The notes: a model not told the origin generated them from the letters alone. A stretch of 64,000 nucleotides of DNA from Candidatus Altimarinota bacterium (GCA_046314355.1 JBKBWQ010000001.1:224001-288000); one strand, 5' to 3'; numbered from the stretch's first letter, positions 1-64,000 are shown. Numbers and translations: made by a program.

Positions 1-1
1 A

Positions 2-1309
2 GTGTGTGAAGTAGTAATCACAAAGATGAAAAAACAGTTTTGGGAAGGAAAAAAGATCAAGACTATCGAGAAATCTGCGATGGAAATAGAAGCTCCTTGC
101 CCGTATTTTGGAGTATGCGGAGGGTGTAAATGGCAGAACATGCCTTATGATAAGCAGCTTGAGACAAAGGAAGGATTTATCAAAGAGAGTCTGAAGTATA
201 TAGGACGTGCAAATGATCCATATGATTTCCTGCCAATTGTGCCAAGTCCGGATCAGTATTTTTATAGAAATAAACTTGAGCTCTCTGCGGGAGTGCTAGC
301 TTATATAGGTCAGGGAGAATATCACGAGAAGAAAGAAGAAGTGACGGAAAAAATTGAGGGATTCTATCTTGGTTTTCACGGAGCAGGTAGTTTTGATAAA
401 ATTGTTGATGTAGATAGCTGTCTTCTCTTAAGTGAGACTGCAAATCAGGTACTTGTGATCGTGAAGGATTTTATCAAGAAGAGAAAGCTGAGTGCGTACA
501 ATGCGAGAACTCACGAGGGATTTATACGGCATCTCGTAATACGTGAAGGTAAAAATACGGGAGAGATGATGGTTAATCTCGTAACGAATGCTACTGAGGA
601 TTATACTGTAGAATTTTTTCAGCCGCTTGTAGATGAATTCCAATTACTGGAAAAAGATAATGTTAAATTTGAAAGTGTTCTTTGGACGCAGAATGATAGT
701 CTCTCTGATACAGCTGTCGGGACTAATATTCAGGTAATCCATGGAAGAGAATATATTTTTGATAAAGTAGGAGAGTACCTCTTCAAGATTTCACCGTACT
801 CATTCTTTCAGACAAATACCCATGGTGCCGAGAAACTCTATGATGTAGTAAAAGAGTTTGCAGATCTTCAGGGAGGTGAGACTGTACTCGATCTTTATGC
901 TGGTACGGGAACAATCGGAATGTATTTGGCAAAAGCTGCAAAGAAAGTATTCTCTCTTGAATCTGAAGTAAGTGCTGTGGAAGATGCAAAAGTAAATGCT
1001 ACGATGAACAATATTATGAATATTGAGTTTATGTGCGGAAAGGTAGAGAAGGAAATTGCGAGACTTATTTTTGAGAAACCTGAAGTTATAGTTCTAGATC
1101 CTCCGAGAGCAGGTATGCATCCGAATGCCTTACAGTTCCTTCCTAGGTTTAATGCGAAAAAGATTATTTACGTTTCCTGCAATCCTACTACCCTGGGACG
1201 AGATTTAGAATTCTTACAAAGATGGTATACGGTGAAAAGGGTGCAGGGAGTGGATATGTTCCCGCAGACCTACCATGTGGAGACAGTTGTGGAGCTTATC
1301 CGTAAGTAA
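2..1309 (+). CDS. rlmD: 23S rRNA (uracil-C5)-methyltransferase RlmD/RumA family, 5'-truncated by the window edge
   Basis: CPYFGVCGGC Fe-S motif, YRNK, SFFQTN, DLYAGTG SAM motif, LDPPRAG, YVSCNP catalytic Cys, DMFPQTYHVE. Confidence 0.93.
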   Translation: MCEVVITKMKKQFWEGKKIKTIEKSAMEIEAPCPYFGVCGGCKWQNMPYDKQLETKEGFIKESLKYIGRANDPYDFLPIVPSPDQYFYRNKLELSAGVLAYIGQGEYHEKKEEVTEKIEGFYLGFHGAGSFDKIVDVDSCLLLSETANQVLVIVKDFIKKRKLSAYNARTHEGFIRHLVIREGKNTGEMMVNLVTNATEDYTVEFFQPLVDEFQLLEKDNVKFESVLWTQNDSLSDTAVGTNIQVIHGREYIFDKVGEYLFKISPYSFFQTNTHGAEKLYDVVKEFADLQGGETVLDLYAGTGTIGMYLAKAAKKVFSLESEVSAVEDAKVNATMNNIMNIEFMCGKVEKEIARLIFEKPEVIVLDPPRAGMHPNALQFLPRFNAKKIIYVSCNPTTLGRDLEFLQRWYTVKRVQGVDMFPQTYHVETVVELIRK

Positions 1310-1329
1310 ATAATTCTACAATATTCACC

Positions 1330-1363
1330 AAAAAGAGAAACACTCATAATGTTTCTCTTTTTT
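1330..1363 (+). terminator. Intrinsic terminator after rlmD
   Basis: AAAAAGAGAAAC-N9-GTTTCTCTTTTT inverted repeat ending in a T-tract. Confidence 0.75.
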
Positions 1364-1442
1364 ATGTAAAAACATATAAATAATCTCTTGTCAAAAATGC
1401 CCCATAAGGCGTATACTATAGAGAAGTACTTATTTTTACTCT

Positions 1443-3137
1443 ATGCGTTCCTTCCTTTCCAAACATCTACAGAAAATTCTACTTGTCACAGCTGGCGCTA
1501 TACTAGCTGGATTTATTATATATTTAGGTACAGGAAATCTGCAGAGCTCACTGCTATCGCAACAAGTATCAAGCGTTATTTATAGTGAAAATTTTGATTC
1601 CACAATACCAGTACGTTGGTGGAGAAATGGTTGGCATATTCATAAGAGTGATTTTTCGGAATATACCGATTCAGGAGAAATGAAAATATCAAGTGCATAC
1701 ACTGTTTTAAAAACTTTGCCGATTCATCCTCAGCCTGGTGCAAGCTACACCTTGAAATTTGTTGCAAAGAGAGATAAACCAGGAAGCACAAGATCATATG
1801 TCCGTCTTTATTATACTAATGACCCATCTAAATCAGATAATAGTCCAATAGGTGACAAAGATGTATATCTTAATGAAACTTGGCAACAGGTCTCATATAC
1901 CTTTAAAGTACCTCAATCAGCTGATGTAAGTGACAATATGACAATTGAAATAAATGCTGACGGAAATGCGCATCTTATGTTAGATGAATTAACTTTTACA
2001 GAGGAAAAGACATTGATTACGAACATAAATGACAATATAGATGTGAGTAATCAAAATACGACTCCTGTTCAAAATACGAATACTCAGAATATCGAAAATA
2101 GCAATGTGCAGAATACCAATAGCCTTGGAAATAACGGACAAGCAAATGTAAATCAGAATATACAAAATCAAAATACAGCACCTCAAGTGATGAACACAAA
2201 TCTGAATTCTATAACTTTGAGTAATCAGAATACAAATACAATACCTTTACAGACAAATACTAATGTACAAATCCAGTCGAATACCAATCAATCCGTCTCT
2301 AATAGCAATCAAAATCTAGTTAGTAATAATGGGGTGCAAACCAATATCAATCAGGTAATCCTACAAATAAATACTAATAATACATCCTCTACAGTAGTGC
2401 CAGTAATTACTTCTTCAGGAGGTGGTGGAGGGGGTGGAAGCTATAACAATAGCCTAATACCTGTAACTAACACTACACAATCACCTTCGAAAACAGATAT
2501 TATGTATTGTCCGCCAACCTGTCCTACTGTTTCTGTCCCGCGGGACTTATCTGCCGGACATTTTGCTAGATCAGCAATACTGTTTCTAGTCTCTGCGAAA
2601 GTGATGCAAGGCTATCCAGGAGGTGATATACGACCTGATAATCCTATAAACAGAGCAGAAATTTCAAAAATACTTCAAGTAGGATTTCAAATGGAAGATA
2701 CTGGCACTACTATAAGTCTGCCTTTCAAAGATGTAGGAATACAGGAGTGGTATTATACCTCACTTGTGACATTGTATAAGAAGGCACTTCTTAAAGGGTA
2801 TCCTGATGGAACATTCAAACCTGCTCAGTATGCCCTTCGAGCTGAGGCAATAAAAATGCTGGCTCTGGCACTCTATGATGAGAGTGGGATCATCAGTCGT
2901 TTCAATACATGGAAGAGTCTGCATCCTACTTATGCATATACGTTCTTTCAGGATGTACCTTCAGATGCATGGTATGCTCCGTATCTTTTTGTCCTTGCTG
3001 AAGATGAAGTAGTGAAGGGAAGAAACGCGAATGGAAAAGTATTATTCTATCCGGCCGATATGATATCGCGTGGAGAGTTTGCTGTTCTCCTTGCTCGTAT
3101 CATTGAACAGAAAAACATTCAGTATCCCAACTCATAA
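1443..3137 (+). CDS. S-layer homology (SLH) domain surface protein with N-terminal TM/signal, CBM4/9-like beta-sandwich and N/Q/T-rich linker
   Basis: Three SLH-like repeats (GYPGGDIRPDNPINRAE, GYPDGTFKPAQYALRAE, FYPADMISRGE); hydrophobic N-terminus. Confidence 0.85.
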   Translation: MRSFLSKHLQKILLVTAGAILAGFIIYLGTGNLQSSLLSQQVSSVIYSENFDSTIPVRWWRNGWHIHKSDFSEYTDSGEMKISSAYTVLKTLPIHPQPGASYTLKFVAKRDKPGSTRSYVRLYYTNDPSKSDNSPIGDKDVYLNETWQQVSYTFKVPQSADVSDNMTIEINADGNAHLMLDELTFTEEKTLITNINDNIDVSNQNTTPVQNTNTQNIENSNVQNTNSLGNNGQANVNQNIQNQNTAPQVMNTNLNSITLSNQNTNTIPLQTNTNVQIQSNTNQSVSNSNQNLVSNNGVQTNINQVILQINTNNTSSTVVPVITSSGGGGGGGSYNNSLIPVTNTTQSPSKTDIMYCPPTCPTVSVPRDLSAGHFARSAILFLVSAKVMQGYPGGDIRPDNPINRAEISKILQVGFQMEDTGTTISLPFKDVGIQEWYYTSLVTLYKKALLKGYPDGTFKPAQYALRAEAIKMLALALYDESGIISRFNTWKSLHPTYAYTFFQDVPSDAWYAPYLFVLAEDEVVKGRNANGKVLFYPADMISRGEFAVLLARIIEQKNIQYPNS

Positions 3138-5626
3138 TGAATAAAAAAATTACTTTAGTCGCGTATATTTTCTTACTGTTCGCTGCAGTAGCTTGTACTA
3201 TATTCTTCTTTAGAGGCGGCACGAGCTTACAAAGCAGTCTTTTCCCTAGTACAACTTCAGTGACGTCTCTACTTTATAATGGAAATTTTGAGGAGGATAA
3301 AAATCAGGACTTTTTTCCTGATGGATGGCATCTCAAACAATGTAATTTAGAGGGAATTGTCCCGAATTCAGAAGGTATTGCCGGAAAAGGATTTACTATA
3401 CAAACTCCAGTATGTCTCTCTCAATTTCAGCCAGTGAGACTGCCCAAAGGTGCAAACCTGAAAGCTGAAGTAAGTGTATATAATGAAGGTACTACTGCTG
3501 CACCAATAAACATTGCTATTGTACATAATGATGGTAGTGACACACCAAATATGATGGATGAACGCTCCCTTACAGTTGCGATGGTTGCACCAGGAACATG
3601 GCAAACCATCCAAACATCATTGCCTCTTGTGATGGAATCTCGAGAATCAACATTAGCCATTGGTTTAGTTATTACAAATTCACTTAATGCAAAAGTGAAG
3701 ATTGATAACGCAGAACTTCAAGTCGATCAGAGTATTATGTGGACTCCAACTGCAAATACTACAAACTCATTTACAACTATTAAGAATCCCTACTCAACAT
3801 CTTTCACAGAGCTCTCTCAAGTGACGCCAGGCACAGCTACGGAATTTCTAAGTGATAAGGACTTTATACGGTCGGAAGGAATTCTGCCCGAATCATGGAT
3901 ATCAGAAAGTTGCCCTGATTTTGCATCACAGTATGCGAGCGGCAAATCTGGAAAGGCCTATCCAATGAATTTCAAACAATGCTTATGGCAAGTCTCTGAT
4001 ATTCCAATGAATGTACTATTTGATAGTTTAAGTGGATTGATTTCAGTAAAAACTAGTCAAAATGTAACTGCAGAGTTAACTATTCGTTACGCAGCAAATT
4101 TCGGTGAGAATGCTGTTTGGCAAATTCAGAAAAACTCAGTATCTTTGATAAAAGATACATGGTCAACAATAAATACGCAGATGATTACTGATCAATACAC
4201 CCCATTCACTAAAAAAAGAGCTCTATTCGTTCTCTCATTACCTGATAATGTTTCTTTTACAGTAAAAAATGCATCACTTAAACCTGTAAAAACTCTCAGT
4301 CCTGCTGAGGCCACTGCAGTAGCAGCTTTTAAAGAGAGCGGAGTATTGCAGCAGGGACATGTGATTCTTGATATGAATCCTGCTGATACTGCACTTCTGC
4401 AAGATCCGATAAGATATATGAAAGCACTGAATCTTGTCTACGACACATATAAAAACATGCTTGGAGGTGCTCCATATAATGATCGTCCGATTACAGTCAT
4501 GTCTAAATGTGACTATAATGCTTCGATCGCAGATCCTGATACTCCAACTGCAACTTGCCCGAATGGATATATGAGATGGAACATCGCGGGCGGCGCGGGT
4601 GAGACTACGATTGTAGCAGATACATATTTTAAACAATCTCTAGATGTCTTCAATAAAACCGGTGCAATGAGTCTCTTGGTTGCTCATGAATTCGGTCATA
4701 ACTTTGATACTGTTACAAGTGCTCCGCAATATATGTTCAATGGTCCTTCGGTAGAATCCTTTGCAAATATCAAGGTTGTTGCTCTCATTGACCGTGGTCC
4801 ACAGCCGGTTGAATTTCAGAATAAGGTCTATATGACAAGCGGCGAAATGATGACGGGTAATGGATTCTATGCACAGTTTTATCCTAGATATAAGAGTAAC
4901 AATTATACTTTTGCAAGTTTGATGGAGGGACAGAATATTTCGAATCAATCAGACCTCTATCTGAGTATCCTCATGCGAGTTGCTGCACTGATCGGAGATA
5001 ATAAGCAAAGTCTTTTTGATACATTGAGACTGTATAAAACGGGAGAGACGACGCTGCGTTCTATTGTTAAGTTGAGTCCTGCTGAGAGAATGAATCAGTT
5101 TGTGTACTTCTGGAGTGCTGTAGCAAAAAAGGATTTAAGTCCATACTTTATTGAGGATAGATTCCCGATATCAGAAACGACAAAATCTCTCATTACACAA
5201 TATTTGGCTTTGCCGGTGCTAGAAAAAACCGACCAAAAGATTATAGATCTAGATAAAGCCACATACGCGAATAATATACCCGCAAATATCAAAACTGCTT
5301 TCCAAATGAAACAATCATCACTTAGTCAAAGCTTTTATATGCTTGGTGACATCAATATGAAGGATGGATACTACATACAGGAATTTAAAGTCAACTCGAA
5401 TGATGGACTGGGCATACTGATGTATAATGCATCCCTTGGTAAAATATTTGTCGTACCATGGTGGAACTATGATCTCATAAGTGCAGATCCTCTTCTTACA
5501 AAGTATGGTAGTCCAAAGGAGGATTACTACTACAACGTTTCAAATGGATACGGATGGACGCAGAACTTTGAGAAGGGAAGATTCATCTGGAGATCTGGTG
5601 AATCACTACAGTTTGTGCCTAGCTAA
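3137..5626 (+). CDS. Secreted/anchored zinc metallopeptidase (M60-like gluzincin) with CBM-like N-terminal domains and a C-terminal LGFP-like repeat
   Basis: HEFGH followed after 18 aa by E (ESFAN); LLYNGNFE CBM4/9-like start; YGSPKED..QNFEKGRFIW; TAATG overlap with the upstream gene. Confidence 0.65.
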   Translation: MNKKITLVAYIFLLFAAVACTIFFFRGGTSLQSSLFPSTTSVTSLLYNGNFEEDKNQDFFPDGWHLKQCNLEGIVPNSEGIAGKGFTIQTPVCLSQFQPVRLPKGANLKAEVSVYNEGTTAAPINIAIVHNDGSDTPNMMDERSLTVAMVAPGTWQTIQTSLPLVMESRESTLAIGLVITNSLNAKVKIDNAELQVDQSIMWTPTANTTNSFTTIKNPYSTSFTELSQVTPGTATEFLSDKDFIRSEGILPESWISESCPDFASQYASGKSGKAYPMNFKQCLWQVSDIPMNVLFDSLSGLISVKTSQNVTAELTIRYAANFGENAVWQIQKNSVSLIKDTWSTINTQMITDQYTPFTKKRALFVLSLPDNVSFTVKNASLKPVKTLSPAEATAVAAFKESGVLQQGHVILDMNPADTALLQDPIRYMKALNLVYDTYKNMLGGAPYNDRPITVMSKCDYNASIADPDTPTATCPNGYMRWNIAGGAGETTIVADTYFKQSLDVFNKTGAMSLLVAHEFGHNFDTVTSAPQYMFNGPSVESFANIKVVALIDRGPQPVEFQNKVYMTSGEMMTGNGFYAQFYPRYKSNNYTFASLMEGQNISNQSDLYLSILMRVAALIGDNKQSLFDTLRLYKTGETTLRSIVKLSPAERMNQFVYFWSAVAKKDLSPYFIEDRFPISETTKSLITQYLALPVLEKTDQKIIDLDKATYANNIPANIKTAFQMKQSSLSQSFYMLGDINMKDGYYIQEFKVNSNDGLGILMYNASLGKIFVVPWWNYDLISADPLLTKYGSPKEDYYYNVSNGYGWTQNFEKGRFIWRSGESLQFVPS

Positions 5627-5690
5627 ATAGAAATTCTATTATTGAAATAAAATATCTTTTCGATACTATGAAAGTACTATATTCCTGCAT

Positions 5691-6578
5691 ATGAGCACAA
5701 AAAAAATTGTATATATAATTTTAGGTCCTACTGCTTCCGGCAAATCTGCTTACGGAGTGAAATTGGCAAAGGAACTTGATGGGGAGATTATAAGTGCTGA
5801 TTCGCGTCAGATTTACCGAGGGATGGATATTGGGACTGGAAAGATTGTGTTTGAGGAGATGGACGGAATTCCTCACCATATGATTGATGTGGTGAATCCC
5901 GATGAACTTTTTTCTGTCAGTGATTTTAAGGATAGAGCCGAGAAATGTATTGAAGATATTCAAATCAGAGGAAAAACTGCAATTATAGTCGGAGGGACAG
6001 GATTGTATTTAAATGCTTTATTGCAAAACTATGAGTTGCCTCCTCTTATTCGCAATGAAAAAGTTCAGAAAGAAATCGAAGAAGAATTGAAAATTAAAGG
6101 TGAAGATGTTCTTTATGCAGAACTTATGAAAAATGATCCTGAGTCTGCTGAATCTTTTAGTCCCAAAAACCACCGCTATCTTATTCGTGCTTTGGAGATT
6201 TTGAGAACTACAGGAAAAAAGAAGTCGGAACTAGCAGTCAAGAAAGAACCTAGGTTTGATTATAAAGTGATTGAAATTCATTGGGATGCCGTTCAACTAG
6301 CCGAAAGAATCAATATAAGACACCGATCAATGTTTGAACAAGATGCGATTATTGAAGAAACAAAAATGCTTTTAGAAAAGGGATATACTTTTCAGATGGA
6401 ATCAATGACTTCTATCGGGTACAAGCAAGTAGGTGAATTTCTGGATGGTAAAATCAGTAGGGAAGAGATGATTGAACAAACTTGTGCTGCAGCTAGGCAG
6501 TATGCAAAGAGACAGAGGACTTGGTTTAGGAGGCTAGGGAAGATGGTGGAAATAGAGTGGGTAGTCGTAAGCAAATGA
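5691..6578 (+). CDS. miaA: tRNA dimethylallyltransferase
   Basis: GPTASGKS, SADSRQIYRGMDIGTGK, VGGTGLY, YAKRQRTWF. Confidence 0.97.
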   Translation: MSTKKIVYIILGPTASGKSAYGVKLAKELDGEIISADSRQIYRGMDIGTGKIVFEEMDGIPHHMIDVVNPDELFSVSDFKDRAEKCIEDIQIRGKTAIIVGGTGLYLNALLQNYELPPLIRNEKVQKEIEEELKIKGEDVLYAELMKNDPESAESFSPKNHRYLIRALEILRTTGKKKSELAVKKEPRFDYKVIEIHWDAVQLAERINIRHRSMFEQDAIIEETKMLLEKGYTFQMESMTSIGYKQVGEFLDGKISREEMIEQTCAAARQYAKRQRTWFRRLGKMVEIEWVVVSK

Positions 6579-6589
6579 TCTTTATTTGT

Positions 6590-7011
6590 TTACTGAATAA
6601 AAAGAAATGAGTACTCAACCATAAGATTCTCAATAAAGACATCAAATGCTAGTTTATCTTTCTGCTTAGATTCTACTAGTTCCATAAGTTTATTTGCTTT
6701 TTCAAGTTTTGCATTAAATAATCTAATACTTTAGAAATACTTTTATCTAATTCTTTGGCATACTGTTTTTCAAATTTGATTTTTACTTTTGATAATTCAG
6801 GAAATTTCATAATGATAGTATCACAGTAGTCAATTGATTCTTCAGGAGTCTCAATGTCTACTATCGAACTTTGAACAAAGTTTAAAATCTCATCTCCTCT
6901 TTCAGAACTCATTAAGTTCTTATCCATGCTTTCAAAAATATAACTTCTTATTGCTCTCCAAACTTCTAGTTTGCTCACAGAGTGAATTGGAGTGTTTAGA
7001 TTATTAATCAT
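6590..7011 (-). pseudogene. Hypothetical protein gene apparently split by a -1 frameshift near 6700-6710 (ORF 6676-7011 plus a continuation to 6590)
   Basis: The -1 frame continues KLEKANKLMELVESKQKDKLAFDVFIENLMVEYSFLFIQ* and stops 11 bp from the miaA stop. Confidence 0.5.
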
Positions 7012-7044
7012 TGTTAAGTAAATGATGCATTATGTTTCTTCGAG

Positions 7045-7701
7045 TTATTTAATCTTCTGATTTCTAAGATACAACATATCCTCTTCAAGTGTTTTTTTAG
7101 CATTTTCGTCCATAAACTCTTTTGCAGTCTTTAATTCACTGGCTTTTGTGGTGATGTCAGATGTCTTATTATTCTTTAAATCATCTTTGGAAAAGTTAGC
7201 AGAACCTCCAAATGAATAAAAATGTGCAAGATTAACTTCTTCACCGTCTTTATTACTACCAGATAGAAAGATTGTCGTGAGACTAATAGGACTATTGGAT
7301 AATTTCTTTATTTTCAATTCTGGGTTTGTTAATCCTTGATCAGCTACATATTTTGCAGCAGTGTTCTTATTAATTTTAACTAAATCTCCATTAGGTTCCA
7401 CAAAGGATAAAGTTAAGTCTCTGAAGTCATCAGTTGTACTGTATACAGCTATATCACCTCCATTCTTCATTTTTCCGACATATTGTACTTTAGCTTCAGA
7501 AGGAACATTTAGGTTACGGAGAAGTAATTTATCATATGCATTTAAATTTTCTAAGGAAGATCTAGCAGATTCTTTTTTTGCAGATAAATCTTCTGAATAT
7601 TTATTTTTTACACTTTTGATATTTTCATTATTATCTTTTTTAATTTCATTTATCTTGGAAACATCCTGATTTTCAAAAGATAAATTCTCCATGTTCTCCA
7701 T
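7045..7701 (-). CDS. Hypothetical protein (K/N-rich, 218 aa)
   Basis: Long ATG-started ORF; no recognised motif. Confidence 0.7.
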   Translation of the reverse strand: MENMENLSFENQDVSKINEIKKDNNENIKSVKNKYSEDLSAKKESARSSLENLNAYDKLLLRNLNVPSEAKVQYVGKMKNGGDIAVYSTTDDFRDLTLSFVEPNGDLVKINKNTAAKYVADQGLTNPELKIKKLSNSPISLTTIFLSGSNKDGEEVNLAHFYSFGGSANFSKDDLKNNKTSDITTKASELKTAKEFMDENAKKTLEEDMLYLRNQKIK

Positions 7702-7849
7702 AATTTATCTAATACATAGTATAATATAAAGATATTATACGTCTTCTGTAGCTCTGAGTCAAAAAAAGTACCCTACTTTATATTATGATGAATAAAATTA
7801 GCAGAGAAAATCTATTTGCGAAATACTGAAAACTGCATTCTAAAGAATT

Positions 7850-8254
7850 TTATCTCTGCTCATTCCCATTCACATAAAATTTCATGACTCTCTCAAGCTG
7901 AACTTTAAGAGGCTCGTTATTGATATTGTACTCAAGACTTACAAGATCCTCTGTTCTCTCTACCTGAGAAAGAACGGCTTTCAACTCTCCGATTTTTTCT
8001 TTTACTTCGGTACTGTATGTAAGTTCATCTTTCTTTGCCTGCTCATAATCTACATCCAAAAAGAACTCCTCTTCGATTCTTTTCTTCTCATCGTCGATCT
8101 GTCTCTTGAGTTCTTTATATGCATTTTTAAGCTGTGCGAGCTGTTCGGACTGTACTTTATAATGTCTAAGAATTGCTTTATTATCTGCAACTTTTTCTCT
8201 GATTGCGAGAAGATCGGAAAGGAGTTTTTCTATAGTTACCTGTGAAACAGCCAT
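7850..8254 (-). CDS. Hypothetical coiled-coil protein (likely start MAVSQ at 8254)
   Basis: Heptad-rich E/K/L sequence; the upstream in-frame extension looks non-coding. Confidence 0.75.
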   Translation of the reverse strand: MAVSQVTIEKLLSDLLAIREKVADNKAILRHYKVQSEQLAQLKNAYKELKRQIDDEKKRIEEEFFLDVDYEQAKKDELTYSTEVKEKIGELKAVLSQVERTEDLVSLEYNINNEPLKVQLERVMKFYVNGNEQR

Positions 8255-8351
8255 GTGACGAAATGCAAAAAAGATATACGAAAAGCAGTATAAGGAAGCT
8301 GGTGCAAAACGCAATATTGATGCGACTTAAAGTAAACTTATTGATTGACTG

Positions 8352-8405
8352 GATTGATTCCTGACGGAGTTTATGCTGATAAAAATCAGTACAGGAATAT
8401 CAATG
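8352..8405. repeat. REP-like palindromic element, family 2, copy 1
   Basis: CGGAGTTTATGCTGAT-N4-ATCAGTACAGG (8365-8395) recurs inverted at 44406-44436. Confidence 0.75.
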
Positions 8406-8406
8406 A

Positions 8407-9315
8407 CTATTTCCTAAGTCCTGAAATATAGGCTTCAGCACTCATTGGTTTTTTCCCCTCAGGTTGTAATTCAAGAATTTCGATACTTCCGGCTGCTGTA
8501 CCAAGGAAGAGTTTTTTATCAGCATGAGTAAAGTGTGTACTCGGATACTTTGTTTCGATGATATCGATCTTAAGTAACTTTATTCTTTTACCTTCCTCAA
8601 ACATAAAAATGCCTGGCCATGGTGTAAATGCCTGCCATTTATGATAGATATTTTCTGCTGTTTCATTATCCGGATGTATTTCACCCATTTCTTTTTCTAT
8701 TTTTCCACAGTAGGTGGCCTGAGATATATCTTGTTCTTCTGCCTTCACTGTTCCTTCTGCGTAGCCTATTAAAACTTCCGGCAGTATTTTTGCTCCTAGT
8801 ACACTTAAATCCTCAAATAAACTCTCACTCGTAGTTTCTTTTGTGACAGGCAGGATTATTTTCTGCAGCATAGCACCTTCATCCATACCTTCAGAGAGCA
8901 GCATAATAGTGACTCCTGTTTCTTTTTCGCCATGTAAAAGTGCCGCTTGAATAGGAGATGCTCCTCTATATTTTGGAAGGAGAGAGCCGTGAATATTGAT
9001 ACATCCGTATGTTGGTATATCTAAAATACTTTTAGGTATAATCCGGCCGTAGGCAACTACTAAGATGTAGTCTGGAGACAGACTTTGGATTAGCTCTATA
9101 TTTTCTTTAGACCTTAATTTTTCTGGCTGAGAGCAAGGAATATTATACTTCATGGCGACTGCCTTAATAGGAGTAGGCATAATTTCCTGTTTTCTGCCTT
9201 GCGGCTTGTCTGGCTGTGAAAACACATGTACTACCTCAAACCGCGGATCGTTGACAAGAGTCTCAAGGGCAGGTACTCCAAAGTCAGGAGTTCCCATAAA
9301 TATGACACGGAGCAT
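8407..9315 (-). CDS. fmt: Methionyl-tRNA formyltransferase
   Basis: FMGTPDF, QPDKPQGR, NIHGSLLPKYRGASPIQ, LQPEGKKPM. Confidence 0.97.
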   Translation of the reverse strand: MLRVIFMGTPDFGVPALETLVNDPRFEVVHVFSQPDKPQGRKQEIMPTPIKAVAMKYNIPCSQPEKLRSKENIELIQSLSPDYILVVAYGRIIPKSILDIPTYGCINIHGSLLPKYRGASPIQAALLHGEKETGVTIMLLSEGMDEGAMLQKIILPVTKETTSESLFEDLSVLGAKILPEVLIGYAEGTVKAEEQDISQATYCGKIEKEMGEIHPDNETAENIYHKWQAFTPWPGIFMFEEGKRIKLLKIDIIETKYPSTHFTHADKKLFLGTAAGSIEILELQPEGKKPMSAEAYISGLRK

Positions 9316-9327
9316 GATAAGTATTTA

Positions 9328-10980
9328 TTATATAAGTTCTCCTCCTAAAAAATCAGCAATTTTAGAGTAATCTACTTTTTTCTCAGACATAGTAATATTC
9401 TTTTCAGATTCTTTTTTTCCTGCAGGAGAATGTGGCACAGCAGGTGCGTCACTTGGTTTTTCAAGCTTAAAGGTAATACGTAGTTTTACATGAAATTCTT
9501 TTTCTAATAATGCCTCAAGTGCTTGTTTATGTTCCTCTGCCTTTTCCATATGCAGGCTTCCAAAGACAGCAAGTATCAGCTGATGATTTTGAATCTCGCG
9601 TGGAAAGCTATGCCGTCCGAAGGTAAGCTTTGCTATGGACTTGGATAACTTCGCTGCGATGATATTCCAGTCGCGTTTGAGAACTGTAAGTGAAAGGGAA
9701 GAGTCACCTTCAGCACTACTAGTATCATTTTTATTCTCATTAGTCTGCACTACTGCTTCTTCCTTCTCTTCTTTCTTTTCAGTTTTTTCTACTACTGCCT
9801 CTTTTGGTGTCTCTGATACTTTAGGAGATGAGATGACTACTTTATCTTCAAACTTTGTCTCAGCTTTTTCCTGAATGACTTTTTTTTCTATACTTTTTTC
9901 TTTTACTGCTTCTTTCTCTAAAGGTTTTGTGAGAATAATTTCTGTCGGAATATCCATTTTAAGTTTTAAAAGCCGCAGCTCAAATGGAAGATTTGGAACT
10001 GCACTGTATTTAGCTTCTTGAAGTGCTTTTTCGACCTCCTCAGAGAGTTTCATTAAAAACAGAAGATCTGGTGAATGAGAAGTAGATTTCATCGCTACAG
10101 ATATCATCTCGCCTCGCACATAACTTAAGAAGCCTCTCATGAATTGTTCAATAGGGAACCCTCTCTTTTGAACTGAGTGCAATAATGAAAAAAGCTCTTC
10201 ATTATCTCCATTCTGCAGGATAGATAAAAGATCCCGATAAGCCCTTTCGAAGCCAGAACCTAGTAGAGATGAAACAAGATCAATAGTAAGTTTATCTGAT
10301 TGAAATGCTACTTTTTCCAGAAGAGAAAGTGCGTCACGTGCTCCACCACGAGCTTCTTCTGCTATCAATGCAATGGCATCTTCATCAAATTTGATACCTT
10401 CGCTATTACATACAAGCTGCAGGCGCTCTTTCAATTCATCCACTGTAAGAGGATAAAATTGAAAAAACTGACATCTTGAAATAATAGTAGGTAGTACCTT
10501 TTGAAGCTCTGTAGTGGCAAGTATAAAATGTACATGCTCAGGCGGTTCCTCAAGAGTTTTTAAGAGAGCATTAAATGCTTCCCGACTCAGCATATGTACC
10601 TCATCTATTATATATACTTTTTTTCGTGCAATATTTGGTACATAATTTACCTTTTCCTTGAGGTCACGAATATCATCAATACCTCTATTGGAAGCAGCAT
10701 CGATTTCGATTACATCTACCATTTGACCTTCTTCAATTTTTTTACAAATCTCGCAGATGCTGCACGGATTACCGTCCTCTTGCGGGTTAAGACAGTTTAT
10801 TGCCTTGGCAAGTATTCTCGCTGTGGATGTCTTTCCTGTCCCTCTTGGACCTGCAAATAGGTATGCATGAGCAAGCTTTCCAAGCTTTGATGCATTTTTC
10901 AGCGTCTGTTTAATATGCTCCTGTCCTTCAAGCTGATCAAAATTTTGTGGTCTATATGCGAGGTAGAGTGTTTTGTGCAT
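9328..10980 (-). CDS. dnaX: DNA polymerase III subunit gamma/tau
   Basis: YRPQNF, GPRGTGKTS, zinc-binding Cys, EIDAASNRG, IIDEVHML, SRC. Confidence 0.97.
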   Translation of the reverse strand: MHKTLYLAYRPQNFDQLEGQEHIKQTLKNASKLGKLAHAYLFAGPRGTGKTSTARILAKAINCLNPQEDGNPCSICEICKKIEEGQMVDVIEIDAASNRGIDDIRDLKEKVNYVPNIARKKVYIIDEVHMLSREAFNALLKTLEEPPEHVHFILATTELQKVLPTIISRCQFFQFYPLTVDELKERLQLVCNSEGIKFDEDAIALIAEEARGGARDALSLLEKVAFQSDKLTIDLVSSLLGSGFERAYRDLLSILQNGDNEELFSLLHSVQKRGFPIEQFMRGFLSYVRGEMISVAMKSTSHSPDLLFLMKLSEEVEKALQEAKYSAVPNLPFELRLLKLKMDIPTEIILTKPLEKEAVKEKSIEKKVIQEKAETKFEDKVVISSPKVSETPKEAVVEKTEKKEEKEEAVVQTNENKNDTSSAEGDSSLSLTVLKRDWNIIAAKLSKSIAKLTFGRHSFPREIQNHQLILAVFGSLHMEKAEEHKQALEALLEKEFHVKLRITFKLEKPSDAPAVPHSPAGKKESEKNITMSEKKVDYSKIADFLGGELI

Positions 10981-11063
10981 GAGGATACTATAAAGTAGTG
11001 ATTTTATTCTAATGAAAAAATATACTTTGTCATCGTCATCCTGAATTTATTCTGGACGTAGCA

Positions 11064-11888
11064 TTATAGTATCATTGTCTGTACAACTGGAGCAATAACT
11101 GCTTCGATAAAGGATCCAATGATTAACAATCCAAGACCTGATAATAATAAGACGAGTGAGGTCTCTGCAGGTTTAAAAAAGTTGAGCGTAAGAAGGTGAT
11201 ATTTACTGAGGGCTCTTGAAAGAAATATACCCGCCAGTGCACAGACTATATAAGCACATACTTCTAAAATCATATGCGGGCTGATAATCAGCAGTGCTTT
11301 TAGTAATCGCAGTTGCAGAAAATCACCATTAACCGTAATAGTAGCTATAATTGATGCCCAAATGGTCGCATTGACTGCAAGTACAAAAATAACTCCTAAT
11401 CTAAAAACTAAGGAGAAAAGAAAAAAGATTAAAAATAATTTGAAGTTATTAATCAGAATAGTAATAAAGTCTGGAAAGGAGAAGAATGCATGATTGGAGG
11501 TTATGAGTTCTCTGAAAGGTATAAACAAACTCTCTGATTGTAAATATGCGGTAGCCTCTGAGAAGAGAACAAAGGCTGCAACTAAGGTAAGAAGAATACC
11601 TAGAAATACAGAAAAAAACTCTAGTACAAGACGTATATTCGCTTTAAATGCTGCAAGTGTCCTTGTCTGAATACTTTCATGATTCTTATCCAGCAGATAA
11701 TGAAGTAAGTCATAGAGCTGGATTACGGTCAGAAAAAGAGTAACAGTAAGTACACCATTTCTGAAAAGGCAGTGGGAAGCAATATAGGCAATCACTGTTG
11801 CTATAATACCACGCAGGAATAGTAGAAAATAACCAAAGATATTTTGTCCGTTTTTTTCGAGCTGACTTCCTGAAAGGAGGTAGAGCAT
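11064..11888 (-). CDS. SpoIIM-like integral membrane protein
   Basis: Multiple TM helices; ILINN, PHMILE and IGSFIEA motifs typical of SpoIIM/DUF95. Confidence 0.7.
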   Translation of the reverse strand: MLYLLSGSQLEKNGQNIFGYFLLFLRGIIATVIAYIASHCLFRNGVLTVTLFLTVIQLYDLLHYLLDKNHESIQTRTLAAFKANIRLVLEFFSVFLGILLTLVAAFVLFSEATAYLQSESLFIPFRELITSNHAFFSFPDFITILINNFKLFLIFFLFSLVFRLGVIFVLAVNATIWASIIATITVNGDFLQLRLLKALLIISPHMILEVCAYIVCALAGIFLSRALSKYHLLTLNFFKPAETSLVLLLSGLGLLIIGSFIEAVIAPVVQTMIL

Positions 11889-11936
11889 AATTGAGAGAAT
11901 TGATATTCACTCTTCATTGTAACATAGGGGGCGCAG

Positions 11937-12025
11937 GAGCTCAATAAATGGGCTCGTAATTGGGCTCTAATTATTTGGGCTGCAATAATTGAGCTCAATT
12001 ATTTAATATTGAGCTCAATTATCGC
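11937..12025. repeat. Dispersed GGGCTC/GAGCTC-AATTATT palindromic repeat element, family 1, copy A
   Basis: About six 12-20 bp degenerate units; perfect 20-bp palindrome AATAATTGAGCTCAATTATT at 11984-12003. Confidence 0.85.
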
Positions 12026-12041
12026 GTCCTTGTCTTTCTTA

Positions 12042-14471
12042 TTATCTCATTGAAATACCAGATTCCTTTTCAACAGCATTTACTGCGCTTTTAACTACTT
12101 CCTGAATTTCATTGTCCTTTAATGTCCTCTCAGGATTACTCAATGTAAGAGCAAATGTAACACTTTTTTTCTCTGATGGAACTTGTTCACCTTCATAAAT
12201 GTCGAATACTTCCACATCTTTAATGAGGCTGTTTGCTGAAGCTAGAGTTTCCAGTACATTTCCCACATACTGACGTTTATCCATGAGGAAAGCTAGATCT
12301 TTCCGTACTGCAGGGAACTGAGATACAGGAGTATAAGAAATTTCTCCGCAAATATCCTGGAGCATACTAACATCGAGTTCTAGAGCAGCAACATGAGCAT
12401 TCTTTATATCAAAATTACTCATTGCCATGGGGTGTACCTCCGCAATCACTCCAAGTACTTTGTCGCCTGCCACAATCTCAGCAGCCTTTTTAGGGTGTAC
12501 CCAGTGCTGGACTTCAGTTATTTCTTTACTGATTGGCTGGAAAGTAATCTTCTCTTTCAGGTGAAGAGCAGCAAAAATATCTTCAAGCAGGGCTTTAATA
12601 TGAAAATATGGATGATCCCAGGTATTCTTCATATCCTCTGTATGTGCGGCTATGATACCCAGATGAGCAGTCTCATAGGATCTTTCCTTTGATGTATCCC
12701 AGAATTTTCCCTCAACCTTTGGATAGACATGTTCTATTTCAAAAGCACTTATATGATCAGAAATCTTTAAGTTCTCTGCTGCAGTTTTCAGGAGGTGAGG
12801 CACAATATGTGTACGCATCATTTCCTGTTCGGAGGAAAGGGGATTCATGATCGCAATAGTCTCCTGGGTAAGAAGTGCATTTTTATGATCTTTCTTTGAA
12901 TAAAAAGAATAATGCTGTACTTCCTGGAGATTTGCTTGAGTAGAGAGTAGGTTTCTAAGATAATTTCTAAATTCCACTTCACTGTGAGCTGCATTGGGTG
13001 TAATCGGAAGCACAGGAATACTTGGTGTAATATTTCCAAATCCTAGAATACGGGTAATCTCTTCTACAATATCTTCTTTCATAGAAATATCTCCTGTAGC
13101 CCGCCAGCTTGGAACACGGAGAGTAAAATTATCACTGTCCTTTTCCTCGATAATGAATCCAAGGAAAGTAAGAATATCCTGGATTTCCTTTGTCTCTACG
13201 GGAGCTCCAATCCGATCTTTCAGGAATGAGTATGAAAGATCTATAGATACCGGTGCATTTGGCGCTGGATAGATGTCAGTAATACTGCTGGCAACTTTTG
13301 CTTCAGGATGTAACTCAAGGAAAAGAGATATAGCCTTTTCTAATGCAAGAATAGTCATCTCCGGATCAAGATTTTTTTCAAATCTCATGGATGCCTCCGT
13401 ACGAAGAGAAAGTGCCTGAGCACCTTTTCTAATAGTAGTTGGATGAAATATAGCAGCTTCTAATATAATATTTTGAGTCTGTTCACTGACTTCAGAGTTA
13501 TTAAGTCCCATGATTCCAGCAATTGCTATAGGAGTTTCTTTATCTTTTATAAGTAATACTGACTTTGGCACGGAGCGGTCTTGTCCATCAAGAGTAGTTA
13601 GCTCCGCTTCTTCTGAGCTCATATAGCCTACATGAATTTCTTTGGAAGTAAGTTTATCTGCATCAAAAGCATGAAGAGGTTGTCCGAGATCAAGCATGAC
13701 ATAGTTTGTGACATCTACAATGCTGTTGATACTTCGAATACCTACTTTTTCAAGACTTGTGCGAAGCCATGATGGGGAAGAAGTTGGTTTGATGTTTTCT
13801 ATATGTACTCCTAGATACCTTTTGCAAGTGTCTTTCTCTTCTATTGTTACTGAGAGTTTAGGAAGAGTTTCGTAGTTTGAAAAATCAAGCTTTGTTTCCA
13901 TGAAAGCTTTTAAAGGCTTTCTGTATATAACTGAACATTCTCTCGCAAGACCGTAATGTCCGAAAAGATCTGGTCGGTTTGTGATGGATTTATTATCTAT
14001 TTCAAGAATAGTATCATTGTAATGCATATATTCAAAAAAACTCTTTCCTATAGGTGCATCAGTAGGAAGTACAAGAATACCCTCTGCTCTTGTCTCTGAA
14101 AGTCCAAGTTCATCCTCTGAACAAATCATACCTCGAGACATAGTTCCTCTAAGTTCTGCCTCTTTGATTACAAAATCAGGTGCAAGCTGAGCACCAGGTA
14201 ATGCTACTGGCACTTTTTGACCAATCTCAAGATTTTTTGCTCCGCAAACTATTTGTCTAAGAGAACCTTCTCCAGCGTCAATCTGAGCAACCCGAAGTTT
14301 ATCCGCATTTGGATGTGGAATAAGTTCCTTTACTTCACCAATCACCACATGATCAATACCTTTCTGTTTTACTATGGATTCTACCTCGGAAGTATGGAGG
14401 CTGAGATCCTCTAAAATCGTAGAATCATCTATATCAACATAACGGCGGAGCCACTCGAGAGAAATATGCAT
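12042..14471 (-). CDS. pheT: Phenylalanine-tRNA ligase beta subunit
   Basis: HPNADKL, QIVCGA, SRGMICS, NRPD, LGQPLHAFD, FDX-ACB C-terminus. Confidence 0.97.
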   Translation of the reverse strand: MHISLEWLRRYVDIDDSTILEDLSLHTSEVESIVKQKGIDHVVIGEVKELIPHPNADKLRVAQIDAGEGSLRQIVCGAKNLEIGQKVPVALPGAQLAPDFVIKEAELRGTMSRGMICSEDELGLSETRAEGILVLPTDAPIGKSFFEYMHYNDTILEIDNKSITNRPDLFGHYGLARECSVIYRKPLKAFMETKLDFSNYETLPKLSVTIEEKDTCKRYLGVHIENIKPTSSPSWLRTSLEKVGIRSINSIVDVTNYVMLDLGQPLHAFDADKLTSKEIHVGYMSSEEAELTTLDGQDRSVPKSVLLIKDKETPIAIAGIMGLNNSEVSEQTQNIILEAAIFHPTTIRKGAQALSLRTEASMRFEKNLDPEMTILALEKAISLFLELHPEAKVASSITDIYPAPNAPVSIDLSYSFLKDRIGAPVETKEIQDILTFLGFIIEEKDSDNFTLRVPSWRATGDISMKEDIVEEITRILGFGNITPSIPVLPITPNAAHSEVEFRNYLRNLLSTQANLQEVQHYSFYSKKDHKNALLTQETIAIMNPLSSEQEMMRTHIVPHLLKTAAENLKISDHISAFEIEHVYPKVEGKFWDTSKERSYETAHLGIIAAHTEDMKNTWDHPYFHIKALLEDIFAALHLKEKITFQPISKEITEVQHWVHPKKAAEIVAGDKVLGVIAEVHPMAMSNFDIKNAHVAALELDVSMLQDICGEISYTPVSQFPAVRKDLAFLMDKRQYVGNVLETLASANSLIKDVEVFDIYEGEQVPSEKKSVTFALTLSNPERTLKDNEIQEVVKSAVNAVEKESGISMR

Positions 14472-14651
14472 AAATATATCTGCATTTAAGCGAATAATAC
14501 GAATGGAAGTGTACTAGGAAAAAGGAAAAAGTAAAAGAGTAATTGGTAATTAAGTAATTAGTATTGTTGCTAGTTAGTAATAACTGCTTTGAAGCTTTCT
14601 TATTCTTACAAGCTATGATATAAACAAAATAATTATTACTTCTAAATATCT

Positions 14652-15143
14652 ATGCGTTTTCTAGGCATTGATCCAGGTATTGCTACAGTTGGTTTTGGAG
14701 TTATTGAAAAAACAGGCAATAACTATACTATGATTGATATGGGGACAATTGTTACTCCAAAAAATCTAGATACTCCTGAGAGACTTAATATCATCCGTAC
14801 TGATTTACTTGATCTCATTGATACTTTCAAACCGCATGCAGTATCAGTAGAAAAACTCTACTTTTCTACAAATGTAAAAACTGCCATGACTGTAGCAGAA
14901 GCACGTGGTGTAATACTTGAAACTATATTTTCGAAAGGTATTCAGGTAGTGGAATTTAACCCTCTTGAGATCAAGCAGGCAGTGACTGGGGACGGTAAAG
15001 CTGATAAAAAACAAATTCAGGATATGCTGAAGCTATTATTAAAACTTGAAAAAGCACCGAAGCAGGATGATGCTGCTGATGCTTTAGCAAGTGCTCTTTG
15101 TCTGGGACAGAGTTGGGAAATGGTAAAGAGGATGGGGGAGTGA
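14652..15143 (+). CDS. ruvC: Holliday junction resolvase
   Basis: LGIDPG, VEKLYF, AEARGVI, GKADKKQ, DDAADALA. Confidence 0.97.
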   Translation: MRFLGIDPGIATVGFGVIEKTGNNYTMIDMGTIVTPKNLDTPERLNIIRTDLLDLIDTFKPHAVSVEKLYFSTNVKTAMTVAEARGVILETIFSKGIQVVEFNPLEIKQAVTGDGKADKKQIQDMLKLLLKLEKAPKQDDAADALASALCLGQSWEMVKRMGE

Positions 15144-15144
15144 G

Positions 15145-15265
15145 TGGGGCTTCATAATTGGGCGCACATTACTAGGCTCAATAACTGGGCTGCAATTATT
15201 GAGCTCAATTATTAGCGCCCAATTATCGAGTCCAATTACCCAGCCCCAATTACTCTCTTACTCCA

Positions 15266-15268
<3 letters not shown>
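15145..15268. repeat. Dispersed palindromic repeat element, family 1, copy B (between convergent ruvC and eno)
   Basis: GGGCTGCAATTATTGAGCTCAATTATT core with symmetric flanking degenerate units forming a long imperfect hairpin. Confidence 0.85.
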
Positions 15269-16561
<1,293 letters not shown>

Positions 16562-16601
16562 TTATATCATATTCACTATCTAATTCGAGATAATTTATCT
16601 T

Positions 16602-19004
16602 TTAATAATTATTTGGATGAGTCGTATGATAGACAACATATGCCATATCACCTCTCGTTATTGGCTCAGCAGCTAGTGAAACTCCATAGGGAAGTATCTG
16701 TAAGGAAGTTGCTTTATCCATATAGGGTATAAACCAATCCACATGATACGGGAGATTCTCTGTTTTCCATACATCTATTTTTTGGGTTTTCATAAGCATT
16801 TTGAGTGCCTCAGCAAGCCTAATGGAAGCGTGAGGTTTAAAGGTATTATCAGGATATCCCTGGATGATTCCTTTATCAACTGCATAGAGGACATACGGAA
16901 GGTACCATGAATTTTCTTCAAGATCTGAGAGTTTATTCCCGGATGCAGTAAATATATGTCCATTAGCTACACTCGCCTTATATTTATTTAGTTCTGTTTT
17001 CTCAATATCATCATCCATACTTTCCAGTAGTATTTTGAGAAACTCTGCACGGGTAATCTCTTGAGTTGGTCTAAAGGTTTTATCGGAGAAACCTTTTATA
17101 ATTCCTTCATCTTTCAGCGCAGAAATTTCGGACTCATATTTATAATTGGACGTATCTATAAATGAGCTATTTTCAAGTGCAGTGAGTTGATAAAGCTCAG
17201 TTCTTCCAGGCTTGTCAAACTCTATAGATGAAAGAAATTTCTTTATGAAAGGAAAATATTCATTGTATTTTTCACTTTTTGCATCAAAGCGGATCTCATA
17301 GTAGTGTGCTCCATCCGGAATATATACATCAAGAAAGATATGCGGCACTGAGGACGCCGTAGATCCTGGAAGAGGAGGCAGCTCTATACGTGAAAGGATA
17401 AAATATGCTTTTTTTCCGCCGATAAAGAGATCATTACCGCTTGCCATGACGATGCTATAGCTTTTAGCACTCTCTAACTGCGCTTTGTAGAATTCCTTTA
17501 ACTCAGGATCTGTCTCGTTATCATAAGCCTCATAATAATTCATGGAAATATGAGACTCAAGATCAGTCTTATGTTCAAGCCATACATTAAAGGCAGGAGC
17601 TTTGGCTAAATAATGAGACTCAACCATATGCCACACGCTGCTTGTGTTTTTTACAGTTACATGAGGAACATCTGATCGTATGATAGATGCTGTAAAATTC
17701 GGCTTTACTTCCAGATCTAATGTGAAGCTAGCAATCATATTTTTGATCTTATTCTGTTCTTCAGGCGACTTACTGTTTGACTGTGTAAAAAGCTGTATTG
17801 TTGCAGTGCCATGTGGGATGAGATATTCTTCATAGTTAAGCGTATTATTTGGATCTCCAAAGTAATCACTATCTTTATAAGTAACTTTTACTGCAGGATA
17901 TTTTCCGTTGAGAGTCACGATCTCTCTTGAAAATCCTTTATAGTCTGATAGATAAGGACGATTGAGTTCATCGAATTTCTTTATATCTTCCACTGAACGG
18001 TCAAATGCTTCCTTCACATATGAGAGTGTCACATATGAAAATCCCTTTGTTGGAAGAATACTGACACTTCTTTTTCCTAGTTCCACCGCTACTCCTTTAT
18101 CTCCAAAAAGATCATCAAGGGCATTGAAAAACTTCCATCCCTCGCTCGCAGTAATTGTATAGCGAAAATTGCTATTATCCATAGTGTAGACTTTGCTCTT
18201 ATTTGCAGCATCAAATTGTTTTAGCACATTTTTGAGTTCATTCTCTGCTGAGATATTTACATGTACATTTGTACTCTGAATATTTTTTTCTATCCAGCTT
18301 TCGTAGTTTGCAATGGGTAAAAAGTATCCAAGAGTCTCTCCTGAAGACCATCCTGTTCGTCCAGCAGAGGGAATACCAATGAACACTCCTGTTGAATTCA
18401 CGGCAGTACCTCCTGAGTTTCCGTTTGAGATTTTTGCATCAGACTTTATAAGCTCAACTCCCTCAGTATTAAGATAGCCGCTTACCTGTCCGCTAGTATA
18501 TGTAATAGATGTACCACCTATATCAGGGTAGCCTATAGTTGTGACCAGATCTCCAACAGTAGGTTTTATCGCTCCTTTATAGCTGAGAAAATTAAAATTT
18601 GGAATAGTATTTCCATATATATCTTGTGAACTAATCTTCAGTACGGCGATATCGTCATCCTTATTACCTCCCACATAAGATGCCGTTGAAAGACATTTTG
18701 GAATCTGTACATCAGTTTTAAATGTATAGCATATCTCAAAAATATCATTAATTTTTTCTTCAGATGTGCTTAGATCTCCAGCTACATGGTAATTTGTAAC
18801 GAGGTATCCATCAGCAGTAATAATTGTTGCTGAACCTGCACCACTCGGGATCAGATCATTATCCTTTGTGAGAGTATACGAAATCACCTTAACCGTAGGA
18901 ATCTGATCCGAAGATCCTATCTCAAAAACTGTTGTATCAGCAGCTTGGGCTGAAACAATAGAGAAGCCTGCTAGTACTATTCCTGTAAAAAATAATGAGC
19001 GCAT
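16602..19004 (-). CDS. Secreted trypsin-like (S1) serine protease with C-terminal SLH domains
   Basis: Signal peptide ending AQA; triad TNYHVA / DDIAVL / GNSGG; SLH repeats GFSDKTFRPTQEITRAE and GYPDNTFKP. Confidence 0.88.
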   Translation of the reverse strand: MRSLFFTGIVLAGFSIVSAQAADTTVFEIGSSDQIPTVKVISYTLTKDNDLIPSGAGSATIITADGYLVTNYHVAGDLSTSEEKINDIFEICYTFKTDVQIPKCLSTASYVGGNKDDDIAVLKISSQDIYGNTIPNFNFLSYKGAIKPTVGDLVTTIGYPDIGGTSITYTSGQVSGYLNTEGVELIKSDAKISNGNSGGTAVNSTGVFIGIPSAGRTGWSSGETLGYFLPIANYESWIEKNIQSTNVHVNISAENELKNVLKQFDAANKSKVYTMDNSNFRYTITASEGWKFFNALDDLFGDKGVAVELGKRSVSILPTKGFSYVTLSYVKEAFDRSVEDIKKFDELNRPYLSDYKGFSREIVTLNGKYPAVKVTYKDSDYFGDPNNTLNYEEYLIPHGTATIQLFTQSNSKSPEEQNKIKNMIASFTLDLEVKPNFTASIIRSDVPHVTVKNTSSVWHMVESHYLAKAPAFNVWLEHKTDLESHISMNYYEAYDNETDPELKEFYKAQLESAKSYSIVMASGNDLFIGGKKAYFILSRIELPPLPGSTASSVPHIFLDVYIPDGAHYYEIRFDAKSEKYNEYFPFIKKFLSSIEFDKPGRTELYQLTALENSSFIDTSNYKYESEISALKDEGIIKGFSDKTFRPTQEITRAEFLKILLESMDDDIEKTELNKYKASVANGHIFTASGNKLSDLEENSWYLPYVLYAVDKGIIQGYPDNTFKPHASIRLAEALKMLMKTQKIDVWKTENLPYHVDWFIPYMDKATSLQILPYGVSLAAEPITRGDMAYVVYHTTHPNNY

Positions 19005-19109
19005 TGAAAATGATGACTAATATGAAATATAGTGTCGGTAGTTTTTACATACTTTATAGAAAGCTCTATTGAAAGTAAAAAGAAAAGCTACTTTCTTAAC
19101 TGTTCTGAA

Positions 19110-20087
19110 TTAATCAGTTTTCACAAAAGCGAATTGTCCGTGATGACCGCTTACCTGCTGATTGAAGAGCTCAAGATCATGCATTTTAAAATAACTGATC
19201 ATTGTAGGGATATGATAGGTTCTAATTTCAAGAAATTTAATCTGCTCAGGAGGTAGAAGATGTATACGCTCTCCTCTATAACTGATAACGGTAGGGGAAA
19301 GTATTTCTACAGAGTACTGAAAACATAAGACCCCGATTGACCCTTCTAGTTCTGCTTTCAATACAATTTTAGTATCATCTCTTGGAATACCTAAGCGGTA
19401 AACTGCATCAGATAAACACTCCATGCGGGACTCATTTTTAAGCATTTGTGAGTAAGCATTGAAGATCATCAAATCATCTTTTTTATCGAGAGTAGGGCGG
19501 GTCATGATATCAAGGCAGATAATATCATCTTTTTCAAGAAGATTATAAAGTGTATCAACAATTTCAGTTTGAGAGACGTTACCTAAAGTACTACCGATAA
19601 GTAGAAAGATGACTTGATCAAATTTTTCTGTCTCTAAACGCTTTTTTAGTTCAAAATGAAATTCTGCTGCTGAGAAATCTGCACAGAAAAAGGAGCCGTT
19701 AATATCAGCCTGTATAAATTTTTCTTCTGCCGCATCTAACATTTCCTTTGAAGAATCAATACCAAAGAACTTATATTGAGTATGGTCTTTCACTTTCTTC
19801 ATCAGCATTGCTTCTATTGTAGCCTGTCCACATCCGAGACTTACAAATGCTATTTTATTATTTTTCTGTGGTATAAGAGAAATAATAAAGTCCACCATTT
19901 GCTCCTGTGTAAGTCTATTTTTCCAATAATCAGTAGTTGCAATCTGAGAAGTCGGTGTTGAGTTATAGTATTTGTTTGCGTTATCTCCCAGATAAATAAA
20001 TTTTTGTTCTATCTCTCGTCTTTTCACATTTCTAAGAAATTCTTTTTCTAACTCAAGATCAGACGTAAGGGTCAGTATAGTTGACAT
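19110..20087 (-). CDS. Class I SAM-dependent methyltransferase, EgtD/Methyltransf_33-like
   Basis: EQKFIY, VSLGCG, GIDSSKEML, CADF, IGSTLGN (compare EgtD FLGSTIGN). Confidence 0.75.
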   Translation of the reverse strand: MSTILTLTSDLELEKEFLRNVKRREIEQKFIYLGDNANKYYNSTPTSQIATTDYWKNRLTQEQMVDFIISLIPQKNNKIAFVSLGCGQATIEAMLMKKVKDHTQYKFFGIDSSKEMLDAAEEKFIQADINGSFFCADFSAAEFHFELKKRLETEKFDQVIFLLIGSTLGNVSQTEIVDTLYNLLEKDDIICLDIMTRPTLDKKDDLMIFNAYSQMLKNESRMECLSDAVYRLGIPRDDTKIVLKAELEGSIGVLCFQYSVEILSPTVISYRGERIHLLPPEQIKFLEIRTYHIPTMISYFKMHDLELFNQQVSGHHGQFAFVKTD

Positions 20088-20089
20088 AA

Positions 20090-20971
20090 TTATGATTGTT
20101 TAAAAGTATGAATCTTAAGTTTTGTATTTTTTTGATGAATAAGCAGACCTTTTTTAAAGTAAAATGAAGCTGAAAAATGATTGTCACGCAGGTTAAGAGA
20201 AATAGTTTCTGTATTTATATTAAAATCCTCTGAGTTAATAAGTGTTTCATATAAAGTATAGTCTTCGATTTCCCATATAATGTTACTGGAATCGTTATAT
20301 ATAAGCCCGTATAACTGCTGTTCGAGTTTATCAAAGTATGTTTCAAAGAGAGCATTCTTAAATGCTTCAGGTGTTGAAATATTCTTGGATGTAAGAAAAT
20401 TATGCAGAGATGTACTCATTTCTTTTATAGAATCCGTGCTGTCAAAGTTTGTAATATCGCGCATCGGCTTATATATAGCCTGCGTCTCAAAGGCCATTCT
20501 AATCTGTTTATGACTCTGCAGGTGCTTAAGAGTAGAGAGATTATGATCTCTATCAGCAATTTTTACTAGTAATGCCCGGATATCTTTCATACCTGCCCAA
20601 AGCTGTCTTTCAATTTTATCTTCAAAATACTCTTTAGGATAAAGATAGAAAGACTTTTCATCCTTTGATGCAGCATCAACAATAAATCCCACATTCTCCC
20701 CAAAGTCTTTATAAATTTGTTCCATAGTTACTTCTTCTACATCTTCCACCGTATCATGGAGCATTCCTCCGATTGCTAGATCTAGGTCATGAAATTTTTC
20801 CCAAAGGACTCGTGATACATCTATCACATGTATAACGTATGGATCTCCGGATTTTCGCATCTGTCCTTCATGAGCTTTCTTTGCAAACTCTAAAGCATGG
20901 ATCAGAGAACGTTTTTCCTCTGGAGCAGCGTGTTCGATTGCCAGCAGAAAATTTTTTTCTTCAAGAAGCAT
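20090..20971 (-). CDS. Stand-alone RelA/SpoT-type HD hydrolase (small alarmone hydrolase-like) with an unknown C-terminal extension
   Basis: HEGQMRKSGDPYVIH, LHDTVED, VKIADRDHNL, AFETQAIY. Confidence 0.85.
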   Translation of the reverse strand: MLLEEKNFLLAIEHAAPEEKRSLIHALEFAKKAHEGQMRKSGDPYVIHVIDVSRVLWEKFHDLDLAIGGMLHDTVEDVEEVTMEQIYKDFGENVGFIVDAASKDEKSFYLYPKEYFEDKIERQLWAGMKDIRALLVKIADRDHNLSTLKHLQSHKQIRMAFETQAIYKPMRDITNFDSTDSIKEMSTSLHNFLTSKNISTPEAFKNALFETYFDKLEQQLYGLIYNDSSNIIWEIEDYTLYETLINSEDFNINTETISLNLRDNHFSASFYFKKGLLIHQKNTKLKIHTFKQS

Positions 20972-21091
20972 AGGAATGAGATTAGATACTGTTTATTTTA
21001 TAGAAAAATATCTCTATTGTCGAGAAGCTATTGTGAAAATGAAAAGATTTACTATAATTTAGATTATCCTATAATCAATTCCATATAGCTG

Positions 21092-23008
21092 ATGATGATC
21101 GTGGAAGCGAAGATAGATTATAATAAAACATTTGAAGAGATTGTCGAAAGACTACTGGAAGCTCTGGCTTATCTTGACGCGCAGGATATACAAGTTGTAA
21201 AAAAGGCAGTAGAAATAGCAAAAGAAGCACATTCTACTCAGGAACGTATGTCTGGTGAGCCTTATATATTTCACCCAATTCGTGTTGCTCTCATCATGAG
21301 CGAATATAAGCTGCCTGCAGTATGTATCATTGCGGGGCTTCTTCATGATACTATTGAAGACGGAGGGTTAACTGAAGATTATTTAGCTGAGCAGTTTTCA
21401 AATGAATGTGCCGAACTTGTGGATGGAGTGACAAAATTTGCTAAGGATAAATTCCGTGAAGCGGAGACTAAAGACAGACAGATTGAATCTATACGAAAAA
21501 TGTTTGAGGTTATGCAGCATAATATTAAGATACCTATTATTAAGCTCTATGACCGTCTTGATAATGCAAGATCCTTTGATATCTTCAGAGAAGATAAAAG
21601 AATCAGACTAGCACAAGAAACTCTACATATTCATGTAAAGCTTGCGGAAGCTTTACTAGTCATACCTATAGCAGAAGAACTTAAAAAGATTTGTTTTGGT
21701 ATTTTATATCCGAAGGAAACACAAATATACCTGACGAATGTAGAATTACGCAAGAAAGCTCTACAGGATACTTGTGATTATCTTCACAAAGAGTTTCCAA
21801 ATTTCAAATTTAAAGTGGATTCAGATCTCTTTGCTGGTGCTTTGATAAACAATAGCGAATCTGTATCATGCGCCCGGGTAAAGGATCTTTTTATATCATG
21901 TATTACATCTACAGAGAAAGAAGCATATCAGATGCTTGATCTTCTACATAAAAATTTTGAATCGTTAAGTATTGTTGAGGATTCATTGTCCAGTCAGATG
22001 AATCAAAAAAAAGAGATTATTACAAAAATTTCTGGAAACGTATTTAAACCATGTTTTATACATATTACAACTGAAGATCTTTATACTCACAATCGTTTAG
22101 GGATTGTTCATGGGATAGCAAAAAATCAGAATTCACTGGTCGATCATGAAACTAAACAATGGATTCCAAATCTAGACCATTTATGCGAATTGAATCAGGA
22201 AAATAGTGAAATCTTCTGGAATGAACTTCATGCTTCGATTCTTTCAAATAATATTACTGTATTTATAGGAAGTAATGAAAGCCATTATGTTGTTACTGGA
22301 AGCAATGTACTTGAGACATTACTGCTTACTCATACTCAAGATATATTTTCCATATCTCATATTTGTATAAATGATAAAACCGGAGCATTCAATACACCCG
22401 TTTCGTCAAAGGATCATATTACTTTTGAAAGAGGAGAGACTTCACTTCTCCATCCTGAGGACGTAATGGGCATTAAAACTTCTCTTGGGCGAAAACTATT
22501 TTATCAGCAGATAAGCGATAGAAAGGAAACTGATAAAATTATATGGGGAAGTGTTATGCTGCGCAGTATATTTATATATGAGTCACTCAGTTCCGAAGAG
22601 AGAGCTTTTCAGAATTGGATAGAAGGATTGATGCTTCATTTTTCAGTATTAGATGTAGCAGAACTATATGAGAAAATTTTTAAAAATACGAAGTATTACG
22701 ATATATTAGTTAAAACGGCCTATGACTACAGACCGGAGATTAATGCGGATGATTATATTTTACTCTGTAGAGTTGATAACAAAGAAAAAGCACTAAGAAC
22801 CGCTGAAAGTATCGATAAATATTATAAACAGCATAGTGCAAGTGTGGAAAAAGTACGTTATCACACTATAGAAAACGGGATTGTAATAGAATTTACAGTG
22901 AATAAGCATCAGACATATACATATGGAGCATTAATTAAGCTACTATTTAGATTTGATCTTGTTGAGTTTTCTTTAGCGCCTTCTTCTTCTGTTTCTTTGC
23001 TAGAATAA
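21092..23008 (+). CDS. Long RelA/SpoT homologue: intact HD hydrolase, degenerate synthetase, degenerate TGS/AH/ACT regions
   Basis: HSTQERMSGEPYIFHP, LLHDTIED, LVDGVTK, KLYDRLDN; synthetase EIQIRT replaced by FIHITT; KTSLGR AH-like motif. Confidence 0.85.
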   Translation: MMIVEAKIDYNKTFEEIVERLLEALAYLDAQDIQVVKKAVEIAKEAHSTQERMSGEPYIFHPIRVALIMSEYKLPAVCIIAGLLHDTIEDGGLTEDYLAEQFSNECAELVDGVTKFAKDKFREAETKDRQIESIRKMFEVMQHNIKIPIIKLYDRLDNARSFDIFREDKRIRLAQETLHIHVKLAEALLVIPIAEELKKICFGILYPKETQIYLTNVELRKKALQDTCDYLHKEFPNFKFKVDSDLFAGALINNSESVSCARVKDLFISCITSTEKEAYQMLDLLHKNFESLSIVEDSLSSQMNQKKEIITKISGNVFKPCFIHITTEDLYTHNRLGIVHGIAKNQNSLVDHETKQWIPNLDHLCELNQENSEIFWNELHASILSNNITVFIGSNESHYVVTGSNVLETLLLTHTQDIFSISHICINDKTGAFNTPVSSKDHITFERGETSLLHPEDVMGIKTSLGRKLFYQQISDRKETDKIIWGSVMLRSIFIYESLSSEERAFQNWIEGLMLHFSVLDVAELYEKIFKNTKYYDILVKTAYDYRPEINADDYILLCRVDNKEKALRTAESIDKYYKQHSASVEKVRYHTIENGIVIEFTVNKHQTYTYGALIKLLFRFDLVEFSLAPSSSVSLLE

Positions 23009-24191
23009 CCGGATTTGTATATTCAGGAATGCTCAGACCGTATTTTTCCCATGTTTTTAACTCAATTTGTTTAAGCATGTGTAAATAATGCTCAAATTGT
23101 ACAGATTTTACATGAGAAATTTTTTTGTTAAATATCTGTAAACTTTCTATAAATACTTTGGATAGAAGCATCTTTTCATTCAGAAAATCTCTATCCGAAA
23201 TAAATAACAAAATCAATTTCAGAAGCTGTCTATATTTATAAATTTTGGAATTTCTTTCCGAACCTTCTATGTTATCCTGCTCTTCCTTTGTTCTTAGCTG
23301 AAAATCTATCACCGCAGGATAATATTTAGTACTATTGAATTCCTTCAATGTGTACTCTTTCATTGTAACAAAAAAATCAAGTGACTTGTAAAAGCCACGG
23401 CTATTTCTCGAATTTCTAATTCCGTTCACTGGATCCACATTAGGATCATTAATATCCCATACATGACTCATAAGAGGGATCTGAACAAAAGGGGAGTCCG
23501 GATCATTTAAAAGTAATTCAAGTAGCGTATTAATATCATTGCTTTTTTGAGGTTTAACTCTTAGTCCAAATAAGTCCGCACAAAGAAAAAACGGTTTCCT
23601 TTCAAGTAATCTGTTAATAAACATAGAACTAGGAGTTTTAACACGTCTTTCTATTTGATAGCTACCTTCAAGGCTTTTACTATGTTTTACTAGGAAAGAT
23701 TTCAACTTCGTATCAAACTCATTAAGAATCAATTCTGCACCATATTCAAATTCTCTCATTAATTGAGTAATAGATTCGGTTTTTGAATCAAGTAGAATTG
23801 TATCTAAATCATATATAGAAGGGAGTTTTGAAAAACAATTATAAAAATCCATTTCGGATGTTGAATAGGTATCTTTCTCATCCATCACGTGAATAGTTTT
23901 TGCAAGGTTAACTGTATCTTCGGGAAGATCAACAATAATTTTACTGCTAAATTCATCAATAAAATTATCAATCGGTCTTGAAAGAATGAGGTCATCATCT
24001 CTATAATCTTCATTTACATCTAAAATACCAAATTGGTAAATAGGACCATAAATATTATTTATTGCCGAGAGTATAAAATCTTTATACTTAGTTATCATCT
24101 CTGCCTCTTCTTTACTGGGTTCCTGTTCTTCAGTAAAGGCATAGAAGATTTTATTAAACTCTTCTAGCGCCCATTCTTCATTTCCTGCCAT
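22947..24191 (-). CDS. Divergent small alarmone synthetase (RelA/SpoT nucleotidyltransferase domain) with N-terminal extension
   Basis: RRVKTPSS, DLFGLRV, GFYKSL, DFQLRT and YKY in the canonical order of the synthetase motifs. Confidence 0.75.
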   Translation of the reverse strand: MAGNEEWALEEFNKIFYAFTEEQEPSKEEAEMITKYKDFILSAINNIYGPIYQFGILDVNEDYRDDDLILSRPIDNFIDEFSSKIIVDLPEDTVNLAKTIHVMDEKDTYSTSEMDFYNCFSKLPSIYDLDTILLDSKTESITQLMREFEYGAELILNEFDTKLKSFLVKHSKSLEGSYQIERRVKTPSSMFINRLLERKPFFLCADLFGLRVKPQKSNDINTLLELLLNDPDSPFVQIPLMSHVWDINDPNVDPVNGIRNSRNSRGFYKSLDFFVTMKEYTLKEFNSTKYYPAVIDFQLRTKEEQDNIEGSERNSKIYKYRQLLKLILLFISDRDFLNEKMLLSKVFIESLQIFNKKISHVKSVQFEHYLHMLKQIELKTWEKYGLSIPEYTNPVILAKKQKKKALKKTQQDQI

Positions 24192-24209
24192 TCACGATTG
24201 AATTAAGGT

Positions 24210-24494
24210 TTAGTGATTCTGCAACAGTTCATGTACAAGTGTCAATACTCTATCTGCATAATTAGCGCAATTCACTGGGATTTTATGTGTGCTAATTGCA
24301 AAAGAAAGGGCTTTCTTTACTTCCTTCACATCATTTTTTTCAATAATATTCTCTTCTAACAATGAATCTACAGTTAATTTTACTGTCGAACTAACATGTG
24401 CTTTCCATGCTTCTACACTTGTTAAACCTAAAACATGATTAATGTTTTTCTGTCCCCTGTCAAAACTGTTAAATCCTTCCCGACTTATTTTCAT
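24210..24494 (-). CDS. Small hypothetical protein upstream of the synthetase gene
   Basis: 94-aa ATG ORF ending 18 bp before the synthetase start, same strand. Confidence 0.6.
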   Translation of the reverse strand: MKISREGFNSFDRGQKNINHVLGLTSVEAWKAHVSSTVKLTVDSLLEENIIEKNDVKEVKKALSFAISTHKIPVNCANYADRVLTLVHELLQNH

Positions 24495-24629
24495 AGCACA
24501 AATGGATAATTTTTTTATACAATTTACTATTGCTTAGAGTTTGACGTATTTATAAACATTTGTCAATGATTCTACCTAGTACTTTTTACAAACTGAAGCA
24601 AAGTATATTGCTTATGATATATGATTATC

Positions 24630-24706
24630 TGGAGCGAATGACGGGGGTCGAACCCGCAACCTTTGCCTTGGCAAGGCAACGTTCTAGCCAATTGAACTAC
24701 ATCCGC
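24630..24706 (-). tRNA. tRNA-Gly (GCC)
   Basis: Reverse complement GCGGATGTAGTTCAATTGGCTAGAACGTTGCCTTGCCAAGGCAAAGGTTGCGGGTTCGACCCCCGTCATTCGCTCCA; cloverleaf with encoded CCA. Confidence 0.97.
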
Positions 24707-24721
24707 ATTTATTTCCAAGAT

Positions 24722-24749
24722 ATTCTAGCAAAAATACACATATACGCAA
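24722..24749 (-). promoter_or_regulatory. Putative sigma70 promoter of tRNA-Gly
   Basis: TTGCGT-16-TAGAAT with TG extended -10 on the minus strand. Confidence 0.5.
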
Positions 24750-24820
24750 GAAAAAGTAATAGGAAGTAACAAGTAATTTATAATTAGATAATTATTTTAA
24801 GGTAACTATCTCGTGGTTAT

Positions 24821-26536
24821 TTAGCTTACCGTTAAATCTTCTACTTTTTTATTTGTGAGCCAAGTCTGATATTGTTTCTCCATCAGCTGTTTATCAGCAC
24901 TAGTATGAGTTGGGATCAGTTCATACTCAAAGACAGTAGTAAATTTTGTTGTGTTACTATGAATATTACCTTCACTTTTCGTTCCTGTAAGTGGATATTT
25001 ATATTTTTCTTTTAAATACAAAGTTGCCAAGTATTCTTTACTGTATCTAGATGGTGGTTTCCCCTGACGTTTATCTGTCATATTTTTGATTTGATCCTCG
25101 TTGGCATCATAAACAGCAGTAAGCATTTTTCTATATACTTTGTCAGCCTGAAACTTTGGCCACTTCGCGAGTGTCTTTTTTTCCTCTGGAGTAAAAAGAG
25201 TGTTCGCATTTATATCCACATCATTGGTTTGCTCATTGAGAGTTGTATTTGCCATGAGTTTACCAACTGTGATCTGCTGATAGACTATATTCGTAAGTTT
25301 ATTTTCAGCTTCGTTTAAGTTGAGCACTTTTTCAAAGTGATACACGGGATTGAAATTTTCAAGCTGCTCGACAGCATCATGATCAATATTTTTACTTGTA
25401 TCAGCCATACCTTTCATTTGTTCCAGCATAGGGTTTACTGTACCTTTAAATAACCCTACTAAACCTTTCTCACCATTTGTAGTGAGAAGTGCAATACTGT
25501 CCCACAAGGTAAATTGCCTTAGTCCCTTCATAAGAGTACTATTTTTTATACTGTCCGGAAGAATAAGTGAGATCAGTGAGATAATAACAGCAAGCATTCT
25601 TGCAGGATTTTGTACAAGCATGCTGAAATGATTTAACCCATTATTTACTGTGCGGTATCCTAAAGTACCCGCTACGGCAACCGTACGTTCAAGAGCATTT
25701 TTACCGTTTAGGCTTGCTGGATCTATCTTAAAGTTCTGTACTATTTTCTGACTGTATGTTCCAAGTTCACTACTAGTTGCTAAAGTTACATTTTTGCTGT
25801 CATGAGCTATTTTATATTGGGCAAGAATCTTATCAAGTTCGTATTTTTTAGTATTAATAATGTCAGTTCTTTCTTTAGAATTATTTGGATTGTTTTGAGT
25901 CTGTACACCAAAGCTGCGTATTCCTTCTATTGCGTGGAGTACTTGTTTTTCATAGATCGTAGGTTCTGGTTTACGTTTGATCGCAATTTCTACATCATTT
26001 AATTTGAGCTCTGCTCCAGAGTTGACTCCTTTAAAATCTAGACTGGGAACTGTAGAGAATACAGTAGTAGAGTGATTACCGTCAGAATAGAGCAGGTTAT
26101 TGAGCATAGCAGCTTCAAGCTGAGTCGAGACATGTTCTTTTTTTAGATTTGTCTCCTGTGATATGTCTCGTCGTTTCTCAACGGGTATACCCTGTAGTTC
26201 CTTTGAAACTACATAAGAATTGCTGTAGAGCTTAGTAAGAGTAGCCTGGAGTCTATCTGCAAGTGCTTTAGGAAGAATTTTTTCAGGTACGGAATCTGTG
26301 GCGATTTCGTAGCCGAAGAATTTGCGTTTGATCAGAATATTATGGCGGTTGAGTTCTCGTATATAGTTTTCCAGATGTCTTACCTGATCAGGATACTCTC
26401 TTGCTGCAGTATAGTTATTCGCGAGAGCTTCAAATCTGCTTATATCTATAGCCTTCATAGTATCAAAAGACCTTTCACTGGAAGATGGAAGGACAGGTGC
26501 TTCAACTGTTTTTGTTTCTATTTTATTAGAACTCAT
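24821..26536 (-). CDS. Large hypothetical protein with a central hydrophobic segment
   Basis: 571-aa ORF; TM-like MLAVIISLISLILP. Confidence 0.8.
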   Translation of the reverse strand: MSSNKIETKTVEAPVLPSSSERSFDTMKAIDISRFEALANNYTAAREYPDQVRHLENYIRELNRHNILIKRKFFGYEIATDSVPEKILPKALADRLQATLTKLYSNSYVVSKELQGIPVEKRRDISQETNLKKEHVSTQLEAAMLNNLLYSDGNHSTTVFSTVPSLDFKGVNSGAELKLNDVEIAIKRKPEPTIYEKQVLHAIEGIRSFGVQTQNNPNNSKERTDIINTKKYELDKILAQYKIAHDSKNVTLATSSELGTYSQKIVQNFKIDPASLNGKNALERTVAVAGTLGYRTVNNGLNHFSMLVQNPARMLAVIISLISLILPDSIKNSTLMKGLRQFTLWDSIALLTTNGEKGLVGLFKGTVNPMLEQMKGMADTSKNIDHDAVEQLENFNPVYHFEKVLNLNEAENKLTNIVYQQITVGKLMANTTLNEQTNDVDINANTLFTPEEKKTLAKWPKFQADKVYRKMLTAVYDANEDQIKNMTDKRQGKPPSRYSKEYLATLYLKEKYKYPLTGTKSEGNIHSNTTKFTTVFEYELIPTHTSADKQLMEKQYQTWLTNKKVEDLTVS

Positions 26537-26541
26537 AAAAA

Positions 26542-26838
26542 TTATTTAGGCAGAGTAGTTAATTCTACGATAAGCTCTTCCATTGCTTCAGTGATCTTTT
26601 GATCTCTTTCCGTGTTTTCACTTAAGAGAGAGAGGGCTTTAAACATATCCATGTCATCCATATTCTCGTTGGAAAGTGCCTCCATTTCCTCATCTGAAAG
26701 GGAAGAGAGGATGACACTAAGTACCCGCTGCTCAACAATAGGAGCAATTTTTTCTTTATACTGTGCTTTCTTCTCGTCATCGAGATTGAGTTCCAGACGG
26801 GCGATAATCTCTGCGAGTACGAGGTCGATAATGTCCAT
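26542..26838 (-). CDS. Small acidic helical protein (resembles CPR DUF5663-type proteins)
   Basis: 98 aa, D/E-rich; pattern LNLDDEKK..IVEQRVLSVILSSLSDEE. Confidence 0.7.
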   Translation of the reverse strand: MDIIDLVLAEIIARLELNLDDEKKAQYKEKIAPIVEQRVLSVILSSLSDEEMEALSNENMDDMDMFKALSLLSENTERDQKITEAMEELIVELTTLPK

Positions 26839-26877
26839 GAAGTTGAAGTTGAGAAATAGAGAAAGGTAGAAATAATT

Positions 26878-29643
26878 TTAAGTAGCGGGATCTGTTGTTG
26901 GATCTGGCGTGGTTGTGGGTTTCTTTCTAAATAAGCCTGTTACGCCATCGTAAGTCCATTTACCTGGATAGCGCATCCAAAGGTATAAGGCAGGAGCAGC
27001 GACAAAGGCTGCAATTTTTGCAGGCTTGCTTGTAGCATGCTTTTTTATACTTCCAAAGAAGCCTTTTGTGCTCTTCCAGAATTCACTAGAAGATTTTTGA
27101 TTCTTTTTATAAAGATACGTACCAATAGCTACTGAGATACCAAGGAAGGTAAGAAGTGCTACAAGATTTTCGCGATCATTCTTGAGTGCACTTATCATGC
27201 CGCTTACTTCACTTGCGGCAGCGCCATCAAAGGCGTCACCTCCGCCTGAAGCCATTATACCTGAGAGAATTTTACGTGTATAGATATCTACTTCAAAATC
27301 AGTTAGTGAGTTTGGAAATCCAATAATATCCCAGATATGTCCCTGGAGCCGTACAAATTTCTCTAAAGGCTCTGTAAGTCCTAGGTAGAGAGTATCCTTT
27401 GCTACATCTGTAGTACCTGCGATAGTTTTGACAATCATACCATAACCTTTGTTTGTGGCATTGTTATAGAGGTACCAGTCATCAAAGGCCATGCTGTTCT
27501 CAAAATCAATACCTAATAGTGGGTGTGTACCAAAACCATTGAACCAGTTATTTGGTCCTCCCCATTTACCATCTGCTGTATGCAGTGCAAACTTTCTAAG
27601 CCCTGTGACCGTACTCCAAGGTCCTGTTGGTCCTTCCTTCACTAATACTCCGAGACTTTCTTTAGCCTGCTCTTTTGCAAGCTCTGCAGCAAGCTCAGTT
27701 TTTTCAGCTGGAGTCATTGTATTATACAAATCCTGAAGCTTTGCTTTACCCTCCGCGATGTCTGCAGCAGTTAATGTACGGTTTTCGTATTCTTTCAGGA
27801 TCGCGTTTACTGCATTCATATTCTGAGGTAGTTTTCCTGTCACAACATCTGTGAGATCTGGAGCTCCTCCAAGCGCAGGATCGAGCTTAGGTGCTATTGG
27901 TGTATTATTCACTGAAGATACTTTATCCTCTACAGCAGCTTTGAATACTCCGCTGTCTGTATGAGTATCAGTAGTCTGAGAGAGTGTGGAAGTAACTGGT
28001 TGATGAGCGACTGATCCAACATCCGTTTTTAAAGGCTGAACAATAGCTTTTACGTGATCTCCTGTATATTCTTTTACCGCCCACATACCTAAATGACCTG
28101 CCATATATCCAGTCCCAAATAAGAGGGAGGAAGTTGCAAGGGATTTTGTAACATGCCATCTTCTATCCTTATCTTCTACCTGCTTAAAGTCTACTTTATC
28201 AATGAGGTTCTGATCAACAAGCTCACTATCTTTACTGATATGATCAATATTTGCAGAGAGCAGCTCTGTTCTTTCTTTTGCTGTTTTTGCAAAGCTTAAG
28301 ATTGTCTTTTTCTCTGGAGAGGTCTTTTTGCTTTTTTCATAAATTCTTTTAAATACAGTATTTTTTAACTCTCCAACGTAGCCAAGATATACCGGATTGA
28401 TATGTTTACTAGTATCATTTATCATAATCTGCTGCCACTCAGAAATAGCACTATATATGATATGAAGATCTTTAACTGAAAGTTTACTCTCAATTAAAGT
28501 CTTTATTTCTTCCGGTGAAATAGGATTCTTTAAGAGATCCTTCAATTTTGCAGCTTTTTTTGCATCTTCTGCACGGTTTTCAGGTGTACTGTTTGTAGTC
28601 GCACGTTCTGCGTATGCTTTTGAGAGAGATAATACTATTTGTCTATTAAAGTATGTTGGAGTTCTATTTGCTGCTTCTTGTTTTCCCCAGCCTCTTACAA
28701 GAGATGCTGTAGCAGTAATTGCAAGTAATGCACCTGGAACTATGGCGATTGGTGCAACCGTACTTACAAGCACCTTTGCTGCAATACCAGCTGCAATGTA
28801 TCCGCCGTTCTTAGCGAGGTTCTTTAACTGCAGTTTTCTACTTGCGATAAGGGTACCTTTTTTGTTGATTCGGTGATTCTGATGATGCTCTACCTGAGTC
28901 ATACTATTCAAAATCATATACTGACTTGAGTATGTAGAAAAGAGTAGGTTCTGATCTAACAGATCAATATCAGTAGGTTCTTCCTTTGAAGTACTCTTCA
29001 GATGTCCCATAGCTATCCTTCCAAAGAGTTCTCTCACTGAAGTCTTATCATTGAAATCTTTATAAAGACTTTCATCTATCTTTTTTTCAAGGATATACCT
29101 TATGAGCGCAAAATATTCAGGTGTCGTAGTATCTTTTGCCTCTAGCTTTTCTTTGAGATTTTCATGAATCTCTTTTGCCTCCGGAGTATCTAACGCCTTT
29201 GCAGCTTCAGGCAGTACACCAAGTGTCTTTTTTGCCGAAGCTTCAAGTTTATCATTCTGGTCCTTTAAGAGTTTATTTACATGTTTTTTACTAAAAGTAT
29301 TTACTGCATTATAGTAGATACTTTTTGCTATTCTCTTTGCTCCTGTGCTATTTTCCAGGCGTATTTTCAAAGATTCTTTATTTGCTTCATCAACTTTCAA
29401 TGCATTTTTAGCATTCTCGACGCTAGTTTTCTGTTTTTTTACCTTCTCTTCAAAATTATCACTCATGTCTAAGTCTTCGTCTTCATCGTCGCTCACTTCC
29501 TCATTAATTTCTTCATCATCAAAATTATCCTCATCAAAAGTATCATCAGGAATCTCCTCATCTTCTTTTAGAGGAATGTCTAGAAGCTTTTCATCAAGCT
29601 CCACATCTGCTGTATTGTTTATTGTATTTAGTTTGCTAGGCAT
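26878..29643 (-). CDS. Large hypothetical membrane protein (about 921 aa; likely start MPSKL at 29643)
   Basis: Acidic N-terminus, Gly/Ala-rich hydrophobic hairpin, further TM segments. Confidence 0.8.
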   Translation of the reverse strand: MPSKLNTINNTADVELDEKLLDIPLKEDEEIPDDTFDEDNFDDEEINEEVSDDEDEDLDMSDNFEEKVKKQKTSVENAKNALKVDEANKESLKIRLENSTGAKRIAKSIYYNAVNTFSKKHVNKLLKDQNDKLEASAKKTLGVLPEAAKALDTPEAKEIHENLKEKLEAKDTTTPEYFALIRYILEKKIDESLYKDFNDKTSVRELFGRIAMGHLKSTSKEEPTDIDLLDQNLLFSTYSSQYMILNSMTQVEHHQNHRINKKGTLIASRKLQLKNLAKNGGYIAAGIAAKVLVSTVAPIAIVPGALLAITATASLVRGWGKQEAANRTPTYFNRQIVLSLSKAYAERATTNSTPENRAEDAKKAAKLKDLLKNPISPEEIKTLIESKLSVKDLHIIYSAISEWQQIMINDTSKHINPVYLGYVGELKNTVFKRIYEKSKKTSPEKKTILSFAKTAKERTELLSANIDHISKDSELVDQNLIDKVDFKQVEDKDRRWHVTKSLATSSLLFGTGYMAGHLGMWAVKEYTGDHVKAIVQPLKTDVGSVAHQPVTSTLSQTTDTHTDSGVFKAAVEDKVSSVNNTPIAPKLDPALGGAPDLTDVVTGKLPQNMNAVNAILKEYENRTLTAADIAEGKAKLQDLYNTMTPAEKTELAAELAKEQAKESLGVLVKEGPTGPWSTVTGLRKFALHTADGKWGGPNNWFNGFGTHPLLGIDFENSMAFDDWYLYNNATNKGYGMIVKTIAGTTDVAKDTLYLGLTEPLEKFVRLQGHIWDIIGFPNSLTDFEVDIYTRKILSGIMASGGGDAFDGAAASEVSGMISALKNDRENLVALLTFLGISVAIGTYLYKKNQKSSSEFWKSTKGFFGSIKKHATSKPAKIAAFVAAPALYLWMRYPGKWTYDGVTGLFRKKPTTTPDPTTDPAT

Positions 29644-29743
29644 ACCAGAGAAATATAGTGATATCAAAGTAGTATAACACACTACGCCTTCTTTGAGCAA
29701 TCGGTGGACTTGAAGGAAGGGAGGAATTATGTTCTCGGGAAAA

Positions 29744-29779
29744 CAAAAAAACCTCCTGGAATTCCAGGAGGTTTTTTTG
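29744..29779. terminator. Perfect 36-bp palindrome, bidirectional intrinsic terminator
   Basis: CAAAAAAACCTCCTGGAATTCCAGGAGGTTTTTTTG immediately after the stop of the 1368-aa gene. Confidence 0.85.
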
Positions 29780-29783
29780 AACC

Positions 29784-32700
29784 TTATGCAGGTACTGACC
29801 GCAGTCCTTGTGCTATTGCTGCATCGTTTGCATCCTTATAAGCATTTCTTGCTGTAGTTTCGTCTGTAATTAATGCTGCATTTGTCGGATCCATACTAAG
29901 TGCTCTACGCTTTTCTCTAAGATCCTTGCGTGCTACATCTCTTCTCTGAAGAGCAATCTTTTTGTCATAGTCATATCTCATGTACCGGTATCCAGCTTTT
30001 GAACCTCGGTATAGTTTTGGTATTGCCCATATTGCGACTCCAAGTGCCACTATAGTTATTGCTATATTAGCAGCTAATTTTGCATTTGGAGATGTACTGA
30101 GATAAGTATCCATCATCTTTGCCTGTCTTTTGATCCATTCAATATATTCATGTTTTTTAGGATCCCAGTTGAAGTCCTGCATTTCACGTTCTGAGAGTGT
30201 CAATGTCGCGCCATTTTCTCCATAAAAAATGTTATTTGTAGGAGTATCAATGAGTGCCTTTGTAAAGTCAGCCTTCAATCTTGGATCAGCCATGATTTCT
30301 TTCAATGAATAATCTCCAATACGTACATTTCCTATCTCTATTGCATCCTGAGGACTAAATGCTGTAGTGAACTTTGACCCCTGACTTTTTACCTTATTAA
30401 TATATGTATCAAGATATTCCACCATTGCATCTGCTTTTGCTCCTGGAGTAGGGTAGATAGCATCTGGGAAGTAGCTATTGATCATTGAGTTTACCATCTT
30501 CTGTCCATCGGTTGTATTATCGAGGCTATCAAGAAGTGTCTTAGGATCAACTACGATATCTCTTGAGTTACCACGAGTATCTATAAAGTATGGCTGATCA
30601 GTAGTATTATTTACTCCTCCACCATCGATAGGAGAATGATTTGCACTGCTTCCACCAGAGATATTTGTATTATTTACTCCTGAAGCGTTCTTATAAAGTT
30701 CCGCAAGCGGATCAAACGTAGACTGTACTGGTCTTGGCGCATATGGAAGACTTCTTTCTAATGTCTTATCAGCATTTGTCGTAATTCTTGAATCAAGATT
30801 TGGTACCTTTGCTGTAATGTTCTTAGATGTCGCTTGAAGATTTGCTGCCAGATTCTGGGACTTCACTGCAAGCGCCTGCTGGTAGTTGAATGCCGCAAGT
30901 TTTGTATTATATGTAGCCTCAGCTGCTACCTCTTCTCTATACTGTCTCTCAAGATTTCGTACATACTCTGTAAGCTGTCTCTTATTTGTCTCCGCTATAG
31001 CTATATCATCCTGTACACTTATAATCTTATCCTGGATTCGGAGTTTTTCAGCAAGGATTGTATCTCTATAAAGATTTACATTCTCAACTGTTGGAGGATC
31101 AAAGTCAATGAATGACTTTTGAGTTTCACGTCCGATACCCTTTGAGTAATCTTCTTTGATAAGATTTGAAAGCTTTTCCTGATATGCATTCAAGAGTAGT
31201 TTCTTAGCCTCTGGAGATGGATCTGCCTCAAGTGGAGCCACATATCGGTTAAAGAGATATTCAGAGTTGCCTTTGAAGTCCTCTTCAAGTCCCACCATTG
31301 AATTTGCATAGTCACTGAATTTTTCAGTGGGATAGCCCTTAGAGATGAGATAAGCATTATATGAACCTGTATTGTTTCTTACCGGATCCTCTGAACCATA
31401 GCTTCCAAACAAAGCTCCTACTTTGTCAGCTCTCGCCTGAAGACCTTCATAGAATGTGCCAGCTGTCTGTAATGTATCTGGAGATACATGCATATGCTGA
31501 TACCTTTCAAGCTCAAGTTTTGCAGAAGCAATCGCAGCCTTTGTAGCCTGAGGATTACCGAGTCTTGCTCTCATCTCATTCAGCTCATTGTAAAGCTTAA
31601 GGACATGCTCTTTCTGCGCAGCTGCTACTGTTGTGTAATCAATATCTGTTGCATTGTTTCCTTCTACTCCATTTACTGGCATTGCATTCTCATTGGTTGT
31701 AGTGAGAACGCTATTCTGCTTGCGTGTAAGTAATGCTTGTTCCCCTTCTGTTATCTCGCCTTTTGTACCGCTATATTTTGTACCGTGCTCTACTGGTTCG
31801 TCAGAGATACCCATAGCTCCATGGAAAAGCTCTTCATTAGTATATTCTGGCGGACATACTATAATTCTTTTTCCATTCTGGAAGAAAGTTGAAGCTTGTC
31901 CTACATATGACTTCCACTCCTTTTCAGGTGTATGTTCATCAATAACATTGAGCTTTGTAAGTAAAGCTTTCATGCTTTGTGGATCACTGATAGTTTCCGC
32001 GCTTGCAAAATGTACTTCGATATTACTGTCAAATTCATTATTGAAATCTGCTACAGGGTATACTTTTACACCTCCTATATTCATCTTTAGATCCTTTGTA
32101 TTATTAGCGAGGTACTCAGCACTTACACTTAGATTAGCCTCCTCAGAAAATACTTTATATGGGATTCGTCCATCTGGCAGAGCCATAACAGGGTAATTTT
32201 TATTGCCATCATTCGCTTTTAAAAGCACATACTCTGTATTTCCGATTTTGATATGATCATCGATGTACTGCTCTGAGATCAGACCTGCAGTAGGTTTGAT
32301 ATCTACAATACCTGCAGACTGTCCGGCAGTTGGAGCAATAGAAGTGTGATTTACACTAGCTTTTGCTGCTGCCGCCTTCGCTATAGCGTTAGCCTTTACT
32401 GTCTCAAGAGAAGAGGTAGGTGTACCACTGACTTTTGGAGTAGAGAGTACATCATGTGCAGTCATCAGAAGACCTGCAGCTCCTGTACCTATAACAGCGC
32501 CAAGAATAGTTGCTTTCTTTAACCGTGTCTTATTCTCTGTATTAATTTTTTCTCTAATGCTGCTGCTTTCTTTACTAAGACTATTCTTCAGTTCTTCTGT
32601 CAGTATGCTGTTACTGCTTTCAAAATCTTTCTTAAGTGTATTGATATGTGCAAGAAAGGCTGTAAGTCCCATGATTCCTGCATCCTTGTCCTGACGTCCG

Positions 32701-33890
32701 TCTTCAAGAGTCTTATCTATTACTGCTTTTGCGAGCATAAGCTGAAAATACGGATTGTCAGAAGCCTGAAGTTTTCCTTTTATTTCTGCAAATGTAGGAT
32801 ATTCTGAGACACCATTAAATACTGTATGAGACAGGTGAGTTTTCACAAATGTTTTCAAAGATTTCAGTTTCTTTCCTTCAGCTACTCGTCCAAATATTGC
32901 TGCAGAAATACCTGCACCCACAACTGGTACAAATCTCAAAAGTCCACGTGTAAGTCCTGCTAACGCTACAGCTCCAAATCCAGCTGCTGCTGTTCCACTC
33001 ATAGCAAGTGCTGCAGATGACTTATCTGCTTTGACATTAAATGATCCATCTTTTCCAAGTCGTGTTGCAATGCTTCTTCCAAATCCTGTATCAAGCACTT
33101 TCTGCATGAGGCGTGATCGCGGCTCTTTAGTAGAGTTATTTAAAGCTTTTCCTTTAAGTGTATCTAGAAGCATTTTCTCAGTTCCTCCTGAACGTTCTGC
33201 AAAATGAATAGTTTCATGAAGCTGCTTGTAGAATGTTACAGCATCATCAGAGAGCTCTCCGCTTACTCCATTCTTATATAGGATCTTATTTTTTGTCTCA
33301 TTATATGTCTTCGAACTAGTGAGGTTGGTGACTGCACCCTTTAGAAAAGAAAATGGTTTTTTATACCATGGAGAATTCTTCCATCCCTCTGCAGGCAGTG
33401 CTTTCATTTTCTCATCAGCGAGCATGGCAACTCGATCTTCAAGCATCTGCTTAATTACTTTTTCACTCTCAGAAGCAGGATTTGAAAAAGCTGTCTGAAT
33501 CACATCTCCTGCAAGTTCTGTATACTGATGATCAACCGCAAATGGATCAATCTGAGCAGATGTAGAAACAGTGGCCTCATTAGGTGCAGCTGCTGTTGAG
33601 TCTGCTGTGGCAGGAGCAGATTCTGCAGAAATAGGATCACTATTTACTGAATCAATAAGCGTATCATCGAAATTATCTCCTTCAGTTATTTCTGCTGTTC
33701 GAGCATTAAGAATTTCAGCAATTTTATTACTGGTTTCTGTTGTTTGCCGAAAAATACGCTCAAGTTGTGCCTGTTTTTTTACAAGCTCTTCAGGTGTTAA
33801 TAGTGCTAGTTCCTCAGCTATGGGGAACTGCTTTTCTCTATTCTTATGTCGGTTTCTTGGGTTTGTGCTAGGTGCTTTAATTTCTGCCAT
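29784..33890 (-). CDS. Very large hypothetical membrane/coiled-coil protein (1368 aa)
   Basis: Gly/Ala-rich hydrophobic hairpin, second TM, coiled coils, C-terminal TM followed by basic residues. Confidence 0.85.
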   Translation of the reverse strand: MAEIKAPSTNPRNRHKNREKQFPIAEELALLTPEELVKKQAQLERIFRQTTETSNKIAEILNARTAEITEGDNFDDTLIDSVNSDPISAESAPATADSTAAAPNEATVSTSAQIDPFAVDHQYTELAGDVIQTAFSNPASESEKVIKQMLEDRVAMLADEKMKALPAEGWKNSPWYKKPFSFLKGAVTNLTSSKTYNETKNKILYKNGVSGELSDDAVTFYKQLHETIHFAERSGGTEKMLLDTLKGKALNNSTKEPRSRLMQKVLDTGFGRSIATRLGKDGSFNVKADKSSAALAMSGTAAAGFGAVALAGLTRGLLRFVPVVGAGISAAIFGRVAEGKKLKSLKTFVKTHLSHTVFNGVSEYPTFAEIKGKLQASDNPYFQLMLAKAVIDKTLEDGRQDKDAGIMGLTAFLAHINTLKKDFESSNSILTEELKNSLSKESSSIREKINTENKTRLKKATILGAVIGTGAAGLLMTAHDVLSTPKVSGTPTSSLETVKANAIAKAAAAKASVNHTSIAPTAGQSAGIVDIKPTAGLISEQYIDDHIKIGNTEYVLLKANDGNKNYPVMALPDGRIPYKVFSEEANLSVSAEYLANNTKDLKMNIGGVKVYPVADFNNEFDSNIEVHFASAETISDPQSMKALLTKLNVIDEHTPEKEWKSYVGQASTFFQNGKRIIVCPPEYTNEELFHGAMGISDEPVEHGTKYSGTKGEITEGEQALLTRKQNSVLTTTNENAMPVNGVEGNNATDIDYTTVAAAQKEHVLKLYNELNEMRARLGNPQATKAAIASAKLELERYQHMHVSPDTLQTAGTFYEGLQARADKVGALFGSYGSEDPVRNNTGSYNAYLISKGYPTEKFSDYANSMVGLEEDFKGNSEYLFNRYVAPLEADPSPEAKKLLLNAYQEKLSNLIKEDYSKGIGRETQKSFIDFDPPTVENVNLYRDTILAEKLRIQDKIISVQDDIAIAETNKRQLTEYVRNLERQYREEVAAEATYNTKLAAFNYQQALAVKSQNLAANLQATSKNITAKVPNLDSRITTNADKTLERSLPYAPRPVQSTFDPLAELYKNASGVNNTNISGGSSANHSPIDGGGVNNTTDQPYFIDTRGNSRDIVVDPKTLLDSLDNTTDGQKMVNSMINSYFPDAIYPTPGAKADAMVEYLDTYINKVKSQGSKFTTAFSPQDAIEIGNVRIGDYSLKEIMADPRLKADFTKALIDTPTNNIFYGENGATLTLSEREMQDFNWDPKKHEYIEWIKRQAKMMDTYLSTSPNAKLAANIAITIVALGVAIWAIPKLYRGSKAGYRYMRYDYDKKIALQRRDVARKDLREKRRALSMDPTNAALITDETTARNAYKDANDAAIAQGLRSVPA

Positions 33891-33988
33891 ACCAATGAGA
33901 GTTAATGAAAATTGGTATGGCTACATTACATAATCATCAAAATTTGTCAATAATAAAATTGACGAATTGTAAATATGCCTGTGAATTA

Positions 33989-34354
33989 TTACTTCCTGTT
34001 TAAAAGTCTGCTAATTATATTAGTGGCAGCCTTATTATCTTTTGATGAAGAATGAGTACTTCTTAAGGTAAAAGCTTCCTGATAAATAGCAGATTTCAAT
34101 TCTTCATCTGATTCCTCATCGGCATCCATTGTCTTTAAAATATCTTTTTCATCAAATTCAAGGTACTCAAGGGCTTTATCTATTTCTTGAGTATCTTTTT
34201 CTAGAGCAGCTATTTGCTTCTCTTGCAGTGTAGTTAAAAAAGCAACATCTTCTATTGAGAGTACTCCTTTAGCAAAAATACGTTCTATATAGAGTTCCTC
34301 TGAAGATGTAGAGGCTATTGATTTGAAATAAGTAATGATATCTTGTGTAGTCAT
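33989..34354 (-). CDS. Small acidic hypothetical protein
   Basis: 121-aa ORF starting 15 bp after the 564-aa gene. Confidence 0.7.
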   Translation of the reverse strand: MTTQDIITYFKSIASTSSEELYIERIFAKGVLSIEDVAFLTTLQEKQIAALEKDTQEIDKALEYLEFDEKDILKTMDADEESDEELKSAIYQEAFTLRSTHSSSKDNKAATNIISRLLNRK

Positions 34355-34369
34355 ATTGTATTTTGATAA

Positions 34370-36064
34370 TTATGCAGCTTCCTGAAGCTTAGCTACAATC
34401 TCTTTTGGATTCTTTAAAGGTATAGCGAAGATTTTCTGGGATGAATTTTTGTTAGGTGTAAATATTGCCTCTAATTCGTTTTTTTCATTTTTTACGATTG
34501 GTACTTCCTTTACCTTATCATCTAAAGTAATTTTAACAGTTTGAAGACTTGGTCCGGTGCTCCAAAGGTAAGGCTTACTTAGGATCTTTTCTTCAGCAAA
34601 AGTTTTTACTACTTTTTTATCTGCAGAAATAGCAGCTGAAGCTAGTAGGGTCGCAGCCTCTTCTGCTTCTTTATTAGAGATCGTTCTATGGTCAAAAGAG
34701 CGTAGAAATTTTTTCACTGGTGCGGTTTGAGACCATTTCGTAACTCCTGTCTCTGTCTGCATCATAAATGGTTCAGGCTTTGATGACTGGTCTTTTTCTT
34801 CATTATCCATAAAATCTGCATAATACACTTCTCTTGAAGAGTTATCAGGAGAGACTTCCGTCTTAGACTGCATATGCACTTCCTTTTTCTCAGTAGGATT
34901 TTCTCCATTTTGTATGATGAGATTATCTTTCTTTCCTTCGATAAAATCTTTATTTGCCTCCCTATCAATATAAAAAGCTCTCTGTTTATCTTTTCTAAGC
35001 CTTTCAATTATAATTCTTCTTTGTTCAAGAGAAAGTTTCTCAAATCCATTCTTAGGTTTTTCTTTCTGTTCTTGGAGGTTTGAGAGAGTACTCTGAGACT
35101 CTGGACTCTTATTTATTAAAATTTCCTTCTGTTTTTGTAATGCATTGACGAGTGAGACTTCGCCGTTAAACACCATGTATCCATTTGCATCAAATGAATA
35201 GGGAATACGTTTATACGTAGAAGGCTGATTGATATCACGTACAATAATTGTATTTGTGAGTGCATCAGCTTTAAAAGTCTTACCTTCAAACATACTGCTT
35301 CCATAAATAGTTTTCTCATGAGAGACTACTCTTTTCATCATAAAGTTATCTATGGCATCTACACGCTCAAGATCTTCTTTGAGAGTATCAGAAAGATAGT
35401 TGTTCGCTTTCTCTTTTGGATTGAGAGCATTCTTATATGCACTGCGGGTATCCTGATTATGGAGTTTTTTACTATAAAAATCCCTTATACTATCCACAGG
35501 TATTCCACGCTGCTTCATTATGGATACAACCTTCGCGATTCTATTTCTCCGTACTCTATGCTGCCGCATGATAGGACTTCCTGTGAGCGTATTAGAAACT
35601 TTTTGATCCATATATCCAACTTTTTCCATAATACCGGCGATACCTCTTGGCAACGCGTTTGCGAGATCATGCACTTTAATGCCCGTGGCTTTTACATGGT
35701 TCAATACACCTCCAACTGCGAGATACACCTGCCGTAGCTCTTCATTACTTTTTTTATCATTTTTTAGCTTTGCATGCAGTAAACGGTTATGTACATACAT
35801 ATCTGTATTCCACATATACATGAGTGCCTTTCCTCCAAATATCAGGCCTAGTTTTTTACCTTCTTCACTCGCCGCAATTTCTTCCACCTGTTTCTGATTT
35901 TTAAGAGCTTCAGCAGATTTTGCAGCTGAGAGCGTTTTTATTTTTACAGTCTTTTCAGGACTATCGGGCAATGAAAAAATATTCTTTACTGATTCCTCAG
36001 TGGTAAGTTGTTTTTTGTGAAGCTCTGATTCTGTATTTGTGTTTGTTTGTTTATTCGGAAGCAT
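34370..36064 (-). CDS. Hypothetical basic protein (564 aa), probably cotranscribed with gap
   Basis: Starts 3 bp after the gap stop; K-rich; no recognised motif. Confidence 0.8.
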   Translation of the reverse strand: MLPNKQTNTNTESELHKKQLTTEESVKNIFSLPDSPEKTVKIKTLSAAKSAEALKNQKQVEEIAASEEGKKLGLIFGGKALMYMWNTDMYVHNRLLHAKLKNDKKSNEELRQVYLAVGGVLNHVKATGIKVHDLANALPRGIAGIMEKVGYMDQKVSNTLTGSPIMRQHRVRRNRIAKVVSIMKQRGIPVDSIRDFYSKKLHNQDTRSAYKNALNPKEKANNYLSDTLKEDLERVDAIDNFMMKRVVSHEKTIYGSSMFEGKTFKADALTNTIIVRDINQPSTYKRIPYSFDANGYMVFNGEVSLVNALQKQKEILINKSPESQSTLSNLQEQKEKPKNGFEKLSLEQRRIIIERLRKDKQRAFYIDREANKDFIEGKKDNLIIQNGENPTEKKEVHMQSKTEVSPDNSSREVYYADFMDNEEKDQSSKPEPFMMQTETGVTKWSQTAPVKKFLRSFDHRTISNKEAEEAATLLASAAISADKKVVKTFAEEKILSKPYLWSTGPSLQTVKITLDDKVKEVPIVKNEKNELEAIFTPNKNSSQKIFAIPLKNPKEIVAKLQEAA

Positions 36065-36067
36065 TGT

Positions 36068-37072
36068 TTACTTTGAAATATAGTAGGCCAGATCTACTAA
36101 ACGGTTAGAATAACCCCACTCATTGTCATACCAGGTGATCACCTTAATAAGATTCGGAGGCATAAAGAAGGTAGAAGGCAGGTCAATAATAGTTGAATTT
36201 TCATTTTTTCTAAAATCCATTGAAACAAGCGGAAGGTCGCTTACAGCCATAATTCCAGACATAGTAGTATTTGCATATTTAGTAAGCAGAGTATTAATCT
36301 CTGTCACATCTTTTGGAGGATTTTTTACAGTACATGTAAAATCACTTAAAGATACTACCGGAGTAGGTACACGTAAAGAAATACCGTCAAGTTTGCCTTC
36401 CAGATCGGGTATCACAGCTGCTACAGATTTTGCAGCACCTGTAGTAGTAGGAATGATCGATTCTGTGGCTGCCCGAGCTCTTCTAAGATCTTTGTGAGGT
36501 GCATCATGCAGTCTTTGGTCCTGCGTAAAGGAATGTACTGTAGTAAGCAGACCGGCTTCAATGCCGTATGCATCATGTAAGACCTTTGCTACTGGAGCGA
36601 GAGAATTTGTTGTACAGCTTGCATTGGATATTATGTTCATCTCAGCTTTATATTCCTTTTCATTCACTCCTAAAACAAATGTAGGCATACTATCTTTTGC
36701 AGGTGCAGAAAGTACCACCTTTTTTGCTCCAGCTTTAATGTGTGCTTCACATCCTTTCATATCCGTAAATACTCCTGTGCATTCAAGCACAATATCCACT
36801 CCTAATGTTTTCCAAGGAAGTACCGCGGGATCTTTCTCTGCAGAGACATGTACTATTTGTGTACCAATAGTTATAGTTTTATCTGTGGATGTAACTTCCT
36901 GAGGATATATTCCATAGAGAGAATCATATTTAAAAAGATGAGCAAGAGTGGCAGAATCAGTGAGATCATTGATCGCCACTAGTTCTAATGTATCCTTATA
37001 TTTGTCCAAAATGATCTTTGCTGCATTTCGTCCAATTCTACCGAATCCGTTGATAGCTACTTTGATTGCCAT
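36068..37072 (-). CDS. gap: Type I glyceraldehyde-3-phosphate dehydrogenase
   Basis: INGFGRIGR, ECTG, SNASCTTN, PTTTGAAK, WYDNEWGYS. Confidence 0.98.
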   Translation of the reverse strand: MAIKVAINGFGRIGRNAAKIILDKYKDTLELVAINDLTDSATLAHLFKYDSLYGIYPQEVTSTDKTITIGTQIVHVSAEKDPAVLPWKTLGVDIVLECTGVFTDMKGCEAHIKAGAKKVVLSAPAKDSMPTFVLGVNEKEYKAEMNIISNASCTTNSLAPVAKVLHDAYGIEAGLLTTVHSFTQDQRLHDAPHKDLRRARAATESIIPTTTGAAKSVAAVIPDLEGKLDGISLRVPTPVVSLSDFTCTVKNPPKDVTEINTLLTKYANTTMSGIMAVSDLPLVSMDFRKNENSTIIDLPSTFFMPPNLIKVITWYDNEWGYSNRLVDLAYYISK

Positions 37073-37152
37073 AGAAAGTAATGAAAAATGTGAATTGATA
37101 TATTATTTTATCATACTTTTCTTGATTTTCGGGAGTATTTTTTTATTATACT

Positions 37153-37341
37153 GGCGCTTTTCGACTGAAAAAGAGAAGTAAATACAATAGAGACATTGAA
37201 AGGAGTTTTAATGTCTCAAGAAATAAACAAAAATGAAGGCAGAAATGGTCCCAATGCCTAAAGATATACAAAAAATCTTTGTGAGACACTGCTGACAAAG
37301 ATTTTCAAAGGAATAATCCATATGTGAATTATTCCTTTTTT
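37153..37341 (+). ncRNA. Candidate structured small RNA or small-ORF transcript
   Basis: TATACT -10 box at 37147-37152, a series of hairpins separated by similar A-rich linkers, and a terminator at 37307-37341. Confidence 0.4.
37307..37341 (+). terminator. Intrinsic terminator upstream of the tRNA-Val promoter
   Basis: AAAGGAATAAT-N10-ATTATTCCTTT plus T-tract. Confidence 0.7.
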
Positions 37342-37351
37342 CTAAATTTTC

Positions 37352-37380
37352 TTGCATTTATTTTTACCGCATGATACATT
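37352..37380 (+). promoter_or_regulatory. sigma70 promoter of tRNA-Val
   Basis: TTGCAT-17-TACATT with TGn extended -10, 20 bp before the tRNA. Confidence 0.6.
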
Positions 37381-37400
37381 CTCCCCGCACTTGAAATTCA

Positions 37401-37477
37401 GGGCGATTAGCTCAGTTGGCTAGAGCATCTCGTTTACACCGAGGGGGTCATAGGTTCGAATCCTATATCGCCCACCA
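37401..37477 (+). tRNA. tRNA-Val (TAC)
   Basis: GGGCGATTAGCTCAGTTGGCTAGAGCATCTCGTTTACACCGAGGGGGTCATAGGTTCGAATCCTATATCGCCCACCA. Confidence 0.97.
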
Positions 37478-37688
37478 TCATTTTTTTAAATTTGAATAGT
37501 GGATAGTGAGTACTTAGTAAGTAAGTAGCTCTTTTTTTATTGTAAAATTTTTATAAAGATAAATCATTATTTTGTTTCTGACAAAGAAATATTGTTATTT
37601 CTCATATATATTGAAGTAAATATATGCTTGTTCTTAATGCTGAAAGTGATAATATAATAGATTCCTATTTCATTATTAAAATATAGCT

Positions 37689-38219
37689 ATGACAAATCTA
37701 TTAATTGGTACATTTGCAACTCGAGCTGATGCAGAGGCGGCAGTAAATGAACTTGAAAGTTTAGGGCTAAATCCTAAAGATGTTTCTGTAATTATGAAGG
37801 ATATGGATGAAGCAAAAAGTGTGGCTGAGGGGGCGCCAGTGGCAGACGGTATTGCAACAGGTGCTACTACAGGAGTGCTTTTAGGCGGACTCGCAGGATT
37901 ATTGATAGGTATTGGTGCTATTGCACTACCAGGTATCGGAGGAATAATTGTTGCAGGTCCAATTGCAAGTGCTTTAGGTCTTTCTACCGCAGCTGCTTCT
38001 ACTATCTCAGGAGCACTTACAGGAGGAGCAGCTGGAGGACTTGTAGGTGGTTTAGTAGGATTAGGGCTTCCAGAGGAAGAGGCACAGTACTATGAAGGTA
38101 GAGTACGTGAGGGAGGAATCTTAATAGCAGTACCTACAAGTTTTGGTGAAGGTACTCAGGCAAAAATAATCCTTGAAAAACATAATGCGGAGCAGGTCAG
38201 AGCTATACAGTCTGCTTAA
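37689..38219 (+). CDS. General stress protein (YflT/17M-like, glycine-zipper membrane protein)
   Basis: GTFATRADAEAAV, GATTG..LGGLAG, IPGIG-like segment, GLPEEEAQYYE..GGIL. Confidence 0.8.
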   Translation: MTNLLIGTFATRADAEAAVNELESLGLNPKDVSVIMKDMDEAKSVAEGAPVADGIATGATTGVLLGGLAGLLIGIGAIALPGIGGIIVAGPIASALGLSTAAASTISGALTGGAAGGLVGGLVGLGLPEEEAQYYEGRVREGGILIAVPTSFGEGTQAKIILEKHNAEQVRAIQSA

Positions 38220-38236
38220 GTCAGTTATTATTCTAG

Positions 38237-38270
38237 AAAAAAGGTAAATCTACGTAGGTTTACCTTTTTT
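38237..38270 (+). terminator. Intrinsic terminator
   Basis: AAAAAAGGTAAATCTACGTAGGTTTACCTTTTTT. Confidence 0.8.
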
Positions 38271-38325
38271 CTTTTCTTTCAAAACAAAAAGTGCTTACAT
38301 AAAATATATTACTATTACTCAAAAT

Positions 38326-39462
38326 ATGACTGAAAAATATAAGAATGCCCTTGAACTTCATGAAAAACATCATGGCAAAATGGAAGTAAAAAGCAAAGTT
38401 CCAGTGAGTACAAGAGGGGATCTAGCACTTGCATATACTCCAGGTGTAGCGGATGTGTGCCGTGTAATCGCAGAAGATGCATCTCTTGCAAAGAAATACA
38501 CGCTCAAATCAAATACTATTGCTGTCGTCTCAGACGGTTCTGCTGTACTTGGTCTAGGGAATATTGGAGCAGAAGGAGCTATCCCAGTTATGGAGGGAAA
38601 AGCCATTCTTTTTAAAGAATTTGCAAATGTAGATGCATTTCCTATTTGCCTTCGTACTCAGGATATTGAAGAGATCATAGCAATTGTGAAAAATATTGCT
38701 CCAGTGTTTGGCGGCATCAATTTAGAAGATATAGCAGCTCCAAAATGTTTTGAAATAGAAAAAAGATTAAGAGCAGAACTAGATATTCCAGTATTCCATG
38801 ATGATCAGCATGGCACAGCGGTAGTCGTTCTCGCTGCACTTATCAACGCATTAAAGGTAGCTGGAAAAAATAAAGAAACTGTACATATTGTAATAAATGG
38901 TGCTGGAGCTGCAGGAACAGCAGTTACTGAGCTTTTACTGAAATATGGATTTGAAAATATAACTGTATGCGATTCCCAGGGAGCCATATACAAAGATAGA
39001 AAAAATATTACTGAGGAAAAACTAGATCTCGCGCAAAAGACAAACAAGGATCAAAAATCAGGAACTCTTGCTGATGTTATCGTCGGTCGCGATATTTTTA
39101 TTGGAGTGAGTAAAGGCAATACTCTCACGAAGGATATGGTAAAAAGCATGAATAAAGATCCTATTGTTTTCGCTCTAGCAAATCCTACTCCAGAAATTAT
39201 GCCTCAGGACGCAAAGGAAGCAGGTGCATTTATAGTAGCAACCGGACGTTCAGATTTTCCAAATCAGATTAATAATGTCTTTGTTTTCCCAGGTATTTTC
39301 AGAGGAGCTCTCGATAATAATACCGTGCAGATAACTGATGAGATGCTTGTAAAAGCTGCTGAGAATCTTGCAAATCATGTACAGAATATACATCAAGAGA
39401 ATATTCTTCCTGACTTGTTTGATAAAACAGTAGCTGAGGTTGTAGCGAAAGCAATTCAATAA
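38326..39462 (+). CDS. NAD(P)-dependent malic enzyme (short type)
   Basis: [56 protein letters not shown]. Confidence 0.95.
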
Positions 39463-39550
39463 CAATGCTTGGTAAGCGTTTCTCTTGTTATTTTTTGCGA
39501 GATTTGTATAGTTACGCTATATTTTCTATTTGTTCAGTGACAGCCCTTCT

Positions 39551-40537
39551 ATGTTAACTCTGAAAACGCAGAAAGATGATAAGATTCATCAGTTCCGAAT
39601 TTCTGTTATTTTAACCACATACAATAGACGACCTACTCTTGAGTTAACGCTAAAAGCTTTTGAAGAGCAGACTTTCCCATGGGAATATTTTGAAATTATT
39701 GTTGTAAATGACGGAAGTACGGATGATACGGCAGAGTTTTTAGAGAGATATAAGAATAGAGGAAATTTAAATTTTACATATATTACAAAAGAGAACGAAG
39801 GACAGGGAATAGGACGTAATACAGGTTTCGAACATACAGACGGAGAAGTTATACTATTTGCTCAGGATGATATCATCCCCACTCCAACCTTCCTTCAGGA
39901 GCATTGGAAGGTACATCAGAGATACTTCACGGAAAATTTTATATGCCTTGGCTTTACTACTTGGCATCAGGATCAGAATATTACAGCCTGCATGTTATTT
40001 CTAGAAGATGTAGGAATGCAGTTTAAATACAAAGCACTTGCACAGGCAAAGATTATGGATCATGAGTATGGATTAAGACTTGCATCACACAAGTTCTTTT
40101 ATACTAGTAATATCTCGATGAAACGCTCACTGTTTAGGAGACAGCATTTTGATCCAAGATATAAGAAATATGGTTGGGAAGATGTAGAATTAGGCTTTAG
40201 ACTTGAGAAAGACGAGAGAGCAATCATATTGTATAATCCAAATGCTAAAGCGTATCATATGCATGAAACAGATGTGCCGGATATGGCTAGAAGAATGGAA
40301 CAAGTGGGGAAGAGCGCTAAAGCATCTATGAAAATTAACAAGCGTCTCAAAATAGTTCCTGGGGTGCTAAAAAGAGTTATTTTTACTCTCATCTCTGTCC
40401 CTCCAATATTTACTCTGTTGGAGATGAATGCTAGAAAGACACCTCCAACAAAGGAAAACCCTCTTCCTTTCGGGCTGAAAATATATTACTATGCCCTCAT
40501 GAAAAAGCACTTCCTAAAGGGACTTGCAAAAAAATAA
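39551..40537 (+). CDS. Family 2 glycosyltransferase (ATG at 39551; upstream TTG at 39530 possible)
   Basis: ISVILTTYNR, VVNDGSTD, RNTG, QDD, GWEDVELGFRL. Confidence 0.9.
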   Translation: MLTLKTQKDDKIHQFRISVILTTYNRRPTLELTLKAFEEQTFPWEYFEIIVVNDGSTDDTAEFLERYKNRGNLNFTYITKENEGQGIGRNTGFEHTDGEVILFAQDDIIPTPTFLQEHWKVHQRYFTENFICLGFTTWHQDQNITACMLFLEDVGMQFKYKALAQAKIMDHEYGLRLASHKFFYTSNISMKRSLFRRQHFDPRYKKYGWEDVELGFRLEKDERAIILYNPNAKAYHMHETDVPDMARRMEQVGKSAKASMKINKRLKIVPGVLKRVIFTLISVPPIFTLLEMNARKTPPTKENPLPFGLKIYYYALMKKHFLKGLAKK

Positions 40538-40557
40538 TTATTTCATTCCACATCAAC

Positions 40558-42063
40558 ATGATAATGAGTAAAAAAGCACTTATTGTTATCGGTTCATTCT
40601 TTGGTATTTTGTTTCTCTTTCTTGTCCTTCCTTTCATATTCGGAGGCAAACCAGCATCTACTACTACAGGTTCCACTCGTAGTAATCCAGGAGGTGAGAT
40701 AGTATTTTGGAATCTTTTCGATGAGCAGGATCTCTATGCAGGGTTATTTCAGTTATTTGAAAGTCGGAATCCTAAGGTAAAAGTAGTATATAAAAAATAT
40801 ACAAATATACATGATTACGAATCAGACTTCATCAATGAGCTCGCTGAGGGTAAAGGTCCTGATATTATTGCAATTCAGCCTTCATGGCTCCTCAAACATA
40901 AAGGAAAACTTGTTCCTATGCCTGAAAAATCATTTTATTATGGTAACGCAGATAAATTTAAAGATACTTTTCTAGGACCAGCGGCAGATGATTTGATCAT
41001 TAAAGAAAAGGATACTGCTACAAAGCAAGATAAATCTTTTGTGTACGCAGTACCTGTAAGCATGGATTCTCTAGGAGTAATCTATAATAGAGATTTGCTC
41101 ATTAAATATGCTGCAAAAAATATTCCGGCATCCACATGGCAGGGATTTGAGGAGGATGCTAAAAAAATAGTAAGAAAAAGTGCTGACGGCACACAGCTGT
41201 TAAGAGGTGGAGTAGCTCTTGGTGATATGGAGAGTCTTTCACGCTCTATGGACATTGTAGAACTTATGATGCTTCAAAATGGAGTAAGGTTCTATGATCA
41301 AACAATGCGTGAAGTCTCCATGCTGAGTTCTGTCTATGCAAGTGGCAGATCACTGAATCCTGCTGAAGATGCACTGGCTTTCTTCACATCTTTTGGAAAA
41401 AATAGAAATGTCAATTTTTCATGGTCACCTCAACTTACTGCCGAGAAGCCGGCAGATCGAGATATGGGAGCTTTTGTACAAAGTAAGGTTGGTATGATAT
41501 TTGGATATTCCTACTATATTAATGACCTGACAAATCTCGCGAATCAATATAAAACCTCATCGGCTAAGGACATCATAAGTGCTGATTATATAAGAGGCGC
41601 TGAAATACCGCAGATAACTGATACTACTAGTGGTGCGGAGACAAGCAAAGCAGCTCTCGCAAATTATTTCCCACTATCTGTTACTAAAAGTTCAAAGAAT
41701 CCCCAGTACTCATGGGAGCTCATCAATTTTCTTGCACAGCCGGAGCAGCAGCAGTTTCTTTTCAGAAAAGGAAAAAAACTCACGAGCCGTTTTGACCTTG
41801 TAGATGAACAAATGAAAGACCCCGTATATGGTGCATTTGTAAAACAAAATATCTACGCTAAATCCGTACTTATACCTGATGTTGATAAATTATATACAGT
41901 ATTTAAAGAACAGTTTGTAGACTTAAATGCTGGGCGGAAGGATGAAAAACAAGTACTAGTGGAGATCCAAAAAGAATTACAATGTCAGCTTGATAAACTT
42001 AATGCCGAAAGCGGAACGGTACTTCCATGTGAGCAGAAGAATACGGGATTAATACAGAGGTAG
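40558..42063 (+). CDS. Extracellular solute-binding protein (carbohydrate ABC, family 1-like), membrane anchored
   Basis: N-terminal TM, IVFW, GKGPDI, YAVP..DSLGVIYNRDL, P.TW, AFVQSKVGM. Confidence 0.85.
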   Translation: MIMSKKALIVIGSFFGILFLFLVLPFIFGGKPASTTTGSTRSNPGGEIVFWNLFDEQDLYAGLFQLFESRNPKVKVVYKKYTNIHDYESDFINELAEGKGPDIIAIQPSWLLKHKGKLVPMPEKSFYYGNADKFKDTFLGPAADDLIIKEKDTATKQDKSFVYAVPVSMDSLGVIYNRDLLIKYAAKNIPASTWQGFEEDAKKIVRKSADGTQLLRGGVALGDMESLSRSMDIVELMMLQNGVRFYDQTMREVSMLSSVYASGRSLNPAEDALAFFTSFGKNRNVNFSWSPQLTAEKPADRDMGAFVQSKVGMIFGYSYYINDLTNLANQYKTSSAKDIISADYIRGAEIPQITDTTSGAETSKAALANYFPLSVTKSSKNPQYSWELINFLAQPEQQQFLFRKGKKLTSRFDLVDEQMKDPVYGAFVKQNIYAKSVLIPDVDKLYTVFKEQFVDLNAGRKDEKQVLVEIQKELQCQLDKLNAESGTVLPCEQKNTGLIQR

Positions 42064-42069
42064 AGGCTC

Positions 42070-42205
42070 GAGTAATGGAGTAAGAAGTCATTAAGTAATT
42101 ATGGCTCGGTAATTGGGCTCTCATTATTAGGCTGCAATAATTGAGCTCAATTATTTAATTATTGAGTCCAGTTATTGCAGCCCCAATTACTCCCTCGCCC
42201 CTCAC
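42070..42205. repeat. Dispersed palindromic repeat element, family 1, copy C
   Basis: 30 bp GGCTGCAATAATTGAGCTCAATTATTTAAT (42130-42159) identical to 11978-12007. Confidence 0.85.
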
Positions 42206-42280
42206 ATTTCCTCTTTACTCATACTCTTTTATCCGTATACTTTTACCCGTATATTAGCTTTTTTTAACTAAACCATTTAT

Positions 42281-44362
42281 ATGGCTTCGACAGTTCCATT
42301 AGACAAAGTGCGAAACATAGGAATTATTGCACACATCGACGCGGGTAAAACAACTACTACCGAGCGAGTTCTTTTTTACACAGGTATCAACTATAAGATC
42401 GGAGAAGTACACGAAGGTGCTGCAACGATGGACTGGATGGAGCAGGAGCAGGAGAGAGGTATTACTATTACTTCTGCCGCTACAACATGTACTTGGAAAG
42501 ATATTTTGATCAATATTATTGATACACCAGGACACGTAGACTTTACAGTTGAGGTAGAGCGATCACTTCGAGTACTTGATGGAGGAGTTACAGTTATCGA
42601 CTCTTCACAGGGAGCAGAGCCACAGACTGAGACAGTATGGAGACAGGCTGACAAATATCAGGTACCGCGAATTATCTTTGCAAACAAGATGGATAAGACT
42701 GGTGGAGACTTCTTCATGTCTTTGAAATCTATTCATGAGAGACTTAGCCCAAATGCAATCCCTGTACAGCTTCCTATCGGACAGGAATCTGAATTTAGAG
42801 GAGTTGTAGACCTTGTAGCTTTAAAGGCATACAAATTTGAAGGAGCACATGGTGAGAAAGTAGTTGAAATTGATGTTCCTGCAGAGATGAAAGATCAGAT
42901 CGATGAATATAGAGCAGCTCTTATGGAGAAAGCCGCAGAAGGTAGCGATGAACTCACTGAAAAGTTTTTGAATGGTGAAGAGCTTACAATAGATGAATTG
43001 AAGCAGGGAATTAGAGCACTTACAGTTTCAAGCCAGATCTATCCAATGTTCTGTGGAACAGCTCTTCAGAATATGGGTGTACAGCTTGTACTTGATGGTG
43101 TCCGGGATTATCTTCCATCTCCGCTCGATGTTACTGGTATTACTGGTACGCATCCTAAGACAGGAGAGGCACTTACACGAGAGACTAATGATAAGGCCCC
43201 AATGACTGCTCTTGCATTTAAGATCATGGCAGATCCATTCGTAGGTCGACTTACTTTCGTACGAGTATATGCAGGAACATTAAAGTCAGGATCTTTCATC
43301 TTTAATCCTATTTCAGGAAAAAGAGAGCGAGTTGGACGACTTCTTCAGATGCATGCAAATCAGCGAAAAGAGATCGACGAGATTCCAGCTGGTCATATCG
43401 GAGCGGTAGTAGGACTTAAAGATACTAGAACAGGAGATACACTCTGTGATGAGGATAATCCTATTGCACTAGAGTCTATGACATTCCCTGAGCCAGTTAT
43501 CTCACTTTCTATCGAGCCAAAAACAAAGGCAGACCAGGAGAAAATGGGTATTGCACTTTCTCGATTATCAGAAGAGGATCCGACTTTCCGAGTACAGACT
43601 GATGAAGAGACAAACCAGACAATTATCCGAGGTATGGGTGAGCTTCACCTTGATATCATCGTAGACCGAATGAGAAGAGAGTTTAAAGTCGAGGCAAACA
43701 TTGGTGCACCTCAGGTAGCATATAGAGAGACTATTACGAAGGCAGTTGATGTTGAAGAGAAGTATTCAAAACAGACTGGTGGACGAGGACAGTATGGTCA
43801 TGTACTTATGAAAATTACTCCTCAGGAGCCAGGTAAGGGCTATGAGTTCGTGAACTCTGTAAAGGGAGGATCTATTCCAAATGAGTATATTCCTGCGGTT
43901 GATAAGGGTGTAAAAGAAGCTCTTACAAAGGGTGTAGTTGCTGGATACCCAGTAGTAGACGTAAAGGTTGAGCTCTATCATGGAACATATCATGATGTTG
44001 ACTCATCTGAGTTCGCCTTTAAGGCAGCAGGATCTATCGCTTTCCAGAAGGGATCAAGAGAAGCAGGACCTGTACTTCTTGAGCCGATCATGAAGGTTGA
44101 GGTAGTTACTCCTGAGCAGTATCTTGGAGACGTGATGGGTAACCTTTCATCTCGAAGAGGTCAGATCGAAGAGATGGGTGACCGAGGAACTGCGAAGTTC
44201 ATCAGAGCAAAGGTACCTCTATCTGCAATGTTCGGATATGCAACAGACCTCCGCTCACTTTCTCAGGGACGTGCAACGTCTTCTATGGAGTTTGATCATT
44301 ACGAGAAGGTACCACCGAATGTAGCTGAGAAGGTACGAGAAGAAAGAGGGATGAATAAGTAA
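42281..44362 (+). CDS. fusA: Elongation factor G
   Basis: [38 protein letters not shown]. Confidence 0.99.
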
Positions 44363-44443
44363 GCATTTCCCCGCGAATGTAGTGAGTGGAATGGAAATGC
44401 TTATCCCTGTACTGATATGCATCAGCATAAACTCCGGCGGGGA
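44361..44443. repeat. Structured region 3' of fusA: hairpin plus REP-like element family 2, copy 2
   Basis: AAGCATTTCC..GGAAATGCTT stem, then CCTGTACTGAT-N4-ATCAGCATAAACTCCG, the inverse of 8365-8395. Confidence 0.7.
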
Positions 44444-44477
44444 GCCAGAGTATCGATGAATATGAAACTAACTCACC

Positions 44478-44509
44478 AAAAAAACCTGTCAGCAATGACA
44501 GGTTTTTTT
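44478..44509 (+). terminator. Intrinsic terminator after fusA
   Basis: AAAAAAACCTGTCAGCAATGACAGGTTTTTTT. Confidence 0.85.
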
Positions 44510-44565
44510 GTATGTAATGTACGTGTTATGATATAATACTATGATATGATTTATATTAATGTGCT

Positions 44566-46686
44566 ATGTCAGATTTTTCAAAAGAGGTAATAAATTCAGT
44601 TCTTCCGATTGATGCTTTTAAGGACACTTTTAATAATCTAGGAAAAGAAGTTACAGATGGTTTAAAGAAAAATCTCACTGATACTGTTAAAACAGGATTA
44701 AAAGAACTAAATACTAGTATTATTGCTCCAGCGGTAATGCCTAAAATGCTCTCTCTAGTAAAAAGCTTTGAGTCACTTATTGGCGGATTTAAAAAGAAAA
44801 ACGAAAATAATCCGGTCTTCGATTTTCTCTTGTCACCGGTAGAAGATGGAATACAAATAGCACAGGATGAGGCTACAGCAAACTTACTTGGAAAGGATTC
44901 AAAAGATACAACATTAAAGCTTGAGGATGTAGCCGCTGCACAGTTTCCAAATGAAGATATGAAAGTTGCTATCTTTAAGAAATTGACTGGAAATGAGGTT
45001 GATCCAAAAAATATGCCATTAAATACGGGAGTAAAAATTCGACAAAGTTATATTGAAAAACTCTTAAAGAAGGATACACCTTTTATGAAAGAGTATCTCA
45101 ATACAACTTCAGTAGCTCATTTTATACCAGACACTTCTATTACCAAGATCAAAGTACTGCACCCTAAAACAAGTATGTTTGCTAAGGTTGAGAGTGAGAT
45201 CTATACGCGAGAAGAGAAAGATGGGAAAATAGAGTTTGTAAGCAATGGACGGGTATTAAAACTCAATGAGATGACTGCTTTTAAAGTAGAAGAAAAAGGC
45301 GAGCGTAAGAACTTAGAGATCCAATTTGATGAAACAAAGAGAATAGTATCAAATGAATATTCAGGAGGGGCAAATCTTGATTCAGATCGAGGAAGATTTG
45401 TATATAAAACCTATAAAACAATTGATACTAAGACTCTAGGACAACCGCAGGAAGTAGCTTGTCATGCAACTGCGAGCAAAATCATGGAAAAGATTTCAGG
45501 CGAGAAAATAGACATGGGAAAAAAGCCAATATTTGTAAATAAACAGGCAACACCTGATATGCTTGCCCGTACAAGTATTCCAAATAAAATTAAAGAGTTA
45601 AATCTTCAGCCTGGAACTGCATTTTGGATTAAACTGCAGCCTGGTACAAATGATCCAACATCTCAGTTAAGTGCAAGCGGAAACCATTGGTTTACATATA
45701 TTGGAAATAATCCCACCTCTGGAGAGCCTCAGTTCGTAGATCAATACGGTGTTCAAACAGCTTTAGGGATGGAGTACACGAATTCAGCAAAATATAAAAA
45801 TGGTCGATACCTTCATGCTATTTTCACTCCAAATGAAGCTACTCTCCAAGCAAAACTTAACCAATATGTGGCGAGTAACCCTTTGAAGAAAGTAGATCCT
45901 AATAATGTAAAAGAGATTCTCAGTGATCATACGGCTTTTGAAAGGGAAGTACTACATGATGCAAGCGGTACTATCCGTCCTTGGAAAGAAATCCAAGATA
46001 TGATTATGAAAAATCCACAGTGGAAGACATACTATATGGATTGGCATGCTAAACAGAATGCAGAAGCTGCTAAAAAGACTAAGCAGCTATTCTCAGACTT
46101 ACCTGCAGGTGCTCTTGAGAGTACACAGCAAGGTGTAGAGAAATATGGTGTAAATGTCTTTTCGACAAAGACCTATAAAGAAGGAGAAAAGACACCATAT
46201 GCAAATTTTGGTAACACTAAGTATGGAGAAAATATCTTTAAAAAACCTATTGGCATTGTCACTCACTTCACGGCAGGAAACTCTGTAGGAAGTGCTCTTA
46301 ATACATGGAATGGTACGGGTGATAAACATACTTCTGTGCACTATATTATTGATAAAAAAGGAGATATTCTTCAACTCGGACCAGATAACAGAATAGTAAA
46401 AGGAGCTGCTGGAGATTATCCTCCAAGATTTTATAATGCGGCTTTCATCCAGATTGAAGTAGTTGCTAATCAGTATAGTGACATTAACAAAAAACAAATG
46501 AATGCACTTCTGGCTCTCGAAGCTGCAAAAGCAAAACAGTATAATATTCCTACAAATAATATTGTGGGACATGGAGAAATAGAAGAACACGACCATGAAA
46601 GCCATGGAGGTGCTATGGACCGTACTGATTTTACATCATCGCAGATCGCTAAGCTAAGGCAGGATATTACACCTTATTTAGCGTAA
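44566..46686 (+). CDS. Multidomain protein with a C-terminal N-acetylmuramoyl-L-alanine amidase (Amidase_2) domain
   Basis: IVTHFTAG, SVHYIIDKKGDILQL, IQIEVV, NIVGHGE, RTD. Confidence 0.8.
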   Translation: MSDFSKEVINSVLPIDAFKDTFNNLGKEVTDGLKKNLTDTVKTGLKELNTSIIAPAVMPKMLSLVKSFESLIGGFKKKNENNPVFDFLLSPVEDGIQIAQDEATANLLGKDSKDTTLKLEDVAAAQFPNEDMKVAIFKKLTGNEVDPKNMPLNTGVKIRQSYIEKLLKKDTPFMKEYLNTTSVAHFIPDTSITKIKVLHPKTSMFAKVESEIYTREEKDGKIEFVSNGRVLKLNEMTAFKVEEKGERKNLEIQFDETKRIVSNEYSGGANLDSDRGRFVYKTYKTIDTKTLGQPQEVACHATASKIMEKISGEKIDMGKKPIFVNKQATPDMLARTSIPNKIKELNLQPGTAFWIKLQPGTNDPTSQLSASGNHWFTYIGNNPTSGEPQFVDQYGVQTALGMEYTNSAKYKNGRYLHAIFTPNEATLQAKLNQYVASNPLKKVDPNNVKEILSDHTAFEREVLHDASGTIRPWKEIQDMIMKNPQWKTYYMDWHAKQNAEAAKKTKQLFSDLPAGALESTQQGVEKYGVNVFSTKTYKEGEKTPYANFGNTKYGENIFKKPIGIVTHFTAGNSVGSALNTWNGTGDKHTSVHYIIDKKGDILQLGPDNRIVKGAAGDYPPRFYNAAFIQIEVVANQYSDINKKQMNALLALEAAKAKQYNIPTNNIVGHGEIEEHDHESHGGAMDRTDFTSSQIAKLRQDITPYLA

Positions 46687-46746
46687 TATATTGCGCTTCT
46701 TGCTCTTTTTCCCTAAACTAACGCCATATACAATTATAGTGTTTTT

Positions 46747-47829
46747 ATGAAAGCAATTCTCCTCTGTGGTGGTGGTGGTACTCGTCTATGGCCTCTGAGC
46801 CGTGAAAAAAAGCCAAAGCAGTTTCATAGACTTGTACGTAATAATTCTCTTATTCAGGAGGCTGTCTTACGTATCAAAGATATTATCCCAATGAAGGATG
46901 TCTATATTTCTACAAATAAGGATTTTGTGGATGAGATCAATTTTCAGCTGATGGGTATTCCTCAGGAGAACATCATTACGGAACCATGCCGAAGAGATAA
47001 TGCTGCTGCGGTCGGACTTTCTCTCGCAAAGATCCAGAAGGACCTCTCAGGAAGCGGAGAAACGGTTGCTATTCTCTACTCAGATCAGATTTACCAGAAT
47101 GAACCAGGATTTTTAGAATTACTAAAAAAAGGAGATTCTTTTTGTCAGGCGAATAAAGATACATTTTTGACTGTAGGTGTACGACCAACTTATCCAGCTA
47201 CTCAGTTCGGATATATCAAGATGAAGACTGAGGAACTTCAGCAGGGAGTATATAAAGTAGATGCTTTTGTAGAAAAACCTGATGAGGAACGTGCAAAAAA
47301 ATTTGCAGCATCTTGGGAGTACCTCTGGAATACAGGACTATTTATGGCAGATAGCAGTTTCTTTTTTTCTCTTTATGAGAAGTTTCTTCCCTCCATCTAT
47401 GAGAACCTTATCAAGTTACAGGAAGTCATGGATACACCAGCATACAAAGATAAAGTTGCTGAGATCTATCCTCAGCTAGAGAAGATATCCATAGACTATG
47501 GGATCGTAGAAAAGCTGGATAAAGTAGCTGTGATCCCAGCTGATGACCTTGGGTGGGATGATGTAGGAAACTGGCAGGTCCTCCGTGAAGTGCAGGTTGC
47601 ACAGCAAGACCCGCAAGGCAATGTAACCCAGGGAAATGTCATGATGCATGACACAAAAAATTCTTTGATCTACAACAATAATAATAAACTTCTAGTCACG
47701 ATTGGGCTGGAGAATATGGTTGTCGTAGATACTCCAGATGCAACGCTTATTATGCCCGCTGACCGTTCTGCAGATGTAAAAAAGATTGTAGAAGAACTGC
47801 AGAAAAGAGGTATGAATGAATATTTGTAA
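46747..47829 (+). CDS. manC: Mannose-1-phosphate guanylyltransferase
   Basis: GGGGTRLWPLSR..PKQF, EP.RRDNA, FVEKPD, WNTG, SIDYG, GWDDVG.W. Confidence 0.92.
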   Translation: MKAILLCGGGGTRLWPLSREKKPKQFHRLVRNNSLIQEAVLRIKDIIPMKDVYISTNKDFVDEINFQLMGIPQENIITEPCRRDNAAAVGLSLAKIQKDLSGSGETVAILYSDQIYQNEPGFLELLKKGDSFCQANKDTFLTVGVRPTYPATQFGYIKMKTEELQQGVYKVDAFVEKPDEERAKKFAASWEYLWNTGLFMADSSFFFSLYEKFLPSIYENLIKLQEVMDTPAYKDKVAEIYPQLEKISIDYGIVEKLDKVAVIPADDLGWDDVGNWQVLREVQVAQQDPQGNVTQGNVMMHDTKNSLIYNNNNKLLVTIGLENMVVVDTPDATLIMPADRSADVKKIVEELQKRGMNEYL

Positions 47830-47898
47830 TTTTTTGTACAGATATGATAGATACTGCTCTGAAAGGAGCTTAGATTTTAAGTACATGATGTAATTCTT

Positions 47899-48648
47899 AT
47901 GTCTAAACATAATAAATGGTCTCAGATTAAGAGAAAAAAAGCAGTCACTGATATGAAAAGAGGGCAGGCGTTTACGAAGCTCTCGAAGCTTATCAGTATT
48001 GCTGCAAAGCAAGGCGGCGGTAGTCCTGATACAAATCCTGGTCTTGCACTCCTGCTTCAAAAAGCGAAATCTGCAAATATGACAAAGGATCTTATTGAGC
48101 GCGCAGTTAAAAAAGGCTTAGGTGAAGGAGCTGCTGCATTGGATATTCAAGAAGTACTTTATGAAGGCTATGCCCCCTATGGAGTAGCCATAATAGTAAA
48201 AGCACTTACAGAGAACCGTACCCGAACTGTGGGAAATATCCGTCATATTTTTTCTAAGTATGGCGGCGAATTTGGAGATACAGGCTCAGTAAGCTTTCTT
48301 TTTCAAAAAAGAGGTCTTATTGAAGTGAGTTATACTTCTCACATGATTGATGAACTAGAACTCAGTGCTATTGATGCTGGAGCAGTAGACTTTGATGAAA
48401 TAGAAGAGGGACGAATACAGATTATTATGGAAGTTGCAGATATGCATCGTGTTAAAAATGCAGTAGAAAAAATAGATGATATCATAATAGAAGATATGAA
48501 AATCTCATACCTGCCTACTATGGAATGTGAAATATCCTCAAAGGAAGTCCTTACAGAAGTTATGGATTTTCTTGATCTTATTGAAGAAAATGAGGATGTA
48601 GATGAAGTATTTACCAATATTAAGGTTGCGGAAGGAGTAAGCGAATGA
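47899..48648 (+). CDS. yebC: YebC/PmpR family protein
   Basis: MSKHNKWSQIKRKK, YEGYAPYG, TENRTRT, GSVSFLF, DVDEVFTN. Confidence 0.95.
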   Translation: MSKHNKWSQIKRKKAVTDMKRGQAFTKLSKLISIAAKQGGGSPDTNPGLALLLQKAKSANMTKDLIERAVKKGLGEGAAALDIQEVLYEGYAPYGVAIIVKALTENRTRTVGNIRHIFSKYGGEFGDTGSVSFLFQKRGLIEVSYTSHMIDELELSAIDAGAVDFDEIEEGRIQIIMEVADMHRVKNAVEKIDDIIIEDMKISYLPTMECEISSKEVLTEVMDFLDLIEENEDVDEVFTNIKVAEGVSE

Positions 48649-48757
48649 TGAAAGTTTGTATTAAGGGGGTATACGCCTCTTAATTACTCAATTACTCTCT
48701 TACTCAATTACTTCCTTTATGATATACTGATATGAAGTCATATCTATCATTATTTTC

Positions 48758-50296
48758 ATGCCTGAATCTAAGGAACAAATAAATAACGTTGAAAAGACCA
48801 AGGGATTATCAAATATTCTTGCAGATGCGCAGAATGAATTTGTGAAAAGTGATCTTGATGCCTTGAAAAACCGTATGAATTTTTCAGCCTCTTTAGATAG
48901 TGTGAATCTCAAGGAACTACCAAAGGAGAATGAAACAAAGAACTTTGAAGGTTTTCAGTGGGAAGTGGTGCATCTTGCTGCTTATTTTGTTCGAAAACTC
49001 AATGTCCCCGTTAATTTGGTAAAGGATCTATATAAAGGTACTTTACCAAAGGAGCAACTTCCTCCAAAGCTGCAGCTTGTATACGCAAAAGTACAGGAAC
49101 TTGGAAAACTGGGTGCAGTGTCTCCTGTGTACGGCAAGGTCTTTGATTCATGGGAAAGTAATGTCACACAGTACATCCAGCCTCATGCGCAAAGCATATT
49201 GAAGGTATACAATGAGGATTCCATTTTAGATTACTTACCAGCTCAATTCAAAGATATCAATCCCATAACGGGAGGTTTATTAGGTGGCGGACTTGCTCTT
49301 GCCTACATGGTAATAAAGAAGATCAATGGTGAAAAAGGTGAGTCTTTAGATCTTGGAAAAATGCTAGGAATGATATTTGGTGGTACAGCTCTCGGTGCGC
49401 TTGGAGGTTTTATTCCTGGGCTTACTACCGGAGTAAAAAACATACAAAATAATTTAACTACTGTAAGTACTGCTATTCAAGAGAGTAAAAAGCAGGAATC
49501 AAATGATCAGGTACCAGCCAGTCCTCCCATCCCACTATCCTCTAAAGCTCCTACACAAAAAGAAATTTACACAAAAGTTCTAAATCCTAATGGTATAGCA
49601 TTAAATAGTCTTGATGCTGAGCAGGCTTATACAATGACTAAAAATATATTTGGAAATGGTCACGGTGCATCCGCATTAATTTATTTAGATAAAACCTTTG
49701 GTGGTTCAGGTGAATTGGTAAAACGTGAAACTGCTCTTGCTCATCATGAAGGAGGCTTTCACTGGTATATTAAAAATGCAGATCCGGTAAGTGGTAATAA
49801 TACTGGCACTTTTCAAATTGGAGGCTCAGGTACGACTCCAGAGATGAGTAAAAAAATATATGATGGAAAAATAACAAGTGGTATTAATTACTATGAAAAA
49901 CTCGCATCTGTTCAAGTAGATAAAAAGAATCTTAGTAATGCGGATAGAGATGTATTTAGTCACATTGGACATATTCTTGAAAGAGAACCCTTTATAAAAG
50001 GACTTACACCAGCTACTTTATCAAAATTATCCGGTAGTAATAGAGCAGTACTGCAGCCCGCATATGAGACTATGAATGCGTGGCTTACAAAACATCCAGA
50101 GTGGAAGAGTAAACAAGGAGCAATCTTTGCTATGCTTAACGACAAAAGTTTATCAGATACAGATGTAAAGGCATTAATGCAGTGTATTATTCAAGGAGGT
50201 TCTGCCAAAGCAATTGGTTCTGATGTTCTCGCTCTTACCAGAAAAGGAAAAATGAAGGTTGCAGAAAAATATACCAAAGAGGTTAGAGTTGCGTAA
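48758..50296 (+). CDS. Hypothetical membrane protein with a possible C-terminal lysozyme-like (lytic transglycosylase) domain
   Basis: Two Gly-rich TM segments; ALAHHEGG and NTGTFQI resemble the SLT catalytic Glu and GxxQ motifs. Confidence 0.55.
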   Translation: MPESKEQINNVEKTKGLSNILADAQNEFVKSDLDALKNRMNFSASLDSVNLKELPKENETKNFEGFQWEVVHLAAYFVRKLNVPVNLVKDLYKGTLPKEQLPPKLQLVYAKVQELGKLGAVSPVYGKVFDSWESNVTQYIQPHAQSILKVYNEDSILDYLPAQFKDINPITGGLLGGGLALAYMVIKKINGEKGESLDLGKMLGMIFGGTALGALGGFIPGLTTGVKNIQNNLTTVSTAIQESKKQESNDQVPASPPIPLSSKAPTQKEIYTKVLNPNGIALNSLDAEQAYTMTKNIFGNGHGASALIYLDKTFGGSGELVKRETALAHHEGGFHWYIKNADPVSGNNTGTFQIGGSGTTPEMSKKIYDGKITSGINYYEKLASVQVDKKNLSNADRDVFSHIGHILEREPFIKGLTPATLSKLSGSNRAVLQPAYETMNAWLTKHPEWKSKQGAIFAMLNDKSLSDTDVKALMQCIIQGGSAKAIGSDVLALTRKGKMKVAEKYTKEVRVA

Positions 50297-50341
50297 ACCT
50301 GCTGTATTTGCTAGTATAGAATCGAATTATTAATTGAAACT

Positions 50342-51040
50342 ATGGAACGCAAATATATCATCCTAAAAGCAATCATAGAGAGCTTTATTGTATCCGCTGA
50401 ACCTATCGGATCCAAGTTTTTATTGGGATCTACGGAGCTTGATGTTAGTCCTGCTACTATCCGTAATGATATGGCGACCTTAGAAAAGATGGGACTTATC
50501 TACCAGCCGTATACATCAGCGGGACGAGTACCTACAACTAAGGGATTTAGAATGTACGTGGATGAGCTTATGGGCGACCTGCATGCAGCAGCGATGGATC
50601 AAAAAGCATTAGCTAAGAATCATATCGAAAGACGTGTGACTGAGGATAAGATATACCATTCCGTTAGTCTTCTTTCCCGTACCTGTGCAAATGTAAGTTT
50701 TGCAACAATTCCAAATTTAAAGAAATCCTACTTTCTAGGATTATCAAATATGCTTCAGACACCTGAATTTCAGCGTTCTATTGAGGCATACACGGTGATC
50801 AAGATCCTTGAGGACTCTGATCAGTTCATTGACCTCTTAAGCGATCTACCGATCGATACAACGACAAAAGTATTTATTGGAGAAGAAAACATTATTCCTG
50901 AAATTCAGAGCTGCAGTCTGATAGCTACAACCTTTGAACTTCCTGAGCTTGGTAGAGGAGTCATCGGTATTCTTGGACCGAAAAGAATGAACTATGCCTT
51001 TAATATGGCAACACTTGAGATGGTAAGAAATAATCTCTAA
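50342..51040 (+). CDS. hrcA: Heat-inducible transcription repressor (short form)
   Basis: AEPIGSK, VSPATIRNDM, QPYTSAGRVPT..G.R.YVD, IGEEN, GILGPKRMNY. Confidence 0.95.
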   Translation: MERKYIILKAIIESFIVSAEPIGSKFLLGSTELDVSPATIRNDMATLEKMGLIYQPYTSAGRVPTTKGFRMYVDELMGDLHAAAMDQKALAKNHIERRVTEDKIYHSVSLLSRTCANVSFATIPNLKKSYFLGLSNMLQTPEFQRSIEAYTVIKILEDSDQFIDLLSDLPIDTTTKVFIGEENIIPEIQSCSLIATTFELPELGRGVIGILGPKRMNYAFNMATLEMVRNNL

Positions 51041-51059
51041 AATAATTTGATTTAAAACA

Positions 51060-51091
51060 AAAAAACGCCATTCTCTCGAATGACGTTTTTT
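51060..51091. terminator. Bidirectional terminator between hrcA and ftsH
   Basis: AAAAAACGCCATTCTCTCGAATGACGTTTTTT. Confidence 0.75.
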
Positions 51092-51097
51092 ATATAC

Positions 51098-53026
51098 TTA
51101 TGCGATTACTTCACCTTTGATATGCTTATGTAATCCCGGTTTCACAGGAACTTTTGCATTATACTTAGTAAAGTATTCTATAAACTCCTCTTCATTGATC
51201 TCCTCTTTTTTCAGAAGATCCGTCGCGGCTTCATCAATGAGGTCTTTGTAAGTTACTACAATATCCTTTGTAGTGTTGTAAGCTGTATCAAGAATCGCCC
51301 GTACTTCATCATCGATGATCTTTGCTGTTTCATCGCTATAGATCTTAGATTCTCCAAGATCTCTTCCTAGGAAGACATTTTTTCGGGTTTCTAGCACCAT
51401 TGGTCCAATCTTAGAACTCATACCGTATTCAGTGACCATCTTACGTGCAAGTTCAGATGCTCTTTCGAGGTCATTTGATGCACCTGTGGTGATTAGATGT
51501 GCCCCAAAGAATATTTCTTCAGCGACACGTCCTCCAAGGAGAGAACAGATCTCCTGTTCAAATTTGATCTTAGACTGAAGATGTACATCTTCTTCAGGTA
51601 GGAACCATGTCACACCAAGCGCCATACCTCTAGAGACCACAGAGATTTTATGTACTGGATCACAGTAAGGAAGCATGTGTCCAACTACTGCGTGTCCCAA
51701 TTCATGGTACGCTGTAATCTTCTTCTCTTCATCTGAGAGTCTTCGAGACTTTCTTTCTGGTCCGATAGTTACCTTTTCAATCGCTTCAGTTACAAGCGGC
51801 ATTGAGATTTCCTTTAGATTTCTTTTTGCTGCGAGTATTGCACTTTCATTCAAAAGATTTTCAAGATCAGCACCAGTAAATCCTGGAGTTTTTTTAGCAA
51901 TAGTCTTCATATCCACATCCACTGTAAGCGGTTTCTTTCTTGCATGAACCTTAAGGATCTCCTCACGTTCAACAACATTTGGTCTATCAATAACTACTCG
52001 CTTATCAAATCGTCCAGGACGAAGTAGGGCAGAGTCTAGAATATCAGGTCTATTCGTACCAGCGATTACAATTACACTTGTATCATTTTCAAATCCATCC
52101 ATTTCTGTAAGAATTTGATTGAGTGTCTGTTCACGCTCGTCATGTCCTCCTCCCATACCAGCACCACGCTGTCTACCTACTGCATCAATTTCATCTATAA
52201 AGATAATAGATGGAGCAAACTTCTTAGCTTTTTTGAAGAGATCTCGTACTCGTGAAGCACCAACACCTACAAACATTTCTACGAACTCAGATCCTGAGAT
52301 ACTAAAGAAAGGTACGTCTGCTTCACCTGCCACAGCTCGTGCAAGTAATGTTTTACCTGTTCCTGGAGGGCCGAATAAAAGTACTCCTTTAGGAATCTTT
52401 GCTCCCATCTTTGTATACTTCTTTGGACTTTTCAAAAAATCTACTACATCCGCAAGCTCCTCTTTTGCTTCCTCTGCACCTGCCACATCAGCAAAAGTAG
52501 TTTTATTTTTCTCCTTATCGTTGAGACGCGCCTTACTTTGACCAAAACTAAAGGCAGAGTTTGCTGATCCTTGAGCCTGCTTTAATACAAAAAGCAGAAT
52601 GACTGCAAGTAGTACAAAAGGAAGTAGCCCTCCAATAATATTTATAATCTTGTTTTCAGTTGTACGGTCTTTTGTCTCTAATCCGACTGGTGATACCTCC
52701 ATTTTTACAGGATCATCCAGGAAGCCCAAAACTTTTACATCCTCAATGGAAGTACCAGTTGGAACAGTTGCAACGTATTTCTGGCTGTCTTTTGCTTCTC
52801 CAATAAGTTTGTTGGCATCAAGCACAACTCTCTGTACTTCACCTGCTTTGTACTTTTGCTGAAGCTCACTGATAGTTACATCCTGAGATTTAGTATTATT
52901 TCCGTAAGGGCTTAAAAGTGTTACAGCTCCTGCTATGGCCAAAGCCACAATGAGGAATATAACGAAATTATTCGGCCGCTGCATCTTTGGTCCGCGACTT
53001 GAAGGTGTATTATTTGATTCTTTCAT
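51098..53026 (-). CDS. ftsH: ATP-dependent zinc metalloprotease FtsH (likely start MKESN at 53026)
   Basis: Two TMs, [30 protein letters not shown]. Confidence 0.97.
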
Positions 53027-53055
53027 TTGAATATGACTATAAATTGAAAGTGTTT

Positions 53056-53082
53056 CTGGCACTCGTCCATGAAGAGTGCTCT
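53056..53082 (-). promoter_or_regulatory. CIRCE operator (HrcA binding site) upstream of ftsH
   Basis: CTGGCACTC-N9-GAGTGCTCT versus consensus TTAGCACTC-N9-GAGTGCTAA; lies just downstream of TTGCAG-16-TACAAT on the minus strand (53115-53088). Confidence 0.85.
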
Positions 53083-53190
53083 TTATCATTGTAGTGAAAG
53101 TTTGAGAATCTGCAACATGAGTCTCTGCGAATGTATTGAAAAAGCCTGAAATTACTTTAGGATTTTTCTAATATTCATAGCCATTACTAT

Positions 53191-53868
53191 ATGCGTGGAA
53201 AGCTCATTGTACTTGAAGGAGGGGACAGTTCAGGCAAATCTACGCAGTTTCGCGCACTGAAGGAACGTCTTGAAAAAGAAAATATATCTTTCTATACAAC
53301 GAAGTTCCCAAGACATGATCATCCCTCTGCATATTTTGTAGATAAAATGCTCCGAGGTGAATATGGAAGTCTAGAAGAACAAAATCCCTACAGAACTTCT
53401 CTATTTTACGCACTTGATAGATTCGACGCTATGCCGGAGATCAATGATGCACTTCATGATGGGAAGTTGGTCATATTAGACCGCTATACCTCTGCAAACA
53501 TTGGACATCAGGGAAGCAAGATCCAGGATGCGGCGAAACGTTCTGCTTACATTCAATGGCTGGAGGATCTTGAATATAATATTTGCGGAATTCCAAAACC
53601 TGATAAGGTCTATTATCTTCATATGCCCACAGAGAAAGCATTAGAGCTATTGGAAAAACGAAATACAGCTTCCGCTGCACCAAAAGAAGTAGATATACAT
53701 GAACAAGATGCTAGTCATTTATATAAAACTGAGGAAGCATATCTCGAGGCTGTACGATTATTTACTAACTGGGAAATAATCGAATGTGCAGAGCACAATC
53801 GTATCAGATCAATAGAAGAGATTCATGAGGATCTTTATATACGAGTACAAAAAGACTTTCTAATATAG
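53191..53868 (+). CDS. tmk: Thymidylate kinase
   Basis: LEGGDSSGKSTQ, FPR, LFYALDR, ILDRY..AN..HQ. Confidence 0.93.
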   Translation: MRGKLIVLEGGDSSGKSTQFRALKERLEKENISFYTTKFPRHDHPSAYFVDKMLRGEYGSLEEQNPYRTSLFYALDRFDAMPEINDALHDGKLVILDRYTSANIGHQGSKIQDAAKRSAYIQWLEDLEYNICGIPKPDKVYYLHMPTEKALELLEKRNTASAAPKEVDIHEQDASHLYKTEEAYLEAVRLFTNWEIIECAEHNRIRSIEEIHEDLYIRVQKDFLI

Positions 53869-53875
53869 AGAGTAC

Positions 53876-54490
53876 TTATTCTTTTGAACTCGAATCAATA
53901 ATAAATTTTATCGGTTTGTAAGTTTTACGATGAATATCACAGATATGAAACTTTTTTAAAGCATCTTGATGTTTTTTAGTGCCATATCCTTTATGAAGAT
54001 CAAAACTATAGTCTGGATAAAGTTTTGCATATTCCTGCATTTTTCTATCCCTGGTTACTTTTGCAATTACTGAAGCTGCAGCGATAGCCTCATATGCACT
54101 ATCACCTTTAATAATATATTTTGCAGAATAGTTAAATATAAAATTATCTTTTCCATCGATCAGTAAAAACTCTGGTATCAGATTTAAATTATCTAAAGCT
54201 CTCTTCATTGCAGTATGGGTTGCTTTTCTGATACCAATCGTATCTATTTCTTCTGCACTACATTCTCCTACACCATATGTGACATGCTTTATTAAGATTT
54301 CATAAAGATGCTCCCGTTCTTTTTCAGAGAGTTTTTTTGAATCATTTAAGCCTGGAAGTATAAAATCTCCCATAAATACAGCGGCAGCAGTTACTGGACC
54401 TGCCCAAGGACCACGACCAGCTTCATCTATTCCTACAGTAAGAACGGGGAATTGATCGATAGGAAGAAACTTATGAATTGTTTTTCTCAT
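53876..54490 (-). CDS. rnhB: Ribonuclease HII
   Basis: GIDEAGRGPWAGPV, DSKKL, IDG, KGD, AAASVIAKVTRD, HKGYGT. Confidence 0.97.
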   Translation of the reverse strand: MRKTIHKFLPIDQFPVLTVGIDEAGRGPWAGPVTAAAVFMGDFILPGLNDSKKLSEKEREHLYEILIKHVTYGVGECSAEEIDTIGIRKATHTAMKRALDNLNLIPEFLLIDGKDNFIFNYSAKYIIKGDSAYEAIAAASVIAKVTRDRKMQEYAKLYPDYSFDLHKGYGTKKHQDALKKFHICDIHRKTYKPIKFIIDSSSKE

Positions 54491-54492
54491 AT

Positions 54493-54522
54493 AAAAAAGA
54501 AGAGAGCCTATGCGGCTCTCTT
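54493..54522 (-). terminator. Intrinsic terminator after trxA
   Basis: AAGAGAGCC-N5-GGCTCTCTT with a T-tract on the minus strand. Confidence 0.65.
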
Positions 54523-54538
54523 AAGTATTATGTAGTAG

Positions 54539-54880
54539 TTATGCAGCGTTATTATCATTTGATAGTAATCCTGACAAGATTTCTTTTAGCTCATCCTTCT
54601 GCTTCACTCCTACAAATTCTGATACTATCTTTCCATTTTTAAAGAATTTTACAGAAGGTATACTTGTAATATTATATTTATCTGCAAGGGCATCATTCTC
54701 ATCTACGTTTATTTTGACAACTTTAAGCTTACCCTCATATTCATTGGAAATATCTTCCACTATTGGACCTAGTATTCTACAAGGTCCGCACCATGCTGCC
54801 CAAAAATCTACAAGTGTCAGTACATCACTTTTTAATACTTCCTGTTCAAAGGTATCTGCTGTTGCTTCTATATGTGCCAT
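54539..54880 (-). CDS. trxA: Thioredoxin
   Basis: VDFWAAWCGPC, KINVDEN, SIP. Confidence 0.96.
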   Translation of the reverse strand: MAHIEATADTFEQEVLKSDVLTLVDFWAAWCGPCRILGPIVEDISNEYEGKLKVVKINVDENDALADKYNITSIPSVKFFKNGKIVSEFVGVKQKDELKEILSGLLSNDNNAA

Positions 54881-54946
54881 AAATTTTTATATAAATGTAA
54901 AACGTATTCTATTGTAGAGAAAAATACTGCTTTCTGCAAGTACTGA

Positions 54947-55243
54947 CTACTTCTTTTTAGTGTCTAGCAGAGAATGTATTGAAGCTTTTAACGTAGAAAT
55001 ATACTCCTTTAGGCTTGTATTTCTTATATTACTTACCTTTTGATTCACATACTCTTTAAGTTTATGAATAACTTGGGCAACTTTCTCTTTTGAAGCTTCA
55101 TCCTTTTCATTTGCACTACAGCTTATCCATATATCAGTATATGTTATAGGTATATCTTTCGCTTTCCAAGGACGAGCCTTCTTTTTCGGTTGTTCAGGAT
55201 AACCGAACTTAATATTAGATTTTTTTGAATCCCAACGGGCCAT
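54947..55243 (-). CDS. Small basic hypothetical protein
   Basis: 98-aa ATG ORF filling the intergenic space. Confidence 0.55.
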   Translation of the reverse strand: MARWDSKKSNIKFGYPEQPKKKARPWKAKDIPITYTDIWISCSANEKDEASKEKVAQVIHKLKEYVNQKVSNIRNTSLKEYISTLKASIHSLLDTKKK

Positions 55244-55438
55244 GAATGTATATTTAGAATAGTTTATGCTATTGTAATTTCATTTGTCAAAGCGTCAATA
55301 CAAAATTATCATCTAAAGATTTGCAAAACACTTCTGATTTAGTATAGTGATTGTGGAAAAGATTTTCAATAATGATCTAAAAACCATACATAGTGGGATC
55401 ATTAAAGAGCTTTCCTTATCATTTATATTGTAAACACT

Positions 55439-56638
55439 ATGTCTATTTTTATGCCTACAACAGCACAGCAGGGCTCTGTCATGGACAAGTTCCTTGAACA
55501 GACACTAACGGAAAAATGCAGATTTGAACTAGGAGACCTTGTCGAAGGTTCGATTATTGAAATCGACAAAGGAAAGATTCTAGTAGACCTCAATGGAGTA
55601 GCTACTGGTATTATTTCTGGTCGAGACATGAACGACAGTGGGAATACTAAAGAACAGCTCCAAAATGGAGATAAGGTATCTGCAATTGTTATCAGCGATG
55701 AGAACATTGACGGTCTTATCATCCTTTCACTCCGAAAGGCATCTCAGATGAAAGCTTGGGATAGATTCCAGGAGATTTATAAGAACAAAGAAACAATTAA
55801 AATTAAAGCTAGTGAAGCAAATAAAGGAGGACTCCTTCTCGATATGGATGGAATCAAGGCCTTCTTGCCAGTTTCACAGCTTGCACCGCTTCACTATCCA
55901 CGTGTGGAAGGAGCAAATTCTGAGAAGATCCTTGAGAGACTCAATAGTCTTATCGGTATCGACTTCTCAGTACGAATCATCAATATTGATGAGGAAGGAA
56001 AGAAGCTTATTCTCTCTGAGCGATCTGCTCTTGAGGAAGAGGTACAGGGAGCTCTCTCTAGCCTTAAGGTTGGACAGAAAGTTAAGGGAAAGATCAGTGG
56101 TATCGTAAGTTACGGTATCTTTGTTACTTTCAACGGACTTGAAGGACTTGTACATATTTCTGAAATCGCATGGGGACACGTAGCTAGTCCATCTCGATAC
56201 GGAAAAGTAGGAGATGAAGTAGAGATTCTTGTTATCGGAGTTGATGGAGGAAAGATTTCTCTCTCAATGAAGAGACTTAAGGATGATCCTTGGATCCAGA
56301 TTGCAAAGAAATTCAAGGTTGGAGATGTTGTAGAGGGACCTGTAACTCGTGTTACTGACTTCGGAGCATTTGTACATATTGAAAGCGATATCAATGGACT
56401 TATCCATCTCTCTGAGATTGCCCATGAAGTTGTAAAGGATGCAAATAACTTCCTTAAAGTTGGACAGAAGATTAAAGCAAAGATCATTACTCTTGATCTT
56501 GTAGAGCATAGAATTGGACTTTCTGTAAAGGAACTCCTTCCTAAGCCTGAGGGTATGGAGGAGCCAAAGAAAGAGGAAAAAGCTGAGAAGACTGAAGAGA
56601 AGAAAGAAGAAGCAGCTAGTGAAGAAAAAGCTGAGTAA
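55439..56638 (+). CDS. rpsA: 30S ribosomal protein S1 (four S1 domains)
   Basis: ANKGGL, FLPVSQL, EGLVHISEI.W, FGAFV..GLIHLSEI. Confidence 0.93.
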   Translation: MSIFMPTTAQQGSVMDKFLEQTLTEKCRFELGDLVEGSIIEIDKGKILVDLNGVATGIISGRDMNDSGNTKEQLQNGDKVSAIVISDENIDGLIILSLRKASQMKAWDRFQEIYKNKETIKIKASEANKGGLLLDMDGIKAFLPVSQLAPLHYPRVEGANSEKILERLNSLIGIDFSVRIINIDEEGKKLILSERSALEEEVQGALSSLKVGQKVKGKISGIVSYGIFVTFNGLEGLVHISEIAWGHVASPSRYGKVGDEVEILVIGVDGGKISLSMKRLKDDPWIQIAKKFKVGDVVEGPVTRVTDFGAFVHIESDINGLIHLSEIAHEVVKDANNFLKVGQKIKAKIITLDLVEHRIGLSVKELLPKPEGMEEPKKEEKAEKTEEKKEEAASEEKAE

Positions 56639-56643
56639 TAACG

Positions 56644-56682
56644 AAAAAGAGTCTGCCGCAAAATGCGGTGGGCTCTTTTTTT
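56644..56682 (+). terminator. Intrinsic terminator after rpsA
   Basis: AAAAAGAGTCTGCCGCA-AAA-TGCGGTGGGCTCTTTTTTT. Confidence 0.85.
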
Positions 56683-56729
56683 ACACTAAATATTTGATTG
56701 CCTTATCTATACATAAACAAAATGCAGAA

Positions 56730-56781
56730 TGAGTAATAGAAAATGAGTATGATCATTGTCATACTCATTTTCTATTACTCA
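56730..56781. repeat. Perfect 23-bp inverted repeat with a 6-nt loop
   Basis: TGAGTAATAGAAAATGAGTATGA-TCATTG-TCATACTCATTTTCTATTACTCA. Confidence 0.9.
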
Positions 56782-56791
56782 CAATTAAAAT

Positions 56792-59128
56792 TTAGTAGAG
56801 ATCTTTTAGGATTTGTCTGCCATAATCCTTTGTATACATTCTAGGATCATAGAGTTTAATAGTTTTCTTTGAATCAGGGCAAAGCTGTAGAGCTTTATAC
56901 AGCACTTCTCTCATGGTTTTCAATGTCATTGGAACAGTGAATTTTTCAAAAGTATTAATACGTTTCTGATCATAATACAATCCCTGAATATTTGGAAACG
57001 GCAATGAATGGAGAAGCAGCTCGTCAACTTTTGTAGTACTAGGCAATTGGAGGTAATCACTGAATTTAGCAATGAGAGCGCCATTCTCAGCATTTGAGAA
57101 CATATATTGTACTTTGTGGGTACCACCAGTCTTTCCGAAAGATACTACTGTATAATCTTGAGAGCTATTCTCAGAATAAATAGTTTCAAACATCTTATCC
57201 AACTTTGTTCCAGTATTGCAAAGTACTATAGTTTTTTTATCATTTTTAATATGTTCTTTAAAGAACATAATATCATTTTTCTCTAGGAGCTTTATCTCAT
57301 CTTCACTGAGATATTCAAAATCAATTTTTTCTTCAATTAATGAAATCACTTCATCTTTCTCAAGACAGTAGTAATTTGTAACTTGAATAAAATAGTCAAA
57401 ACTATCTAAATAAGTACTATCAATCATCGTAATGCTTCTTTTACTCAGAAAATGCTCTTTGCACTCCTCTAAGCTCTTTGGTTCACGGAATAATGTGACT
57501 TGATTGTTATAACTCTTTGCATAATAGAGATAGTTTATATCAGTTCTATCTAGAAAAGTATCCAATTGTTTCTCTATCTGCACTACATTTGTAAGAATAT
57601 TTTTCCTCACCTCTTCAGGGAAAGAAATGATTGAATCTTGTAGAGCAAGGAGACCTCTTGCGGAAAATACCTGAAGATCAGCTAATTCTTCAGAAAAATT
57701 TGCAAGTTCGCTTTGAATCATCTGTGAACGAGAGAGATGTTTGCCAATTTTCTCAAGGGAAGATGTAACAGTCAATAAAAGACTTTCGAGAATAGTTGCA
57801 TATTCCTGTGAATAAGTATTAAAAACCTGTAATCTTTCAACGCTTCTTCGGAATGACTCAATAGTAAAATAACTTCTCGATGCATCAAGAATATTAGGTT
57901 CAATACACATGGCACTCATAAGCACAATATGCTCTCTTTCTTTCAAAGTACTACTGCATATACCATGAAAATATTGATAATATGAAGTAGCCACTACTGC
58001 AAATTTATTAAGGTATTCGCAGAAATCCTTTTTAATTTGTTCGCTGTCATCTTCCTGAAGACAGTATTGAAAAAGAATATTTCTTTCCCGATGTGTAAGT
58101 TTTAAACGTGATTGAGGGATAAATGCATCAGATGAATTTAAGAAGAGAATTCGTAGTATCAAGACGCATTCAGCATCATTTAACTGATCCTTATTCCATA
58201 AGCTCTGAATTTTTTCCATAACAATAAGCTGGGAAGGCTGTTCAAGCAATAAGAGATACTCATGCCACATTTGTGTATCTGCACATTCTCTAAAATGTTC
58301 TAAATCTGAATTGCTTCCAAGAATAATAACATCTTTAAGCCCCTTATCTTTTGTAGCATGCATAAGTGCTTTTTGAGGCTGAAGAAAAGCCGGTATAGCC
58401 ACAAATTTACCCATATTCATACTTAAATTTGCTTTCAATTCAGAGAAGATTTTGAGCTTCTGAGGCTTATAGTATTGTGACGTAGTATCTTCTTCACGTA
58501 TATTTACTGAATGAACTGGTGTTGCATCTGAGATGGTCAGATCAAAGAAATGCCGTCCACCCCATTCTTGTTTACTCATCAAAAGAGCAACTTGTTCTTT
58601 ATATATTACTCCAAGCTCACTCTCATATTTTTTCTTTAAAATTTTAAAGAGCTCATAAGAAGCGAGCACATCTCCCATTGCCCGATGCTTCTCAACATGC
58701 TCTATCTGAAAATATGAAGAGAGTATCTCAAGACTATGTGATGGAATCTCAGGGTAAAGCAGAGTAGAGAAGTCGTTTGTATCAAGATAATTATCTGCTG
58801 TAAATTCAAATCCGAAGGCATTCAGAAAATTACAGTCGAACTGAATATTATGTCCAATGACAGGCATATTTTTATACTCTCCAAGAAATGTTTTGAATTC
58901 CTCTAATACTTTTTTCCTCTCAGGGGCATCACTGAGCATTTCAGCGCTAATACCAGTGAGCGTATAAATAAAATCTGACACCTCTGTACTTCCAGGAGAC
59001 ACTAGACTTTGAAAACGACGTACAATCCCATTTTCATCACAAATAATAGCACCTATATCTATGATCGTATCACCTTTCTCTGGAGAGAATCCAGTGGTTT
59101 CCAGATCAAGAACGAGAAAAGTATTCAT
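56792..59128 (-). CDS. DEDDh 3'-5' exonuclease fused to a degenerate DinG-like helicase
   Basis: DLETTG, GHNIQFD, HRAMGD; LPFP and LYDPR DinG C-terminal remnants; no Walker A or DEAH visible. Confidence 0.8.
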   Translation of the reverse strand: MNTFLVLDLETTGFSPEKGDTIIDIGAIICDENGIVRRFQSLVSPGSTEVSDFIYTLTGISAEMLSDAPERKKVLEEFKTFLGEYKNMPVIGHNIQFDCNFLNAFGFEFTADNYLDTNDFSTLLYPEIPSHSLEILSSYFQIEHVEKHRAMGDVLASYELFKILKKKYESELGVIYKEQVALLMSKQEWGGRHFFDLTISDATPVHSVNIREEDTTSQYYKPQKLKIFSELKANLSMNMGKFVAIPAFLQPQKALMHATKDKGLKDVIILGSNSDLEHFRECADTQMWHEYLLLLEQPSQLIVMEKIQSLWNKDQLNDAECVLILRILFLNSSDAFIPQSRLKLTHRERNILFQYCLQEDDSEQIKKDFCEYLNKFAVVATSYYQYFHGICSSTLKEREHIVLMSAMCIEPNILDASRSYFTIESFRRSVERLQVFNTYSQEYATILESLLLTVTSSLEKIGKHLSRSQMIQSELANFSEELADLQVFSARGLLALQDSIISFPEEVRKNILTNVVQIEKQLDTFLDRTDINYLYYAKSYNNQVTLFREPKSLEECKEHFLSKRSITMIDSTYLDSFDYFIQVTNYYCLEKDEVISLIEEKIDFEYLSEDEIKLLEKNDIMFFKEHIKNDKKTIVLCNTGTKLDKMFETIYSENSSQDYTVVSFGKTGGTHKVQYMFSNAENGALIAKFSDYLQLPSTTKVDELLLHSLPFPNIQGLYYDQKRINTFEKFTVPMTLKTMREVLYKALQLCPDSKKTIKLYDPRMYTKDYGRQILKDLY

Positions 59129-59269
59129 AGATATAAGCGGACGTTAGAAAGAAATATTGAATATTATACTGATCTTCCCCGACTTAAAGAGGATTTGCAA
59201 GGAAAAAGTAGAGAAAATATTTATATCGTGTACAATAGATTTACTTTATTTCATCTTCTGTAGAGAAAA

Positions 59270-60007
59270 ATGGAAATGCGTATAGCAAAATTTTTAGCAA
59301 ATGCGGGATTGGGAGCACGGAGGACTATGGAGACATATGTACTTGAGGGAAGAGTGAAAGTAAATGGAGAAGTATTTACAGAACTTGGAAAAAAAATTGA
59401 TTCCGAAAAAGATATAATTGAAATGGATGGAAAAAAAATTGAACTCAAATCTGAACATCTCTATATAGCTCTCAATAAACCTGCTGGCTATCTTTCTACC
59501 ACAGAGGATACTCACGGCAGAAAGACCGTCTTAGACCTGCTCTCAAGCGATCCAACTCTCCAAGGAGAAAAACTCGCCATAGTGGGGCGGTTGGATAAAG
59601 AGAGTGAAGGATTATTACTGCTTACGAATGATGGTGCTTTGGCACACAAGCTTATGCATCCAAGCTTTGAAAAGGAAAAAGAATATATCGTGCATTTTAG
59701 AGGTCATCTCTCTGATGAAGCTCTAGAGCAGCTAGAAAAGGGTGTTTATATTCCGACTGATGAGGGAACTTTTATGACCCAGCCCGTCAAAGTCTTTTCC
59801 ATAGACTACAAAAACGGCAGAACAAAGGTGCATATGATCTTGAAAAAAGGGAAGAAGAGACAAATCCGTCTGATGGGTGAAGCTGTTGGAAGTCAGGTCA
59901 CTCATCTTCAGCGAATAAGAATAGGTACACTCAAGCTAAAAAATTTACCGCTAAGTGAGTTTCGCAGACTTGATGAGAAAGAAATAGAATCATTACAATC
60001 TCTCTAA
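59270..60007 (+). CDS. RsuA/RluB-family rRNA pseudouridine synthase
   Basis: S4 domain, LNKPAG, VGRLDKESEGLLLLTNDG, EKEY, RQIR. Confidence 0.95.
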   Translation: MEMRIAKFLANAGLGARRTMETYVLEGRVKVNGEVFTELGKKIDSEKDIIEMDGKKIELKSEHLYIALNKPAGYLSTTEDTHGRKTVLDLLSSDPTLQGEKLAIVGRLDKESEGLLLLTNDGALAHKLMHPSFEKEKEYIVHFRGHLSDEALEQLEKGVYIPTDEGTFMTQPVKVFSIDYKNGRTKVHMILKKGKKRQIRLMGEAVGSQVTHLQRIRIGTLKLKNLPLSEFRRLDEKEIESLQSL

Positions 60008-60013
60008 TATTCC

Positions 60014-60724
60014 ATGACTACTGTTCAAAAAGAATTAAATATTTATGATATTTTGTGGTTTATAGTACTGAGTGCTGTATTACTTGGTGCTTTGATGGGA
60101 GGACTTTATTTGCTTCCTGAGACAGCTAAAATATATCTACAGGAACACAGAGAGTATTTAAGTCTGCTTATATTTGCAGAACAGGCAATCCGCATACTTC
60201 CAGTGATCATTCTAGTACTTAGAAAAAAGAAAGATGACTTCTTCCAAAGTCTAGGGTTTAAAAAAGTATCATTTGAGGAGCTCATACTTTATCCTCTAGC
60301 TGCTCTGGTTATTTCTTGGGGAGTACTGCTCTTGCTGCAGCTATTGATGTATCTCTACGGTTTAGATGCGATTCCTGGACTAAGTGGTACGCAAGAGAAT
60401 ATTTTTGAAGTGTTTGGAAAAAATTCATGGAGTATCTATATCGTATTTATATCAGCAGCAGTGATTGCGCCGGTATTGGAAGAAATCACTTATAGAGGTT
60501 TCCTACAGCAGATTATCATGAAGTACAGTACTCCATTCGCGAGTACTCTCATAACTGCTGGTATCTTTTCTCTAGCACATATGCAGCTTCAAGTAGCATT
60601 ACCTCTCTTTATATTAGGGGTAATCCTATCCACTTTATATACAAAAACCCGGAGTATCTGGCCAGGTATTGTATTTCACGTATTGAACAATACTATATCA
60701 CTTCTGGCATTACTGCTGCAGTAG
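60014..60724 (+). CDS. CPBP (CAAX/Abi) family intramembrane metalloprotease
   Basis: APVLEEITYRG, FSLAH, H..NN. Confidence 0.9.
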   Translation: MTTVQKELNIYDILWFIVLSAVLLGALMGGLYLLPETAKIYLQEHREYLSLLIFAEQAIRILPVIILVLRKKKDDFFQSLGFKKVSFEELILYPLAALVISWGVLLLLQLLMYLYGLDAIPGLSGTQENIFEVFGKNSWSIYIVFISAAVIAPVLEEITYRGFLQQIIMKYSTPFASTLITAGIFSLAHMQLQVALPLFILGVILSTLYTKTRSIWPGIVFHVLNNTISLLALLLQ

Positions 60725-61703
60725 CAATCTCTTTGGCTGCCTGTTCTTCTTTTAGTATTGTCTCCAAAATCTGCTTGGCCTCATCAGGAGAACTGATCTG
60801 AACAAGCTGATTTCGGTATGTGGAAGCTCCATGAACTCCTCTTACATAAGATGCGAGATGTTTTCTCATTTCCAGCATTCCCTTGAATCCTTTTGTTTCC
60901 CAGGCAGCATCAAGATGCGTAAAAATAGCGGGCATTTTCTCTTCAAAGGACATTTCAAGACTGCTCCATTTTTTCCCGTCATAAAGAAAATCTGCTACTT
61001 CTTTCACTAACCAAGGATTTCCAAAGGTTGCTCTACCTATCATGACACCATCAAGATTTCCTATTTTTTCCTCAGTACTCTGCCAGCTCTTAATATCTCC
61101 ATTTCCCATCACAGTAATCGGGACTGCTTTTTTTAGTTCGTAGATAGCATCCCAGTGTGCTTCTCCCTTAAATGCCTGCTTATAAGTACGTCCGTGAATC
61201 GTAATATGGTCTAATCCTGCATCTACAAGCCGCTGAACGAAGGGAATGAGCTTCGTGTCATCTTCCCAGCCAAGACGTGTTTTTACTGAAACTGGAATCC
61301 GTACTGTTGCTTTCATCCGTGAGACAATCTCGCAGGCAAGATCTATATTCTGCATAAGAGCAGATCCATGCATGGAATTCACAACTTTCTTTGCAGGACA
61401 TCCCATATTGACATCAACTGCATCGGCTCCGGCATTTTGTACATATAACGCAGCCTTTGCTAAAATCTCAGGATCCTTTCCAAAGATCTGAACCACAAGA
61501 GGGGATTCTGCCTTCTTTAATTTTAAAGCTTCTAGCACTGGCTTTGCTCCATGTGCAATGGCATCTGATGAGAGAAACTCAGTAAATACAACTGCTCGAG
61601 GCTCAATAGCTCTGACTAGGAGTCTAAATGCCTGATCTGTGTAGCCGTCCATAGGAGCGAGCGCAACCATTGGCTTTGCAAGATCCTTCCAAAAATTATT
61701 CAT
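60693..61703 (-). CDS. dusB: tRNA-dihydrouridine synthase
   Basis: LAPMDG, QIFG, DVNMGCP, HGRT, GNGDI, GVMIGRA..GNPW. Confidence 0.93.
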   Translation of the reverse strand: MNNFWKDLAKPMVALAPMDGYTDQAFRLLVRAIEPRAVVFTEFLSSDAIAHGAKPVLEALKLKKAESPLVVQIFGKDPEILAKAALYVQNAGADAVDVNMGCPAKKVVNSMHGSALMQNIDLACEIVSRMKATVRIPVSVKTRLGWEDDTKLIPFVQRLVDAGLDHITIHGRTYKQAFKGEAHWDAIYELKKAVPITVMGNGDIKSWQSTEEKIGNLDGVMIGRATFGNPWLVKEVADFLYDGKKWSSLEMSFEEKMPAIFTHLDAAWETKGFKGMLEMRKHLASYVRGVHGASTYRNQLVQISSPDEAKQILETILKEEQAAKEIATAAVMPEVI

Positions 61704-61874
61704 AGATATTCAAAAACTGAAAAGTGATGTTAGTGTACTGAAATAATAGAAAAGTTCAAATAATATTTATTTCTCAAACTAATATATAAAATTCCAAATT
61801 ACTAAATATTGCATTCTCTCAGAATATAGAGTACAAAAAGTGCAAATAAAAATTATAAGCAAAGAGGAAACATA

Positions 61875-62333
61875 ATGCTATTACATACGCAAGTACTTGT
61901 CAGTTCAAAAGAAATGCAGGATATTTTATCGGTGATAAAAAGAAGAGCACTTCTGGATAAGAAAGAATTTATAGCAAAAGCATTGGGGTTAGTGATATTT
62001 ATCCATCAGGAATCAATTGATAAAAAAATTTTAATTCGAACTGAGGGAAATGTAATTTCTATAATCCCTTTTGATGAAGAAAGGTTTAGATCTGAAACCA
62101 GAAATGCTAAAAAAATTATAACTGTATCGATGATAGATACACAATATCAAGTTATAGAAAATGTCGCTTCTTATTATGATTGCATTTATATAATGACGCT
62201 TCTGACTATAGCTATTAGATTACTTTTGTGGGTAGACCGTGAATCATCTAATGGTGATATAATTATCGAAACAAATAAAGGAGAAACTATAGCAAATGTT
62301 TTTTTGAGAGAAATACCAGAAAAATATTTTTAA
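61875..62333 (+). CDS. Hypothetical protein, possibly tandem ribbon-helix-helix DNA-binding domains
   Basis: Internal duplication: FIAKALGLVIFIHQES..KILI and LLTIAIRLLLWVDRES..DIII. Confidence 0.55.
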   Translation: MLLHTQVLVSSKEMQDILSVIKRRALLDKKEFIAKALGLVIFIHQESIDKKILIRTEGNVISIIPFDEERFRSETRNAKKIITVSMIDTQYQVIENVASYYDCIYIMTLLTIAIRLLLWVDRESSNGDIIIETNKGETIANVFLREIPEKYF

Positions 62334-62357
62334 ACCTAATTCAAAAAAATACATAGC

Positions 62358-62381
62358 AAGGACATACATATGTATGTCCTT
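62358..62381. terminator. Perfect 24-bp palindrome, probable terminator
   Basis: AAGGACATACATATGTATGTCCTT followed by CTTTT. Confidence 0.6.
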
Positions 62382-62458
62382 CTTTTATCAAAACAACTTC
62401 ATGAATAAAAACTGGATTAGCATTCAGTATCAACTTTACTGGAATGATAATCTGAATT

Positions 62459-62899
62459 TTATTTTTCAATATTTATAAATCTGGATGCATTCTCTAAAGA
62501 AATTGTTATTGCTATTTCTGTAATTTTTAAATCCCTAAAAATAGGTTTAATCACCTCCGGCCACTCAATAAAAAACAATCCTTTTCTCGCCTGCAAAAGA
62601 TCTATAATTCCATATGACTCGATACTCTCGCTATCTTCGACTCTGTAGAGATCAAGATGATGTAAGTATTCTGCTTCAGCTGGAATTGTATAACTTCTCA
62701 AGAGGGCATAGGTTGGACTCTGCACATGATCCTTTACTCCTAGATACTTTGCTACAAACTGTGTAAACGTAGTCTTTCCTGCAGCGAGGTCACCTGTAAG
62801 CGTCACCACACAAAAAGGTTCTGCCTGTATTTCTTCGGCAAAACCTTTTGCAAACTGTTCTAATTCTTCAAGGGAATGAATAAGAATATTACGCTTCAT
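62459..62899 (-). CDS. tsaE: tRNA threonylcarbamoyladenosine biosynthesis ATPase
   Basis: GDLAAGKTTF, VQSPTY, HLDLYR, IEWP. Confidence 0.96.
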   Translation of the reverse strand: MKRNILIHSLEELEQFAKGFAEEIQAEPFCVVTLTGDLAAGKTTFTQFVAKYLGVKDHVQSPTYALLRSYTIPAEAEYLHHLDLYRVEDSESIESYGIIDLLQARKGLFFIEWPEVIKPIFRDLKITEIAITISLENASRFINIEK

Positions 62900-63461
62900 C
62901 CTCTACAACGTCAGCTTCTGACTGCGGGATAACTGCCTCAATGGCACCCCAGTCTGAATCATGGTTGATCGGCACGATAAGACTTACCTTATCACCAACT
63001 TCACCTTTGAAATAAGTCACGGATGCTAAAAGCACAGTGTAGAGTTTTCCTTCTGCTATAACCTTATATTTACCGTCATCATAGGTAAGGGTACCCATAA
63101 TATGCTTCTTTTCGATAGGTCCAATAATCTTATACATCAATCGTCCATCTTCCATGATAGTAAGCTTGAGTACATCACCCGCCACGAGTTTTGACTTACT
63201 TGCATAGTTTGCAGGTACCACATAGGTACGTTTATCTGCACCAATCATTTTCTCACCATCAAAGACACCTTCGATAATTTTTTCATTTCCAAGCTCCTGA
63301 GGTGAATTGAGATCCTCGAGTGCCTCTTCCATTTTTTTCTTTTTTGTAAGAGATGTATCTCCTACAGTCTCATGGAGAATCTGTTTTGCAGAACGAATAC
63401 TTGCTTCTGCACTTTCAATCATTTCAAGTGCGAGAGCAATTTTTGCGAGTTGTGAAGCCAC
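62889..63461 (-). CDS. Conserved hypothetical protein of CPR bacteria (GTG start)
   Basis: IIEGVFDG..M, YVVPANYASKSKLVAGD.LKL, VLLASVTYFK, WGAIE; overlaps the tsaE start. Confidence 0.8.
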   Translation of the reverse strand: MASQLAKIALALEMIESAEASIRSAKQILHETVGDTSLTKKKKMEEALEDLNSPQELGNEKIIEGVFDGEKMIGADKRTYVVPANYASKSKLVAGDVLKLTIMEDGRLMYKIIGPIEKKHIMGTLTYDDGKYKVIAEGKLYTVLLASVTYFKGEVGDKVSLIVPINHDSDWGAIEAVIPQSEADVVEDEA

Positions 63462-63703
63462 GGATTTTTTTATTTATAGAATAAATCGGTATGTGTTGAA
63501 TATGAAACTGAACTTTACCTATACAGTATATCAGACTACATCTTTTCTTGTCTTGAAAATATAGTTGCCCCAACATGGTTTAGTTATTTAGTAATAAACA
63601 AAAAAATGTGAATGCAAAAAGCTAAGGAAATATGTGAAGAATTTGACTTTTTAGCGTTTGAAAGATAGAATTTCCCCTGCTATTTCCTAGTCATTCTTGA
63701 TCG

Positions 63704-64000
63704 ATGAAATTTTCTGACCTCGTACAAAATCTTGGAGCGATAAACTCCAAGGAAATCCGCCAAATCATCATGAGACTGGGAATCCCGGTAAGTGAGACTG
63801 CGCGTACAATTCCGGATGAATATGTAAATGAAATCATCGCAGAATATAAGGAAGCACACGCACCTCTTCTTAGACGATCTGTAAGTAGTGATTCAAGTGT
63901 TGAGGAAGTACGACCGACAAAGGAAAACCTTTTTGCACTCTCTTCAACGACTATTACGAGTAGTAAAGAAGAAGAAGATGCAAAGAAAAAAGAAGAAGCG
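63704..64000 (+). CDS. infB: Probable translation initiation factor IF-2 N-terminus (3'-truncated; absent from the ORF track)
   Basis: Open frame MKFSDLVQNLGAINSKEIRQIIMRLGIPVSETARTIPDEYVNEII resembles the IF2_N domain, followed by a charged linker. Confidence 0.6.
   Translation, partial: MKFSDLVQNLGAINSKEIRQIIMRLGIPVSETARTIPDEYVNEIIAEYKEAHAPLLRRSVSSDSSVEEVRPTKENLFALSSTTITSSKEEEDAKKKEEA

Follow-up and report, generated by a model that had tools for sequence, protein, structure and literature searches.

A patchwork of RelA/SpoT-related genes in a Candidatus Altimarinota genome: a conserved pair of predicted hydrolase and methyltransferase genes beside a putative hydrolase-only RSH and a very rare putative synthetase

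The five-gene block at positions 19110-24494 of a 64,000-nt stretch of Candidatus Altimarinota DNA (hereafter the window) is a patchwork of a conserved gene pair, a predicted hydrolase-only enzyme and a very rare predicted synthetase, and not a single co-inherited system, as judged from the genes it holds, their motifs, folds and distribution, and the synteny around them. Probably three units that differ in age came to lie side by side here within one nucleotide-alarmone network, with synthesis and hydrolysis on separate polypeptides. The original prediction had read the block as a possible split alarmone signalling or defence system on an accessory island; its gene content, motifs and synthetase fold stood, whereas co-inheritance of the five genes and the supposed transfer of synthesis to a separate enzyme did not.

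ORF calls, ARAGORN and Rfam confirmed the five ORFs in the order and on the strands described, together with the adjacent tRNA-Gly(GCC) (24630-24706, minus strand; RF00005 at 67.5 bits). MT325 (19110-20087, minus strand, 325 aa), a predicted EgtD-fold SAM-dependent methyltransferase, is the second gene of a putative operon; the first, HD293 (20090-20971, minus strand, 293 aa), lies 2 nt upstream and encodes a predicted RSH-type HD hydrolase whose C-terminal part is vestigial. RSH638 (21092-23008, plus strand, 638 aa), a long RSH that keeps its hydrolase motifs while its synthetase domain has degenerated, starts divergently from HD293 at a distance of 120 nt, and its 3' end overlaps convergently by 62 nt with that of SYN414 (22947-24191, minus strand, 414 aa), a predicted and highly divergent RelA/SpoT-type synthetase. 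The orphan gene S94 (24210-24494, minus strand, 94 aa) is found 18 nt upstream of SYN414, and the tRNA gene another 135 nt upstream on the same strand. Matches to HD_4, TIGR00691 and PF10017, together with the SYN414 fold, agreed with the claim of three RSH-superfamily genes and one methyltransferase, and the motif table likewise showed hydrolase motifs in two proteins (HD293 and RSH638) and synthetase motifs in one (SYN414). A separately built contig of 17,796 nt (run X1) was identical to the window over 18000-26000; since the run may be the source sample, the agreement does not come from an independent sample.

HD293 was matched by HD_4 at E 6e-24 (85 bits, cut-off 27.2) and by TIGR00691 spoT_relA at E 1.7e-36 over profile positions 1-144. 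All hydrolase motifs were found intact, and H34, R39, H48, H72, D73, E76, D77, K137, D140, R141 and N144 are invariant in the 24 sequences of the family. The family profile matched Rel N-terminal halves at E 1e-40 to 7e-49, reaching chain residue 262 (RelSeq 1vj7: E 7e-49, chain residues 17-262), and Mesh1-type small hydrolases far more weakly, at about 1e-16 to 1e-20. These matches indicate that HD293 is a hydrolase derived from the N-terminal half of a Rel, with a complete set of catalytic HD residues and a synthetase domain reduced to a stump. It resembles small alarmone hydrolases (Mesh1, PbcSpo/ATfaRel) and secondarily truncated long RSHs in its stand-alone HD_4 domain with all catalytic residues, but differs from the small hydrolases by its closeness to Rel, by the retained linker and synthetase-domain stump, and by an EgtD-fold methyltransferase gene that nearly always lies 3' of genes of this type. 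Membership in the single-domain SAH subfamily was rejected because of the profile comparison and an extra C-terminal part of ~120 aa.

The methyltransferase MT325 was matched by PF10017 (Methyltransf_33) at E 5e-10 and 39.4 bits (cut-off 23). Its AlphaFold model, built from a 25-row alignment, has a pLDDT of 91.8, and in a Foldseek search of the PDB every match listed to rank 15 was EgtD (TMq 0.69-0.76; TM 0.73-0.77), the next folds reaching 0.50 or less. EgtD is the histidine N-alpha-methyltransferase of ergothioneine synthesis. Its two-domain fold spans the full length of MT325, and a glycine/asparagine-containing motif conserved in the family is kept. In spite of the shared fold and the PF10017 score above cut-off, MT325 differs from EgtD by a sequence identity of only 12-16%, by a TIGR03438 egtD score of 33.2 bits, far under the equivalog cut-off of 290.9, by the position of its gene next to an RSH hydrolase gene, and by the fact that a TIGR03440 egtB search of the genome (98% complete) found no EgtB; the low score and the missing partner led to rejection of MT325 as a true EgtD. 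Since the predicted model has an amino-acid N-methyltransferase fold, it points to an amino-acid-like substrate, which counts against an alarmone link; to our knowledge, no such substrate of the EgtD fold has been linked to alarmones.

HD293 and MT325 form a conserved and tightly coupled pair. Of 400 class genomes, 25 hold a relative of MT325, as does 1 genome of 400 in a phylum-wide sample; 22 of the 25 carry at least one pair. Among 40 MT-profile ORFs surveyed at 34 loci, 26 have an HD293-type gene directly upstream on the same strand, overlapping or within 48 nt, and one has it upstream across a gap of 393 nt; four are the second MT copy of an HD-MT-MT array, one shows the reversed order, one follows directly on a 644-aa long RSH, and seven lack an HD gene nearby. 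The reverse search agreed: all ten best full-length HD293-type loci of named genome records have an MT gene downstream. Named records with the pair belong to Peregrinibacteria, Peribacteria and Gracilibacteria. The pair lies near enolase both in this genome and in the family relative G001, suggesting vertical inheritance in the family. The two genes probably make up an operon that is old in this Patescibacteria class. The pairing of a hydrolase with an EgtD-fold methyltransferase found no mention in the RSH literature consulted, including the main texts of PMC7229694 and PMC3153485, from which the word methyltransferase is absent.

The same survey bears on the co-inherited unit of the original prediction, in which the divergent synthetase would produce a nucleotide, possibly a non-canonical one, for two hydrolases to remove and the methyltransferase to modify. 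Contiguity, short gaps, shared RSH ancestry and the occasional long RSH beside the pair favor such co-evolution of all five genes. However, a local phmmer search found a SYN414 relative at none of the 34 loci with a pair or an MT homologue, and no full-length relative was found in the 400 class genomes. Neither SYN414 nor S94 was found in 40 relatives, three family relatives included for SYN414, and S94 searches there gave nothing below E 0.02. Furthermore, the pairs of the family relatives G001 and G003 have quite different neighbors on the HD side. Only HD293-MT325 is conserved, and on this distribution the one-system reading is close to refuted; it is considered very improbable.

What the pair acts on can be approached through its neighbors. 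A long Rel adjoins it at five of the 34 loci and in one further named record (L047, L049, L100, L103, L107 and L129), which represent at least five genomes besides the window, and this repeated position beside the long Rel gene ties the pair to alarmone metabolism. The majority of pairs, on the other hand, stand apart from Rel, as would be expected if the hydrolase were a 2'/3'-phosphatase on an NADPH- or CoA-like cofactor and the methyltransferase N-methylated an amino acid to a betaine, the two making up a stress-metabolite module. There is precedent in MESH1, reported as an NADPH phosphatase (bioRxiv 10.1101/2021.04.30.441581) and as a CoA 3'-phosphatase (PMC13221220), and the EgtD fold over all of MT325 with its kept family motif would fit as well. 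Against this stand the match of the HD293 family to the hydrolase domains of Rel (E 7e-49), far closer than that to enzymes of the Mesh1 type (about 1e-18), the six Rel-adjoining loci, and the failure to find EgtB in the genome, so that a role away from alarmones is judged unlikely. Less probable still is a third proposal, that in Peregrini-, Peri- and Gracilibacteria the two enzymes make up an unrecognized module for signalling or modification, in which a Rel-derived 3'-pyrophosphohydrolase and an EgtD-fold N-methyltransferase share a non-canonical substrate, with SYN414 as the matching writer of the pyrophosphate mark in this genome. A tRNA end could serve as such a substrate, for instance, or a 3'-(pyro)phosphorylated nucleotide that carries an aminoacyl group or an amine. 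If true, this would extend RSH chemistry by a branch that lies outside (p)ppGpp and (pp)pApp.

The second unit of the composite block, RSH638, appears from its motifs to be a hydrolase-only long RSH (SpoT[Hs]-like). HD_4 matched at E 3.5e-30 (105 bits), and the motif table showed that the Arg/His, His-Asp/Glu-Asp and Asp-Arg/Asn residues of the hydrolase are kept, with D in the third motif where other members have H. TIGR00691 spoT_relA aligned over profile positions 1-518 of 687. The Pfam search gave no PF04607 hit, and all four synthetase motifs were found replaced in the alignment and the motif table. The TGS region aligned weakly within TIGR00691 and in the RSH alignment; Pfam gave no TGS or ACT hit. 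RSH638 falls inside g2, the second long-RSH clade of the class, with SH-aLRT 95-97, but its branch is so long (2.18) that this placement could be an artefact; with 638 aa against 917-1124 aa, it is 280-490 aa shorter than its clade-mates.

Its natural counterpart, by the same kind of evidence, would be the genome's ordinary long Rel, located outside the window at G000:C1:349169-351163, ~100 kb from RSH638. In this Rel the synthetase is intact (PF04607, 125 bits) and the hydrolase has degenerated (RelA[hS]-like); the presence of such a Rel contradicts the idea that synthesis had moved to SYN414. Its orthologues in the family relatives (L059 and L060) are likewise hydrolase-dead in the motif table, although an RSH638-type gene was not found in the family relatives searched. 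Three further small hydrolases were counted in the genome besides RSH638 and HD293, and we infer that all five may remove the product of the hydrolase-dead, synthetase-intact Rel. Such an arrangement would be an independent split of the RelA[hS]/SpoT[Hs] type, for which complete subfunctionalization is described in Moraxellaceae by Atkinson et al. 2011 (PMC3153485). As in that pair, Rel has by its motifs a dead hydrolase and a live synthetase and RSH638 the reverse, and the hydrolase-only copy is fast-evolving on a long branch. The differences are that the split would have arisen independently in a Patescibacteria class rather than in Beta- or Gammaproteobacteria, that RSH638 is short, that the two genes lie ~100 kb apart, and that the family relatives searched have the hydrolase-dead Rel without an RSH638-type gene.

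The third unit centers on SYN414, whose predicted model has the RSH nucleotidyltransferase (RelA/SpoT synthetase) fold, the point on which the original prediction could have failed. PF04607 scored it at E 0.0063 and 17.2 bits, under the cut-off of 27; of its two relatives, P0002 also remained under at 18.6 bits, and P0003 passed at 35.7 bits over positions 1-112 of 113. The family profile matched nine PDB sequences, eight of them small alarmone synthetases, and hhalign aligned SYN414 with the Rel of the class at E 1.5e-5 and a probability of 80%. Foldseek returned 38 PDB matches at E 0.001 or better, and among the matches listed all were RSH proteins; RelQ, RelP, Rel N-terminal halves and CapRel made up the top fold matches, with RelQ 5dec best (E 3e-6, TMt 0.61). 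The model, from a 3-row alignment, has a mean pLDDT of 52.5 and is poor outside ~150-300, with 75-91 in the core. This synthetase core (~141-310) is flanked by an acidic N-terminal part of ~140 aa and a basic helical C-terminal part of ~100 aa.

The residues invariant in the three-member family (R183, K185, S189, D206, G209, R211, Y268, S270, Q298, R300 and T301) align with invariant columns of Rel. In the Rel of the class, the invariant catalytic columns are R239, K241, S245, D263, R268, Y307, S309, H311, E327, Q329 and T332. SYN414 keeps R183, K185, S189, D206, R211, Y268, S270, Q298, R300 and T301 as Rel catalytic residues, and has D272 for the His of the Tyr motif (H311) and D296 for the Glu of the catalytic motif (E327), both invariant in its family; these two replacements could leave the enzyme weak or inactive. 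Ahead of the Tyr, the Rel of the class is invariant at K296, D297, P302, K303 and N305, where SYN414 has a longer and unrelated stretch with invariants of its own at S242-D246, G257 and R259. Substitution of the equivalents of the SYN414 Asp and Tyr is reported to inactivate FaRel2 (bioRxiv 10.1101/2021.04.30.441581). SYN414 is probably a rare extra pyrophosphokinase, with its ATP/Mg-binding residues and acceptor-stacking tyrosine kept and its acceptor-side stretch rebuilt, that would move pyrophosphate to a 3'-OH acceptor, not necessarily GDP or GTP. The gene is probably co-transcribed with the orphan S94, and its product could be reversed by the neighboring hydrolases, which adjoin it in one genome only.

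RelQ/RelP and the toxic small alarmone synthetases (toxSAS: CapRel, FaRel, FaRel2) share with SYN414 the RSH synthetase fold of the predicted model and the Arg/Lys/Ser, Asp/Gly/Arg, Tyr/Ser and Gln/Arg/Thr motif residues. SYN414 differs from both in its score under the Pfam threshold, its extra terminal parts, the His-to-Asp and Glu-to-Asp changes in two motifs, the rebuilt acceptor-side stretch, and a family of just three known members. An ordinary housekeeping enzyme of the RelP/RelQ kind, which responds to a particular stress with extra (p)ppGpp or pGpp and has an unrelated S94 beside it, would be in keeping with RelP and RelQ as the closest solved sequences and folds, with the kept core motifs, and with the many hydrolases of the genome that could balance extra synthesis. 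Housekeeping small alarmone synthetases are conserved within lineages, yet SYN414 is found in 0 of 3 family relatives and 0 of 400 class genomes. In addition, the replaced stretch before the Tyr and the Asp for His in the Tyr motif argue against it, and this explanation is regarded as rather doubtful.

A toxSAS module is possible, and is entertained tentatively. SYN414 would arrest growth through (pp)pApp, (p)ppGpp or tRNA 3'-end pyrophosphorylation, S94 would be a type II antitoxin, and the HD hydrolases a type IV-like back-up in defence or addiction. As at toxSAS loci, a small gene neighbors SYN414, upstream in a tight bicistron with an 18-nt gap. PMC7229694 places toxSAS in conserved bicistronic loci, one family being neutralized by an HD-domain SAH, and bioRxiv 10.1101/2021.04.30.441581 reports reversal of tRNA pyrophosphorylation by SAH enzymes and describes no clear sequence signature for tRNA-targeting toxSAS. 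The distribution is extremely sporadic, with three family members in 1.84 billion representatives searched and none in the 400 class genomes, and the lowest G+C (0.31), in the SYN414/S94 stretch, coincides with the synteny break with family relatives. However, SYN414 did not match any solved toxSAS chain at E 10 or better, and CapRel was found by fold only, at rank 22-23 behind the housekeeping RelQ and RelP; assignment to a validated subfamily (FaRel, FaRel2, PhRel, PhRel2, CapRel) was rejected because of the missing sequence match. SYN414 is acidic (pI 5.3 overall, 6.2 in the core), whereas FaRel2 is described with a basic patch that binds tRNA (bioRxiv 10.1101/2021.04.30.441581). Neither SYN414 nor S94 gave a PADLOC or PHROGs hit, and searches of phage and viral collections yielded no relative. 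S94 has no Pfam match, a single weak NCBIfam match far under cut-off, and no homology to known antitoxins; among 5.8 billion proteins its sole match was itself, so that no conserved toxin-antitoxin pairing is seen. Codon usage in S94 is gene-like: the score of 0.142 lies inside the range of real-gene segments, whose 5th percentile is 0.093, and exceeds the value of 0.117 that marks the 95th percentile for spurious ORFs.

The setting of the block also bears on the toxSAS proposal and on the accessory island. Gene and profile searches of the flanks found no integrase, phage or plasmid genes. Features that do agree with an accessory segment are a G+C of 0.31-0.35 in the block against 0.38 for its contig, the break of synteny with family relatives, and ORFan genes past tRNA-Gly(GCC).

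The HD293-MT325 pair is the conserved core of the block. The ORF listing and ARAGORN reproduced exactly the layout of the original prediction. MT325, a methyltransferase (19110-20087, minus strand), lies 2 nt from HD293, a stand-alone RSH-type HD hydrolase (20090-20971, minus strand). The long RSH protein RSH638 (21092-23008, plus strand) is followed by the divergent synthetase SYN414 (22947-24191, minus strand), separated by 18 nt from S94, a 94-aa ORF (24210-24494, minus strand), beyond which lies tRNA-Gly(GCC) (24630-24706, minus strand). RSH638 and SYN414 are convergent and overlap by 62 nt at their 3' ends (22947-23008), where antisense interference between their transcripts is possible. 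A 17.8-kb contig built separately from sequencing run X1 was identical over 18000-26000, with 0 differences. Among the sequencing runs searched, X1 was the only DNA run found with the stretch, run X3 of the same study gave nothing over it, and no RNA run containing it was found; since X1 is perhaps the source of the assembly, its contig serves as an assembly check and not as a second sample. An Rfam scan of 18000-27000 placed the tRNA alone above threshold and gave no riboswitch, and a promoter and terminator scan was uninformative (32 promoter-like sites against 28.2 expected).

Searches with PF04607 and HD_4, together with local phmmer, gave seven RSH genes in the source genome (G000; 1.69 Mb, 98% complete, 38% G+C). 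Three lie in the window (G000:C1:224001-288000). The others, all outside it, are three small HD_4 proteins of 280 aa (G000:C1:323383-324225), 205 aa (G000:C1:1410886-1411503) and 215 aa (G000:C1:1451176-1451823), and a standard long Rel (C1:349169-351163) with a strong synthetase domain (125 bits) and degenerate hydrolase motifs. By this count, putative hydrolase genes outnumber synthetase genes five to two. Since Rel has this strong synthetase domain, synthesis has not moved to SYN414, and the proposal that it had passed to a separate divergent enzyme is not supported. HD_4 matched HD293 (E 6e-24) and RSH638 (E 3.5e-30); RSH638 aligned to profile positions 1-518 of 687 of the long-RSH model TIGR00691 and gave no PF04607 match. 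In an alignment with the long RSHs of related genomes, the hydrolase motifs were intact in HD293 and RSH638, and all four synthetase motifs were replaced in RSH638. By these motifs Rel appears RelA[hS]-like, with synthetase live and hydrolase dead, and RSH638 would be its SpoT[Hs]-like counterpart, with the reverse. This outcome is known from Moraxellaceae, as described by Atkinson et al. (PMC3153485), and Rel and RSH638 show a like split, known here from motifs. By motif content, the genome divides its RSH functions over separate genes, a RelA/SpoT-like division of labour that arose independently outside Proteobacteria, in Patescibacteria.

The long RSHs of 40 relatives form two groups, g1 of ordinary Rel (630-790 aa) and g2 of longer proteins (917-1124 aa) in which the HD motifs are intact and the synthetase motifs degenerate. 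A 37-row tree put RSH638 within g2 (SH-aLRT 97 and 95), a placement that carries the caveat of its very long branch (2.18). In two family relatives, G002 and G003, the Rel orthologue is also hydrolase-dead by motifs, and no g2-type gene was found in the three family relatives. The g1 Rel is likewise hydrolase-dead by motifs in the g2 carriers G009 and G027, and in G019 and G017 it for the most part retains the hydrolase motifs. The g2 clade occurs in several families of the class (loci L012-L018, L021, L061 and L063, from G019, G025, G039, G037, G027, G009, G040 and G017), and in G039 (L063) two g2 genes stand back to back, one on each strand.

Every catalytic HD residue is preserved in the HD293 family, which matched the N-terminal halves of Rel (RelSeq at E 7e-49, the alignment reaching chain residue 262), Mesh1-type proteins matching much more weakly; we read HD293 as a putative truncated Rel with a synthetase-domain stump. 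The MT325 model is of high confidence (pLDDT 91.8) and reproduces the EgtD fold in full, both domains included (TM 0.73-0.77, against at most 0.50 for other methyltransferases). The protein falls far under the egtD equivalog score, and ergothioneine synthesis was rejected as its role because EgtB was not found in the genome. PADLOC gave MT325 a generic methyltransferase-domain match to mad2 (E 6e-9) and nothing more, and phage and plasmid records held no match to it. A small alarmone hydrolase (SAH) linked with an EgtD-like enzyme was not found in the literature searched, which covered main texts; neither PMC7229694 nor PMC3153485 uses the word "methyltransferase" in its main text (0 occurrences), ten papers screened contain neither it nor "EgtD", and the literature searches found no function for an operon of this kind. 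The supplementary RSH subfamily tables and FlaGs neighbourhoods of PMC7229694 may already include the families seen here. The pair is a conserved and undescribed operon of a Rel-derived hydrolase and an EgtD-fold methyltransferase, present in several copies in some genomes.

Of 400 genomes of the class, 25 had relatives of MT325 (E <=1e-10), namely 3/3 in family f1, 11/64 in f11, 5/31 in f22, 2/12 in f18 and one each in four others; in a sample of 400 genomes spanning the phylum, only 1 had them. Thirty-four MT loci were fetched, the listed place G158:C1 being omitted, and their ORFs were scored with profiles of both families. An HD293-type gene (286-356 aa) lay directly upstream of 26 of the 40 MT ORFs on the same strand, within 48 nt or overlapping, and 393 nt upstream of one more; four ORFs were second copies in HD-MT-MT arrays, one stood in reversed order, one was preceded by a 644-aa long RSH, and for seven the HD gene was absent nearby. 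At least one pair was present in 22 of the 25 MT-bearing genomes, with several in G017 and G264, the latter having two in tandem. In named records, the best 10 full-length HD293-type loci had an MT gene downstream in 10/10, and the titles of records with the pair name Candidatus Peregrinibacteria, Peribacteria and Gracilibacteria; many genomes of the class assigned to the source genome have TGA-interrupted genes. The original prediction's choice of Patescibacteria is therefore a reasonable one. A long Rel, bifunctional by motifs, adjoins the pair at six loci (L047 and L049 of G017, L100 of G314, L103 of G229, L107 of G362, and L129), and in four of these it is divergent from the HD gene, in the geometry of RSH638 and HD293. 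The pair is an inherited operon whose position links it with Rel in several lineages.

The cassette is multi-copy in some genomes (L110 of G264:C1, L045-L049 of G017, L052, L100, L107 and L114): G264 has further lone MT genes besides its tandem pairs, G017 has three pairs and variants, and HD-MT-MT triads occur in G007, G314, G362 and G054, an expansion unusual for genomes of 1-2 Mb. The full pair, at about 41-42% identity, was also seen on contigs from bins titled "uncultured Methanosarcinales archaeon" or "uncultured Gammaproteobacteria bacterium" (L121, L122); these are likely mis-binned or mislabelled Patescibacteria contigs. An HD-containing ORF of L151, in a bin titled Enterobacteriaceae, measures 760 aa under table 11 or 1193 aa under table 25.

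SYN414 and S94 are both lineage-specific genes. None of 40 relatives yielded SYN414, and its profile gave five weak partial matches in 400 genomes of the class (E 6.6e-5 to 9.4e-4), at least three of them in frames of long-RSH size (728-830 aa), and no full-length relative. Genome, metagenome and viral contig collections and phage records yielded no locus encoding a SYN414 relative. S94 had no homologue among 5.8 billion proteins, and in the relatives no match to it fell below E 0.02; it has the codon usage of a gene, and ESM Atlas returned sub-threshold helical-bundle look-alikes only. PADLOC and PHROGs had no match for SYN414 or S94, nor PADLOC for any RSH gene. The distribution brings the reading in which the five genes form one system close to refuted. 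In G001 and G003, moreover, the HD-side neighbours of the pair are orthologues of source-genome genes at about C1:1.157-1.164 Mb, so that RSH638, SYN414, S94, the tRNA and a run of Pfam-less genes stand at a synteny break; enolase is near the pair in both the source genome and G001. What the original prediction had observed was confirmed, and its interpretation is supported only in part.

SYN414 matched PF04607 at E 0.0063, and exhaustive phmmer of 1.84 billion representatives returned the query and just two relatives, the 431-aa P0002 at 46% identity and the 297-aa P0003 at 32%, a three-member family with which word-indexed searches agree. P0003 is over the Pfam cut-off (35.7 bits, full model), and the three-sequence profile found nine PDB sequences at E <=10, eight of them small alarmone synthetases. 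The AlphaFold model, poor overall (pLDDT 52.5) with a good core, retrieves RelQ, RelP, the N-terminal halves of Rel and CapRel. These profile and structure-search matches give SYN414 the RSH nucleotidyltransferase fold on which its assignment as a synthetase had depended. R183, K185, S189, D206, G209, R211, Y268, S270, Q298, R300 and T301 are invariant in the three members and fall on invariant Rel columns of the class (hhalign). Two invariant Rel residues are altered, with D272 in place of His and D296 in place of Glu, and the conserved stretch before the Tyr has a longer replacement with its own invariant residues; the replaced stretch is presumably the acceptor-nucleotide contact in the RelSeq and RelP structures. 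FaRel2 was inactivated by substituting the equivalent Asp, with loss of Mg2+ coordination, or Tyr, with loss of acceptor stacking, according to bioRxiv 10.1101/2021.04.30.441581. Judged from sequence and fold, SYN414 is a real but aberrant RSH-type synthetase under constraint, and it represents a divergent family of predicted synthetases with three known members. By hhalign, residues 93-322 lie on Rel columns 137-353, the last HD helix included, which offers a lead that the N-terminal part may be a decayed HD domain. ESM Atlas structure rows reached TM 0.42-0.46, and a further lead there is a cluster with 57 members, proteins of 375 aa that are most frequent in Peregrinibacteriota and of which 12% have PF04607. 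The tail is lysine-rich, with weak conservation in P0002.

In the mechanism proposed, Rel would make (p)ppGpp, and its degradation would fall to RSH638 together with HD293 and the remaining small hydrolases. SYN414 may use ATP to pyrophosphorylate an acceptor, perhaps neither GDP nor GTP. Since SAHs reverse alarmones as well as tRNA pyrophosphorylation, as the same preprint reports (10.1101/2021.04.30.441581), the hydrolases adjoining SYN414 could undo its product. S94 could be a partner of SYN414; prediction of their complex (SYN414 alignment A1) scored 0.00, which is evidence neither way. A live, though rather doubtful, rival is that SYN414 and S94 form a module resembling the toxic small alarmone synthetases (toxSAS), as suggested by their tight bicistron, the rarity of SYN414 and the local base composition (G+C 0.31-0.35 in the block vs 0.36-0.42 in the flanks), but homology to validated toxSAS or antitoxins is lacking, and the surroundings of the block hold no integrase, phage or plasmid genes that would provide a mobile-element context. 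[quoted passage not shown]

Patescibacteria are host-dependent, ultrasmall bacteria with tiny genomes, and the source genome devotes seven genes to RSH enzymes despite its small size. The putative [hS]/[Hs] split, the hydrolase/methyltransferase operon and the three-member synthetase family are each open to expression and nucleotide analysis, and such work could extend what is known of RSH-superfamily chemistry and contribute to explaining growth control in such bacteria.

PheT, RuvC and enolase lie on the left flank of the block, together with an SLH protease. The last is an 800-aa protein (16602-19004, minus strand) that combines SLH domains with a trypsin-like protease domain; its PADLOC match to RT-Protease_XI (E 1.7e-15) covers the protease portion of the model only, and no reverse transcriptase was found nearby. 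On the right, between tRNA-Gly and GAPDH, six consecutive ORFs of 571, 98, 940, 1368, 121 and 564 aa (24821-36064, minus strand) have no Pfam family at E <=0.001, and PHROGs gave no match for the four scanned (571, 98, 121 and 564 aa); the run encodes lineage-specific proteins, perhaps of the cell surface.
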